From NCBI RefSeq assembly GCF_000497125.1, contig NC_090601.1:1364001-1428000 (forward strand): a stretch of 64,000 bases of DNA, given 5' to 3'. The notes under the pieces are model-generated. The model made no database searches. It saw only the letters and a program-made list of their open reading frames with translations, and was not told the DNA's origin. Each line of letters begins with the position of its first letter. The stretch's first letter is position 1. Made by a program: the position numbers and the translations under genes. Source of the DNA: Spironucleus salmonicida. Taxonomy: Eukaryota. Below, one piece after another: positions 1 through 64,000 of this stretch.

Positions 1-304
1 TATGATCTATGGTGTTAACCCTAGGACTTATCGCCTGAACGCGACTTTCGCCATCTGTACAAGTCTAACCGTAGGTCTCATAGCCAGTTTCCTTACCGAG
101 ATAATCTTGATCCTGGATATGGTGAGTGCTCTGGCCGGAGTTCCCCTGGTGATCATCTTCCCTGGGCTTTTGGGACTTCGTAGTGGAATAGAGAGCAGCA
201 GCCGCCTCTAGCGGATTCTATACATATGTTTCAATAGCGCATATGTAGCTATGGGAGTAGTTCTAGTGTTCATTGGAGTCGTTACCACGCTTTTGACACT
301 GTGA
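1..304 (+). CDS. 3' end of a multi-pass transporter, probably amino acid transporter (Aa_trans-like), partial
   Basis: Frame 2 reads through TAG(Gln) to TGA 302-304. Three hydrophobic helices, with 'VSALAGVPLVIIFPGLL' typical of AAAP-family C-termini. Confidence 0.6.
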
Positions 305-323
305 AGTGAGCTATAGTCGTCAC

Positions 324-2543
324 TCAGATCCCAGTATCATCCAGTTATTTTTCTAGGTCTTCCGCAATCAGATTTGCTCCCTCGCTGCTCCCTCGGGCAT
401 ATTCCAAAGCGAACAGAAGTTGGTTTAGGCTAATCTCGATACCAGCCTCTTATCTTTTTAGAAAGCCTTGGAACTGTTACAGGTTACCCTAGAATATCAA
501 ATTCTTCGCCATACACCACTCTCTGACTACCTCCTGCATAGAAGGAAGATCCATGGTTCCAACAGATAGTCGGTTAATAAAGCAGTCCAGTACTCCTAGG
601 TCGCTCATTCCAGCCATGCAATTTGTGCTGGCCAGTACAAAAACACGGCCATTTCTGGGGTTCTTTAGTAGTGGGAGGATAGTTTGTAGGATAACATTGC
701 TATAACGCATTCCAGATGGCGCAAACTAGACGATTTGTTCAATCCCGTCTAGTACTATAAGAGCTTCAGGTACTCGGTTTGCGTCATCAAACGCTTGGGC
801 GATTATCGCCGCCCGCTACTACTCTGTAGATGCCTGCCGAATGAGTGAATCTGCCGAAATGAACTTGATGAACTCTATTTTTGTCTCCTTACAAAGTTAT
901 GCTAGGATGGAAGACTTACCGGTTCCGGGTGCGAAACTGGTAAGGATAAGTGTAGATAAGTGAATGTGCGCATTCTAAGATGCCGTGATTTTCTGTTGGA
1001 TGGTTTCTAATATCTGGGCAGAAGCCGTAAGCGGTAGAAAATTGAACTACTGAATCTACTCGAACAACGAAGGATCACATCTTCCGAATCCAGCATGCAC
1101 CTCTCCGAGTGCGCGCACGAAGTCAGCCTGGGTAACTGTGAATGCAGTTGGCTCGGCGTTCTTGCCTTGGATTAGAAGTTGCCCTGATACCACGCGCGAC
1201 ATAGCGAAGGATTAAGCTGAACGCACCAGCCCTGCAATCTCTGATCCAGAAAAATTCTGGGCGCGTCCTGCAATATCCAACAGATCTACATCAACCCCCA
1301 GAGCCTCATTGTCATTCAGAGTCTTAGTATGGATAAGTAAAATTTGGTGACGGCCCTGGAGATCTGGAAGATGGATTTCCACATGCACCTCGAAACGACC
1401 TGGACGTAATAGCGCACTGTCTATCAAGTCCTTTCTATTGGTCATACCGACCACTAAGATGTTACCGAGGGAGTCCACCCCATCCATTTTCGCAAGAAGC
1501 TAATTCACTATCGAGTCGTACGTGCCGGTAGAATCTCCACGGGATCCACGTTGTTTGCAGATGGCATCGAGTTCATCCATCACAATAAGATGTAGCTCAG
1601 ATTCGTCGCCTAGTTCCTTCCAGTCCTTTTCAGCATCGGCAAACAGTTTTCTGATGTTAGCCTCAGAGTTTCCTACATACATGTCGAGTATCTCTGGCCC
1701 TGATACTATCTTTGGCTCTTTCGTGTTCAGCAACTGGCCTATTTTTCGTGCTATCAAGGTCTTCCCAGTACCCGGAGGACCAAATAGTAAAATACCACGA
1801 ACATGCTACAGGTCGTATTTGCGCACAAGATGGGGCGGGAACATGCGCGACACAAAGGCCCTACGGAAGATCTACGTAAACTGGGCGTTGAGGCCTCCAA
1901 TACCAATAGACTGGATGTCGATCTCATTTTCCGATTAGTCGCCTCCCTCTATCTCTGATTTTGCCATTTTCTTGAAGGCGTCTGATAAGGCGCTCTGTCC
2001 AACTGTAGTTCCATCAACGTGGGACCCCGATAGTATTAACTTTTTTGCAGCAGGGGCAGGGGAAAAACTGATCTAGGTAAATGAATTGAGGATACCTTCC
2101 TACTTGGGTGACATCTCAAGAGTGGTGCCCTGGTAGTCTGTGTAGTAAATCGCACCTGGGTAGAAATATCGGTTATTGAAGGACTGCTTCACGATATTAA
2201 AGAGTTCATCAGAATCAATATTGGTAAGAGTCTTCTTTGGGGCCACGGTGAACTAAACTGACTCTAGGTAATTCTATTAGGATGAAATGAAGGCCATGAA
2301 CGCAGCCTTAGAAATCAGAGATATTCTAGCATGCGTCCTAAGCTGTGCATTGAGCATAATGTAGCCAGCCTTGACCTCCGGTAACGGCTGACACAGCATG
2401 ACAATACCATTTGCCTGCAAGTAGAGCGGTACTGTCTGCACCTTGTCGCAGCAGATCTTATAATCTGAAGTATTGAGGAAAGCGCAATTTTGTAATGCCT
2501 AGTCCGTCTGGGTAGCCTTGCATGGTTCGAAGGTGAACTCCAT
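324..2543 (-). CDS. NSF: Vesicle-fusing ATPase NSF/Sec18 (739 aa)
   Basis: Code-6 frame joins three track ORFs. Motifs [55 protein letters not shown], plus a degenerate D2 domain. Confidence 0.95.
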
Positions 2544-2621
2544 TCGATTTATTTGGAGGGAACTGTATTCTCTGGTATTCACTAGAAACTAATATCCAGT
2601 ATATTATTGGGCTTACAAAAG

Positions 2622-4181
2622 ATGACACTTACTGGCCATGTCTCCCAACGGCTATTTTATCTTAGGGCCCAGGACATATGTGACTCGTGCAAGTAGCTGC
2701 TGGTTCTAGAGATCAAAGCATTCATCGTCAACTTACGAACAATCATACAGGAAAGAGCCTTCCCGTGCACTTTTGAGTTTGACCTCCCCATCGGTACAGT
2801 CCAGGTTCCGCCGCTCAGAAAATGCTGCGCGTGTAGAAGACCTGCATTGAAGAACCTTATCGATTTGGTTACTGCCGAGGTCAGTAGTTCTACCTTCGTT
2901 GAGCTGTGTCAGGGGCTGCAGCACATTAACTTCAAAAAACTTTCAGCCGATAAGAACGTTTTGTTCTTACTAGACTTTTCGACAGAGTTTCTAGTAAAGC
3001 ATAACCAGCGATCTACGACCACCTATTAAGATGCCGGGGTCCAGGTTGACGGCAACGGACAGTCTTAGTATCGGCGTGCTATAAAGGAGATATCACAGCT
3101 TTTTCAGCTTTCTTTTGTAACACCGGATGCCCTGCTTGACCATCTTAGGTCATTAAAAGCCAGTCACGACGATATGGTATCCAAGGATTATGAGGCCTAG
3201 CTGGCTACGATACGTTAGCAAAATAACTAATTGGATAAGGACCTTACACTATATATACAATAGTACAACCGCATAAAGACCCTCTCCTAACAAGGTATTT
3301 CCTTCCGGGAAAGTGATGAGGTTTCATTCCTCAAGAAGTCGCTGCAGGCGCGAGATGATCAGTGTAAAGTACTTGAAACTACAGTGGGACTCGAGGACAG
3401 GAAGATTTTTCTTCAGAGTATCGTCCGCAAGGCAAAGGTGCCCTGTCCGGGCCGGAAGTCTGCTGAACTACAGCGCTTCACGAAAATGCACACTGGCAGG
3501 CTGCACGTCCAAACAAACGAGGTGAAGCTATAGCTTGCCAATGATCGTATCGAAGCCCTCCAGGACCAAGTGGTAAGCCTAAATGAGTACATTGAAGACA
3601 TGCAGACCAGTTCCCAGCAGATGCAAACCCAGCAAACTCACCTCCGCGACATTATTGAGGAGTAGCGGGACGTAGAGGAGCAAAACCAGTACTACGGGGA
3701 GATCATCTAGACGCTCATTGCCGAGATCTGCAGCCTCCACGGCAGCCTCGCAACGACGCGTATCTCGCCTGGATTCGCGCCCAACTTTGCTCCTGACCTA
3801 GAGACTTACGTGCACAACACGGATACACTCTTAGTTCACTCCAACTACTCCAACGGAGAGCTCCTGGCATATCAGGCGGCCCTGTACGATGCAGTCGCTG
3901 CAAGCACCTTCGTTGGAGGGTTCGGACCAACAGGAAGCTCCGATTCCGCGAACTTCCAAAGCATCCAGAGCTATTATACGCGAAGCTCCGAGCTGTATGT
4001 CCGGCACCTGCTCAGTGGTTTCTAGACGCTGGTCCTGCTCCCGGCCGAGGCTATTTCTCTCCAGTGGGAGTTCGCCTACTCCGGGGGCGAGCAGTTCCTG
4101 GTGTGTCTCGCCGTGCTGCTCATCTGGGGGCGCCGGCTGGTTGAGCGCAACGGCGTGCTTGTGGTGAGTAAATGTGATTGA
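2622..4181 (+). CDS. Hypothetical protein, N-terminal CxxC...CxxC region plus coiled coil (519 aa)
   Basis: Continuous code-6 ORF joining track ORFs 2847 and 3810. Similar at both ends to 6128..7618. Confidence 0.75.
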
Positions 4182-5023
4182 AAGAGTGATTTATAATAGT
4201 GGTCTATTATGGAAGTTATTTTATATTAAGAAAATTAACTTGAAATTAAAACTATAATATTCCTTTCTTTATTATTATAAAATCATAATATTGAAAAATA
4301 ATATTATTTAAATAAATCGAAAATAATAAACTTGTTTTTATATCGAAATTAAAACTTCTTAATGAAACCTTTTATGAACTAATCAATACCATTTTATTGA
4401 TAAAACAAAATATCAATTTTAACAAGTCTAAATTATAGAATTAAAATAATTTCATATATAAAATTAAATATATCATGGTCATGATCATTGCATTAACGTT
4501 TATTTATCAAACAAGGTTATGAAACTCGGTAGTATCAAACACTTAGCAGGATAAAATTCTTATTAATTAAATATATCTTTATTCTATATTATTTTTATAA
4601 TGTTATAAAATACACAAGTAAGTACTGAGTAATAAAATAACTATTTAGAATATATATTATAATTTTTACATTCCAGCCAAAAAGCATTATGTTAGATAAG
4701 TAGCCAAATATTTTATATAACAAACCAATCAAACAAATTATACATCTTAAAAATACGTGTACTGTTTGATTTTGTTTAATCTCTAGATTTATTAAATAGT
4801 ATAGTATCTTCCCAATAATTATTCATTTAAATAAAAAATGTTAAAAAATATTTTAATATGATGCTCTAAGATATTAAAATATATTAAGTCATCGCAGCAT
4901 ATATAGAATAAGTAATGTAAAAACTAGGTCTACACAAACTTAGTTTTTGTTTAAGTATTTTACTTATTTTATATAAAAATTAATATATTTTATGTAAAAA
5001 CGGTTTTACGATAACTTCATAAA

Positions 5024-5467
5024 ATGGACTGCTCCTACGGACAATTTACCAACAAGCTGGCGACAGCGGCACGGCACTAGGTGCGAGAAGGGCGGAATCT
5101 TCAGATCCACGTGCAGTTGCAATCACTCGTTCAGGCGCCGAACCCCAAGCTCTAGTCCCAGGTATCCGAAATGCTGCGGTTCGCGGAGTCGAATTTCGGT
5201 ACGGACATGCTCTTGGTGTCCGCAGTATTCTTCACCAGGCTGAGCGCCGAACTGCAAGCCCACCGACTTACCATCCCGGTCGTACTCCTGCTGGCCTCAA
5301 CCTCCACCCGGGACCAGGACGGCATAGCTGAGACCCTTGCGCAGCGGTTCGGCCTTGCTGAGAAAGCACTGTGGACCCTAGCTAGGTCGGTACTGCTCGA
5401 GCTGGACCACGACCTCTTCGTCTCCAGGAAGGAGATAGAGGACATCAGAGCCGAGATAGAAGAGTGA
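5024..5467 (+). CDS. Divergent PHO80/U-type cyclin-like protein (147 aa)
   Basis: GC-rich ORF ending GAG-TGA. The C-terminal 'AQRFGLAEKALWTLARSVLLELDHDLFVSRKE' resembles the P/U-cyclin box end. Confidence 0.5.
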
Positions 5468-6127
5468 TAGATTGAGTATAATAATACGTTCAGCAGGGGT
5501 GACAGAATTACCAGAAATTTCGTATAATACGAAATTTTTTTGGTCAATTATTAGATTTATAAGATTTATTAAGACAACTGATTATTATCTTAAAAAAATT
5601 CTTGCCAATATCCACTTTTTTAATCCTTTATTATTATTAAATATCATTATGTTGATAAAATATATAATCTTAGAGTCTATCTAATAACTATTTATTATAC
5701 CTTTAGTTTGTTATGTTGAAATTAATCATTTCTTATTAATTCAAGGTTGGCTAAAATATTGATTATTAATCCAGGACTTCAGAGATAAATAATAACTTAC
5801 TTATCTTTATAGAAGGATATGTAACTAATCATAATTGTTAAGTGGTTATTATGCACCTAGAAAAATATTTAACTAGACCAAAATTAATATATAAGATTAA
5901 ATAGATTATAATTTTCAAGAATATAAGGTGATAATAATTTCAACGTTATTATATATAGCAGATTAAAATCTTTTATTAATATTAACGAATTAGTAAAATC
6001 ATATTTTATGTTAGGAAGTTGGTGTATTTATATTTATTATAATAACCACAGTTGAACAATTACCTAATTATTAATTACTTCACAAATTATATTTTGATAT
6101 TATGGTATTATATTATATTATTAAAAA

Positions 6128-7618
6128 ATGAATTTGTTTTAGTAATCGATTATACAGCGCCTTCATTTAATATAAGTTATAAATCCTTGTATTTAATGCG
6201 TAGCTGATATCGCTGGTGATTTTTTATCATTTACTCTTTCTATCAAGCAGTGTTTGGCAGATCTGTAAAGTCCAATTGCTTAACTTATTCCATTTCCTTA
6301 GCATTAATTAACTCACTTAAATGTTCCAAAATGTAATTTTTGTAATAGATTAGCCCTACGTCCACTAATTCTAAAAATTACTGAATCATTCTCAGAAGAA
6401 GACCTAGAATTTTTTGTGACTCAAAATTTAAGCGCAAATTTTGCTCCTCACGAAACTTCTGATATTGTGTGGAAATTAAAGTAATTATTAAGAACCTATT
6501 AGTTATCTAAAAATTAAACTCCAGATTTAGTTAATATGGGAGTTTAAACGCAAAATATCGATCCCATAAATTATAAAAAATAATTTTTCCAAATCGGTCG
6601 TATCTTAAACATTCATCGACTTTGTCCCGAAGATATTTTAGAGGCAGTTAAGAAATAAGTTCAAACAATCTAACATTATGAGAAATCCTAGTTTTAGACG
6701 TAGATTGCTGAGCTTCGTAAGCAGAACACCGATTTAATGCATGAGAACGTACTAATGAAGCGTGAAAATTCTAAACTTCTCGAATACCAGAAGTATGGAT
6801 TAAAATCTAGGCCGTAATCCCACATCGTCAGTCCTCCCACGCAGCCTAATCATGCAGAAACACACAAAATACTTCGACAGTATTCTCTAAATCCGACCAA
6901 CGACATTAGCGATCGTCGCTAAAAGTTTACCGAATGCATGACTGCTAAGCGATAAGTTACAACCACTAAAACACAGATCTATACCCTTGAGTAGGAAGTA
7001 GAAAGGTTAAAATCCAAAAATCTGGTATTGAGCTACAGAGCTGGTATTGCAGATTAAACAGATTTCCAGCTTTCGGCATCAAACTCGATTTCGAACGACT
7101 TCCCAGTCTTCATTACTGCAGAAAATCACTCGCTCACATAGGATCAGATTAGTGTGATTTTTCTGACAAAACAGCTTGCTCAAGTCAGCAACGGGAAGTA
7201 GGTAATAAATAAGTTACCCCAAGAATACATAAACCACTACATTCAATAATTCAACAATTTGGTTTAAGAGCTCACTATTAACGCATTCCAGTAACTGCAG
7301 GAGCACTTTTTGTCTTTAAAGCGCTACATCCTTATTGAGCGCTAGGCAAGGTTTTTCCGTTAAAAACCCAGCCTTATGTTAGCTTAGCTCGCGTTTAAAG
7401 ATGCATATTCTGAGCATTAGGAGCTGTATCTTTACGACTAGCTGAAAAACTATAAGGTTTTAAACTGTGTGAATTAGCTAAAAACTATTTCGTGCATTTT
7501 ACTTTCCGGTGCTAAAGCTAGTGTTGGAGTAAATTTTAACGTAGTGTTAGCGATTCTTATCAGTTAAAATTATGGAGTTTAGAAACGAAATGGAGAAATT
7601 TGCCTCTTTGAGGAATGA
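6128..7618 (+). CDS. Hypothetical protein, CxxC...CxxC plus coiled coil; divergent paralogue of 2622..4181 (496 aa)
   Basis: Open under code 6. Shares QRL..CxxC...KCxxCxRxALxxLI and C-terminal FxVxLAxL...RNG with the upstream gene. Confidence 0.75.
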
Positions 7619-7619
7619 T

Positions 7620-7901
7620 TCACTCAAGGGTCATACTGATAGATAGAGGCTGTTCATTTGAGAAAATGAGCCCTACCTCGTATTAAAATTGACGAACTTC
7701 CTGAATTGCAAAATATAGAGATTCTTGGATATTCTATACTGAAAGGTACTTTTTGACGCGCTCTCGGGACAGAAAAGCGGATTTAAAGACCTTGTAAGTG
7801 TTTGTTTTGTCAGCTTGCAGTCGTACAATCCCTTCGTTCTTCATGTATAACTCGTGGCGTCTTGTTTGAAGTGATTTTTCAGGGTGAGAGGTTTTGAACA
7901 T
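7620..7901 (-). CDS. Hypothetical protein (93 aa)
   Basis: MFKTSHPEK... to GAG-TGA. Converges on the previous gene with a 1 bp gap. Confidence 0.6.
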
Positions 7902-8498
7902 TTTAATTATAATAAATTTAATAATATAATAATAATTTCCGCCTAAATGTAACCACAAATACTAGTAGCAAAATAGTTGGCCTTGTAACTGTAAGATGTC
8001 ACTCTTCTATCACCAAGTGAGAAATAGTAGCATTTTCCATACTTTTACAGCTTTATCGAAAAAAATATTAATTAAAGTATGTTTTTGAGTACTTTAGGCC
8101 CTTAAAAAAGTCAAAACTTGCAAAAACCTAAGAAAATACAACGGTAAGAATTTTAGACATATATCAACTGGTTTAACGAAGATGAATTACAATTGTGACC
8201 TATTTAACTTTTTTCAGCCTCCAAATAAAAGACTTGTATACAATGATATATTATAATAAAATATTTTAATTCAATAATGACACTGAGATCCTTACCTAAT
8301 GTTCCACAAACAATTTTCTCTAAAAGATCGATATAATTTTTAATAGATAATAAATTAAGATTAACTGATCTATAATTTCCCAAATATAGTGATTTTAGAT
8401 CATTATCTGATTTCCAGAAAACATATAAAAAACACATTAATTTTATTTATAGTTTAAAGCAATAATATGATAATTACGAATAATCACTTAATATTGTG

Positions 8499-8795
8499 AT
8501 GAATCATTGTATAGAAGAGCGATCATACTTAGAATCTAAAGAAGAAATCTAAATTTAATATGATATTCCTAGAGCACATCCGCTTAAATAAATTTAGTTT
8601 TCCTGCTTACAATCGACTGATATTTCAGTAATTGGAAATATAAAGTAAAAACCACAATCTAGTCAAAGTCAAGTCAATAAGTCTGGTAAACTTACGGTCG
8701 AACCCTTTTCCGTATTTCTGTAGAAGTCAAATTTAACCAATACTGCTTATGGAAAAGCTAGGCTTCGACGTAAATATTTAGAATCTAAGAAATGA
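8499..8795 (+). CDS. Hypothetical basic protein (98 aa)
   Basis: Code-6 ORF; its stop lies 3 bp from the convergent kinase stop. Confidence 0.5.
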
Positions 8796-8798
8796 GTC

Positions 8799-10004
8799 TC
8801 ATTCATCGTCGTCTTAGCACTTTTTCTTTTTGCTGAATCCTCCTTTTTTCTTTGCTACTGTGGAAGTAGGTATATCTTCTTCAATAAAATCGCTAATTTC
8901 TTTAGACTTTTCAATTTCTAGTTGTATGACAACTGGTATTTCTTATGAGTCTTATTTTTAACTTATACCAGCATCGACTGAAAATCCGGCAAAAACATCG
9001 CTATCATCAACTTGGTTGTGAACTGCTCCAACACCTTCGTCCACTTTTACACTAGTAAATCTTTTATCAAAATTCTTATTGTAATCTTTCTCAGGCTTAT
9101 ACTCCATTTCATACTTCTTTGTCATTAACTTGTCCCAATCTAGGCCCTTAAAAAATGGGTGATTTCTAATTTCATTGAAATTTTAACCAGCACCAAGACG
9201 CTTCTTAGGATCTTTTTCTAGCATTCTGGATATGAAAGATTTACAGCTTTCGCTAAATCTGTTCGAAAATTAAGGATCTTGCCTTATCGTTGCTTTAAAC
9301 ATTGCTTTGTGATCTCTAGAATAAAATGGCGGAGTGCCATGAATTAGCTCATAACAAATAATACCAACAGCCCAATAATCAACTTCTACACCATGAGGCT
9401 GATTCCTTATCTATTCTGGTGATAAATATTCAGCCGTTCCACAAAAAGTAGTTCCAACGACAGCTCCTGTTTAAGTATCACCAATTTTAGAGAGACCAAA
9501 GTCAGTAAGCTTCAAATAACCATTAGCATCAACCAAAATATTTTCCGGTTTTAAATCACGCATAATCATTCCATGTGAATGAAGTTCAAAGAGACCTAGT
9601 AAAATTTATGCTGTCATCATTCTTGCAACAGACTCAGAGAATTAACGCATTTTTTATAGATGGCTAAAAAGCTCTCCGCCAGGAACAAAGTCCAGTACTA
9701 AATACAGTAAGTCAGATGTCTGGAAAGCGCCATGTAATTTGACTAAAAATGGTGAATTTAAGGAAGCTAAGATTTGGCGTTCTGCAAGAGTATGTGTGAG
9801 TTCGTTTGCTTCTAGAATCTTCTTTTTCTGTAAAACTTTAATCGCATAAGTTTAGTTATCAGCCAGGCGTTTAGCTAAAAATACACTAGCAAATGAGCCT
9901 TGACCTAGGGTTTATAATATTTAGAAGTCCTGAATCGATGTAGCAGGAGGGATACTTGAGATTGTATTTACTAACCCTTGCAAATTAGAATTTTCCTACC
10001 CCAT
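8799..10004 (-). CDS. AGC-family Ser/Thr kinase, Akt/SGK-like without PH domain, putative N-myristoylation (401 aa)
   Basis: Motifs [29 protein letters not shown] and C-terminal hydrophobic motif FAGFS. Starts MGQENS. Confidence 0.9.
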
Positions 10005-10155
10005 TTGATAGGGAAACGGCGAATTATAGTATTACAAATAAATACAAATAATATTGTATATTTCTGTTGAAGAGTATTATTTATACTAATATTATACTAT
10101 TAAAAGTAAGAAAAAATAATGCTTTATTATTCTACTAATCTTACTAAGTTGGATT

Positions 10156-10668
10156 ATGGAGGAAGCAATTATTAATTTATAGAGCTCATTTATATTATTA
10201 TAAAACTAGAGATTAGTATCATAATTAGTATAGTCTGCTTAATGTGTACAATAATTTTTGACATTGCTTGATTTGAAAATATTATTTCCAGTTAAAATTG
10301 ATATTTAGTAAAATATAGCAAAAGTAAATAGTTCTCAGCATCTATACATAGATGATGTATTAAAGATTACATCGGATAGTTCCGAAGGTACTTTATGGCT
10401 ATTATTAACGTAGAAATTTATAGTTGAATTTTTACTTAATTTAGCTAGTACCGAAAATGTTAAAAGCTCAGTTACCGATGCATATACCTTAGTTTTAAAA
10501 GAAAGACATAATTTTTTTATTAGAAGTGTTTTTACCACGGGGTTTAAATTTATTCCAGGACTAGAGTAACTCAAAGCTAAAACGGGATTAGATATTACTA
10601 TGGAGGTAAAAGAGAGGGTAAGTTAGATGAAACTGTCCATTGATAGTTTCAATATTTTAGTACAATGA
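10156..10668 (+). CDS. Glycolipid transfer protein (GLTP fold, 170 aa)
   Basis: FPVKIDIQQNIAK (D..N..K), GTLWLL (Trp), AYTLVLKERHNFFIRSVF (His). Missed by the standard-code track. Confidence 0.8.
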
Positions 10669-11217
10669 GATATTTTATATATGATTAGTATTAGTTGGTT
10701 ACAATGCCATATTTGAAATACATATTCTCTTCTAGCTGCAAACCTAGACCATAAAGAAGTAGTCATTCATTTTCACAAATTTAATTACTAACATTATAAT
10801 CAAAGAACTTAACAGAACAATTTGGATTTGTACATAATACGTATTAAAATGTTTAGAATTAACGCTGTCTGCTTACAATAATTAAGATATTCAAAAAGCT
10901 CAAACACGAATAAATAAGTATAATTAACGTGGATAGATTATGTTTTATACCCAAACTTAATATCCATAAATTTCAAAGGAAAAAACAAAGCAATCATCAT
11001 AATGATGCTTAACAGTTAATTAATAAAGCCACCAGTAAAATTTAAATTGAAGAAATAAGAAATAAACCTATTAGTTAATATGATAATCAGGTCACTGGTA
11101 TATTGCAGAAAACTTACTTCAAGGGGCTTAAATGAATTTTAACTTAGAAAATTATTATTTCATATAGTAGTATAATATTATTATTGCTTACAAGAAATCT
11201 TCCATTTCTTTTATTAC

Positions 11218-14200
11218 ATGTCCTTCCCCTAATCTTTGTAAGCTATATTACCCATTAAGGAAGATGCGATGTTCATCTTCTAAACAAGAGAATTCAATCA
11301 GTAAAATCCGAATTCGCTCACATCCATTATCTTTAGACTCCTATTCTAGGATGATATTAAAGGTGTATTGCTTGTCATTTACAAGACTTCTGACATAGAT
11401 ATCCTTTGTATTTCTGATGCATCCTTCACCAAATTAGCACAATTTTAGTCCCCATAAATTAGAGTAATAAAAGTAGAGAAGGGCGGTGATATCCCCAAAG
11501 GCCTAACTGATGTCATCGAAAAGATGAAAACACTACAAATGGTATCCTATGCGGATGATGTGACCTCAAATTTAACACAAAAACTCATCGATAACTTAAA
11601 ATCAAACGCCGTAACGATAAGCAAACTATCACTTCCAGAAAGATTTTACCACCTCCAACCGTCAGATTTCCCACAAATAAAAACTGCAGTGGCTGCCGCG
11701 CAAACTTCATTCACAGCAGCCATTGAAGCACTTACCAAACGTGCTCCAAAGCTTATAGTCGATAAAATCTTCGCCGGTTACGAAACCATCGAGAAATCTA
11801 ACTAATTCTCGATCTTCACACCCTAGCAAACCAAATTATCTATTACGCAAACCCTCTAGGAAGGCGCACTGGCGAAGGGCCTCGCCGCGTTGCGAGCTGG
11901 GTTCTCTTGTGCCTCGGAAATGAAGGAGAGCAAATTCCAGGCGGTCCAAATTTCTTGCAGCTCAACGCTACCATTCCAAGTTACCCTTGGCCGCATGGCG
12001 ATCGTCTGCCCTGAAGCGCTCAAAAAAGACGTCTAAATCGCGCTGGACAAGCTCGTGGAGCTGCATGAATTGAGCATCAAAGCGGTCCTTCCGGATATGA
12101 CAAGCGACCAGCTAAATGCAGCTTTTGGCAAGCTCAGAACAGCTTCAGAGCTCAAAATAAGCGAGAAACTGTCGATTTCGGCCGTCTGCGGAGCCAGCCA
12201 GGCCGGAATTTCGCTGAAGTCCGACATGCCGAATTTGCACTGCCCAATGAGCGCCAAAAGCGGCGATTCAGCGTTCGTCACTGACGCAAATACGCCGTTT
12301 TTAATCCGCACGACCGCGCTGATCGAAGTGGCTGGAAACGCGTTTTACGCGACTTTTGCGGACACGATTATGCCGATGGAGGCCGAATCGGTAAGCCAGA
12401 AGTCGCTCACGAGCCCGTTTCACACGCGTGCGAGCGTGAACGAGGTTTTGCGCGACTATTATATCATTAGAGAGGTGATTTCGGAGCAGCCAAAAACAGC
12501 ACCAAAACCCTCAAAATATCCCGTAAACACCCCTTTGAAGCAGAAAACGCTCGACGATTCGGACGATTCGGACTCGAATTCGGCCCAGGACGTGCTGGCG
12601 AAGCGGCGCGAGGCGCAGGCGAGGCGCCGCATGCTGAACGAGCGCCACGAGGAGCTCAGAACACTCCTGAAGGAGGACATGCAGCGGCGGCTGCAGACGC
12701 AGAAATTGATCTGCGACGCCGAAAACGCGCAAATCATCGAAATTGCGTACAAAGAAATCACAGATTTGCCGCACGCGCTCGAATTCACCAAAAATTCGGT
12801 CGTTCCGGGCGAGAAAATGTTCTTTTTCATCAACGGGCGCCCTGTCTGCTTTTTGAGTTCACTCCTGCACTCCGTGACCGTCTCTGGGGACGACAAAAAG
12901 CAGATTAGGATCAAGTTTATCGCGCCTGGTCAGATCGTCGGAAAGCGCGAAATGCACCCGCAATTGGAGAGTTACAGCGAGTACTCGTTTTTGAAAGAGA
13001 TCGTTTTGGAGACTTCGAACTTTTCGGTCGTTGGGAAGATCACTGACCGCTTCGAGAAAATCCGGCAAAATGCCGACAAATCGCGTCGTTCTGATGCCAC
13101 TGATATTTATCAGTTTGCAGAGTTCGACGTCGATTATTTGACGCCTAACATTTTGCGTGACTTTTTGACCTCTTTGGAGCCAATAAAGAGCACGAAATCG
13201 CTGTTTTAGATCGGATCTAATACAATCGGTTAGACGCTTGAAATGCGGCCTAAAATGAAGTCTGCTAACGGCGGATAAGGCAGGAAGGATCAGGGTGATT
13301 TGTCGATTTTAGAAAATGGCATAAAATACAGATATGCGGCTGCTGGCTAGGCTGCTGTGGAGATTTTCTTCTGTTTCCGAGGAATTCGCAAGATTTTCTA
13401 CGAGAAATTCAGAGATAATTAGCATTTTTGTGTGGTCAGTATTTTGCTGTACAAAGGCGTCAGAATCGAGGAGATTATTGTAGATTAGGGAATGCTGAAA
13501 TACATCGTTTAAGATCCCAATATGTACGAAAGGTTCACGTTCATATGCTCTATGGAAACATAAATGCAGCTTGGGTAAGGCAGAGATAGAGAAGAGGCAG
13601 AATAAGAGAACCAAACTAGGTAGATGATGAGGCGCGCGAATTCGCGTTTTGAAGAGTTTTTTGATAAGCTTAATTAGTAAGTAAACGAATATTGTCAGCT
13701 AATCACCGCTGAAGAAAGGGCCAAGAATCCTACTTTTATCAACCCAATCGGTATGATAAGCTAAGTATCTAGAAGGACCAAAATGCTCAAATTTACTGGT
13801 TCGGTTGAAATGAAAGGGTAGCAGTAAGTGTTCTCTTATGATCCGAATTTCCTAGGTGTTTTTAATGGTAAAGTATAGAAAACAATCGATATGAGCGATA
13901 TTCAGATTGTTGTATTCGAAAATATCAGCTATTCGACCCATAATGCGTTTTAAATTGCCTTTGTGTACAAGGATATACGTGTTGAACCCTATATTATAAG
14001 ATAAATTTAATTCCATTTTGTTACGGATCTCCAAGACTATTTCACTGAAAACAAAGTCTACTGGGCTGAGTTGAACGATTCATGTGTCTGGGCCGAAATG
14101 AGGAAGCGATTCAACGCATCCAGGGAAGAATATGAGCAGTTTGTTATAGATGGTGGCTGGGTATACGAATTCGGTCTAAACTCGGACAACGAGGGTGTAG

Positions 14201-14352
14201 AAGCTGATGAGGAAGACGAAGACGCATACACCGCAAGCGTAGATGCGGATCCCGATGATGACGAGGAGGCACCAAGCGAGTATGCCAGCGAGAGCGTGAA
14301 AGAGAGCGATGGATCTGAGTCCGTTTACGACTGGAGCAGGAGCGAGGACTGA
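11218..14352 (+). CDS. SPT16: FACT complex subunit Spt16 (1044 aa)
   Basis: One code-6 frame joins track ORFs 11524, 12055 and 14071. 'INGRPVCF' middle domain, 'FVIDGGW' followed by an acidic tail, and size all fit Spt16. Confidence 0.8.
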
Positions 14353-14361
14353 CGTAATACT

Positions 14362-14862
14362 TCACTTTTGGTAGTTGTAGTCGAACAGGTTGTTATTTTT
14401 TTTCCAAAATTCCCTATTCTTCTGCACCGCCCGCTTGTCAACAACCCTTTTACTGATCTCATCAAGTTCCTAGTCTAACCTTGTTCGCGGCATATATTTG
14501 TTGTACTACATCCATTCATTCTGGGCCTTGTACCGCGGTAGGTCGAACCCTACTGCCTGAATTGCGTCGTCTGTGACTTTTTAAAAGTCGATTTCTGAAT
14601 AGCATCGCTATTAGTTAACTACCTTTACTGGAACATGGTTATATTTTATTTATTTTGAAGGCTTTTCACTGAAAAGTGGAATTAATTACGTAGTTTCGTA
14701 AAGGCTACATAACTATGGCTTTAGATTGGTTGAAGTAGGAGCAATGTACATATCAGATTTAAGAAGCTTCTAGTTAAATTTGGTATGCAGTTTTATTTCT
14801 GATAGTGAAGTTTATGACTTCGAAAGAGACATCGGTTTCTTGATAGTCTTTCCAAGAATCAT
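14362..14862 (-). CDS. Hypothetical protein (166 aa)
   Basis: Open code-6 frame MILGKTIKKP... ending AAG-TGA. Confidence 0.6.
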
Positions 14863-14979
14863 TCTTAAAAATATATATCATATTATTATACACGACTCTT
14901 AGATATTATGAAACCACATAAATTATTACAGTTGATAATTAATTATATATTATTAAACAAATAAATGAGAATCAGTACA

Positions 14980-16506
14980 TCATGGCATTAACATACCATA
15001 AGTTCTAGGATAGAGAACGGAATCTCTGATGTTATAGATGCCTAATACCCAGCAGACGAATCTATCTAATCCAAGCCCACAACCGCCGTGGGGATGAGCA
15101 CCATACTTTCTTACGTCTGTATACCAATAATAATCGTCAACTGAAATACCTTCTTTTTCATATGCCTTCAAAGTGGTCTCAATATCAGGGATTCTCATGC
15201 TCCCACCGACGATTTCTCCTACAGTTGGAACGAGTAAATCGACTGAATCTGTCAGTAACTAGTTCTCCTTACATTTTGGCATATAAAAAGCCTTGATTTG
15301 AGCAGGGAACTTGGTCAAGAAGACTGGTTCGTTAATTTCGTCAATCATCTTTCTTTCTTAGGTTTCAGCGATATCGTCACCAAACTTGAATGCTTCTCCC
15401 GCATCGTTCAAAATATTTCTCTCGTTCAACCAAACGATAGCTTCCTCGTACGACATGCGCTTGAATGGTTATTTAAGCATTTATAATGGCTCAGGGTTGA
15501 CAACTTTGAGCAATTCACCGTGTCTAGTAAGCATGTTGTTGACCACAAAGCAAACCATGTCCTCAATGTTCTGAAGAAGATCGTCGAAAGTGATGAACGC
15601 GTGCTCGGTCTCTAAATGCGTAAATTCGGCTAAATGGCGCCTCGTGTTGGCCTTTTCTGCACGATATGAAGGAGCGATGCAGTAAACATCACCAACGGCG
15701 TGAATAACTGACTCCAAATAGAGCTGAGACGACTGGGTCATGTAAGCCGTATCTCCGTAATAATCGAGTTTAAAGAGGCTGCTACCACCCTCACAAGCCG
15801 TGTTGACGATTGTTGGAGGGTTAACTTCCGTCCAATCTTTCGATGTGAAGTGCTCCCTGAAAAGTTGTAAAATGTGATTTCTGAGCTTTATTGTCGCACT
15901 GCCCTTCTCGAAACGGTGGTAAATGTGCCTGTTCTTTCCACGAATTTCGAGGCCGGAATTCGCCTGCAGAAGGTTCTCAAAATCGCCTTCTGAGGTGCCT
16001 ATAATTTCGATGTAATCGGCGCTGAGCTCGAAGCCGCCTATGGCCTTCTCCTCGCTTTTCAGCTCCCCTTTCACGAGGATTGCGGTCTCGCGGACGAGCT
16101 TCTGGCCGATTTTCGCGCAGTCGCCGTGCAAGACAACCTGGCAGTAGCCGTGACCGTCACGAAGTGTCACGAAAACGAGTTTCGACGACTGGATTCTGAC
16201 GCGGTGGCACCATCCCTGCAGGAGAGCGCGCGAAGTTGGGACAAGAGCGTTGAGCTTGAGGCAGGTCGCGGCAGGGAGGGATACGTCCTCAGTGAGTGTG
16301 AATATCGCGTCCTGCGTTTTTCTGGCCGATTCGTCGTTAGCGAGCTTCTCGGCGGTAAATTACTTTTTGTACTTGATATCGACGCCCTTGGCGAGCGTTT
16401 TTGCTTTGTTCTTGGATATCGGCTCTCCGGACTCCTCTGTCATTGTTTTGATAGCCTCCAGTTCGGCAGCAATCTCGGTAGCGTATTGCTCGGTGTATGT
16501 GGACAT
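14980..16506 (-). CDS. NARS: Asparaginyl-tRNA synthetase (508 aa)
   Basis: OB-fold 'LRDGHG', CEGGSSLF, TQSSQLYLE, YRAEKANTRRHLAEFTH, PHGGCGLGLDR. Confidence 0.95.
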
Positions 16507-16817
16507 TTATAAGGAACGGTGATTTAAGAGAAGTGGTGGGATAAGTTGATATTATACTGAAATAAAGTAAATCTTTAATAATTCTTTACAAATATAACAA
16601 TTTACTGTATAATACTTAGGTGCAGTAGATATTGTGTATTTAAAATTATGTAATTAATAAGTAATATAAAGTTAAATATAAAAATCTTAGGGAGATATTT
16701 AGGGAAGATATATAGTGGCGAAAATCCAATTATAGATATAGATAAGAAAAATAACGAGTTTCTAAAAAAATTATTTTAAGTAAAAACATTAATTGTATCC
16801 ATATTTATAAATTTTTA

Positions 16818-17051
16818 TCATTAATTCACGTCAGAATTTGATTAAACACGTTCTTGCTTAGTATTTCTAATAGATGTTTTTTCTTGAATATATTACGCTT
16901 TACTATTTGACTGAAGTAGAGAATCAATAATTTCATCATCATAGTTATAATTAATTTTTACTGTTTCTGTTATATTGAAAGAGTAATTCAACCCTTATGA
17001 TTCTTCAATGACTTCCGGTACCAGATGAATGTTAATTTATTATTCTTACAT
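16818..17051 (-). CDS. Possible small hypothetical protein (77 aa)
   Basis: ATG to TGA under code 6 with protein-like composition; head-to-head with 17112. Confidence 0.3.
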
Positions 17052-17111
17052 TATGTAAATCATTAATAAACTGATATAATAATAATATTTATTCCTTTCT
17101 AATTTATCTGA

Positions 17112-17852
17112 ATGTCACTTCCACCTGGATTTGTCTTAGAATAGAAAACTTTTGAGCTTTCATTCACTTAACCGAGTTAGATATCAAGACAGTATATTAA
17201 TTAATTTACTGATCATATACATACAGCTCCTAGCCCTATTTCGACTAATCAATAGAATTATATCAAAGCTACAGCAATTTCCAGAATCAACAAAGTAAAC
17301 TAACAGAAAGATATAATATTACCCTATTTACTATCATTCCCTGTCAGTTCTGATCTGATCCCTTCAGCATATGCACTAAGCTTTGATAACTTTGCCATGA
17401 TTGTCTCTTCCAAGGTGGAGAAAGAACTTTAAAGAGTTACAAGACTCTCAAGATCCGCCAAGGGTATATAAATTTTAACAAATTTACTTCAATCTGACAC
17501 CTAGTTAAAACCAGAGTGTATACAGTATTTGCTGCATTTGGACCCTATGTTTGGCTTGCTTAATAGTCTCAAAGACTACATTATTAAGAACAATATATTC
17601 AACTTAGTAAAATCTGACATTATCAACTCAGAATGCATTGCCTTCCTGCCAATATTTCTTGCCAGCATCACTATCGACGAGATAATAGACCTATGTAAAC
17701 TTCCAGCAAAGCCTATTACTTTCTGGATATATATGAGAAATATCGTAAAAGATATGGACTAGGATCAAAAAGATGATTTATCAATGGCCTCCCTGGACTT
17801 CGATGGTAAAGGAGAAGAATTTAACAAATTTGTTATGGAAATTGTAGAGTGA
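17112..17852 (+). CDS. Hypothetical protein (246 aa)
   Basis: Code-6 ORF containing track ORF 17529; ends GAG-TGA. Confidence 0.7.
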
Positions 17853-17865
17853 AAGTAAGGTTCAA

Positions 17866-18762
17866 TCATTCATCTGCACCATCCTCTAGTGCATTCTCAT
17901 GTACAGGAGATTCAACACTTTCAGGTTTTTTATAAACCTTCGTGTAGTAATAAAACTAACATAATATTACAACGTCAAGTGAAACTGGAACAAATGCTGC
18001 CAGGAAATACGGAATTTGGTCATATGATGAGGAAATGTTGGCTGAATCAAAAATATAAATGCTTGCCGTTGAAAGGCAAAGCTAAGAGAGCTATGTAACA
18101 TTAGCCGCTATAGTGATACAGAACATAACGACAGAGAGTCCTTCCACCGACTTTCTTTTATAATTCAAAGCTATCTAAAACGGCCTTGTCAGACAGTAAA
18201 ATGGTACAGTGGCATAACCTAACACCAAGCCTATAATATTTCGAGTTTTCGATATTACGGGAGTGCTGCACTCGGTGAAAACCCCAGTTGTAGAGGTGAA
18301 AAGCTAACCTTATAGGACTCCGATGGTAATCAGAAGCGAGATAACATATGCGAAGATCATCCCATAAATGATACCTTCTTACAAGTTAACTTTTATTGAC
18401 CGTGAGATAGGTGTTTTCTTAGAGTAGAAAATCTACTAAAATATCATAACAATATCCATTGATATCCAAATTGCTGCTAATATTCGTTAAGTAAATAGTA
18501 AATCAAGAACAAATACAGAAACTAAATTCAATGTATCTCCAGACACCAGAAAGAGTATAAAGCCCCATGACATACCACCTGATGACTTTATAAGATACTG
18601 CTCCCTAATTTGAGGGTAATTTGCGACAACCCAGCAAAATAGAGAAAGCCACCCAAAAATGAATTGGGCATAATCTAGATTGTTGTACTTGCAGTCGCCA
18701 AAAGCTGCATTAATGAAGGCATTTGCATCGTCTCCGTCATGTTTTGCGCATCGGCAGGGCAT
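17866..18762 (-). CDS. PQ-loop transporter, PQLC2/YPQ-like (298 aa)
   Basis: Two PQ-loop repeats: NYPQIREQYLIKSSGGMS and RPFQIALNYKRKSVEGLS. Multiple TM helices. Confidence 0.85.
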
Positions 18763-19624
18763 TATTAATAACTTATTGTACTGTAATTATATCGGCTGGA
18801 AATTAATTATTACTAGATTCGACTGATACGCTATTTAGATTTTTAAAACTAATGATTAGTCTATTTTTCAAATTTTACGGATAAATACACACTATAGTAA
18901 TAAAACATAGTATACTTCAAATATATAGTCATATTTTATTGAACAAACTAGATAATATAATTATTATATAATTTACATATATGTTTAGCTAAAATTATTC
19001 GTAAGAAACACAAGATAAATTACTATTTACTAGTTATAGTGAATGTATTAACAAAAATAATTAAGGATCAACATATAATTTAGCACGAGTAAGTATTGCT
19101 ACTTATTGAAAAAAATATATTGATTTCATATAATGTATATATATAATTAATCATACGATTTTCAATTAGAATTTAATGTATTCCATGGAAATTTAAAAAA
19201 TAAGCAAGCATGGCTAAGAAACTTAAAATATATTTAATCGATTTTATTCTATAATCTCTGCATTACATAACTCTTTTTCAGTTCTATAAGAATAAACTCA
19301 AGCTATGAGGACACTAAGTCCTTTTATACTTTATGGTCATATTTATTAGAAAATATTAAACTTTTTAAATAAAACACATCTGAGTTTATACTTAGTTAAA
19401 TTAATTCAGTTATAATCTGTGCACTAAATTTACAAATTAGTATACACCAACTTTAAAAATACACTAAATACTAAAAAATCTTATAATATATCTAGGTCTA
19501 AAATTATAATATTACACTATAATATTACAATTTCAAAATTATATTATTTGTTGTAAGAAATAATATTGGCATAAACTGTATCTTCGGCTATATAGAACCA
19601 CTCTATGATTTAACGCCTTCTAAT

Positions 19625-20056
19625 ATGTCTGATGAGTACCTCGAGATGCTGAAGCCGGACCCCCACATGACGCCGGCGATCCAGGCCGAGATCGACACCT
19701 TCCCCAAGCTGTCCCGCGCGCAGTAGGTGAAGTTCTTCCAGGACAGATGCGGGGGCTGGGAAGACGAGACCACCTGGAACTTCTACTGGCAGTACATCCG
19801 CATCATCCAGGACTAGGACGACAACGACAAGATCATCTCCGAGATTTGCGGTGATTCGACCCACACCAAGGAGGAGATCGATGAGCTTGAGAAGCAGCTC
19901 ACCGATGCGAAGCTGAAGTACGCCGGGCTGCAGAAGCAGAAGAGGGAGGCAGACAGCGTCGCAATGGGCAACATGCAGCGCGAGGCGGAGAAGCTCACCC
20001 AGGAGCGCCAGGACGCCGCCGCCCTCCAGCAGGAGCAGGACGAGCTGAACATGTGA
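19625..20056 (+). CDS. 'WNFYW' family coiled-coil protein, copy A1 (143 aa)
   Basis: Strongly GC3-biased ORF MSDEYLEMLKPDP...WNFYWQYIR...ELNM. Confidence 0.85.
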
Positions 20057-20076
20057 TTGGTTTGCTCACTCATTCA
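19625..20076. repeat. Inverted near-identical duplicate of 27939..28390
   Basis: Reverse-complement match with only a few substitutions (e.g. GATGAG/GACGAC, CTT/CTC). Confidence 0.95.
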
Positions 20077-20464
20077 GTTCCTCTGCCGCCGCTGTATCGT
20101 CCTAAGCACGATCCTCTACTGCTTCCTATCCTATCTTCTTATTCTGGCGATCCTCTACCACACGCTGATGACGCTGCTTCGCATCCTCCAGCTCCTACTG
20201 GGCCTCACGTAGTTGAAGCTCCAGAGCAGGAATATCAGCATCAATCTCTTATGCTACTTTCTCTGTTCCGTCCCGATCCTCAATTGGTCGTAGTATGCGC
20301 CAGTAGAAGTTCCAAATAGCCACCTGGTGCATTTTTGGTAGCCACTAATTGCGCCAGGTTCGTTATTCCTCGGATGTAAGTGTTGGATAGAGTGCGATTG
20401 CATCATGCGTATCTTGCGGGGTATCTGGGTCTTTGATCAGGTACTGGACATACTGGTCTGACAT
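20066..20464 (-). CDS. 'WNFYW' family coiled-coil protein, divergent paralogue B (132 aa)
   Basis: MSDQYVQYLIKDP...WNFYWRILR...ELNE; colinear with A1; ends GAG-TGA. Confidence 0.8.
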
Positions 20465-20916
20465 TTGTGGAGGGGTGATTGGGAGTGGTAACGTATGGGG
20501 ACCAGTGGAAGTTTCACAGTTAAACATAGTGCATCCAGTTAGTACTAACATTTGATGGCAAATTGGATTGTTATACTTAAATTGTTTACAAACATTACTA
20601 AGATGCTGTAAAAAATTATCATTATGGATGATATATCTTGTATAGTTTGATATAATTAGAAATACTATATATAATATCTTTATATGATCTCTATCAGTCT
20701 ATATATGAGTTTAATTCTACTAGAAAAAAGAACTGATGTTTTCATAATATTCTACAATATTAAAAATACAATAGCTATATTGTATATTAAGACCATAACG
20801 TATTTATACTATATATATTCCGCTTTTATTAAGGGGTTTACCATCCGCCCTCCATATAACTAAAAATTAAATATATAATATATATTAAAAATTAAATTAG
20901 GTCTTCTCAGAAATTA

Positions 20917-21507
20917 ATGTCAGATTCGTCCACTTCCTCGAAACCTCTTGCAAACGAAATTTAATCCTTTAATGAATTTATATAACGTTTTAAATATCCT
21001 ATAATAGCTACAATTATAGCTATTATTCCATTTTTATTCGCTCTATCCCCTTGTCCTAACAACTTCAAAAAACACCAATTCACCTGCAAATTAAACGACT
21101 GTGAGTCAAAATGCAATGGTGGAGGATGTAGGTATGATCCTGTGAACCATAAATTTTCTTGCGTATGTAAAATTCATTTTGAAGGGTAATATTGTGAAAA
21201 TTGTGAAGAAGGTTATTTATATCAAAGCGATACAAAAGATTGTGAGCTTAAATCTTGTGTAAATGGGAAATATTAAAATGGAAAGTGTATATGTAAAGAT
21301 AATTATTCAGGTGATTATTGCGAAAATTGTAAAGGATAAATATATTAAAATAAGTGTATATTAAATATCGTTTGTAATGAAAAATAAAAACAGGTTTTTT
21401 CTGGGGGTTAGTTCAGCTGCTAGTGCAATAATGGATTCACTGGTAATAAATGCTAAAAATGTGAGAAAGGAAAAGTAGTTGTGGATAATATCTGTGTACA
21501 AAAGTGA
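20917..21507 (+). CDS. Cysteine-rich EGF/laminin-EGF-like protein with N-terminal hydrophobic anchor (196 aa)
   Basis: PIIATIIAIIPFLFALS followed by repeated CxCxxxFxGxxCExC motifs. Confidence 0.8.
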
Positions 21508-21517
21508 ACGATTTATC

Positions 21518-22090
21518 TCATTTTACCTGCTTAACATCTGCAATTACCGTGCTAAGGATAGACTTATACCCATCATTTGATGTATTATCAATATTAAAAT
21601 CCCAGGTAAATGATTGATACCATTTGTAAGTTTTGTCCATCCAGTCACGTGAGTCCTCCGAGAAATTTCTTCTGAAAGGCTCTTTAGCGAGTCTATCCTG
21701 AATTCTGACCCATAGTATTTCAGAGTCGACACTAATGTTAACAGTTGTGATTTTGATACCAACCTTGCTCATTTCCTGTATTTATGAATATATTAACTGC
21801 TTAAATGCAGCCTATTCTGATTCAGTACATTTTGAGTAATACAAAGCGCAATATGGTGACCTATCCGCATAGATTGTTTTGCCTTTATGTTGTTCGTAGA
21901 GGCGAAGAAGCCTATTAAACCAGTTTGCTACCCAAATAAATTCCATTGTAAGAGACTAGGAATGAATAATATCATAGTGTGGCATATCAATAAACATTTC
22001 ATCTAACACAATTTCTCCCTACTCTATTAAATGTTCACATATTGTTGATTTACCTACACCATGACAGCCCTCTAAACATATTACGTTCAT
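21518..22090 (-). CDS. P-loop (deoxy)nucleoside/nucleotide kinase-like protein (190 aa)
   Basis: N-terminal ICLEGCHGVGKST, DRS motif (YADRSPY), lid 'RIQDRL'. Confidence 0.75.
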
Positions 22091-22381
22091 TATAAGAGGA
22101 AAGTCGAACTTATTAATTAAAATTATTTATATTATAATATGATTTATAATATTTCTGTTATTATTTCCCGGTATAGTTTAAGGAAATTTTTAATTATTAA
22201 TTAAAAGTAAATCTAATTATTATATTTGTTTTAGATAGAATTGATATAAAATAATTGGTATATTTATAATGTATATAATATTTATTACTGTTTAACAAAT
22301 AATATATATTATACTTTTTATATTGTATTATTTTTCAATAAAGATAATAAATGTCATTAAACAAGATACAAATATTACTAA

Positions 22382-23869
22382 TCAAGTTAGCCTCTTTCTA
22401 TTTAACTTAGACCGCTTAATAAATAATATAGATCTTACAATACCATAAATTGCAAAACAAATACAACCAACTATTAGTGTTACTCCTATTGTAGAGATTA
22501 TTGTCTCCATAGCATTAAAATTTACCCGCTACACATTATCAATAATGACTTCATATATTTCACCATCCATGCTCATTCTCATTATAAAATCTCTTTATCT
22601 AAAGAACTCAGAATCTGCTTCAAATATTATTTAAGCAGTGTTTTCTCCAAAAACTTTCAAAACTTTGCTTTCTTGAAGACTCATGCTCAATAAAACAAAA
22701 ATAGCATTATGATGCTAACATTACCCATTACTAAAAAATGAAGCATTAATTTATTTATTAGATTGAACTACACCAGTTGCTCGCGTCCAACAAGTTTTAA
22801 CTACTGTTGGTGTAAATTTATACAAAGACGCAATACTACCATCGACCTTGACTGAAAAGATGTCTAAATTCAAGTTATCATATTTTTAACTAAGAACAAG
22901 TTATTTGCAGATATCAATATCCTCAATATTTTAATCTTCACACCTTAACTAAATTAATCGATCTGGTTCAAGAGGATCATTATATATCATTTTAAAGGAA
23001 TATGTTTTATGAGCTAGTTAAAAAGAAAATTTAAATAAAGTCTAAGCACCTTTAGACAAAAGATATGTCTCATATAAACTACTATTGTAACTAACATTTA
23101 AATAAAATTTAGAATTCCATAAACCAACGCCAACTGCAGTTAGAAAATTAGGGACCGTGCTTAGTAACATTTGACCTATTTCATGATTAAATTTTACTAT
23201 AGTACCATTTTAATAACTAGAAAAAACAATTTAGCCGCTTAGAAACGGTATATCAATGGTAAATAAAGCGTTAATATTGATTTTTAATTATTAAAATTAG
23301 TCAGAATAATCAAAATCTAATAAATCCAGATCTGCTTGAACACCATTTATAGTAAACTATATTCTTTCAAGATAACTAGTCGTACCATGAGCTGGAAGCT
23401 ACATCTAAGTGATACATAATCCTGTCGGCTATAATGATACTGCTACATGATTTCTAAATATTTGTGCTGTTGAATTTGGATAATAGCATTATTAAAGATT
23501 AGATTTTTAGATAAAAAAATTATCTATATATTGTGTAATTATTTCTCCGTATGTATAAATATCTAATTATGCAGTGTATATTTTTCCTATGATTACTCCA
23601 GTTGGAAGAGCATCATGAAATAAAATTACAGCTGTTTTTTCATAATCATAATCATCAATAGTGGTCATTATCAGTGGAATTTTATCACCGTTTGGACTAT
23701 TTATAGTTAAGTTTGCTCTTACACCTAAAGGCAATGCTCTACAACGGATATTTTGAGTTGAAATCAAATATATTTAGATTTTGTTAGTATTAAGATCATA
23801 TATTATTGATGTATTACTAGCATAACAATCATATATAAGAGTTTGAAAAATTTATAATGCTAGAAGCAT
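22382..23869 (-). CDS. Type I membrane surface protein with sparse Cys (495 aa)
   Basis: Short hydrophobic N-terminus then DCY...CRALPLGV. C-terminal TM (TIGVTLIVGCICFAIYGIV) and basic tail. Confidence 0.75.
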
Positions 23870-24727
23870 TTTTAAACTAATTATTTTAATCCAACATATA
23901 TTGCACTTTATTAATATAATACTATTATTATTATTATTATTTTAATATTCCATATAAATATCATTATGTAGACATAAAAAGGATATATAATGATATTTGT
24001 TATATTTTAGTAATTCTCATAATAATTTAGTTGATCTGAATAATATCTTTATTATATATAAATTATAGTATTCATAATATATATATTCAGAATTTTTGAA
24101 TATCTGTTCATAGAAAGGGTAATAGCAATAGCGTTAATATCTTGCTAGAATATCTTAATATAAATATATATATAAAATAATTATTAAAATGTTTTGTATT
24201 CTAACATACATTATATACATTCTTTATGTATAAATCGCCGAATTTTAGCAATATGTAATTTACAAAAAGAAACAAATAATATATTTCATATAGATATTAT
24301 GTATTCGTGTAATTTTAATCCGGATAATAAAATATATTAATTATCTTAGATGAAGGCAACTTGTAGTACTTAATAAACTCAATAAAATATTGAAATTACA
24401 TCTTCAAAACTACACAGTAATAACTATTTGCTAATTATAACTAGTTATTAAATATGTGAAACAGCTAGCCTTGCTATGCTCCTTATCATCTTCGATTTAA
24501 ATGATATCTTTTAGGAAATCTTTCATTACATAGCCGAATTTAGCCGCATCTAAATAACAATCAAGTTCCTTCTCAGAAAATTTAATTACGATAATTGGTT
24601 ATTTCCATGTTTCTACTTTTTATAAACCCAAAACCTCTTAAATTTTATTAAGACCTATCCGTCAATCAAACTCAGATTTTAATATATTATTATATAATTA
24701 TCTATACATACTCATAATTTTTTTAAA

Positions 24728-25690
24728 ATGCCGCTGACGACCTAGTCAACCAAATCCGCAAACCTCATCAAACTAATGGAAAACTACCCCATTTCCTCCC
24801 CTTCTAGAATGAGTACACCAAATATGAACGTTATCCAATCCGATCTGCTTAGCGAAGACCTTCTACGAAAAATCGACGATCTGACCTCTAAATTTCACCG
24901 CGAGGACCCCACAAACACAGAATTCGACCTCCTAACGATCCAAAACAACAAATTCAGCGCCCTAGAGGCCCAATCTGAGCTTTTTCGCAAAAATAATTTT
25001 AACGCCCCACAGGTCCTAAAAGACTTCGGCGAGCACGTGCAGCGCCTCACGGACATCGCGCAGGCCTCCATCGACACGCTGGACCTCCAGTGCGCGCGCG
25101 AGCAGCACGAGCTGAAACTCGCTTACGACATGGACGTTTTCCGCCTCCAGAAGATCCTAAACGACGTCCAAAGCGAGAATTCGAAGGCGCAGCGCGCGCT
25201 CGCCCTCGCGAATTCGCCCAAAATTCGACTTTTCACTTCACTTTCCGCTCCCCAAAAAATCGATTTTTAGCTCAAAATCGACCGTTTCCAGCGCGATCTT
25301 TCGGGGCGAATTTCGGGCTTCGCGGCGGCGCTTTTCGAGCTCGAAAACGACCTCAAAATCCTCGATGCGACGCAGAAACAATTCCTCGAAATCAGCTGCC
25401 AGGTGTGCCAGAATGTGCTAAACAAGAGCCAGACGCCGCTCGTTTTGAGCTGCGGGCACGGGATTTGCAGCGGCTGCTTTTCGCACTTTTACCATGAACC
25501 ACACGATTAGAAAGAATTCACAAATTAGGAGTGTAAAATTTGTGGAGTGGTGATATAAGGAGTGGTGGTCGATCGGGTGATGCTGAGCAGAATTTAGGAG
25601 GGGCAGCTGAAGATGGACGACATTATTGAGGATACTTTGGGGATGGTTTAGGAGGGGCAAATGCTGGTGGCGCAATATGGGGTCATTTGA
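24728..25690 (+). CDS. Coiled-coil plus C3HC4 RING finger protein (320 aa)
   Basis: CQVC-x-CGHGICSGC-x-CKIC after reading through TAG at 25268. Confidence 0.85.
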
Positions 25691-26113
25691 GGATGTGCGG
25701 TGGGCGCGAAATTGAGATGAAATTGGAGTGTAAATGTAGTATTTGTATATAATAATCATAATTATTTGAGGAATTTAGTTTCTATCTTGGATTAGATAGT
25801 ATGAAAAAAATTTGGCTAGGGGTAGTTCAGAGGCGTTGGAATGATTAATCGGAGACGATATTTGGAAGTTACAGGTGATGAAATTATGATTGTAATATAG
25901 CTAATAGAGGATTTTAGATGCAGCAGATTTGCTTAGTTTGTAATTTTCAGTTCCTGGTTTTCGCAGATAAGAAGTTTGTTCTAAAATATGCTGAAAATTC
26001 AGTTTTTTCTGTCTATAAGGTATTGGCATTTTATATAAATATTATCTTAATATCAGAAAAAAGTAACTATAGAATACAATTCTAATAAACTTAAATTTTT
26101 CCTCGTCTCAAGA

Positions 26114-27659
26114 ATGCTCATAACAATGCTATCCTATCATTTACCTAATTGCTACAATTAGGCGACCGCCTAGTATAATCAAAATCTTAAGACAGTTCAG
26201 CTCAATCTATAGCCTTTACAAAATCCTGATTGTTTGTTTCTTGTAGATGAGGTCATATTTTAGCTTAATTTTCATGACAAATTTCGTTCTGTGAAGTTTA
26301 TCAAGAGCCATTTTAATTTTACTAGTACCTAGATGATTGTTATGGAGAAGATTGATATTCTAAATGATGACAGTGATGGACTCACAATGCCTTTACATGC
26401 TACTCTTAATATTTCAAACTTAGCCTTTTGGACCGAAGTACGCGTTGCTTATGTTGGGAGATAAGCTGCATAAATGGATTAATGTTTTTATTAAGCTGGA
26501 AGTCAGTTTGAGATAAAAGAGGATCGGTTTGAATTCCGCCTAAATCTGTCAGATGCCTGTTATACTGAAATATTTACAGAATCTAAATAATTCTAGTATT
26601 AATTGAACTAGAAAGCAGCAACAGTGAAAATCATCCGGTTTATTGATGACCCAGATAATTTCAATTGCTAGATGGACTAAGTCTAACGAGTATATTTTTG
26701 CACTCAGTTAGGAGATTTCTCAGACGACTTAACCATTCCTTTCACTTAAGCTTCTGTAAAATTCTTTATCAACTATCTTGGTATATTATACACAACAGAA
26801 ATATAATTTAATGAAGTCGTTGTTGGTCATATCAAAACTTTATTCAGCTCCATAAACCCTTCTTTCTATCGAGATATGATGTAAGTATCATTTACATATT
26901 CATAGAATGCATTATAAAATTGGAAAATGCTCACATAAGCTTCTGATTTATTTATTTCTAGGTTAAATATTTTAGGCCCCAATTTTACATAATCTTTCTA
27001 AATAGAGAGTCCATAATTTGATGAAACAATTCTTATATTAACAGAAAAATGCAAAGACTAAATTTGTCTAGATAGTATGGTTTATATAAATGAAAATATG
27101 GCATAATTCTAATTTTATTTTGATATTTCCGCATATTCCGGAGATAAAATAGACGGAACTTCAGGGCAGATATTTACTGCTAGTGCTGCATGTGTAAATC
27201 GAGTACTAACGAAGACTTATTCCTCCACTAAAGTATGTTTCTTAGTAATAAAGTCTGACTTTTTTACTACAAATTCGAACTGTTTTCTCTTTGCTGATGG
27301 GGAACCAACAAATATTACAGCAGTTTCACTTGACACAACTACACTGCATGTAGGGAAGTTTTGTAAGACTTAGCAGGTTAACTTTAGCTTTGCAAACCCT
27401 ACTATTTGTTTTGACTGCCTCGACTGCATAATAGAGATTACGGATTTTGCATAAAGCAGAATGTCTGCCTTTATATATACATTAGAATAATATCAGTTTC
27501 ACTGGCATGGGGACATAAATTTAGAAAGCTAATATTGCTCCTATGATGGCTGCTACTTTCACAATAGGATGCATTTTTGTATTTTATTACCTCATTGACA
27601 CAATTACTAAAGTAATTAGTTTTGTTCAAATGTGGAAAAAGTATAGGAAGGCTAGATGA
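26114..27659 (+). pseudogene. Surface protein of the same family as 22382..23869, apparently frameshifted near 27472-27479 (annotated frame stops at 27598; TM and basic tail are in the +1 frame, ending 27659)
   Basis: Traced codon by codon. The family-type C-terminus IQKANIAPMMAATFTIGCIFVFYYLI...WKKYRKAR lies in another frame just after a (TA)4 tract. Confidence 0.6.
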
Positions 27660-27958
27660 AATATTAAAGGCACTAAGTTTTTTCTATATGATTTATGAGC
27701 AGCTAATGATATACAAGATCTGTGATTCAACTTTTTTAATATATTAATATGTTATTATTCCCAAAATATTTGAATCTATCAGATTTAGTATGTATCATCT
27801 TAGTAATATAAACTATTCTAATAAATTATATTGCATTAGTTATACCTAAAATTATAGAATTGAAATCATGTTTATGCTTATAAGACTACCCAGTAGGTCA
27901 GAAAAATCAATCAATACACTTAAAGGATACAAATAAATTGAATGAGTGAGCAAACCAA

Positions 27959-28390
27959 TCACATGTTCAGCTCGTCCTGCTCCTGCTGGAGGGCGGCGGC
28001 GTCCTGGCGCTCCTGGGTGAGCTTCTCCGCCTCGCGCTGCATGTTGCCCATTGCGACGCTGTCTGCCTCCCTCTTCTGCTTCTGCAGCCCGGCGTACTTC
28101 AGCTTCGCATCGGTGAGCTGCTTCTCGAGCTCATCGATCTCCTCCTTGGTGTGGGTCGAATCACCGCAAATCTCGGAGATGATCTTGTCGTTGTCGTCCT
28201 AGTCCTGGATGATGCGGATGTACTGCCAGTAGAAGTTCCAGGTGGTCTCGTCTTCCCAGCCCCCGCATCTGTCCTGGAAGAACTTCACCTACTGCGCGCG
28301 GGACAGCTTGGGGAAGGTGTCGATCTCGGCCTGGATCGCCGGCGTCATGTGGGGGTCCGGCTTCAGCATTTCGAGGTAGTCGTCAGACAT
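27959..28390 (-). CDS. 'WNFYW' family coiled-coil protein, copy A2 (143 aa)
   Basis: Near-identical inverted copy of 19625..20056 (E4D change). Confidence 0.85.
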
Positions 28391-28754
28391 TTAAAGAGTG
28401 AAAAACTAGACTATGCATTATCAGTATTATAACCAAATAATATTGAATATTTATATTCATGATATATTACATAGACTAGAAATATTCATGTAATAATTTA
28501 TTATTTTAGTACAAAAAGACGATTTGATTATTTTTCCATAAGTATAATTGAGATAATTTACTGCTGATTTACATAGAAATTATAGAATTTATTTGTCAAA
28601 AGATAAGTAAGTTGCGTGATAAATCTTTAACTTAGGCCTTAGAAATAATAATTTGCCCAATAATGTAAACGAATGAGCAACATATTCAAGCTAAGCTAAT
28701 ATCAAATTATAAGTGAATGTAATAACTACGATAAAACAGATAAATAAACAAATA

Positions 28755-30479
28755 TCACCCTCCAAGCTTACCAATACTACCGTCTGTACATCCAAATAGG
28801 AATGAGTTGCCCGATACCTAAAAGTCTAGGCTTTCACAACTTATTCCAGCACATTTATCCACCATCTTCAAGCTATCGCCGATATAACTGTAAATTCCCT
28901 TTTTGCCACCAAATACAGCCATATCTGGTCCTGCTGCCACACAATTTAGCGAATCGCTTAGTTTTCCTGTAAAAAGCTTTTTCTACATTCTGATATCCTA
29001 TACTAATACATTGCCATCGAAATCACAACCATACACATTCGTTCCACTAGGGTCAAATACACATTTGCAAGCATTCTACATAGGGTATGTGTGAATCTCA
29101 TTTCCAAGTCTGGGATCATATACTCTGATAAATTTATCCGCACCACCAGTACAGATAAGATTTCCAAAAGGTTAGAAATGACAAAAAGTAGCCTACTTCT
29201 GACTGTTTCTTAGTGCAATAAAGGGTTCAATATTATTGGTGTATTCATTTACTTCAAATTTTGCTATTATCTTTCCACAGTCTACATCAAATATTCTAAC
29301 AGATTTATCTGCACCAGCTGATGCTAAAACACGACCTTCCACGTTCCAATCAAGCCACCATGCCTAGGCAGCTATTTTTTCAAAAGAAGCTATTTCTTTT
29401 TAATTTAAAATATTAAACAACTTGACTGTACCGTCACCTGCTGCAGATGCTAAAATTGATTGGAATTATGAATTTGGATTAAATTTTGCACAAGTAATGA
29501 AAGACGAATGAGGCGATCCTTGGAGTAGCAATTAGTTATTGCTAGAAGATAAGACTTTGAACGAGCCATCAGAAGAAGCTGTCAAAAATACTGGTCTATT
29601 TCTATGGATATTCACCGAAGACACAACATTTTCATGCACTTTTTGAGGAGAATTTATCATGTTCAACTTGTTGAATTTACGTGTAATATTCATATTTTCT
29701 GGATTTTCCACTGCCAAATATGGATTTGTCGATTCTAGCAAACTCTGAGCTTTAAAGTATGTCTTTGCCAGCTGCTTTTCGGTGCTTTCAGCTTTCTAAA
29801 TTGGAGCCAATTTTGCAGTGCGTTTAGTGTAGGTGATTTCCTCCTCCTTAGGAGCAGTCTGCATTTGTAATTTCTTCAAATCGTTCTGGGCCTTGTCCTT
29901 TGCAATATCACTCAATTGCTTTTACCGCAACAGTTTATCGTAACGCGCATTTAGCTCCATAATAAGTGGCTGATACAGCTAGCAGTGCTCCCGCAGCCTC
30001 CTCAAATCGTTAACCAGGACCTGCTTTTCCTGGACGACCTAACGATGCTTTGTCTTGTGGTAGTCACGCTAGGACCTCAGCTTCGCGAACTGGTCTTTGG
30101 CCTTCTGAGCTGCATCGACGATCTTCTCGTTCTGTAGTTGCAGCTGATCGAATTTGAATTTGAGAGCGACATTTTCAGCTAAAATAGCATTCTGGGAGCT
30201 GTTCAAAATATGGTTCTGATCGTTGTTTGAGAGTTCCAGGTACTCGGATTGAAAGGATGAGAGCGTCCTGACAAGGTTTAACTGCGCCAGCGTGTTCTTC
30301 AAGAAGTCCTCGATCGTTGTATTGTTTTACGATGGTGGGGGAGGCGGGGGAGGCGTTTAAACGTTTTCTGGAACCAGAGTCTGCAGAGTGAGTTCTGGGT
30401 CAGATTCTGAGTGTTCTGACAGTTCGGGTACAGCGTACTCCTTGGTCATAATGGATACTATGTCCTGTGGAATTTCCAT
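28755..30479 (-). CDS. SPAG16: Axonemal central-pair WD40 protein PF20/SPAG16 (574 aa)
   Basis: LisH-like EDFLKNTL...TLSSFQSE, signature RDYHKTKHRQVVQEK...NDLRRL, followed by WD40 repeats. Confidence 0.85.
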
Positions 30480-30554
30480 TTTGCGGTAAAAGTGGAGTGG
30501 AATAAAATTATTTTATATAATATATAATAATACGTAAAAATAAAATTTATTAGT

Positions 30555-31181
30555 TCACAAATCCTTTAAATTGATATCTTATGAATCGACTAGTTTGACC
30601 GAATCGTACATCTTGACTTATGCTTAGAAATCAGTAAACTGGGTTTTCGATTTTTCAACCTTTTCGGCTATTCTTTGCTTCTTTTAACTGACTAAAAGAT
30701 CCATATCTGTTAATACGTCGCGGAAGTCCTTTATTTCAGAACCATCGAGCATTTTTTTACTTTTTTCGTAAACTTTTAAGTATTCACTGTTTTTCTCAAT
30801 TTATGCTTTTTAGGTGTATGCCAAACCCGATCTGAAAGCTCCTTATAGTGCATTATCGAGTTGGAGGTCAACCTATTATTATTGTTCACTTAAAAGTAAT
30901 AACTCATCATCTAGATTCGAAAGCTTTTTTGACGCTTCTAAGTTATTAATTTAGAAATCTGGTTCATTAATAGGCAGAGCTTTGAATAAAGATGCTGGAA
31001 TTTAGTATAATGGATCATGTGTAGGGAGTAGTTAATTGTTTATATCCAAATCTAAAGGAATCTATGCTTCTAAAGCAGCTATTTCGCCTCTTATTTAGAT
31101 TAATCTGACTGAGTTGGTAAGTTTTCTGACTGATGACTGCATGGATACATATCCAGTTGATGAATCTGAGGATTCCGACAT
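30555..31181 (-). CDS. Hypothetical coiled-coil protein (208 aa)
   Basis: Open code-6 frame with a TTCCGC motif upstream of the ATG. Confidence 0.65.
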
Positions 31182-31294
31182 TATTGTTTTAAAGCGGAAT
31201 AAACTATGATACAATATATCAATTAAAACACAGATATTTCTGGTATATATATAATATTATATAATAATTATGAGTAAATTTTTCGCTTTACCAA

Positions 31295-32065
31295 ATGGCT
31301 ACAAAATAATTAATATGTCTTCTTAGCAATAACGTACTGCAAGGTATATAATATATTGAACTTGCTAAAATTTATGACCAATCTATAGGAACGTTGCTCA
31401 ATATTACTCATTCTGCTTAGTAGTAAATATTTTCATCTTCTTTATTTAAATACTACAGCAAGTATTAACAATTTTTCCGTTCTGAACTTTAAATAATTGC
31501 AAAGGATGCTTTGAAGAAGTAAAAAGTGGCGTCAAAGGTTAAAAACATTAATATTTTAGAGGCTGCATTTTTGGCTATAAACGAAGGTGCTACAGTTGTT
31601 TAAAATAAATTTTAGATGAATGAGGCCAGATAACTTAACATGGAGATGGTCTATTCTGAGGAATAATTTGATGAACTTGTTAACAATATCTTAAATGAGC
31701 GCGTATCACACTAACTCTATCACCTTAGTAAGATTAAACAATTTGACTACTACAACTTATCATTAGCAACTGAGGTAATAGAAAAAATACAGCTTGAGAT
31801 CTAATCTCCATTTGCTGACATGGAAGCGTTTAGAACTGCTTTAGATAAGAGAATTTTAAGTGAAATGAAGCCTTAAATATCGCTTATCTATAAAGGTTAT
31901 AAAGAAATGAGAGCAGATAACAAGTTTGACTACACCATGCTCCTGACCTGCTGCTTTTCAGCGTACGTGCTTCATATGTGCGGTTACTGCTTCGACGAAG
32001 CCGAAAAAGGATACAAGATCATCGTTAGCAAGAACGGAGCTGTTGTATACGAGCTCGCTGAATGA
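31295..32065 (+). CDS. Hypothetical protein (256 aa)
   Basis: Open code-6 frame MATKQLICLL... to TGA. Confidence 0.65.
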
Positions 32066-32169
32066 TTAAGATTATTTGGCCATTCTACCTCCCCGCGAAA
32101 CTTGATTTTCGAAAGAAAATACACCTGCCAGAAAAATTAAATTATTATTATATAATATATAGCAAAATA

Positions 32170-33576
32170 TCATTAATACTTTTTCATCCAGTTCAAATGG
32201 AAAACTCTCCATCTCTGCATAAGTTCGAGCATTTCATCCTCATCGGGAAGAATTGTCATCCTCAGGTGGTACGTTCCAGCTTTCTGTCCGAAAACGTTAC
32301 CGGGGAGGCAGATTACGCCAACCTCCTCGAGCAAATCCTGGCAGTAGAGCTCATCTGCCGACTTCCCGGCGGCCTTAGCTGCTGAAATCGCATTCGCCGA
32401 AGCGTGAATTCTGGGGAAAACGTACATTGCGCCGGTGGGAGTCCGACATGAAATGCCCTCCCAGCTGTTCATCTCGGTGGCGACCATATGCGCCTTTTTG
32501 GTTAAGGAGTCCAGAATGCTCTGGTACTCCCTTTTCCATACCTCGTAGCTCGGTTCGCCCGCCTTTGGGGGCTTCACAATCGCGTCCATGGCGATCATAC
32601 CATCAGTATTTATGGCACCCAGAGAGATAATATCGAGGAGCTGCGTCAACACCTCTTTATCGATGTTCTCGGTCTGCCAGTATGCGCCTCTACGGCCGCA
32701 TTCGCCGTACATGGATTTGGAGGCCGAATTGATCGAAATAAGCTCAAGGCCTTTGCATTAGTTTTGGGCCTCAAGCTCTTTGAGGCATTTTCTGCATGAA
32801 ATGAAGGGGATATTGCTATAGATATTGTGTTGGTAGACTTCATCTGCGATGACTAAAAGATTGTGCTTTGATGCAAATTTGAGCATGTTTTTCAGGTTCT
32901 GAATAGTTTGGACAGCACCTACTGGGTTATTCGGGTTGATTACTACAAGGCAACGAACAGTTTTGTCGGTTTTCTTGATTGCTTCCTCGAGAAGCTTTTC
33001 ATCCACCGCCCAGTCGTTTTCTTCATCCAGCTCATAAGAAATCTCATGACCGCCAAAATATGTAGCTGTGGCGTTGTAGAGAGGGAAACCTGGCTTTGGG
33101 CATAAAATAGCGTCTTGATCACCTCTGATGATTGGGCGTAAAATGTTCATTATACCATCCGTTGCACCATTACAAAGGAAAACAGAATCTGCAGAGCAAG
33201 GACTAGAGTCACGAGTGGAAATGTACTCTGCTACATGTTCTCTAATGATTTAAACTCCTTCAGTTTGCTGATAGCTGCCAGTATTTTTTCCGATACAAGA
33301 ATTTAAGATTTCTCTGCATCTTTCAATAACATCGGCTGGGAAAATGTTCTTTTCCAATAATTCTGGATAAATAGTTCCAGCAATCAATTATCTTACAAAT
33401 TCTACTTCTTTTTGGCCTACAGAATTAGGATTACCCATATTGCATCTAATAAGCTTTTTAAAGGGGGCAGTCCCGTTTTCTACCTTTTCATTGATTGCTT
33501 TGAGATCTAAATTAACCATATTAAACTTAGTATTGAATAAGCCTGGATAGCAAGTGTCTTTTGTCAAGACTGGCAT
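32170..33576 (-). CDS. Alanine aminotransferase (PLP, class I; 468 aa)
   Basis: CNMGNP, VVINPNNPVG, ADEVYQHN, SASKSMYGECGRRG, GAMYVFP, HLRMTILP. Confidence 0.93.
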
Positions 33577-34361
33577 GATTTGGTGGAAAGAAAAATCAGA
33601 TTCTGGCTAACTTAGTAATTTATATATATAATACTATGTATTTGCTAAAATGAGATACTAATGTTGAAGATAATAGAGTGTCTATAATATTTTTAAGTAA
33701 CAATTTCACAAAATTAAAAATAAAACCACATTTTGTTTACTGTTGAATTATTTATTATATTCTTATAAAATACTAATATTGCACTCAAATACTTTAATAT
33801 TAAATTAAGCACTAAGTTTTATCATATATATTTTGTCTATGAACCAATTTTTATTAAAAAAATCTGTAAAATGATAATATTTCTATTCATAAACCATAAA
33901 AAATAAAGTTTGTTAAATCATGGTTTTCTAGGAATAAGTGGTTTATACTAATATTTAATTGATATGATCTTCTAAGAAAAAGAAAGGATATTATATAATT
34001 AAATTATTATATTTACTTTATCTAAGCAGCAAAATTAGTAGGAAGGTGTTAATATTATATTATGATGTTAAAATAAATATACTTAGTCATTAAAAATATT
34101 ATATAGAGAAAAATGAAACGACTATAGATAGTAGTATCTTAATAATTTATATTCATTATATATTAGCATATAATAATTTGTTATTGACTAGAATATGTTA
34201 ATATCAGTTTTTTAAATTATATATACAATAGCAAACTGGACTTATATTTAAATATATATAATAGAGCTAATTATAAGGTTAAAAAACAAATAAGTTTTCT
34301 TAACTATGAATATTAATATTAACATAAATACGACATTAATTATTTCTTGGCCATATTATAA

Positions 34362-37300
34362 ATGCTTGATAACCTAACATTCTCGTGGCTTAATCCTATC
34401 ATTAAAAAAGTTGTCAGACGAAATTAAGTATCAGACTATGATCTAGGATAATTAGACACAAAATTCTCTCCATAAAGAACGTCAAAATAATTAGTACGAG
34501 CAATAAATTAATCCAAGCCATCAATACTTAAAGCATCCTTTAAAGCATTTAAGAAATCATATATTCCATTAATTCTAACCACTCCTATTGTTTCCCTTTG
34601 TACTGTCATTTCTCCACTTGCTGTTTAACATTTTACGTAGTTTTTGACCCCATCTACATTTACAGATTGTACCAAACTGATATCTCCAAATCCTTTTTAT
34701 TCACTAATTCCATATAAAGAGGGTATTGTTAAAGGTTTTAAGAACCTTTACGTATATTTGATACTGGTTTTCATTTCATAGTATTTAAAAGTTCTAATTT
34801 AAGGTATAGCCTTGTCTCAAACTTCTCAAGGTGCAATCAAAATAAATACTGCTTGTCTGGACCTTTTATATTCAAAAATAACAAAACTATCATCTTCTTC
34901 GAGAAGTAATTTTTCAGATGGGAACTTAGTTAATTTATTGTATACCGATACTTAAAGAATAAGTCTTTTTTTCTAATAAATATCAACTATAGCTTAAATG
35001 CCAATTGACATAATCGCATATTTAATCTATATGGGAGTATCAGTTACACCATTAGCATTTGTGGGTCTTATTGCGTATTTATTATTTTTACCAATAATAG
35101 CAGGAGTAATGTCTATAGTATTTAGCACATAGCGCCGGATTATGGCAATGCGAGACTAAAGAATGAGAAGAGTAGTAGAATCTCTTAATGGTATTCGAGT
35201 AATAAAGTATTTTTCTATGGAAGAAATAATGGAAAAAAGATTGTAAAATATTAGAAAAGTAGAAATTAAAAACTTGTTCAAAATGGGATTATGTATGAGT
35301 GTTTTTAGCCTAATATCTCAAAGTTCTTCCCCTGTTATGACCAGTATTGCTTTTGGGACAATGGTTTATTTAAAATAATTCGATGTTGCAAGCGCTTTTA
35401 CCATAATGTTTTTGTTTTTGTTTCTATCTATCTCAATAATCTCTCTACCAATGTCTATAACTGGATTTTAAGAGGCAAGTATAAGCTCAAAACGATTGTT
35501 AGCATTTTTATAACTACCTGAGCGCTTAAACTATATAAATTAAACAGATTAATAAGAGATTAAAGTAGAAGGTGATATAAGTTTCACATGGAGTAACAAA
35601 GCTGATACTTTTATGCCACCAATATTAGACAGCTTTTACAAGGAAAATTAGAAGAAAATAAAAAGAATGAAAAGAACACTCCCAAAATTAGAATTAATAT
35701 TTTAGCAAATTTCAAACAAACTCTAACCAATAAATGCTATTGACTATAATTTACTGACAGATAATGATCTTGATGAATATTCTGTCTAATTTGACGTTCC
35801 CTTTTATTCGAAAATAAAAATTACAGATTATGTGTATCCAAGATATGATTATAAATACGTAGATGAAAATTAATAAGGCAAAATAATGTATTTACATATA
35901 AAAGTTATGCAGAAACTACTGAACTAAGACAACATTTAAGTAGCAAAATAACCTGTACTACATGACATAAGTTTCAATATAAAATCTGGAGAATTAGTTG
36001 GTATCTGTGGAGTAGTGGGATCTGGAAAATCAAGTTTACTTTAGGCCTTAATTGGGGAATTAAGAGTTTATGATAAAAATGAAGCAAATTTCGAATAATA
36101 TATAATTAAACCAGAATAAAATTGCTAAAAATGTGTTTAAATACCTAAAAATATAGCTTATTTCGCCTAGAATGCATAAATTTTTAATACATCAATTAAA
36201 TAGAATATAACATTTAATAAACCTTTTAATCAAGCAAAATATGATCATATTATTGATATATGTTGTTTAAAGCCAGATCTATAGACTTTTCCGTATGGTG
36301 ACTAGACAGAAGTAGGAGCAAAAGGCGTCACAATTTCTGGTGGATAAAAAGCTCGAATTGCGTTTGCTAGATGCATTTATTCCGAAGCTGATGTTTATCT
36401 TCTAGATGATCCATTATCGGCAGTTGATACCCATGTTGGTAGTCGTTTATGGAATGAAGTAATAATAAATGAATTGGTTAATAAAGGAAAAACTGTACTC
36501 ATCGTAAGTCATCAAACGAGTTGGTTTAAAGAATGTGATAGAATAATGGTTCTAGAGAATGGGAGAATAAAGAAATATGGTACTCTTGAAGAATTAAAAA
36601 ATTCTGATATTAATATTTAAGGATTAACCGATGGATTAGCTAAAATAAATTCGCTTAATAACCATGTTGTAGCTTAATAGATGAAGGTAAAAACCTAGGA
36701 AGATTAAACCCTTGTAGAGGAAATTAATAAACATACTTTGAATACAGAAGAAAATGATTAACATGGTGGTGTTGTAAGCATGAAAAATTACAAAACATGG
36801 ATTTAAGCAGGATCTAGCATGTTTTTGATATTATCGTTGATATTTTTCCTTATTGGATAAGGAATTTCATAATATACCACTGTATTAGTTACTGCATGGA
36901 CAACGGATTAGTATCATTGGACTGGTAGTACTAGTTTATAACCTACTTGTGATAAAATTTGTCCAGGTAATAGGTGCCCAAATACTACTATGGGGAATAT
37001 ATGCAATGCATTTTTAAATACAAAAGCTGATATGTAAACCATCTTTTAGTGCGCTTAACCTGATAGCCCCCCTCCAAATATTGATACTTCACCAAAATAT
37101 CTTTACCTATACATAGGATGTACAATTGCATTATTCATTTTTATCTACTTGGGAAATGCTTTGTTTACAGCTTTTTGTTTAGATGCCGCTCAAAAACTAC
37201 ATAACGATATGTTGTATGCTATCATTAGATAACCTATGTAATTTTTTGATACTACACCTTAAGGTAGAATTTAAAACAGATTTTCGAAGGATACTGATGC

Positions 37301-38741
37301 AGTTGACGGAAATATTCTAAGATATATGGCATAAGCCATTGGAATATTTTTTATTATTTTTACTATGGTAATAACTATGGTAGCAGTCTCTTACCCTGTA
37401 TTAATAATATTAGTACCGTCAATATTTATTTTTAGTACCATTTTTATGAATTTTAGACGTGTTGCCCCTTACTTCAAAAGAATAGATGCTGTTTCTCGTT
37501 CTCCAGTTTTTTCAATATCATCTGAAACAGTTGATTTAGCAGCTACAATAAGAGCTTTTGATGCTGAGATTTAATACTAAGACAAGTTTAGAGAAGCTGT
37601 TGAAACTAATATTTAGGCTAACTATCTTTCAATTGCGATTATTCTTTGGTTGAAGTTTAGGCTAGGTATGCTTTCGGCAACTTTTGCCTTTTCCATCACA
37701 TTGGCATGCATTTTAATCGCCCCATATTCTGCTCAAATGGCTAGTTATACTGGCGTTATTGTGAGCATGAGTTTCACCATAACTTTTATTCTTTAATAGC
37801 TTGTAGTCACTATGGTGCAAGTAGAAAGTGAAATGGCATCAGTTGAGAGACTTATTGAGTATTCAGAAAAGAAGCCAGAATAGAACAAAGTTAGAACCAA
37901 AATTACTACTGAGTAATCACCTTTAAAGATTAAATCTCTCAATTTTAGATATAGAAGCGATTTACCATTAGCTATTTCTAATTTAAATTTAGAATTAAAA
38001 GACAACGAGCATGTTGGAATCGTAGGACGGACTGGTGCAGGTAAATCATCAATTGCATGTGCAATATTTAGACTATATGAACCTGAAAATTCTACATAAA
38101 TAATGCTAAATGGCGTAAATCTTATGGATTTAGATCTTCAGCAAGCTAGATCATAATTATCAATTATACCATAAGAGCCTTTTTTATTTTCTGGCACGTT
38201 AAGAAGTTAACTTTGCAGAAAGACGTTATGTGACAGCTTCGATGTTTAATGCTAATTAGATAGGATTCCAGATGAAAAAATATGGGCAGTTTTGGATTCT
38301 GTATAAATAGGTAACTACTTCAGAAGTTAGCCCGGAGGTCTTGAATCTATAATAGCTCCAAATGGTGATAATTTAAGTTCTGGCTAAAAGTAGTTAGTAT
38401 GTTTTGCTAGAGCTATGTTAACCGATACATAATGTATTATATTAGACGAAGCGACAGCTTAGGTAGACCGAGATACTGATTAAAAAATACAGGAAACAAT
38501 AAGAAAATAGATGGCTAATAAGTAAATATTATGCATAGCCCATAGACTGGAAACAATTATTGACTTCGATAAAATAATAGTCATGGAAGGAGGTGAAATT
38601 GTAGAGTCTGGAACATCATTTGAATTATTATAAAAAGATGGATTATTTAGTAAAATGGTTGAAAATGTCGGCAAAGAGGCGAGTTAAGCACTGAAGTAGA
38701 TAGCTATAGAAACTCAAGAAAGACGACTCATTAAAAAGTGA
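34362..38741 (+). CDS. ABCC/MRP-type ABC transporter, TMD-NBD-TMD-NBD (1459 aa)
   Basis: LTFSWLNP, GVVGSGKSS, ISGGQKARI, LLDDPLSAVD, FFDTTPQGRIQNRFSKD, GRTGAGKS, LSSGQKQL, ILDEATA. Confidence 0.93.
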
Positions 38742-38782
38742 TATATAATATATTTATATATTCTATAATATCTTAAATTAAA

Positions 38783-39196
38783 ATGTGTGAGGAAGATCTT
38801 GATGTGTATTTTAAAAAGAACATTTACCAACAGTCTCATTTAACACCGCAAGATCTTATATGGGTAACTAAACTAAATAAGAATTTAAAAATTGCATAGA
38901 CAGAGCTCAAATATAATGTCCCAACGCACAACCAAGTTCTCAAAGACCTAAAGCTCTAAAAATCAAACAATATAGGGGAAAATTATATTAAAATTAAATA
39001 CAACTCAACCAGGCTAATTAATACGCCAACTTAAAATCTTAGAGATATGGAAAAGTCTATAAGAGGAATAAACCAGTAGTTCAAATCACCTATGCACAGG
39101 AGCCCTGATCTGCGATCACACTCACACTCACTCTCTATGAGCAAGGTATTAGCGACCAACAGATTCGTCTCGTTGAGCATTTTAGGCAAATAGTGA
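38783..39196 (+). CDS. Hypothetical protein (137 aa)
   Basis: Open code-6 frame ending TAG-TGA. Confidence 0.6.
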
Positions 39197-39224
39197 AAAA
39201 CTCCATTTTTATAATTAGTCTATT

Positions 39225-39275
39225 TATTATATAATAATAAGTATATACAAACTTACGTCCGCTCCACGCCAAAAA
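39225..39275 (+). promoter_or_regulatory. Representative promoter: TATTATATAATA box followed by a C-rich element just before the ATG
   Basis: Same layout upstream of many genes (e.g. TTTCCGCATAAATG at 59452, TTATTCCGCAAAAATG at 63254, TTCCACTCCAC before PF20). Confidence 0.55.
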
Positions 39276-41573
39276 ATGAACCGTTACAAAGAGCTCAAAA
39301 CGCTCGGAAAAGGCTCGTTCGGCCGGGCTGCGCTGGTCGAGGAGATCGCAACCAAAGAAAAATTTGTCATGAAAATCATTCAGATATCGCAAATGAAGCC
39401 AAAAGAGCGGGAGGAGGCGCTGCAGGAGTCCAGAATCCTCGAGAAGCTCCAGCACCCAAACATCACCTCCTACCGCGAGTCATTCTCGGACGCGAAGTTC
39501 CTATACATCGTGATGGAGTACGCGAACTCGGGCGACCTCTACGAGCGGATCAAGGCCCAGAAGGCGAAGGGCGCGCTCTTCCCGGAGGCGCAGGTCTGGG
39601 AGTGGACGATCCAGATCTGCCTTGGTCTGAAGCACATCCATGACCGCCGCATTCTGCACCGCGACCTGAAGACGCAGAACATCTTTTTGAGCGTCGAGGG
39701 CGGCCGACACGTCTGCAAAATCGGCGATTTCGGGGTCTCTAAAATCCTAAATTCGACGATGGAGTGCGCCAGAACGGCCATAGGAACACCATATTACCTC
39801 TCTCCCGAGCTGTGCAACAACCAGGGCTACAACAACAAATCCGACATTTGGGCCCTCGGGTGCATGATTTACGAGATTTGCACGCTGAATCACACGTTCG
39901 AGGCAGCGAACATGAAGATGTTAATCGTCAAAATTCTTGAGGGGAAGTACAAGCCGATTTCGAGCGTCTACTCGAGCGAATTGCGCGATTTGCTCACGAT
40001 GATGCTCCAGAAAGACCCCAAAAAGCGGCCTTCCGTGAATTCCATTTTGAAAATGCCGTCGATTCAGACGAAATTGCACAAATTTCTGCCAGAAACCGTC
40101 AAGGAAATGGAGTTTGCGCACACCGTCTTTCACGGCCAGGGGAACATCATGAAGGGCTTCAAGGAGGAGGACGAGATTAAGTAGATTATGGGTGGAGCTG
40201 CCTTGTTTGGGAATGCGGGAGGCCAGAAACCGGCTGAAAATGAGGTTTAAAAGGTTGTTGTTTAACCACCTGGAATAAATTATCCGACGAATTTGGCTAA
40301 ATCGAAATAGCAGGTTACGCCGATGGTCAAATAAGTTACGCCGTAAGCTAAATAAGCGACTGCAGTTAAGCGGGTTGCACCTGTTTCGCAGTAAAAATCA
40401 TCAAATTCAGTGCCTTCAGATAATACATTGTTTGGAAAATTGAACGAATTAGATGATCTACTGGCCATGAAATCACCTAGTTCATAGGATAGCAATAAAC
40501 CAGTTTAATAATAATAGCTATCTCCAAATTACAATCCATTTTCGTATCCGACACCTCAAAATTTACCGACACCTCCATAGAATCAGCAGAGTAACTAATC
40601 TAATACACCAAATAATCCACTAGCATATAACCCACCTCCGCAATTTGCATAGAAAAATGCTCAAAAAAATCTAAATAATCATTAAAAAGACGTTATTTCC
40701 AAGCTTGCCCCTATGAACGATCGTGATAGAGCTCGATATATGCGGGAAAAGGAACTCCAAGATAAGAAGGATCGTGCATAGTAGTTAAAGCGTTAATCTG
40801 AAGAAAAAATTGCTAATGCTAAGGCTGCTGTCAAGCAAAAATACGAAAAGATCAACCATGAGTACGACTCTAAATTGTAAGCTAAAAAAGAGAGTATGTA
40901 CAGAGATGAGGAAGATTTAGCACGCAGGGCAAAAATTTTAGAAGATAATAAAAAGGCAGAAATGCTAGCGAAGAAGTAGTACGAATTAGAGTAGAAACGA
41001 CTTAACTCTGAGATTGCTGAAAAAGAGAGGAAAAAAGGAGAGGATTAACGTGAGAAGCTGAGATAAATGATGGCGCAGAAAAGGAAAGAAAAAGGTGGCG
41101 GCAATCAGTTTGGTGAGATAGAGGTTATTGAAGAGGCTGGAGCTGGGTAGAAAATGAGAGAAAAATTTGGCGAAGGAGGTGCTGATTATTAAAAGAATTT
41201 ACAGGCTAAAGCCTCAGTTGATATGAAACAACCAGAAAAAGTGTGTGAGGAGGAATCTGAGTCATTTGGAGACGCTCCAGATGCTAATTTTGCTTAAGCA
41301 AATGCAGCAGATGAGTGGAAGAACAAGCTTAATTCCACAGATGGTAAAGAAAGTTTATGTTACCGGATGGAGAGTTTGCGGAGTTTCATGGAGAAATAAC
41401 TCGGGTTTGATAAATTTATGAACGTTTATCAGTCAGTTAATAATGCAAGTGCAAATGATGAAGAAATGGACGATAATTACGTAAGAGAACAACTTGGTGA
41501 TGATAATATGGGATATATGAACTTGATAGTTTAGTTAATTTTGGTAGAGTAGAAGTTTAATGAGAGTTAGTGA
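39276..41573 (+). CDS. NEK kinase, NEK1-like (765 aa)
   Basis: HRDLKTQNIFL, IGTPYYLSPE, then a Q/P-rich linker, coiled coil, and NEK1-type C-terminal 'ESLRSFMEKQLGFDKFMNVY'. Confidence 0.92.
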
Positions 41574-41667
41574 ACGTGATTTGTGGGGTTTATAGTTACC
41601 TTTGGTATATTTTTTTTAAATAATGTTATCTTCATTCTAGATTTTAATACTTAAGGTATGAAGTTAT

Positions 41668-41751
41668 ACCAATTTGGCCGAGTGGTTAAGGCGGGTGACT
41701 CAAGATCTCCTGGGGGCTAACTCCGCGTGGGTTCAAATCCCACAGTTGGTA
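41668..41751 (+). tRNA. tRNA-Leu(CAA)
   Basis: Acceptor ACCAATT/AGTTGGT-A, A box TGGCCGAGTGG, anticodon loop CT-CAA-GA, long variable arm, GGTTCAAATCC, downstream T-run terminator. Confidence 0.95.
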
Positions 41752-41858
41752 TTTTTCGTCCCGGATTTTATTTTTATATAATCGTTTAGTGAATAGGTTA
41801 AAATATAAGTAAATATAGAATATTATATTGAAATTTAAACTATTCACATATAAATAAA

Positions 41859-42167
41859 TCACTTAAACATATCATGAACTTTTTATCTAGCATTTTCTCT
41901 AAATTAAAGCTTCAATTATCTGGTTAGGATCGTGTCTGTTTCCTATATGTCCAAAGCAGATTGGGCGTACTCTGTTTTTTCGTTAAGCGTAGAAAGTGAG
42001 TCTCGATGATTTAAAAGAGCAAATTGTGATTATTTTTCAATAAGTCTTGTTGAGTTCCTTTGTTTCGGCACTTGACTTAATGCATGTTCATCATTTAACT
42101 AGTCGCCAGGTTTCCCCTCTTAGCATGTATTTTATCCGTCATCTTCAATAGAGTCACTTGTACCCAT
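41859..42167 (-). CDS. Small MGxxxS protein (102 aa)
   Basis: MGTSDS... ending AAG-TGA. Confidence 0.6.
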
Positions 42168-42603
42168 TTTACGTGATCATATGGTGATTAAATATGAATT
42201 AATAACTATAGTATTTTATAAAATATATAAATCACGTTGCATATTATTAAATATACTAAATTTGATTTTTGAAAAATTCGGAAAGGTCTGATTAAATAAT
42301 TCGCACAAGTTACCATTTATGATTATATTAAAAAATATTTTATGCGATATTAAATAGGTTTATATATAACTATGTATAAATAGTTGAAAAATTAATGATA
42401 CCGGATTGTCCCAATTCAACAATGAATTGGCTCTTAAAAGTATCAATGCTATCGGATGATTAAAGTACAGATGTACATACCTATAGATCTTTGATAACTA
42501 CTTGCGAACTTTCACTATCTCAAAAAAGTATTTTCATCATCGCTGTGAAGTGAAAATATGAAAAAGAATTTTTAAAATATAATATATTAAATATAATAAT
42601 TAA

Positions 42604-43260
42604 TCAGAAAAGTTCTTCATAACTTTGGATTTCAATCATACATAAATGCTTTTTCTAATCATACATTCGTTTATCTGTAAGTATTCCTACTACCAAGCAC
42701 CCACTATTAACAGCTCCTTAAAGACCATGCAAACTGTCTTCAAAAACAGCACATTAAGATGGCTCGGCCCCTATTCTTTTCATACATTCTAAATAAACAG
42801 CTGGATCTGGTTTACTTTTACCCACATCATCACATGAAACTACTGCCTAGACATGTTTCTTAATTGATTAGTAATTATTAAGAAATGCATCAATTACATA
42901 AATAGGAGATGCTGTAGCTATTCCAAAGGGTATATTTTAAGCAATAAGATAATTTAAAAATTTTTCTGCTCCTGGGACAAATTTAATTTATGTGGCAAAA
43001 ATTGATTCGCTATGTGTCCTATATGCATCCATAATTTACTCTGGCTTAACATTTGATAATTTATTATACTAAATTATCCAGGAGGCAATATCAAACATAG
43101 AAAATCCCATTGTTACTTAAAAGTGTTTTTCCAAATCATATGGAATATTAAATTATGAGTAAACCTATAAATCAATAGTTTCCCATATATTAATCGAGTC
43201 AGTTAAAGTACCATCAAAATCAAACACATAATATTTAATATCTGATAACTTTTCGTGCAT
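42604..43260 (-). CDS. HAD-superfamily phosphatase (subfamily IA, beta-PGM/CbbY-like; 218 aa)
   Basis: FDFDGTLTDS, IATAS, KSKPDPAVY, VFEDSLHG. Confidence 0.9.
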
Positions 43261-43311
43261 TACGATTTAGTAATAATTATTATGTAAACAATATAAAGTA
43301 ATTAACATAAA

Positions 43312-43584
43312 ATGCCTAAATTTCCACCTCAAAATAAAACCCTTATTGATGAATTACATAAATAAAATATAGCATCTATGAGTAAGAAAATAGTCAATTT
43401 AAAGTAGTCTTCTTAAATTACAAAACGAGCATCAGCTGCATAATCAACGAATATGGTTACATCTATAGATTCATCTTAAGAGATTATATATGAACCTATG
43501 AGAAAAGAACCAGAGATACCGTTTAGGGAGTTTAAAGTTCGTCGTGGAAGACCCATAATGACATTTTCTGGAAACTAATAATGA
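43312..43584 (+). CDS. Hypothetical basic protein (90 aa)
   Basis: Open code-6 frame, divergent from the HAD gene. Confidence 0.5.
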
Positions 43585-43702
43585 ATAATTATTTTATTTT
43601 TTGTAATATTATATCCTAGTTATCTTAATTCATCTGAATTTAATGTATAAAAATTTAATTTAATATAAAATAAGTTAATACAGTTAATATTATTACAGGC
43701 AC

Positions 43703-45220
43703 TCACTTACTCAACATTTTTAGTACTTTTCCATTCCTGTTAAGCTATTTACGAACATTAAGAAAGATTTCATTTTCGACTGCTCCCTATACGAAATATA
43801 CTACTTATACTGAATCCTTTTATCCGATTCTAACCGATCGTGAAATTGATTACTAAATTTCGTTAGGATTATAACTGAAATCTGCAAAAATAATACATTT
43901 AGCCTCTATGATATTTAATCCTACATTACCAATGGGATACGTTAAAAGAAGCACTGATTTTTCGGTAGTAATTTTAAAATTAGTTAAAATGGATGTTCTT
44001 TCGTCATTTGGTGTATTACCGTCAATTCTAAAAACCTGTAATGGTATAAAATGTTATAATACATCTAAATGAGAAATAAATTACGAAAAAATAAGGAACT
44101 TCGTGATGGAGCAACTAGAAAGAAAAGCTATAATTTTTTCAGTTTTTGGCTATAAACTTCCAAAGAAATATTTCTTGTCCAATGGAAATTAAATTTTTAA
44201 AGCTGCTTAATAAAGCTATACTTTTGATAATGAACAAAGATAATTAAAATAAGAATCTTATATGTCTAAAAATTCAAATTTTCCTAACATCTTTTTAACT
44301 TTGAAATAATTTGATTTAGATTCTAAGATTAGAAAATCAATCATTTATTAACTAATTATAGGATCATTATCGATTGTTACCGTTGAACATGCATTTCTTC
44401 GTTATTGTATAATGCTTCCTTCATTTTATATTTAATCAATATATACAATAAGTTCCTAATAATCTGGAATTTTATCATTTAGAATAGAAATTTCTCTTCG
44501 AATAAACTGATTTTTAATTAAGCTAAACAATTTACTGTATGTGCTAGATTTTTATTAATACGATTGGTCAAAATCTTATATCTTTTATATTAAATGATGA
44601 ACATCTTTATGCATGATACTCGTCATCAAAAATAAACCTTCTAGTTTTACCTGAAGTGGTGTTCCTGTTAGTAAAATTAATCTTCGTGTTTATAATTTTA
44701 TTAAATTTTTATAAAATTAAGTTTATGTAGATTAAAATAAATGAATTTCATCTACAATTATTATTTTAAATTTCAATGTACGCAAAAATGGATCCTTTAG
44801 CATACAATGAGTTGTTAGGATGATATTGCTATTATAGCATTATTTTGAGGTTATCTATCTTGATTATTTACTGCCATTGTAAACGGTAACGGTAAAACAG
44901 TCAAATAATTTTATTTCACATATCCAATTTTAAATTAATTAATTTGGTACAATTATAAGAAACTATGAGGATTTTAAGAAATATTTCAGAGTTATTAATG
45001 TTTACAAAGTTTTACCTAATCCTTATTCGTCAAATAATGCTGCAGAGCTATACTTTAAAATCTAAATTAGCTTTTTGCAGCCGTCTATCTAATGTGAAAG
45101 AAGAGGTATGGGAGAATTAGGTAGAATGATGTTGCTAGCCTGCTTAATTCTATTATTTAATTCTTTATGTTCATTATAGATAGTTTAAAAATGCTGTGTT
45201 AATGTGTCGTCACCACTCAT
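43703..45220 (-). CDS. Minimal, divergent SNF2-family ATPase (505 aa)
   Basis: DEQGLGKTLQ, IVDEIH, LLTGTPLQ, GNVGLN, YNP...QSISRSVRIGQ. Confidence 0.85.
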
Positions 45221-45317
45221 CTTTTATCTGTAGTAAAAATCATGGGATAATTATAAATATAATTATTAGTAAAAATACAAATCACATATCAAGTTTCCCG
45301 GTAAGTTATATATTATA

Positions 45318-45644
45318 TCAGAGCATACTAGCAGAGTCTTCGCCGCACTGATAAATAAAGTGCTCGACGGAGCCAGCAAAGTGCTTAAAATTGCTAGCTT
45401 ACTGCTCCAGCTGCTACGCGTCGTAGTTGTCGAACAGGCGACCGGACTCCGTCTAGTTGTACAGCTGGCCGATGTTTATCAACTACTGGTCAAACCGAAC
45501 CTCGTCGTTCGAGATTTCGCAGTCCAGTGCAGAAGACTACTTCACAATTTTATAATAATGAGACTATAACGGCGTGATAACATTCTATATCTCCTCCATA
45601 TCGTTTTATTGATCGTGATTATATTTAGACTCTTCTGTGCCCAT
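45318..45644 (-). CDS. Small MGxxxS protein (108 aa), copy 1
   Basis: MGTEESKYNH...EDSASML; its TGA is the left edge of the duplication. Confidence 0.7.
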
Positions 45645-46186
45645 TTTAGATTGAAAACAATTGATAGAGTATATACTTTCATAAGTTTATATTTTTGTTT
45701 AACTGTAAAAATCCTCAGGATAATAGCAATAAATTATTCATATATACCGAGATGATTTTCTAATCATCTGAGATATACATATATTATATTTCCTATAGAA
45801 TTATATTTAATCCACAAATTAAGTATTGAGTTTAGCTACCTGTTAGAAATATGATTAAGAATTATACAACTATCGAATGATATTGTGATTCTATTACCAT
45901 ATGTACGTTTACTGCATATATAAAATCAATATGCTTTAATTCTTTTTTCTAATTATTTCAGATCAATAAAATTATAATACTATTGTTAATTTCTACATTT
46001 CTTACAATTTTATATCGTGGTAGTGTTTTATTAAATCTTATTATTTCCTAAGATTCCTTTAATGACAAAATTAAGTAAGTATTCATATTACAGTTATATT
46101 CATTCGCTATTATTTTACTTTAGCATTGCAATTCTCATATATTTGTATTGTGTTTATATTATATAATATGGCACACATTCTCCAGA

Positions 46187-46672
46187 ATGTCCTATCTGAA
46201 CGTGATCAAGTAGCAGCAGACCGAAATTTCCCAGCTGAGGGAACAGGTCGCACTGCTAACATCCACACCACTCCTCCGGGAGATCGACTCCAGAATCGCG
46301 AGCAGCCTGGAGCCGCAGATGCTCCTCTACACGCAGCAGGTCGCCCCGCTCATGGCCGAGAACCAGCGCCTGAAGGAGGTCATCGCGGACCTCACCGCAC
46401 GCCTCACCGCCTCCCAGGCCGACTCTCTGCGGGAAGCACACTTCGGCGGCCCCGGATCGGACCGCGAGCCCCCGAGGCAGTATGCGGCGTGCCCCGGCGG
46501 TTCCCACGGCACCCTGCTGGATAACCTGTTCGCAGAGCTGCAGGAGGAGCGGCGCATGCGCAAGGCGGCCCAGGGACAGCTAGCGCAGCAGGAGCGGTAC
46601 GGGACCTACATGGAGAACGCGTTCCGGAACGTGGTGCAGGCCCAGAGCGCAGCACCTGTGTTCAGTGAGTGA
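46187..46672 (+). CDS. GC-rich coiled-coil protein (161 aa), copy 1
   Basis: MSYLNVIKQQQTEISQLREQV... ending GAG-TGA. Confidence 0.75.
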
Positions 46673-47247
46673 GGCGGTTGGATTGCAAGGCTCATTAGCA
46701 CAGCCGCTATGGCAGAAACGGCGGCACCGCTAGCGCGGGCCTCGCCCAACGGGAAACTCTCCCTCTACGATGCTGGCAGCTCGGTGGTGATGGGGAGGAT
46801 GATTATAATCCAGGATCAGGTACCAGCTACGAGCTAAACTTTTTAATTTGGTTAAATATATTGTTTAGATATTGATAAGCTTATTAAATTATTATTTTCA
46901 TACTGTATGTAAATATTATTTAGTTATAGACTACGAGTAATCTTCAAATTTATCAATATTTAGATAATTTCATTTTACAAAATTTCTCTGATTTTGTAAA
47001 TGGAATGTTAAATTCTTTACTTTAAGCTCCCTTATATTCTAAAATCTCAGAAAATATATTCTTCAAAAATAATGATTTACCATCATGTCCTGATAATATT
47101 ATTACCCAGACTTAATCTCTTATTACCTCTTGCATGTTGAATTATGAATAAATAGTAACTTTATTAATAAAATTTGGTTGCTATCAATATAATAATTGTT
47201 AATACTTTACAATACCATCACATTAAAAATAAAGTTTAAATATGGTT

Positions 47248-49737
47248 TCACTCATTTGAGTAGTATTTCTGATACTCTTCGCTAACCTGAGGATAGAAAA
47301 CCTTGCCGTAAAGTTCGGGGTCAATACTACAGTCCATACTACTTAAATACTTGTTAATTTCCAGACCAGCAACTTTTCCAGCACCGAGAGCCTTGATAAC
47401 AGTCGCAGCACCTGTGTTTACATCTCCACCAGCATAAACTCCATCTAAACTAGTTTTTAAATTATCATCAGTTTTGATAAGACCTCTGTTGGTATCTAAA
47501 CCAGGCGTGCTAGATGGAATAATAGGATTAGGTCCTTAACCTACAGCAATAACAACCATTTGGCAGGTGAAGAAACCTTCTTAACCTTCACAGCTCACAA
47601 TCTGACCATTTTCAAACATATTAACTTACGTTCTGAGCCCTTTAATACCATTTCCTTCACAATTTCCAACAATTTCAATTGGTGCATTTAGCGTTCCAAA
47701 TTCAATACCCTCTTCTTGTGCATGTTCTACTTCTTCAGCTCTTGCAGGGCTGTCCTATATTCTCCGTCTGTAAACGATTGTGACCTAAGCTCCCAGTCTC
47801 TATGCGCATCTTGCACAATCCATAGCAACATTTCCAGCACCAATAACTACTACTTACTACGCATGCATTACAGGAGTATCACTTACCTATGGGAAAGTAT
47901 AAGCCTTCATCAAGTTGCATCTTGTTAAAAATTCGTTTGCGCTCAAAACACCAGGCAAATCCTCTCCTGGAATACCTAAAAATCTTGGTAAACCAGCACC
48001 GGATCCAATGAAGAATGCAGAAAATCCTTCTTTTTTCAAATCATCAATTGTAGCGGATTTACCAACTACAAAATTAGTACGAGTTTCCACGACACCGAGC
48101 CTTTAAAGGCCTGCAATTTCATGTGCTACAATTTCTTTAGGAAGACGGAATTCAGGAATACCATAACTTAAAACACCACCAAGTTTATGCAAAGCTTCGA
48201 AAATAACTACTGAGTGCCCGGCTTTAGCAACTTCACCAGCTGCCGCAATACCTGCAGGACCAGAACCAATAACAGCAACTTTCTTTCCAGTCAGCTGAAC
48301 TGGTTTAATGCGATTTTCTTCGTCTAAAAGAGCTTTTTCTTCTAGATTATTTTCTCTAACATAGTCAGCTACAAAACGCTCTAAACGACCTATTCCGACC
48401 GCCTCACGGCCTGTACGTTCAAGAATACAACCATATGTACCTTCTGCGCACTAACACTGGCTCTCTTGAGGGCAAACTCTACCAGAAATTGCAGGGCACG
48501 AATGGGCTGATTTGATGATTCTATACGCACCCAAGAAGTCTTAATCTTTGATTTTCTGGATGAACTGAGGAATTGGGACCTAAACTGGGCAGCCTTTTAT
48601 GCACATTGGCTTTGGGCAGTTCAAACACCTTTTAGCTTCGTTTACTGCCATTTCTGCCGTGTAGCCGAGAGCTACCTCGGTCCAGTTTTGAGCACGGAAC
48701 TCTGGGTCCTAGACTGGCATAGGTGTCTGCTTTTTAGGGATTTTGTTTGCTGGGATTTTCGTCTGAACTGGTTTTTCAATGGGAAGCTGTTTCTCCTCCT
48801 ACTCCTCCTTGCAATACGTCGTCATTCTCTGTCTCAAATTTTGCCAATCGACTACGTGGGCATCGAATTCTGGCCCGTCAACACACGCAAACTTGGTCTT
48901 TCCGTCAACGTTGACTCTGCATGCGCCGCACATACCTGTGCCGTCGACCATAGTGGTGTTTAGAGATACAATAGTGGGGATTTTGTAGGGACGTGTTACC
49001 TCAGAAACTGCGCGCATCATGGGGAGGGGGCCGATGGCGTAAACCTCAGCGAATCTGCGTTCTGGGATCTTCTCTTCATCTTCCTTCACATAGCCTGCTT
49101 TATCAATAATTTGTTGTAATGCAGTTGTTCCAAAACCATGGATGCCGTAACTTCCGTCATCGGTAGTAACGTAGCACTCGTGTGAAACTGCGCGCATTTT
49201 ATCCTCCCAAAAGATGAGCTCTTTCATCCTTGCTCCAAAAATGGTTATGACGTGATTTCCAGGCCTTTTATAAATTTCTCTTGCGATGGGATAAACTGGA
49301 GCAGTTCCGACACCACCGGCTACTAGAACGACTACACCCATGTTGTCATGAATTTGCGACGGGTGTCCTAAGGGTCCAGCAATATCGTGAATATTGTCAC
49401 CTACCTGCATATTGTTAATAATCTTTGAGGATCTACCAATACTTTAACAAACTAAAGTGATTGTGAGCTTTTCTCTGTCAAAATCGGCAATTGTAAGAGG
49501 AATTCTCTCAGCTTTCTCATTAGCTCGTACAATTACGAATTATCCAGCTTGACAGTGTGCTGCCACATTGGGAGAGATGATAACGAACTCAAGAATTTCA
49601 GGGTTGGTAGATAACACAACTCTTTCGATAATTTTATAGGTAATATCATTATTTGGTGTGATATAACGTTCACGAGTCTATGGTTTCTCAACAGTCTTAT
49701 AACCATCTGCACGAATAACATCTTCAATATCAGCCAT
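47248..49737 (-). CDS. Fused NfnA-NfnB (SudB-SudA / GltD-like) flavin Fe-S oxidoreductase (829 aa)
   Basis: ERIPLTIAD, GPLGHP, MVDGTGMCGACR...ACVDGPEF (2Fe-2S); RCLNCPKPMCIKGCPV, GRVCPQESQC, IGRLERF, GSGPAG, YGIPEFRLPK, VYRR, YAGGD. Confidence 0.92.
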
Positions 49738-50206
49738 TTATTGAAATCAGACTTGATAAATTATGTTATAGTGGATATTAATATAATAAATAATTGGTTT
49801 TACGTTTTTACCATACTTAAATTTGTGATTTTATGGGATTTACTATTAATTATTTTTATTTTTGTCATATTGTTTCAGATTTATCGTTTAACATTGTATG
49901 ATAATAATATTTGTTTTATACAAAAGTTTATAATAAGTTTTTGTGGTTTGTAAAAATTATGTAGTAAACTTTGATCTATAAGAAAAGAAAAGGAAAGAAT
50001 ATATCCACAGTGTTGATGATCATTGTTTTTATATAGACTTATTTATTCTTTTAGATATCTTATATTTGTGGCAAATTTATTCACAGTTACCGTAGTATTG
50101 AATAAAGAAATTTAGTAAGTAAGAAGTTAGTATTATGGTAAAAATAATTTTATCTTTACTATATATTATTCAATATAAATATTTCCCACTTTATTTTCCA
50201 TTTTAA

Positions 50207-50752
50207 ATGGACCTTAATGAAGAACAATTTGCTCGTTTATATGAAAACTGTATGAAATTATATACTTATAGACATATTGATTAACCGACTTGCCAAACTC
50301 CAGATTTCTCTCGAGTAAATTCTATAGACGCTTTACATTTAGCCACAAAAAATTTAGTAATATCATTTAATCAGAAATATAGTTCTGGAACAGTTATATA
50401 AGCTGCTGCTTGTGCACATAAATATAATTCTAAAAATGCTCTTTTAATTGTTTTTGAAGATATTCCATTGAAAAAAACTCGTTCTATAGATCAAAATGGT
50501 GTTCACGTAAAAGTTATTAACGCTAACGATATGTTATAAGATATCTTTGAGCATCCTTTAGTACCTAGATAGAGGCTCCTGAATGATGATGAAAAGGTTA
50601 CAATTATGAATAGAATGCATGTTAGTTTAGAATAAATGGCAAAAATGAGTATAGATGACCCAGTGAGTGTTAGATTAGGTGCCTTAAGGGGTGATATAGT
50701 TGAGATAGAAAGAGGCCAAAAGGACGATATTTTCTATAGAGCAGTTTTGTGA
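50207..50752 (+). CDS. RPB5: RNA polymerase subunit RPB5 homologue, divergent (181 aa)
   Basis: EHPLVPRQRLL, DDPVSVRLGALRGDIVEIER, FYRAV. Confidence 0.85.
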
Positions 50753-50780
50753 TATTTTTCATTTCACTTATCTTTCCTTA

Positions 50781-51200
50781 ATGAGTTACGAGAAAAATCT
50801 TATTCTTTCTATTGAAAATATTGGACTCCTAGGTTACAAGAACAATGAATTAGACAAGTATTTTGAATCAGAAACGGAAGAAATTGGGGATTAACGTGTT
50901 AGTAGGGAATTACTATAGATTATATTTAAGGTATTTGGAAAAATCGCTAACATTCAGTATTAGTTTGGTGATACTAGTGCATCCATTAGGTTTGATGTTA
51001 ATTCTAAAGAGGCAACCGCGAAAGCGTTGGCAGCATTCGAATCTAAGCCCCTTATTTTGGGTAAGAAAGTAGCTATTTTAAATCTGATTACGGGATAGAA
51101 AGAATAGTTAATATATGCACATATAAACAAAGGACAAACAGCTAGAAAGGAAAAATATACCAAAAAAAGAGGAGCTAGATAACTCAAAAATAAAGAGTGA
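50781..51200 (+). CDS. Stand-alone La-type RRM2/xRRM protein (139 aa)
   Basis: VSRELLQIIFKVFGKIANIQYQFGDTSASIRF...LNLITGQKEQLIYAHI followed by a basic tail. Confidence 0.65.
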
Positions 51201-51211
51201 ACATAAATTGC

Positions 51212-51754
51212 TCATAGCTTACTGACCTCGTCCATGAATATTTCGAATACGTTGAGGTCCATAGTTTGTATGCCTAGCTTGCTTAGGATACGCTACGCTT
51301 CCCGTTGTTCGATGGGCATGCCGAGTGCAGTCATAATGCGCTACAAAGAAGTATCATTCAAGAGAAGCCGCGAGTCACATGCAGCGTAGAAAAGAATTTA
51401 CGTTATGTCAGGTTGGCGTACATATTCGAGGGCCCGGAAAGCCTCGTCTTTGCTGAAGTCTGCACTAAGGGCCGTCTATAGTACATCATCTAGTGTATCC
51501 TCTGGCAGATCAGGGAAGTTTATAGCAGCTTCTTATCTAATAGTTTTGTACTCCTCGATGTCGAGCGGCATTCGGAAGGGTAGATTAACTAGACCCTTCT
51601 CTTTATAGAATGTAACCGGACCTGCCTCGCGCCAGTACTCATCAGTTGAACTCACTCGACGCTGGTATTACCGCCATAGATGTCATGGGATAGTCTAACC
51701 GGCACGATGGGTTCTGTGCAGAGCTAACTGGATTTCTGTCCTCCCTTGCTCCAT
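51212..51754 (-). CDS. Degenerate EF-hand-like protein; frame from ATG 51754 contains one in-frame TGA (51683-51685); alternative start 51571
   Basis: C-terminal LQRIMTALGMPIEQREAQRIL...MDLNVFEIFM resembles calmodulin/centrin lobes. Confidence 0.55.
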
Positions 51755-51867
51755 GCCTACCGTAAATGAGTATTGTACTACGTGAAAAAATCCCAAAAGA
51801 TTCATATAAAAATAGTATAGTCTCTAGTGTCAACCATTTTGTAGATATTGATGGTCCAATTTTGCCG

Positions 51868-52374
51868 ATGAGGGTCGGTGGTGAAATTCCTACCAGAATT
51901 GACAGTATATATCAAGATACGAGAGAAACTCTATCAGAAATTATTCTTCCGATAGCTCCTATATCTACCGAATTAATAACACCTCAAGCTTGTGCAAAAA
52001 TTTCCCAGATTATAGATTAAGTCACTAAGCAAGATATCACCATCGAGACCCCAGAGACTCTAAAGCAGATAACTGTGCCCCAGTAGTCTGCAATACGATA
52101 AAATGCGTAGCCACCCCGAGAGTTGGAACAGATCCAATAATACCTCTAATTAGCTGCAGTATACCAAAATTCATACGAGTTAGAGGCTGCCAGAAGTTAT
52201 CAGCAGGCTCGTGAAGCCCTTGAACGAGGTAGTGAGAGCGAGGCGGTAGGATACCTATACCAGCGGCGAAGGGTCCTGGGTGGCCTAGAGAAACTGGCTA
52301 CCAAGGTACGCGAACTAGAAGCCGCTGCAGAATAATATTGGAGCGCTGAGCTAGCTGAATTGGGGCGTGAGTGA
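51868..52374 (+). CDS. Hypothetical helical protein (168 aa; frame is open from ATG 51766); C-terminus weakly Snf7/CHMP7-like
   Basis: Code-6 ORF ending GAG-TGA; AREALERGSESEAVGYLYQRRRVLGGLEKL. Confidence 0.6.
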
Positions 52375-53362
52375 GTCAAAAGAGTAACAAACAAAGCGTT
52401 ATTAATATTCCGCATGATATTAGGAAACACGTGCGTAAACAGCAATAAACCATTAGATATCCATCATATGTGTGGACAATAATTGGATTGTATCGTGCAG
52501 GTAAGATTTGAATGTGTTACAGGCGTTCTATATTAATAAGTATGTCATCCATTGTTTAACTGTTAATATTATATAAGATACTCTAAATAAATGAAATGGA
52601 TTCAAAATGAAAATTGAAATTTTCTCTGTAAAAACGTTCGTAAATAAATAAATATTATTATATGATAATTATTAAATACTTAAATATAATTTGATATGGA
52701 AAGCTATAATTTTCAAATTTAACTTTTGACTGTGTCGGTACTATTTCAAGTTTCCAACCTAAACTTAAGTTTTATTGTTGTTATGAAAAATTAGCAGTAG
52801 TAGTACAAACTTGCAAAAATTATTTTGTATAACTTTATAAAAATTAGCTAGCAAATTATATTTTTATATAATATACTAGCAAAATTTATGTTTAACATTA
52901 AAAATCAGTAATGAAAATACTGATCAGGGAAGATGATTATTAAATCATTAATGTATTAGGTTTTTTTTAATGTTCTGTGGCAACAGTTTGAAATATATGT
53001 GAGTTGAATTACTTATAATTTAATCCATTGATGCTGTAGAATATACTTTAATTAAGAAGAAATATGGAAATGAAGAAAATAGTTTTACCAACTGAACTCA
53101 CTAAAATGTAAATTATTACACCTAGTATGTCTAACATAGTATGATATAGAGAATACGAAAGTGTTAGCTTTAATATTATATGCATGATCAGTTAGTCGTA
53201 AATTTATAAATTAACGGATTTTATACTAGATCTGGTATTTTTAGTTGAAGGTGAATTCTGGGAAAATAATTTTATCATTCTATCATTTTTACCTTTAAAG
53301 AAAAAAATGATTACGTAGTTACGATTATAGTTTTTAACCTATTCAATAATTTGAATGTAGAG

Positions 53363-53689
53363 TCAGAGCATACTAGCAGAGTCTTCGCCGCACTGATAAA
53401 TAAAGTGCTCGACGGAGCCAGCAAAGTGCTTAAAATTGCTAGCGTACTGCTCCAGCTGCTACGCGTCGTAGTTGTCGAACAGGCGACCGGACTCCGTCTA
53501 GTTGTACAGCTGGCCGATGTTTATCAACTACTGGTCAAACCGAACCTCGTCGTTCGAGATTTCGCAGTCCAGGGCAGAAGACTACTTCACAATTTTATAA
53601 TAATGAGACTATAACGGCGTGATAACATTCTATATCTCCTCCATATCGTTTTATTGATCGTGATTATATTTAGACTCTTCTGTGCCCAT
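53363..53689 (-). CDS. Small MGxxxS protein (108 aa), copy 2
   Basis: Copy of 45318..45644 with two substitutions seen. Confidence 0.7.
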
Positions 53690-54231
53690 TTTAGATTGAA
53701 AACAATTGATAGAGTATATACTTTCATAAGTTTATATTTTTGTTTAACTGTAAAAATCCTCAGGATAATAGCAATAAATTATTCATATATACCGAGATGA
53801 TTTTCTAATCATCTGAGATATACATATATTATATTTCCTATAGAATTATATTTAATCCACAAATTAAGTATTGAGTTTAGCTACCTGTTAGAAATATGAT
53901 TAAGAATTATACAACTATCGAATGATATTGTGATTCTATTACCATATGTACGTTTACTGCATATATAAAATCAATATGCTTTAATTCTTTTTTCTAATTA
54001 TTTCAGATCAATAAAATTATAATACTATTGTTAATTTCTACATTTCTTACAATTTTATATCGTGGTAGTGTTTTATTAAATCTTATTATTTCCTAAGATT
54101 CCTTTAATGACAAAATTAAGTAAGTATTCATATTACAGTTATATTCATTCGCTATTATTTTACTTTAGCATTGCAATTCTCATATATTTGTATTGTGTTT
54201 ATATTATATAATATGGCACACATTCTCCAGA

Positions 54232-54717
54232 ATGTCCTATCTGAACGTGATCAAGTAGCAGCAGACCGAAATTTCCCAGCTGAGGGAACAGGTCGCACTG
54301 CTAACATCCACACCACTCCTCCGGGAGATCGACTCCAGAATCGCGAGCAGCCTGGAGCCGCAGATGCTCCTCTACACGCAGCAGGTCGCCCCGCTCATGG
54401 CCGAGAACCAGCGCCTGAAGGAGGTCATCGCGGACCTCACCGCACGCCTCACCGCCTCCCAGGCCGACTCTCTGCGGGAAGCACACTTCGGCGGCCCCGG
54501 ATCGGACCGCGAGCCCCCGAGGCAGTATGCGGCGTGCCCCGGCGGTTCCCACGGCACCCTGCTGGATAACCTGTTCGCAGAGCTGCAGGAGGAGCGGCGC
54601 ATGCGCAAGGCGGCCCAGGGACAGCTAGCGCAGCAGGAGCGGTACGGGACCTACATGGAGAACGCGTTCCGGAACGTGGTGCAGGCCCAGAGCGCAGCAC
54701 CTGTGTTCAGTGAGTGA
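54232..54717 (+). CDS. GC-rich coiled-coil protein (161 aa), copy 2
   Basis: Track translations identical to 46187..46672. Confidence 0.75.
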
Positions 54718-55430
54718 GGCGGTTGGATTGCAAGGCTCATTAGCACAGCCGCTATGGCAGAAACGGCGGCACCGCTAGCGCGGGCCTCGCCCAACGGGAA
54801 ACTCTCCCTCTACGATGCTGGCAGCTCGGTGGTGCTGGGGAGGACGTGTGCTAAGACTGATTGTCAAGTAATCATTTGTTCTAGCATAGCTATATTATAT
54901 TATAGATACATATCCCTGCTATTCTGCATTCGATTATTTAAAGCTATTCGAAACGATTTACAAATCATAAATTTGTAATATATATGATTAGATATTAGTA
55001 TTTCTACCTTTTGTTTCCTATATGGTGTAGCATATTTTTGAAATAAATAAAATTAAAACTATAAATGATGCATTTTATAGCATTCACTTAATTTTAATTA
55101 AAAAATTATTTTATTTTGCTTAAAAATTTATAGCGATAATAATTTAATAATTTACTTATCAGAACAAGGAACAATTATTTATCTGAGATTTTATTTAGTA
55201 TATTTTACATAATTGAAAAACTAATGAAGATGAGTATATTAATGGATAACTCTCGATTAAGAAAAGACTAAACCATATATTTAATATTCTATATTAAAAT
55301 AAAATATTTTCTTTAAAAATTAAAAACATTATCTTATAAACACCGAATTGCTATCAAACAGTAGAAATTATACCACCTTAGAAATTATAACTTATTGATA
55401 ATATAAATAAATTCTTTATAAAAGTGAAAT

Positions 55431-55574
55431 TCACTTTTTCTTACCATTAGCCTTTTATTTAGCTTTTTCAGCAGCCATAGACTTCATTTTATCTTGTTTA
55501 ATCTTTTCCTCTTCAGACATATTCTTCTCTTTATCAGCCTTTCTTGCTTCCTTATTTCCGGAATAATCAACCAT
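55431..55574 (-). CDS. 47 aa Lys-rich microprotein, TMA7-like
   Basis: MVDYSGNKEARKADKEKNMSEEEKIKQDKMKSMAAEKAKQKANGKKK; tandem paralogue adjacent. Confidence 0.65.
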
Positions 55575-55643
55575 TCAAAGGAATGGTAAAATGCTGATAC
55601 GTTAAAAAATATAGTCATATTTATTATTTAATAGTGCATTAGT

Positions 55644-55790
55644 TCACTTTTTCTTACCATTAGATTTTACGTTAGCTTTTTCAGCAGCAATTGATTTCAT
55701 CTTGGCTAAATAAGCAACTTACTCGGGGTCCATCTTAGCAGTCTTATCAGCCTTTCTGGCCTCTTTATTAGTATCCTTATCCATGACCAT
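55644..55790 (-). CDS. 48 aa Lys-rich microprotein, TMA7-like
   Basis: MVMDKDTNKEARKADKTAKMDPEQVAYLAKMKSIAAEKANVKSNGKKK. Confidence 0.65.
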
Positions 55791-55900
55791 TACGAAAATT
55801 AGAAGGAAAATAAGGAAGGTAGAAAACTAAGATATATCAGTGTATTATACCATTAAATTAGTTATATAATATAAATAAATAAGGAATGTATAGTATCTTC

Positions 55901-58351
55901 TCACTTACAAGCATGGTATCTGCCCATTTTTGTTCTTCCACTCATGCTAATAGCTGGCCCATGTAATCCGCCTCTAACATTATACATACCAACACCAGGG
56001 TTCGTATTTAAATGAGAGTCGTCATGTCGCGATTTCATAGTATAGGCAGGGGACCTAGTAGACACTTGCTAGTCGGTAGGTCTATATTAGGCAGGACCTG
56101 GTGATGCTGTATAGTCTTTGGTATTGTGCCTCCCAGATAGAGAGAAAGCAACTGCTTCCGTTCCAGTGGCCTTATACTTTTCAGTTCCATATGCGTTAGG
56201 GCCTGGGTTGGTATTTCTGAAGGAAGTAGCATGTCTACCAGAAAGCGTATACGCAGGTTACCGATCTAAGGTCTAATTCATCTGAGGAGTATAGGCTCCA
56301 GGACCAGGGACGGATTTCTTATCGAATTAAGCATGTCTTCCAGACAATGTATATGAAGGTGATTTGTTTGCAACCTGGTTTCTATCAGGTGTATAAGCGT
56401 TGGGGGCAGGGTTTGCCTGCTTGTTATTTAAGTTATGTCTCCCAGATAAAGTATATGCAGGAGATCTATCTTACACCTAGCCATAAGAGTTAGTATATGC
56501 TCCTGGCCCTGGTGTATCAGATGGCTTACCAGTCTAATGACGGCCTGCTAATGTCGTTCCTTATTTAGACAATGTCGAATAGTGTTCGTAAGCTCCAGCT
56601 CCTGGTGTGTTGAATCCTGATTTTGTATCATGGCGGGATTTAAGAGAGTATGCCGGAGAACGTGTTGAGGTTTAAGCAGATTGAGGCCTATACTAAGCAG
56701 GGCCCGGCGAGGCAGTATAATCTTTAGTGTTATGTCTGCCAGAAAGGGAGAAAGCTACAGCATCAGTACCAGTGGCCTTATATTTCTCGGTCCCGTACGC
56801 ATTTGGTCCTGGATTTGTGTTTCTGAAAGAAGTCGCGTGCCTACCTGATAATGTATACGCTGGTCTCCTATCAGTTGTTTAATTCATTTGAGGTGTATAA
56901 GCACCAGGGCCAGGTACAGATTTTTTATCAAACTGTGCATGCCTACCAGATAAAGTATAAGAAGGCTATTATTTCATAGTTTAATTCCGTACTGGGGTGT
57001 ATGCATTTGGAGCAGGAACTGATTTCTTATCAAATTAATTATGTCTTCCAGATAAAGTATAGGCAGGTGCGGCAGAAGAAATTTGGCCGTATTAGTTAGA
57101 ATAAGCCCCAGGGCCTGGAGTATCTGAGATTTTCCCAGTTGTATTTCTTCCTGATAAAGTTGAACCAATTTTTGATAATGTAGACTGATGGTCATAAGCA
57201 CCAGCGCCTGGAGTATTATATCCAGTTTTTATTTCGTGTCGCGATTTCATAGTATAGGCAGGGGACCTAGTAGACACTTGCTAGTCGGTAGGTCTATATT
57301 AGGCAGGACCTGGTGATGCTGTATAGTCTTTGGTATTGTGCCTCCCAGATAGAGAGAAAGCAACTGCTTCCGTTCCAGTGGCCTTATACTTTTCAGTTCC
57401 ATATGCGTTAGGGCCTGGGTTGGTATTTCTGAAGGAAGTAGCATGTCTACCAGAAAGCGTATACGCAGGTTACCGATCTAAGGTCTAATTCATCTGAGGA
57501 GTATAGGCTCCAGGACCAGGGACGGATTTCTTATCGAATTAAGCATGTCTTCCAGACAATGTATATGAAGGTGATTTGTTTGCAACCTGGTTTCTATCAG
57601 GTGTATAAGCGTTGGGGGCAGGGTTTGCCTGCTTGTTATTTAAGTTATGTCTCCCAGATAAAGTATATGCAGGAGATCTATCTTACACCTAGCCATAAGA
57701 GTTAGTATATGCTCCTGGCCCTGGTGTATCAGATGGCTTACCAGTCTAATGACGGCCTGCTAATGTCGTTCCTTATTTAGACAATGTCGAATAGTGTTCG
57801 TAAGCTCCAGCTCCTGGTGTGTTGAATCCTGATTTTGTATCATGGCGGGATTTAAGAGAGTATGCCGGAGAACGTGTTGAGGTTTAAGCAGATTGAGGCC
57901 TATACTAAGCAGGGCCCGGCGAGGCAGTATAATCTTTAGTGTTATGTCTGCCAGAAAGGGAGAAAGCTACAGCATCAGTACCAGTGGCCTTATATTTCTC
58001 GGTCCCGTACGCATTTGGTCCTGGATTTGTGTTCCCTCTTTAAAATTTATGTCTTCCAGAAAGAGTGAAAGCAGGAGATCTATCTGAAGTTTAGTTTATT
58101 TATGGATTATAGGCACCAGGCCCAGGTACAGATTTTTTATCAAACTCTGCATGCCTCCCTGCTAGGGTATAAGAAGGTGGTGACTTAAATGTGTCTTTAG
58201 GATTATATGCATTAGGACCTGGGTTAGTAGCATTTATTTTTTAGGGATGTCTCCCAGCTAAGGAGAACTTAGGTGATTAAAATAACGTGGATTGTATTCC
58301 ATAACCACCTGGTCCAGGACCATCAGTAGTATAATCATACCAATCTGACAT
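55901..58351 (-). CDS. SHIPPO/STPG (PGPGxY) repeat axonemal protein (816 aa)
   Basis: More than 20 repeats of the type PGPGAY...SPAYTLSGRH. Confidence 0.9.
56025..58033. repeat. Intragenic duplication: 56025..56821 = 57237..58033 (offset 1212), built on a 606 nt higher-order unit
   Basis: No differences seen over about 797 bp; a more diverged similarity appears at offset 606. Confidence 0.9.
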
Positions 58352-58448
58352 TTTTGGAATGAAGGAAAAATTTTAATGGCGGTATTTCTCAGTAACTATT
58401 ATATTTTATAATACTTAACTTTCTAACTAAAAACTCATAAGAAATACT

Positions 58449-58715
58449 TCATTCTTTCTCATCAAATCCTGTCCAAATTTCATTGAAGCTCTCATAACTC
58501 TCCATAAATGATAAAATCATCTTCCTCAGCTTCTTTTAGTCTACGGCAAACATTTTTACAACCAGCACAGTTCCATCTAATTCGAACTATAAATTTTCAG
58601 CTTCATCTAAAATAACATGACTCCCCAAAACCTAAATAGCTCCACTAGCCATCTTTTAATCAACCTATGGCAGTCTCATCACACTGGTAAAATTATTTTT
58701 CCTTTCCCCGTCCAT
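58449..58715 (-). CDS. KEOPS subunit Pcc1/LAGE3-like (88 aa; in-frame ATG also at 58721)
   Basis: MASGAIQVL...FELDGTVLVVKMFAVDQKKLRKMILSFMESY matches the Pcc1 pattern and size. Confidence 0.6.
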
Positions 58716-58746
58716 TTTCATATTTATAAAATTACTATATAATAAT

Positions 58747-59391
58747 TCACTTTTACTTTCGAATTTGTTCAAAATCGTCAATTTTGATTTTGAACGTCAT
58801 AACGCCATCCTTATCATAACCCTGACTAATCCCTGAGGACGAGCAAACTTGCTACTTCGGAACTGGCTTTTTAAGGGTTTTAACGGGTTTTTCAGGCACT
58901 CCCTATGCCTTTACGGCCGAAAATTCAGCATTCTTCGCCATTTCGGGTTTTCTGCACTATGCTGTCTTAGCTTGTTATATCACCTACTTCTCCCTTTCCA
59001 CTTCTTTTCCCTTCCTTTCAACGCTCCCTTATATCACTTCTTCAGCTTCACTTAAAGTCCTCTGAATTTCAGAAAAATCGAAAGTCGCCCGCGGCAAATT
59101 TGGAACGCGGGAGCGCGAAATCGGCCGCGAAATGACAATTTCGGAGTTCGAATTTGAATTTGAATTCAAAATTTCGCTCACAGAAATCGATTTCGCGCGC
59201 GAAGGAGCGAGCGATTTTTGCGATTTCAAGATTTTGATTTCCTGTTGAAGTTCCAGAATTGTGCTCTCCTGCTGGGACACAATTTCCTGCAAATTGCTGA
59301 TTTTGTTGATTAGGAGCAAATGATCGATTTGGGGCGTTTCCGGGGTCTAGGAATTCGGTTAGAGCCTTGAAAACAATTTTTGAATGTTCAT
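58747..59391 (-). CDS. Hypothetical coiled-coil/low-complexity protein (214 aa)
   Basis: Code-6 extension of track ORF 59029..59319; ends AAG-TGA. Confidence 0.65.
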
Positions 59392-59451
59392 TGGAATGAA
59401 AATATAATATGAAAATTAATATATAATAATATATAAAATCTTTCCGCATAA

Positions 59452-61419
59452 ATGACAACATCGCCTTTTAAAGCGGTTAACAATGAGGGCTCACCAAGGT
59501 ACGTACGTGGAGAGGCAGATTAAATTCTAGGGCAAAATCCATAGTTAGGATAGGTTTTTGTCGATATAGGTGAGCCAATTTAAGGAAAAACGACACACAA
59601 TCTCGGGTCAGAAAACGAAAATTTCACTGCACAAAATGTTAATCCAGCAAATACTGTAATTAATCTTCAGCATAAATAAGCAGCTTCGATAGAGGAGCTG
59701 CAAAATGAGGAATTTGGTTAAGATTATTAGGAGATTACATATATGGATGAGAGTGGAAATCAGATAACAGAAGTCGTAAAAATTTGTGCAAAAGGAGAAA
59801 AGGCAGGTGATTTCTAGGAATTAAGTTTTATAGATTAGAATGGTTAAAAATAGACTAAAACGGTGCGCATTAACAATGTTGATACCGAGTTTTAACTACT
59901 GACTTATATTGATGATAATGGTGTAGAAGTTACTAAGTAGGTTAAAATAAGTAATCGTGTTGACAATACGGATGGTACATAAATTATAACATTTGAAGAT
60001 GAAAACGGGAAAATAATAATTTAAAATATTGATGTTTAGTCTTAAATCCAGTTAAATAATAATAGCGATTAACAGAGTTTAGTTGGTGCAGTGGAAGATT
60101 AAACAGTGTATTAACCTAGTTAAAATTAGGCATAAAGTTCAAAAACTAAGTTTAGTACTGAGGTTAGTGGTGTCTAATAGTACACAAATTTAAAAGAAAT
60201 AGAATGCTAAGATTTGTAAGAGAACACGCATATTGTTAAGCAACAAGAATTGTAAATTGAACCAGATACCTAAGATATTTCATAAAAATAAGAATATGTA
60301 ACAAGTGATTAACCAGAAATAACTGAAAACTAAAATATAATATCTGACGTATAGAAATAATCTGCTAGAAAAATTGTACCTTAAACATAGCCTGTTGAAT
60401 ATGAAACAATAACATATATAAATTCAACTGGTTAAGAAGTGACCGAAAAAGTAAGAATTAATAAGAGCAAAAAGTTATCTTAAGGATTTTCAGAAATTTA
60501 TACTATTGATAAAAATGGTATTGAAGTTATTAAAAAAGTCAAGATAATTAAATAGAATAATACTAAATCTCCTACTTAATAGCAGCAAAAGCCACCAGTT
60601 GTGAAAAAATAATAATCTGTACCTTCTACAAGATCACAAAATGCTTAGTTTTCCAGTAGATCAGAAAATCCACAATTATAATAGGTTACCTTTACTGACG
60701 AAAACGGTGAAATTTAAAATATTAGCGCGGAATATCTCTCAGTTGATACTATTGCATATACTGATGAAAATGGTAACAGAGTTGTTAAAAAAGTATAGAA
60801 TTTAAAGAAAAAAGCATAAAATTTTAGTGCAATTCCTTCAAAAACTAATTGCCACTAAGAGAATTATGTACCACCACAGATAAAACCTCATTAGCCACTA
60901 GTTATTCCTGAAGATATCAAATTTTCATCAGCAAAAATACTATCTGAAGAACTTGCAAAACGTAGATATGAAGCTTAGAAGAAACGTGAAAGCGAGCTAT
61001 AGAAAATTTTATAAGAAGAAGAGAGTAATAGAATAAACGAAGAAAAACGCAAAGCTGAAGAAAAACTTCGTATGAAAGAAGAACTAAGACGTAGATTATA
61101 GGAAAAATAAGAATTACGGAGATAAAGCTAAGAAACTGTAGTTGGCATGCCAGATATAGCTAAGGAGCAGTTGCGTATTTTCAAAGAAAAAGAAAAGAAA
61201 AGAAAATTATAGGAATTAGAAGAATAGGAACTAATTGAATAAGAGGCCAATTTAAAAAAAATGCAAAAAGAGGAAAAACTGAAAAAAGAAAAAGAAGCTA
61301 GGCTAGAAGCTGAAAGAAAAGTAAAAGAATAGAAAGAACTTAAAAATGTTCAAAAAATTGAACCTAAAATAGAAACGAAACCAGAAAAACCTGCCAAAAA
61401 AGTCTAATTAAAGAAGTGA
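59452..61419 (+). CDS. Protein with eight 'TYxDENG' beta-hairpin-like repeats and an E/K/R-rich helical tail (655 aa)
   Basis: Continuous code-6 ORF absent from the track; ends AAG-TGA. Confidence 0.8.
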
Positions 61420-61482
61420 TAATTTTATTAACAGGAGTTTCTAAATACTATCTTAATATATAATTAAACGCTAAAGTTAAAA

Positions 61483-62643
61483 ATGACATCCTGGAATGAA
61501 GTTAAGAGTGACGGGCCAGGCCCAGGCGCATATTCGATTGGCTCTACATTATTTAAATCCCCCGCATATTCATTAAAAGGAAGGTATAATAACGATCTTA
61601 AGAATAATAATCCTGGTCCTGGAAATTACAATACTACCAAAAGGTCAGTATCCCCATCATTTTCCCTTTCTGGTAAACATTACAATAATAGTATCAATCA
61701 AAATCCTGGCCCGAATTAATACTTTCCAAAACGTGTTTTTTCTAATATTGCATCAAGTTTAGCAGGACGACCATCCATGAATAATATAAACACAAACCCG
61801 GCTCCGAATGCATATAACACGCAAACCGCTAATAATGGAAAGGGTGCAACTCTAAGCGGAAGATATGATATAAACTCTAGATCAAGATCACCAGGACCGC
61901 AATAGTACTCTCCATAAAGAGTTGGATCTTCACCGTAGTATACAATGAAAGGGAGGCGGGTCGATGATTTAAAGAATACAAATCCTGGGCCTGGGGCATA
62001 TGATGTTGCTCGTAAAATTCCGTTAAACTAAGGAATTTCCTTATCAGGGAGGCCAAAAAGTGATTAATCTGTTGGAGGGCCAGCACCTAATTCATATAAT
62101 GTACAAAATATGAATAAATCTCCATCTTTTACATTAAGTTCTAGATTTGATGTAGCATAAAGATAGAATTCGCCTGGTCCTTCATCTTATTCACCTTAAA
62201 GAGTTGGGTCATCGCCGCAGTATTCATTATCTGGAAGATTTGATGTTAATATGAGAAGTAGGTCACCAGGCCCATAATAATATTCTCCGTAAAGAGTAGG
62301 ATCATCTCCTCAGTATTCAATATCAGGTCGAACTGGTGTAAATAATTTTAATGGCAATCCTGGACCTGGTGCTTATGATGTTTCCAGAAAGGCTTAACAT
62401 GGGCAAACACTATCTAGTAGGCATGATTTATCATAAAAAAATTTAAATCCAGGTCCTGGTGAATATAATATTGATAATATGAGAAGGTCTCCTAGCTTTA
62501 CGTTTAAAGGAAGACACAATATGGATCATTTGAATTAAAATCCTGGTCCAGGGGCTTATAATCCTCATAATCCCTAGGAAAATACATAAGGTTTAAGTCT
62601 AAGCAGTCGTACTAAAATATGTAAATTTACAACTGATAAGTGA
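61483..62643 (+). CDS. SHIPPO/STPG repeat protein (386 aa)
   Basis: PGPGAY/SPxYSLxGR repeats; N-terminus homologous to 55901..58351. Confidence 0.9.
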
Positions 62644-62661
62644 ATTAATAAATACTCACAT

Positions 62662-62934
62662 TCAGTAGCTCAACTCGCAAGTTAAATCTTCAATTTCAAT
62701 ATAAAAATCCACAATTTAATTAAAATAAGTAACACATGATACCTCTGCATCATCAAATAATTATTAACATTATGAATTACAACTTTAGATTTTCTCTAAA
62801 TCTATAAACAATGCATTCGTTTGAACTAATGAAGAAGACATACTTTACAAGGTGATAGCTGACTAATTATGCTCATCTGACCTATTTAGAGAAGATTTAT
62901 ATCTTTGCTAGTATTAGGATAGAGTGTTACCCAT
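62662..62934 (-). CDS. Small MGxxxS protein (90 aa)
   Basis: MGNTLS...LFDDAE... to TGA. Confidence 0.55.
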
Positions 62935-63253
62935 TTTTTAATATAAAATTAACTTAGTTTAATGAAATAAGTATTAATTTTATTTTTAAAATATGTAAAA
63001 AATTATTGAGTCGCTATATATTGCGATATGCATACGATGATACTTTACAAATTACTCATAACATATATTAAAAATGAAAGATAAATCTGTTTTATCATTG
63101 ATTATAACCATTTGTATAAAATTAACAGTTATCACCAAATTTTAAATTCATACTAATTGAGTTTATTTATATTTTTAAGGTATAATAGATTTAGTGATTT
63201 ACTATCAGCACATACTATTATTATTTAAGTAATAATATTATTATTCCGCAAAA

Positions 63254-63736
63254 ATGTCATCCTAAATAACACTGCGAGATAAGTATTTTTCGCCTCTAAG
63301 AAAAAGACTAGAGAAGAGCAGACCATCTCCAGGACCAGCAGCATATGATATTTCTTCAAAATCAGATATACGATAGGTCCAAAGATCTGATAGAAATATA
63401 TAAATACACTTAAAAACAACAGAAACTCCAGCTCCGTTTATATCTCACTCTCCACCATCTTCCAGGCCAGCAAATATCACAAAAACAGAGCGATGGTCTC
63501 CAACAAAGTACGATAATGGACCTGGTCCAAATTAATATAAAATATAAACTTAGTTTCTCTCTACAGAAAAGCGTGCAAGAAGTCCAGAGTTCAATGGGTC
63601 GGAGAGATTCTAAAATATGAGACGGGAAAAACGACCTGAGTACTATAATAAAAACTACTCATAGGTACTTCCAAGTATCAGGGGTGTTAAACTTACAAAC
63701 GCAAACAGGGCTACTGACTCGTGGATCGGATGGTGA
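63254..63736 (+). CDS. Short degenerate STPG-repeat protein (160 aa)
   Basis: SPGPAAY and GPGPNQY motifs. Confidence 0.7.
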
Positions 63737-63739
63737 TTT

Positions 63740-64000
63740 TCAATATATTTTCCCATTTATTTTAAATTCTAATTTTGGCGACAACCTAACTTTTTTTTCT
63801 TTAGACTCAACTTCTTTTGCTCCTTAATATTTCGTTAAGCGTTACATCGAGCGGCTTACAATTTCCACCTCTTGTGATGAAAGTGGAGGAAGTCTTTCCA
63901 TACCCACTAGTGTTTTGCTATCAATTTTTCCAAAGGCAGCAGAGCGGTGCATTTTTTAACTAAATTCTTACTTTTATGTGAAAATGCTTTCTAAACCTGG
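63740..64000 (-). CDS. 3' end of a hypothetical protein, partial
   Basis: Open frame from the window edge to a TGA 3 bp from the convergent stop. Confidence 0.5.

What the first reader, a model, noticed from the sequence alone, without database searches (positions are those of the whole stretch)
24660..25900. Recurring skew-switch GC islands: candidate replication origins or recombination hotspots
Seen by eye: on the + strand, a strongly C-rich/G-poor left flank (24660-25000), a CpG-rich centre (25030-25370) and a strongly G-rich right flank (25530-25900). The same polarity recurs around 12.5, 39.6 and 59.1 kb, 13-20 kb apart, crossing gene boundaries. Established: a C-to-G skew switch marks bidirectional replication origins in many genomes. 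Inference: fixed, closely spaced origins, or DSB/gene-conversion hotspots, written into coding DNA. This is my best candidate for an undescribed system here.
Basis: partly seen in the sequence, partly recalled or inferred. Interest (0 to 1): 0.75.

Follow-up and report, generated by a model that had tools for sequence, protein, structure and literature searches.

The report
Strand-skew switch at GC islands
A sharp change from C-rich to G-rich DNA sits inside one small gene of the salmon parasite Spironucleus salmonicida; it is the strongest case of a weaker, short-range pattern around the genome's known but unexplained GC-rich patches, and it fits local recombination repair better than replication origins.

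Summary
The + strand GC skew runs from -0.60 (24600-24799) to +0.65 (25700-25899) across a GC- and CpG-rich centre.

The window is Spironucleus salmonicida: TAA/TAG read as Gln, gene-dense, intron-poor. The switch lies inside one + strand RING-finger gene, and one RNA-like contig crosses it.

Two regularities overlap:
- **Gene gradient.** Sense strands run from C-rich 5' ends to G-rich 3' ends at codon positions 1 and 2, which reflects amino-acid usage.
- **Island-centred jump.** At third-codon and non-genic sites, GC skew and TA skew both jump upward at GC-island centres. This holds for 13 of 15 islands, and 0 of 3000 circular shifts reach the observed mean. It survives removal of the focal island.

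The island asymmetry fades within about 1 kb. Islands lie about 3.4 kb apart, not 13-20 kb.

Fixed replication origins are therefore unlikely. My preferred reading, as an inference, is local gene-conversion or repair hotspots with AT-to-GC bias and a strand-specific step. The G+C mosaic is already published and unexplained. I found no published report of the skew jump.

The parts
24515..24950 (.). C-rich, G-poor block on the + strand (skew -0.43, GC 0.35). It covers about 230 nt upstream of the transcript and the 5' part of the RING gene.
   Evidence: transcript start
24878..25605 (.). GC island (GC 0.52; 300-nt GC >= 0.45); third-codon GC reaches 0.75
25030..25370 (.). CpG-rich centre: 48 CpG against 27.2 expected (o/e 1.77); GpC o/e 1.44
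25458..26009 (.). G-rich, C-poor block on the + strand (skew +0.48). It covers the 3' end of the RING gene, the spacer, and the first ~170 nt of the next + strand gene. It ends in a sharp G-to-C return at about 25950.
24728..25690 (+). RING-finger gene (320 aa from ATG 24728, code 6), with a coiled-coil-like N-terminal part and a C3HC4-type RING at the C-terminus. RNA-like contigs start at 24739-24749, so the ATG actually used may be 24776 or 24808.
   Evidence: exact protein in the collection and no other homologue; weak RING Pfam hits, all below the curated cut-offs; codon usage; RNA-like contigs 24739/24745/24749 to 25700/25734
25841..27598 (+). Next gene downstream (585-aa ORF, no Pfam hit). 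RNA-like contigs start at 25819/25825. The exact 585-aa product is not in the collection, so the annotated start may differ.
22382..23953 (-). Divergent upstream neighbour (523-aa ORF, membrane-protein-like). An AT-rich spacer at 23954-24738 showed no RNA-like contig between 24000 and 24600.
11738..13159 (.).
39342..40274 (.).
58963..59234 (.).
19617..20079 (.). Left arm of a 98.5-99% inverted repeat (partner 27936-28396), itself a GC island. The two arms bracket the 7.9 kb that holds the focal gene.
27936..28396 (.). Right arm of the inverted repeat; a GC island (GC 0.60)

Best explanation
The focal feature is the extreme case of two superimposed regularities in the S. salmonicida genome.

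**(1) Gene-anchored gradient (shown).** Sense strands go from C-rich near the 5' end to G-rich near the 3' end. The cause is amino-acid usage: C-termini hold more Glu, Asp, Gly and Val and less Thr, Pro and Gln. The pattern is unchanged by reverse complement, so genes of either orientation give the same C-to-G polarity on the + strand.

**(2) Island-anchored asymmetry (shown).**
- At weakly constrained sites, the left part of a GC island and its flank is enriched in C and depleted in T. The right part is enriched in G and depleted in A.
- The asymmetry reaches at most about 1 kb beyond the island.
- The islands are the species' published, unexplained G+C mosaic.

**Mechanism (inferred).**
- The islands are sites of recurrent local recombinational repair or gene conversion, between alleles, nuclei or paralogues, with an AT-to-GC bias.
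- A strand-specific step moves outward from the initiating lesion. It could be repair synthesis on the strand that runs 5'->3' away from the centre, or strand-directed mismatch correction in the polar heteroduplex.
- That step makes T-to-C prevail on one side and A-to-G on the other.
- In the short RING gene the island sits mid-gene, so both regularities add up.

My confidence is about 0.85 for the descriptive part and about 0.4 for the recombination mechanism. The score given is for the mechanism.
For: **Gene gradient.**
- The last 100 nt of the CDS has sense skew > 0 in 20 of 20 genes, mean +0.30.
- The gradient sits at codon positions 1 and 2: pos1 +0.125 to +0.448, pos2 -0.355 to +0.024.
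- Likelihood gain 2dLL is 54 and 52 for the gene gradient, against 1.2 and 9.7 for island side. With 25 genes the result is the same.

**Island asymmetry at position 3.**
- Island side 2dLL = 19.8, or 15.2 given the gene gradient. The gene gradient adds 0.9 given island side. The strand coefficient is 0.02.
- With 25 genes the island-side coefficient is 0.140 +/- 0.039, gene-cluster bootstrap 95% 0.028-0.264. Without the RING gene it is 0.123, bootstrap 0.014-0.248.
- Circular-shift tests: 13 of 15 islands, 0 of 3000 shifts. Without the focal island: 12 of 14 islands, again 0 of 3000. TA skew co-jumps, p = 0.003 and p = 0.001.
- The result holds at island thresholds of 0.40, 0.45 and 0.50.

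**Third-position letters on the + strand.**

| Region | A | C | G | T |
|---|---|---|---|---|
| Left parts | .279 | .271 | .226 | .225 |
| Right parts | .250 | .211 | .289 | .250 |
| Elsewhere | .356 | .146 | .161 | .337 |

Both sides are AT-to-GC enriched, with T-to-C dominating on the left and A-to-G on the right. The focal gene shows the same: C41/G15 at pos3 in the first 101 codons, C5/G29 in the last 56.

**Range.** In the four longest gaps the outward skew falls from +0.274 (0-300 nt, 8 of 8 flanks) through +0.12 (300-1000 nt) to +0.013 and -0.027 beyond 1 kb. This is about the size of a conversion tract; that comparison is recalled knowledge.

**Link to recombining DNA.**
- Near-identical repeats make up 9% of the window, with GC 46.9% against 34.6% elsewhere. 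They hold 6 of the 19 islands.
- Genome-wide, duplicated regions are 44.7% GC against 30.7% for the rest (PMC9509377, one passage).
- The high-GC3 state is not shared by S. barkhanus orthologues (PMC2874811, passages).
- The G+C shifts ignore gene boundaries and remain unexplained (PMC1805757, sections 6 and 15).
Against: - No recombination signal was measured. The DNA contigs laid on 22001-28000 show no variant, so conversion cannot be seen directly.
- The focal gene has no paralogue among proteins of 176-560 residues, so ectopic conversion is not indicated there.
- Island edges often coincide with gene ends. For sites at least 300 nt from a gene end, the pos3 GC-slope coefficient is 1.58 +/- 0.70, bootstrap 95% -0.25 to 3.75. 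At 450 nt or more it is 0.92 +/- 0.84, not significant.
- At the strictest island threshold (0.55; n = 8) D_GC is +0.087, p = 0.175.
- Per gene, only 14 of 22 have a positive pos3 slope coefficient.
- The polarity expected from cytosine deamination on resected 3' tails is the opposite of what is seen (my reasoning). The strand-specific step would therefore have to be synthesis or mismatch correction, and its predicted sign depends on unknown repair preferences.
- The direction of change (AT-to-GC gain against GC-to-AT loss) is inferred from composition, not from an outgroup.
- Everything rests on one 64-kb window, on a gene list of my own, and on a focal site picked by eye.
Confidence: 0.4

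Rival explanations
1. Gene structure and selection alone. The polarity is the sum of the amino-acid gradient along proteins, C-rich promoter and 5' sequences, G-rich 3' ends, and codon context. The G-rich 3' ends may carry 3'-end formation signals, because 3' UTRs are only about 13 nt. GC islands look skew-centred only because they sit inside genes. The focal gene is an outlier picked by eye from about 8000 genes. No mutational centre exists.
For: - 20 of 20 genes are G-rich in the last 100 nt. The 100 nt upstream of starts has mean sense skew -0.14.
- Strongly skewed blocks sit at gene ends in a sense-specific way. Sense-G-rich blocks lie at relative position 0.84-0.99 in RING, ABC, NEK, u655, TM523, WD40, GltD and u214. 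Sense-C-rich blocks lie at 0.01-0.10 in AsnRS, RING and ABC.
- The strongest switch in the window (21100, D +1.00) is inside an AT-rich Cys-rich gene, with no island, and sits mostly at codon positions 1 and 2.
- An 11-nt C-rich promoter motif about 10 bp upstream of the ATG is published for 16.7% of genes (PMC3916229, passages).
- 3' UTRs average 13.2 nt (PMC1805757, section 7).
- Interior-only tests of the island effect are borderline.
Against: - At position 3 the gene gradient adds nothing once island side is known (2dLL 0.9), while island side adds 15.2. With 25 genes the figures are 2.2 against 12.6.
- The focal G-rich block runs through a stop codon, a spacer and the 5' end of the next gene.
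- TA skew co-jumps at weakly constrained sites.
- Interior island edges still show a mean outward pos3 skew of +0.17, positive at 7 of 11 edges.
Confidence: 0.3
2. Fixed bidirectional replication origins at the GC islands. Leading strands that run outward become G+T-rich, as around bacterial origins and as proposed for human CpG islands.
For: - Upward jumps of both GC and TA skew occur at island centres at weakly constrained sites.
- The polarity matches that reported around human CpG islands: A-to-G/T-to-C below 1 upstream and above 1 downstream (PMC2817419, abstract and section 14).
Against: - The asymmetry vanishes within about 1 kb even where the next island is 4.4 kb or more away: +0.013 +/- 0.039 at 1.0-1.5 kb and -0.027 +/- 0.038 at 1.5-2.2 kb. 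Fork-direction asymmetry should last to the termination zone. In the human case it is constant over hundreds of kb.
- 19 islands in 64 kb would mean one origin per 3.4 kb.
- The local skew of +/-0.6 is far above the usual replication skews (recalled).
- The return switch at 25950 is as sharp as the jump.
Confidence: 0.08
3. Divergent or cryptic transcription, or R-loops, starting in the island, as at mammalian CpG-island promoters. The non-template strand on each side would become G+T-rich.
For: The polarity and the kilobase scale fit. The centre is GC- and CpG-rich.
Against: - RNA-like contigs of three runs start at 24739-24749, in the left flank, and run unbroken through the switch to 25700-25734. 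The next transcript starts at 25819/25825. These are contigs, so strand and rare antisense RNAs cannot be seen.
- Position 3 shows no coding-strand effect at all, b = 0.02 +/- 0.03. Transcription therefore leaves no detectable asymmetry in these genes.
- Antisense transcripts were rare, about 1% of ESTs, in this species (PMC1805757, section 7).
Confidence: 0.07
4. A structural artefact or relic at the focal site: an old palindrome, a mobile-element insertion, or an RNA gene.
For: None found.
Against: - Left flank against the reverse complement of the right flank: local alignment score 25 against a null of 23.4 +/- 2.7.
- No terminal repeats or target duplications stand out.
- No Rfam match at E <= 1 in 23500-27000.
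- A DNA contig of the source-like run covers 22001-27968 without any difference.
Confidence: 0.02

Closest known systems
The variable G+C mosaic of S. salmonicida (Andersson et al. 2007, PMC1805757; Roxstrom-Lindquist et al. 2010, PMC2874811; Xu et al. 2022, PMC9509377)
   Same: It is the same thing: sharp G+C shifts within contigs and within genes, followed by GC3, not tied to gene boundaries, recent in this lineage, and higher in duplicated regions. The window reproduces all of this.
   Different: None of the four Spironucleus papers I opened contains the word 'skew'. The island-centred strand asymmetry may explain their puzzle that GC3-rich genes use codons non-randomly (low Nc'). That link is my inference.
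Bidirectional strand asymmetries originating at human CpG islands (Polak & Arndt 2009, PMC2817419)
   Same: GC- and CpG-rich islands with T-to-C excess on one side and A-to-G excess on the other, in the same polarity. [quoted passage not shown]
   Different: The human asymmetry is weak (ratios 0.93 and 1.09), constant over hundreds of kb, and ascribed to replication. Here it is strong locally, gone within about 1 kb, and the islands lie inside coding DNA of a compact genome with no general CpG depletion.
GC-biased gene conversion at recombination hotspots (yeast, birds, mammals; recalled, not read here)
   Same: Local AT-to-GC enrichment at synonymous sites on a scale of 0.3-1.5 kb, independent of gene function.
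   Different: Classical gBGC is described as strand-symmetric. A left/right switch between T-to-C and A-to-G is not part of the standard model as I recall it. My search for it returned 3 papers, none on hotspot-centred skew in microbes.
GC-skew minima at bacterial replication origins and skew jumps of human N-domains (recalled)
   Same: Upward jump of GC and TA skew.
   Different: Those asymmetries span whole replicons. Here the reach is at most 1 kb.

Membership tests
Replication origin marked by a skew jump | Upward jump of GC skew and TA skew at the site, at weakly constrained sites | tested here: met
   D_GC +0.228 (13 of 15 islands; 0 of 3000 shifts); D_TA +0.092 (13 of 15; p = 0.003)
Replication origin marked by a skew jump | Asymmetry persists outward to the termination zone (replicon scale) | tested here: not met
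   In gaps of 4.4 kb or more the outward skew is +0.274 at 0-300 nt, +0.013 at 1.0-1.5 kb and -0.027 at 1.5-2.2 kb
Replication origin marked by a skew jump | Initiation of DNA synthesis at the site (nascent strands, ORC/MCM binding) | not testable with these tools
   No replication data are available. Searches for diplomonad or Giardia origins together with GC skew found nothing relevant.
GC-biased gene-conversion / recombination hotspot | Local AT-to-GC enrichment at synonymous sites, independent of gene limits | tested here: met
   GC3 is 0.64-0.81 in islands against 0.15-0.35 elsewhere, and it changes within single genes, for example 0.81 to 0.31 in the NEK-like gene.
GC-biased gene-conversion / recombination hotspot | Association with DNA known to recombine (repeats, paralogues) | tested here: inconclusive
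   Repeats have GC 46.9% against 34.6% elsewhere, and 6 of 19 islands lie in repeats. The genome-wide figures are 44.7% against 30.7%. The other 13 islands, including the focal one, are not repeated in the window, and the focal protein has no paralogue.
GC-biased gene-conversion / recombination hotspot | Excess of AT-to-GC over GC-to-AT substitutions or conversions, polarised by an outgroup or seen in crosses | not tested
   No outgroup DNA and no whole genome were available. The DNA contigs show no variants.
CpG-island promoter with divergent transcription / R-loop skew | Transcription starts in the island and diverges from it | tested here: not met
   RNA-like contigs start at 24739-24749, left of the island, and cross the switch in one piece. 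They are contigs, so rare antisense RNAs are not excluded.
CpG-island promoter with divergent transcription / R-loop skew | Coding-strand asymmetry at neutral sites in transcribed DNA | tested here: not met
   Pos3 strand coefficient 0.02 +/- 0.03 and -0.00 +/- 0.03
Gene-anchored compositional gradient (protein composition) | Sense-strand skew rises from 5' to 3' at codon positions 1 and 2 | tested here: met
   Gradient coefficients 0.82 +/- 0.10 (pos1) and 0.77 +/- 0.11 (pos2), with bootstrap intervals excluding 0. 20 of 20 genes are positive in the last 100 nt.
Gene-anchored compositional gradient (protein composition) | The same gradient accounts for the synonymous-site skew | tested here: not met
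   Pos3 gradient 0.15 +/- 0.10, with 2dLL 2.2 given island side. Island side has 2dLL 12.6 given the gradient.

The most novel reading that the evidence does not exclude
The G+C islands of S. salmonicida are fixed initiation sites of a bidirectional, strand-asymmetric AT-to-GC process. The likeliest candidate is recombination-initiated repair synthesis or mismatch correction in a parasite whose sexual cycle has never been seen. The skew jump marks each initiation point to within a few hundred bases. If so, the 'peculiar phenomenon' left open in 2007 could be tested directly, and recombination initiation sites could be read from sequence alone.
Probability: 0.3. Interest if true: 0.65.

Novelty: new variant of a known kind. 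Interest (0 to 1): 0.5.

Why it matters
The G+C mosaic of this fish parasite was described in 2007 as explained by neither mutation nor selection (PMC1805757, section 15). The papers I opened do not resolve it.

A short-range strand asymmetry centred on the islands adds a constraint. Whatever builds the islands acts outward from a centre and treats the two strands differently. That excludes plain regional mutation bias and plain codon selection.

It also points to processes that can be mapped: double-strand breaks, repair synthesis and replication-fork direction. This would bear on hidden recombination in diplomonads.

As a claim about replication origins, the finding is probably wrong.

Tried and rejected
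- **Whole genome:** none is held. All statistics therefore rest on the 64-kb window.
- **Earlier notes of this scan:** none.
- **Old palindrome at the focal flanks:** rejected.
- **Mobile-element ends, RNA family, tRNA at the focal site:** none found.
- **Homologues of the RING protein, to polarise changes:** only the protein itself among 176-560-residue proteins. Longer and shorter proteins were not searched.
- **RNA evidence:**
  - No listed holder is on record as RNA. Four runs are guessed to be RNA.
  - Their contigs give transcript extents but no strand or level.
  - The stretch 24000-24600 had no cover in those runs. I do not use this as evidence of silence.
- **Heterozygosity across the island:** no differences are listed in the DNA contigs. 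Contigs drop rare variants, so this says nothing either way.
- **Cytosine deamination on resected DSB tails:** the predicted polarity is the opposite of what is seen (reasoning only).
- **A first logistic fit with approximate standard errors** was replaced by exact ones with a gene-cluster bootstrap.
- **Flank counts** were miscounted by a script slip and redone. Only one search is cited.
- **An automatic gene caller of my own** mis-called some genes, for example the PQ-loop gene, and was not used.
- **Gene lists used (20, 22, then 25 ORFs):**
  - Confirmed by exact match in the protein collection: 24728-25690, 32170-33576, 2622-4181, 6128-7618, 17112-17852, 31295-32065, 20917-21507, 50781-51200, 51610-52374 and 58747-59391.
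  - The other ORFs with Pfam support were kept.
  - Four ORFs without either were also kept. 22382-23953 and 25841-27598 rest on ORF length and RNA-like contigs; their exact products were not found. 59452-61419 rests on ORF length and coding score only and was not looked up. 26360-27598 is a shorter version of 25841-27598 used in the first (20-gene) list.
  - For the RING gene the later lists use ATG 24776, and for the SPT16-like and AsnRS genes starts of my own choosing (11458 and 16500).
  - Ten other ORFs whose exact product was not found were left out.
- **Supplements of the papers** could not be seen. [quoted passage not shown]
Full report
**What the window is.**
- Under the standard or bacterial code only short frames are open. 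With TAA/TAG read as Gln, long intron-free ORFs appear.
- These ORFs have clear Pfam families: NSF-type AAA, AGC and NEK-like kinases, SPT16, AsnRS, PQ-loop, WD40, alanine aminotransferase, ABC transporter, SNF2, a GltD-like oxidoreductase and SHIPPO repeats.
- The alanine aminotransferase is 58% identical to that of Hexamita inflata and 54% to that of Giardia muris.
- A second record in the cluster of ORF 2622-4181, on the same 1.67-Mb contig, is named Spironucleus salmonicida.
- The window has 35.7% G+C. In 1-kb windows this ranges from 21% to 53%.

**The observation.**
- It is real at the stated coordinates. The left flank 24660-25000 has 92 C and 39 G. The centre 25030-25370 has 48 CpG against 27.2 expected. 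The right flank 25530-25900 has 121 G and 26 C.
- In 200-nt windows the skew goes from -0.60 to +0.65, and G+C peaks at 61.5%.
- The window-wide SD of 200-nt skew is 0.199, and 3.2% of windows reach |0.45|.

**What lies there.**
- One + strand gene, 24728-25690, encodes a 320-aa protein that is present letter for letter in the protein collection and has no other homologue among proteins of 176-560 residues.
- It has weak RING-finger Pfam hits, all below the curated cut-offs, and a complete C3HC4 spacing whose last Cys pair lies in the G-rich part (sequence).
- Contigs of three runs that are probably RNA start at 24739, 24745 and 24749, with adapter-like loose ends just before two of them. They run unbroken to 25700-25734. 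The next transcript starts at 25819/25825.
- The switch is therefore in the middle of a transcript. The C-rich block begins about 230 nt upstream of that transcript. The G-rich block runs through the stop codon, the spacer, and about 170 nt of the next gene.
- The change is not only in amino acids. Third positions have C41/G15 in the first 101 codons and C5/G29 in the last 56. Leu changes from CTN to CTG/TTG, and Gln from CAR to TAR.

**Recurrence.**
- With G+C >= 0.45 in 300 nt there are 19 islands in 64 kb, not four.
- The three other named sites show the polarity weakly (12.5 and 39.6 kb) or strongly (59.1 kb).
- At |D| >= 0.5 there are 7 C-to-G and 13 G-to-C switches. The return at 25950 is as sharp as the jump at 25500.
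- The pattern 'C-rich left, G-rich right' is unchanged by reverse complement. Any feature that makes the 5' part of a gene C-rich and the 3' part G-rich on the sense strand gives the same + strand polarity for genes of both orientations. Gene orientation cannot separate the hypotheses.

**First regularity: a gene gradient.**
- In 20 genes the last 100 nt before the stop have positive sense skew in 20 of 20, mean +0.30. The 100 nt upstream of starts average -0.14.
- The gradient is at codon positions 1 and 2: pos1 goes +0.125, +0.25, +0.448 and pos2 goes -0.355, -0.234, +0.024 for the first 300 nt, the middle and the last 300 nt. At position 3 it is slight: -0.055, +0.05, +0.09.
- C-termini hold more Glu, Asp, Gly and Val and less Thr, Pro, Gln and Asn.
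- Strongly skewed blocks sit at gene ends in a sense-specific way.
- The strongest switch in the window, at 21100, lies in an AT-rich annotated gene for a Cys-rich protein, and is mostly at positions 1 and 2.
- A published 11-nt C-rich promoter motif may add to the 5' C-richness (PMC3916229, passages).

**Second regularity: an island-centred asymmetry at weakly constrained sites.**
- I took third-codon plus non-genic sites, one copy per repeat. The left part ran from the island start minus 300 nt to the midpoint, and the right part mirrored it.
- GC skew rises by +0.228 on average, positive in 13 of 15 islands. None of 3000 circular shifts reaches this.
- TA skew rises by +0.092 (13 of 15; p = 0.003).
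- Without the focal island the values are +0.194 (12 of 14; 0 of 3000) and +0.094 (12 of 14; p = 0.001).
- Logistic models of G against C separate the two regularities cleanly:

| Codon position | 2dLL, gene gradient | 2dLL, island side |
|---|---|---|
| 1 | 54 | 1.2 |
| 2 | 52 | 9.7 |
| 3 | 0.9 (given island side) | 19.8 (15.2 given the gradient) |

- Without the RING gene the position-3 island-side values are 13.5 and 11.4.
- With 25 genes and a gene-cluster bootstrap the island-side coefficient at position 3 is 0.140, 95% interval 0.028-0.264.
- Position 3 shows no coding-strand effect, 0.02 +/- 0.03.
- Third-position letters on the + strand:

| Region | A | C | G | T |
|---|---|---|---|---|
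| Left parts | .279 | .271 | .226 | .225 |
| Right parts | .250 | .211 | .289 | .250 |
| Elsewhere | .356 | .146 | .161 | .337 |

- Both sides are AT-to-GC enriched, with T-to-C dominating on the left and A-to-G on the right.

**Limits of the second regularity.**
- Island edges often coincide with gene ends. For sites 300 nt or more from gene ends the position-3 slope coefficient is 1.58 +/- 0.70, with a bootstrap interval that includes 0. At 450 nt or more it is 0.92 +/- 0.84.
- Per gene, 14 of 22 coefficients are positive.
- At an island threshold of 0.55 (n = 8) D_GC is +0.087, p = 0.175. Thresholds of 0.40 to 0.50 give p between under 0.0005 (none of 2000 shifts) and 0.0265.
- Of the 37 island edges, 28 have positive outward skew. 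Of the 11 edges inside genes, 7 do.
- The gene list is mine. The window is a single one, and the focal site was chosen by eye.

**Range.** In the four gaps of 4.4 kb or more (8 flanks), outward skew at third-codon plus non-genic sites is as follows:

| Distance from island edge | Outward GC skew | Flanks > 0 |
|---|---|---|
| 0-300 nt | +0.274 | 8 of 8 |
| 300-600 nt | +0.118 | 7 of 8 |
| 600-1000 nt | +0.121 | 5 of 8 |
| 1.0-1.5 kb | +0.013 | 4 of 8 |
| 1.5-2.2 kb | -0.027 | 4 of 8 |

**Mechanism.** Three kinds of process act outward from a centre and make the outward-running strand G+T-rich.
- *Replication from an origin.* Fork-direction asymmetry should last to the termination zone. It does around human CpG islands, where the same polarity is constant over hundreds of kb (PMC2817419, abstract and section 14). 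Here it ends within 1 kb, and one origin per 3.4 kb would be needed.
- *Divergent transcription.* Transcripts do not start in the focal island. Position 3 carries no coding-strand asymmetry. Antisense RNA is rare in this species (PMC1805757, section 7).
- *DNA synthesis or mismatch correction during repair of a break.* This has the right reach. It also links to independent facts about the islands:
  - They are an AT-to-GC shift at synonymous sites that ignores gene limits (PMC1805757, sections 6 and 15).
  - The shift is recent in this lineage (PMC2874811, passages).
  - Duplicated DNA is GC-richer, both genome-wide (44.7% against 30.7%; PMC9509377, one passage) and in this window (46.9% against 34.6%; 6 of 19 islands in near-identical repeats).
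- I therefore prefer local gene-conversion or repair hotspots with AT-to-GC bias and a strand-specific step.
- This is an inference. No recombination signal was measured. The focal gene has no paralogue. Simple deamination of resected tails predicts the opposite polarity, so the strand-specific step is unspecified.

**Comparison with what is known.**
- The G+C mosaic itself is published and was called unexplained.
- The word 'skew' does not occur in the four Spironucleus papers I opened.
- Searches for diplomonad with GC skew (4 papers), and for Giardia with replication origin and GC skew (4 papers, 3 listed), found nothing on this.
- A search for biased gene conversion with strand asymmetry, hotspot and GC skew gave 3 papers. 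The human CpG-island study among them is the closest analogue.
- The island-centred asymmetry may also account for the published puzzle that GC3-rich genes use codons non-randomly. That link is my inference.

**Verdict.**
- The origin reading is disfavoured. The hotspot reading is viable but unproven.
- A good part of the visible polarity is ordinary protein-composition gradient.

Noticed in passing
window 19617-20079 and 27936-28396: A 460-nt inverted repeat, 98.5-99% identical and GC-rich, brackets 7.9 kb that holds the focal gene. It encodes the C-terminal part of a small paralogous family; a third, diverged copy runs convergently at 20066-20700. It could serve as a substrate for inversion or gene conversion.
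   Followed up: partly
window 45318-46799 and 53363-54844: A 1482-nt direct repeat, 99.8% identical, 8045 nt apart. Each copy has an AT-rich part and a very GC-rich part (GC 0.66).
   Followed up: partly
window 55901-58495 (- strand): An 864-aa SHIPPO-repeat (sperm-tail PG-rich) gene holds an internal duplication with 1212-nt spacing (56022-56965 against 57234-58177, 95.5%; sub-stretches 100%). A second SHIPPO gene lies at 61483-62643.
   Followed up: no
all listed genes; e.g. window 41273-41573, 38441-38741, 47248-47548: The last 100 nt of coding sequence is G-rich on the sense strand in 20 of 20 genes, and C-termini are rich in Glu, Asp, Gly and Val. With 3' UTRs of about 13 nt in this species, signals for 3'-end formation may lie in the coding end. 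This was not tested.
   Followed up: partly
window 24728-24810: The annotated start ATG 24728 of the RING gene lies upstream of the RNA-like contig starts (24739-24749). In-frame ATGs follow at 24776 and 24808, and a C-rich stretch precedes the latter by about 10 nt, like the published promoter motif.
   Followed up: partly
window 41667-41752 (+): tRNA-Leu (anticodon CAA) lies 94 nt downstream of the NEK-like gene's stop, within a long G-rich block (40858-41717).
   Followed up: no
window 20917-21507 (+): The strongest C-to-G switch of the window (D +1.00 at 21100) lies in an AT-rich annotated gene for a 196-aa Cys-rich, EGF-like protein, with no GC island. It is driven mostly by codon positions 1 and 2.
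   Followed up: yes
window 12037-13209, 39219-40184, 15481-16359: Inside GC islands the reassigned Gln codons TAA/TAG are absent over 290-390 codons, so these stretches read as open frames under the standard code too. Outside the islands the same genes use them often.
   Followed up: no
window 2622-4181 and 6128-7618 (+): Two neighbouring annotated genes for 519-aa and 496-aa proteins with no Pfam family look like distant paralogues. They differ strongly in G+C (0.43-0.59 against 0.30-0.40), which makes them a possible pair for polarising the GC shift.
   Followed up: no
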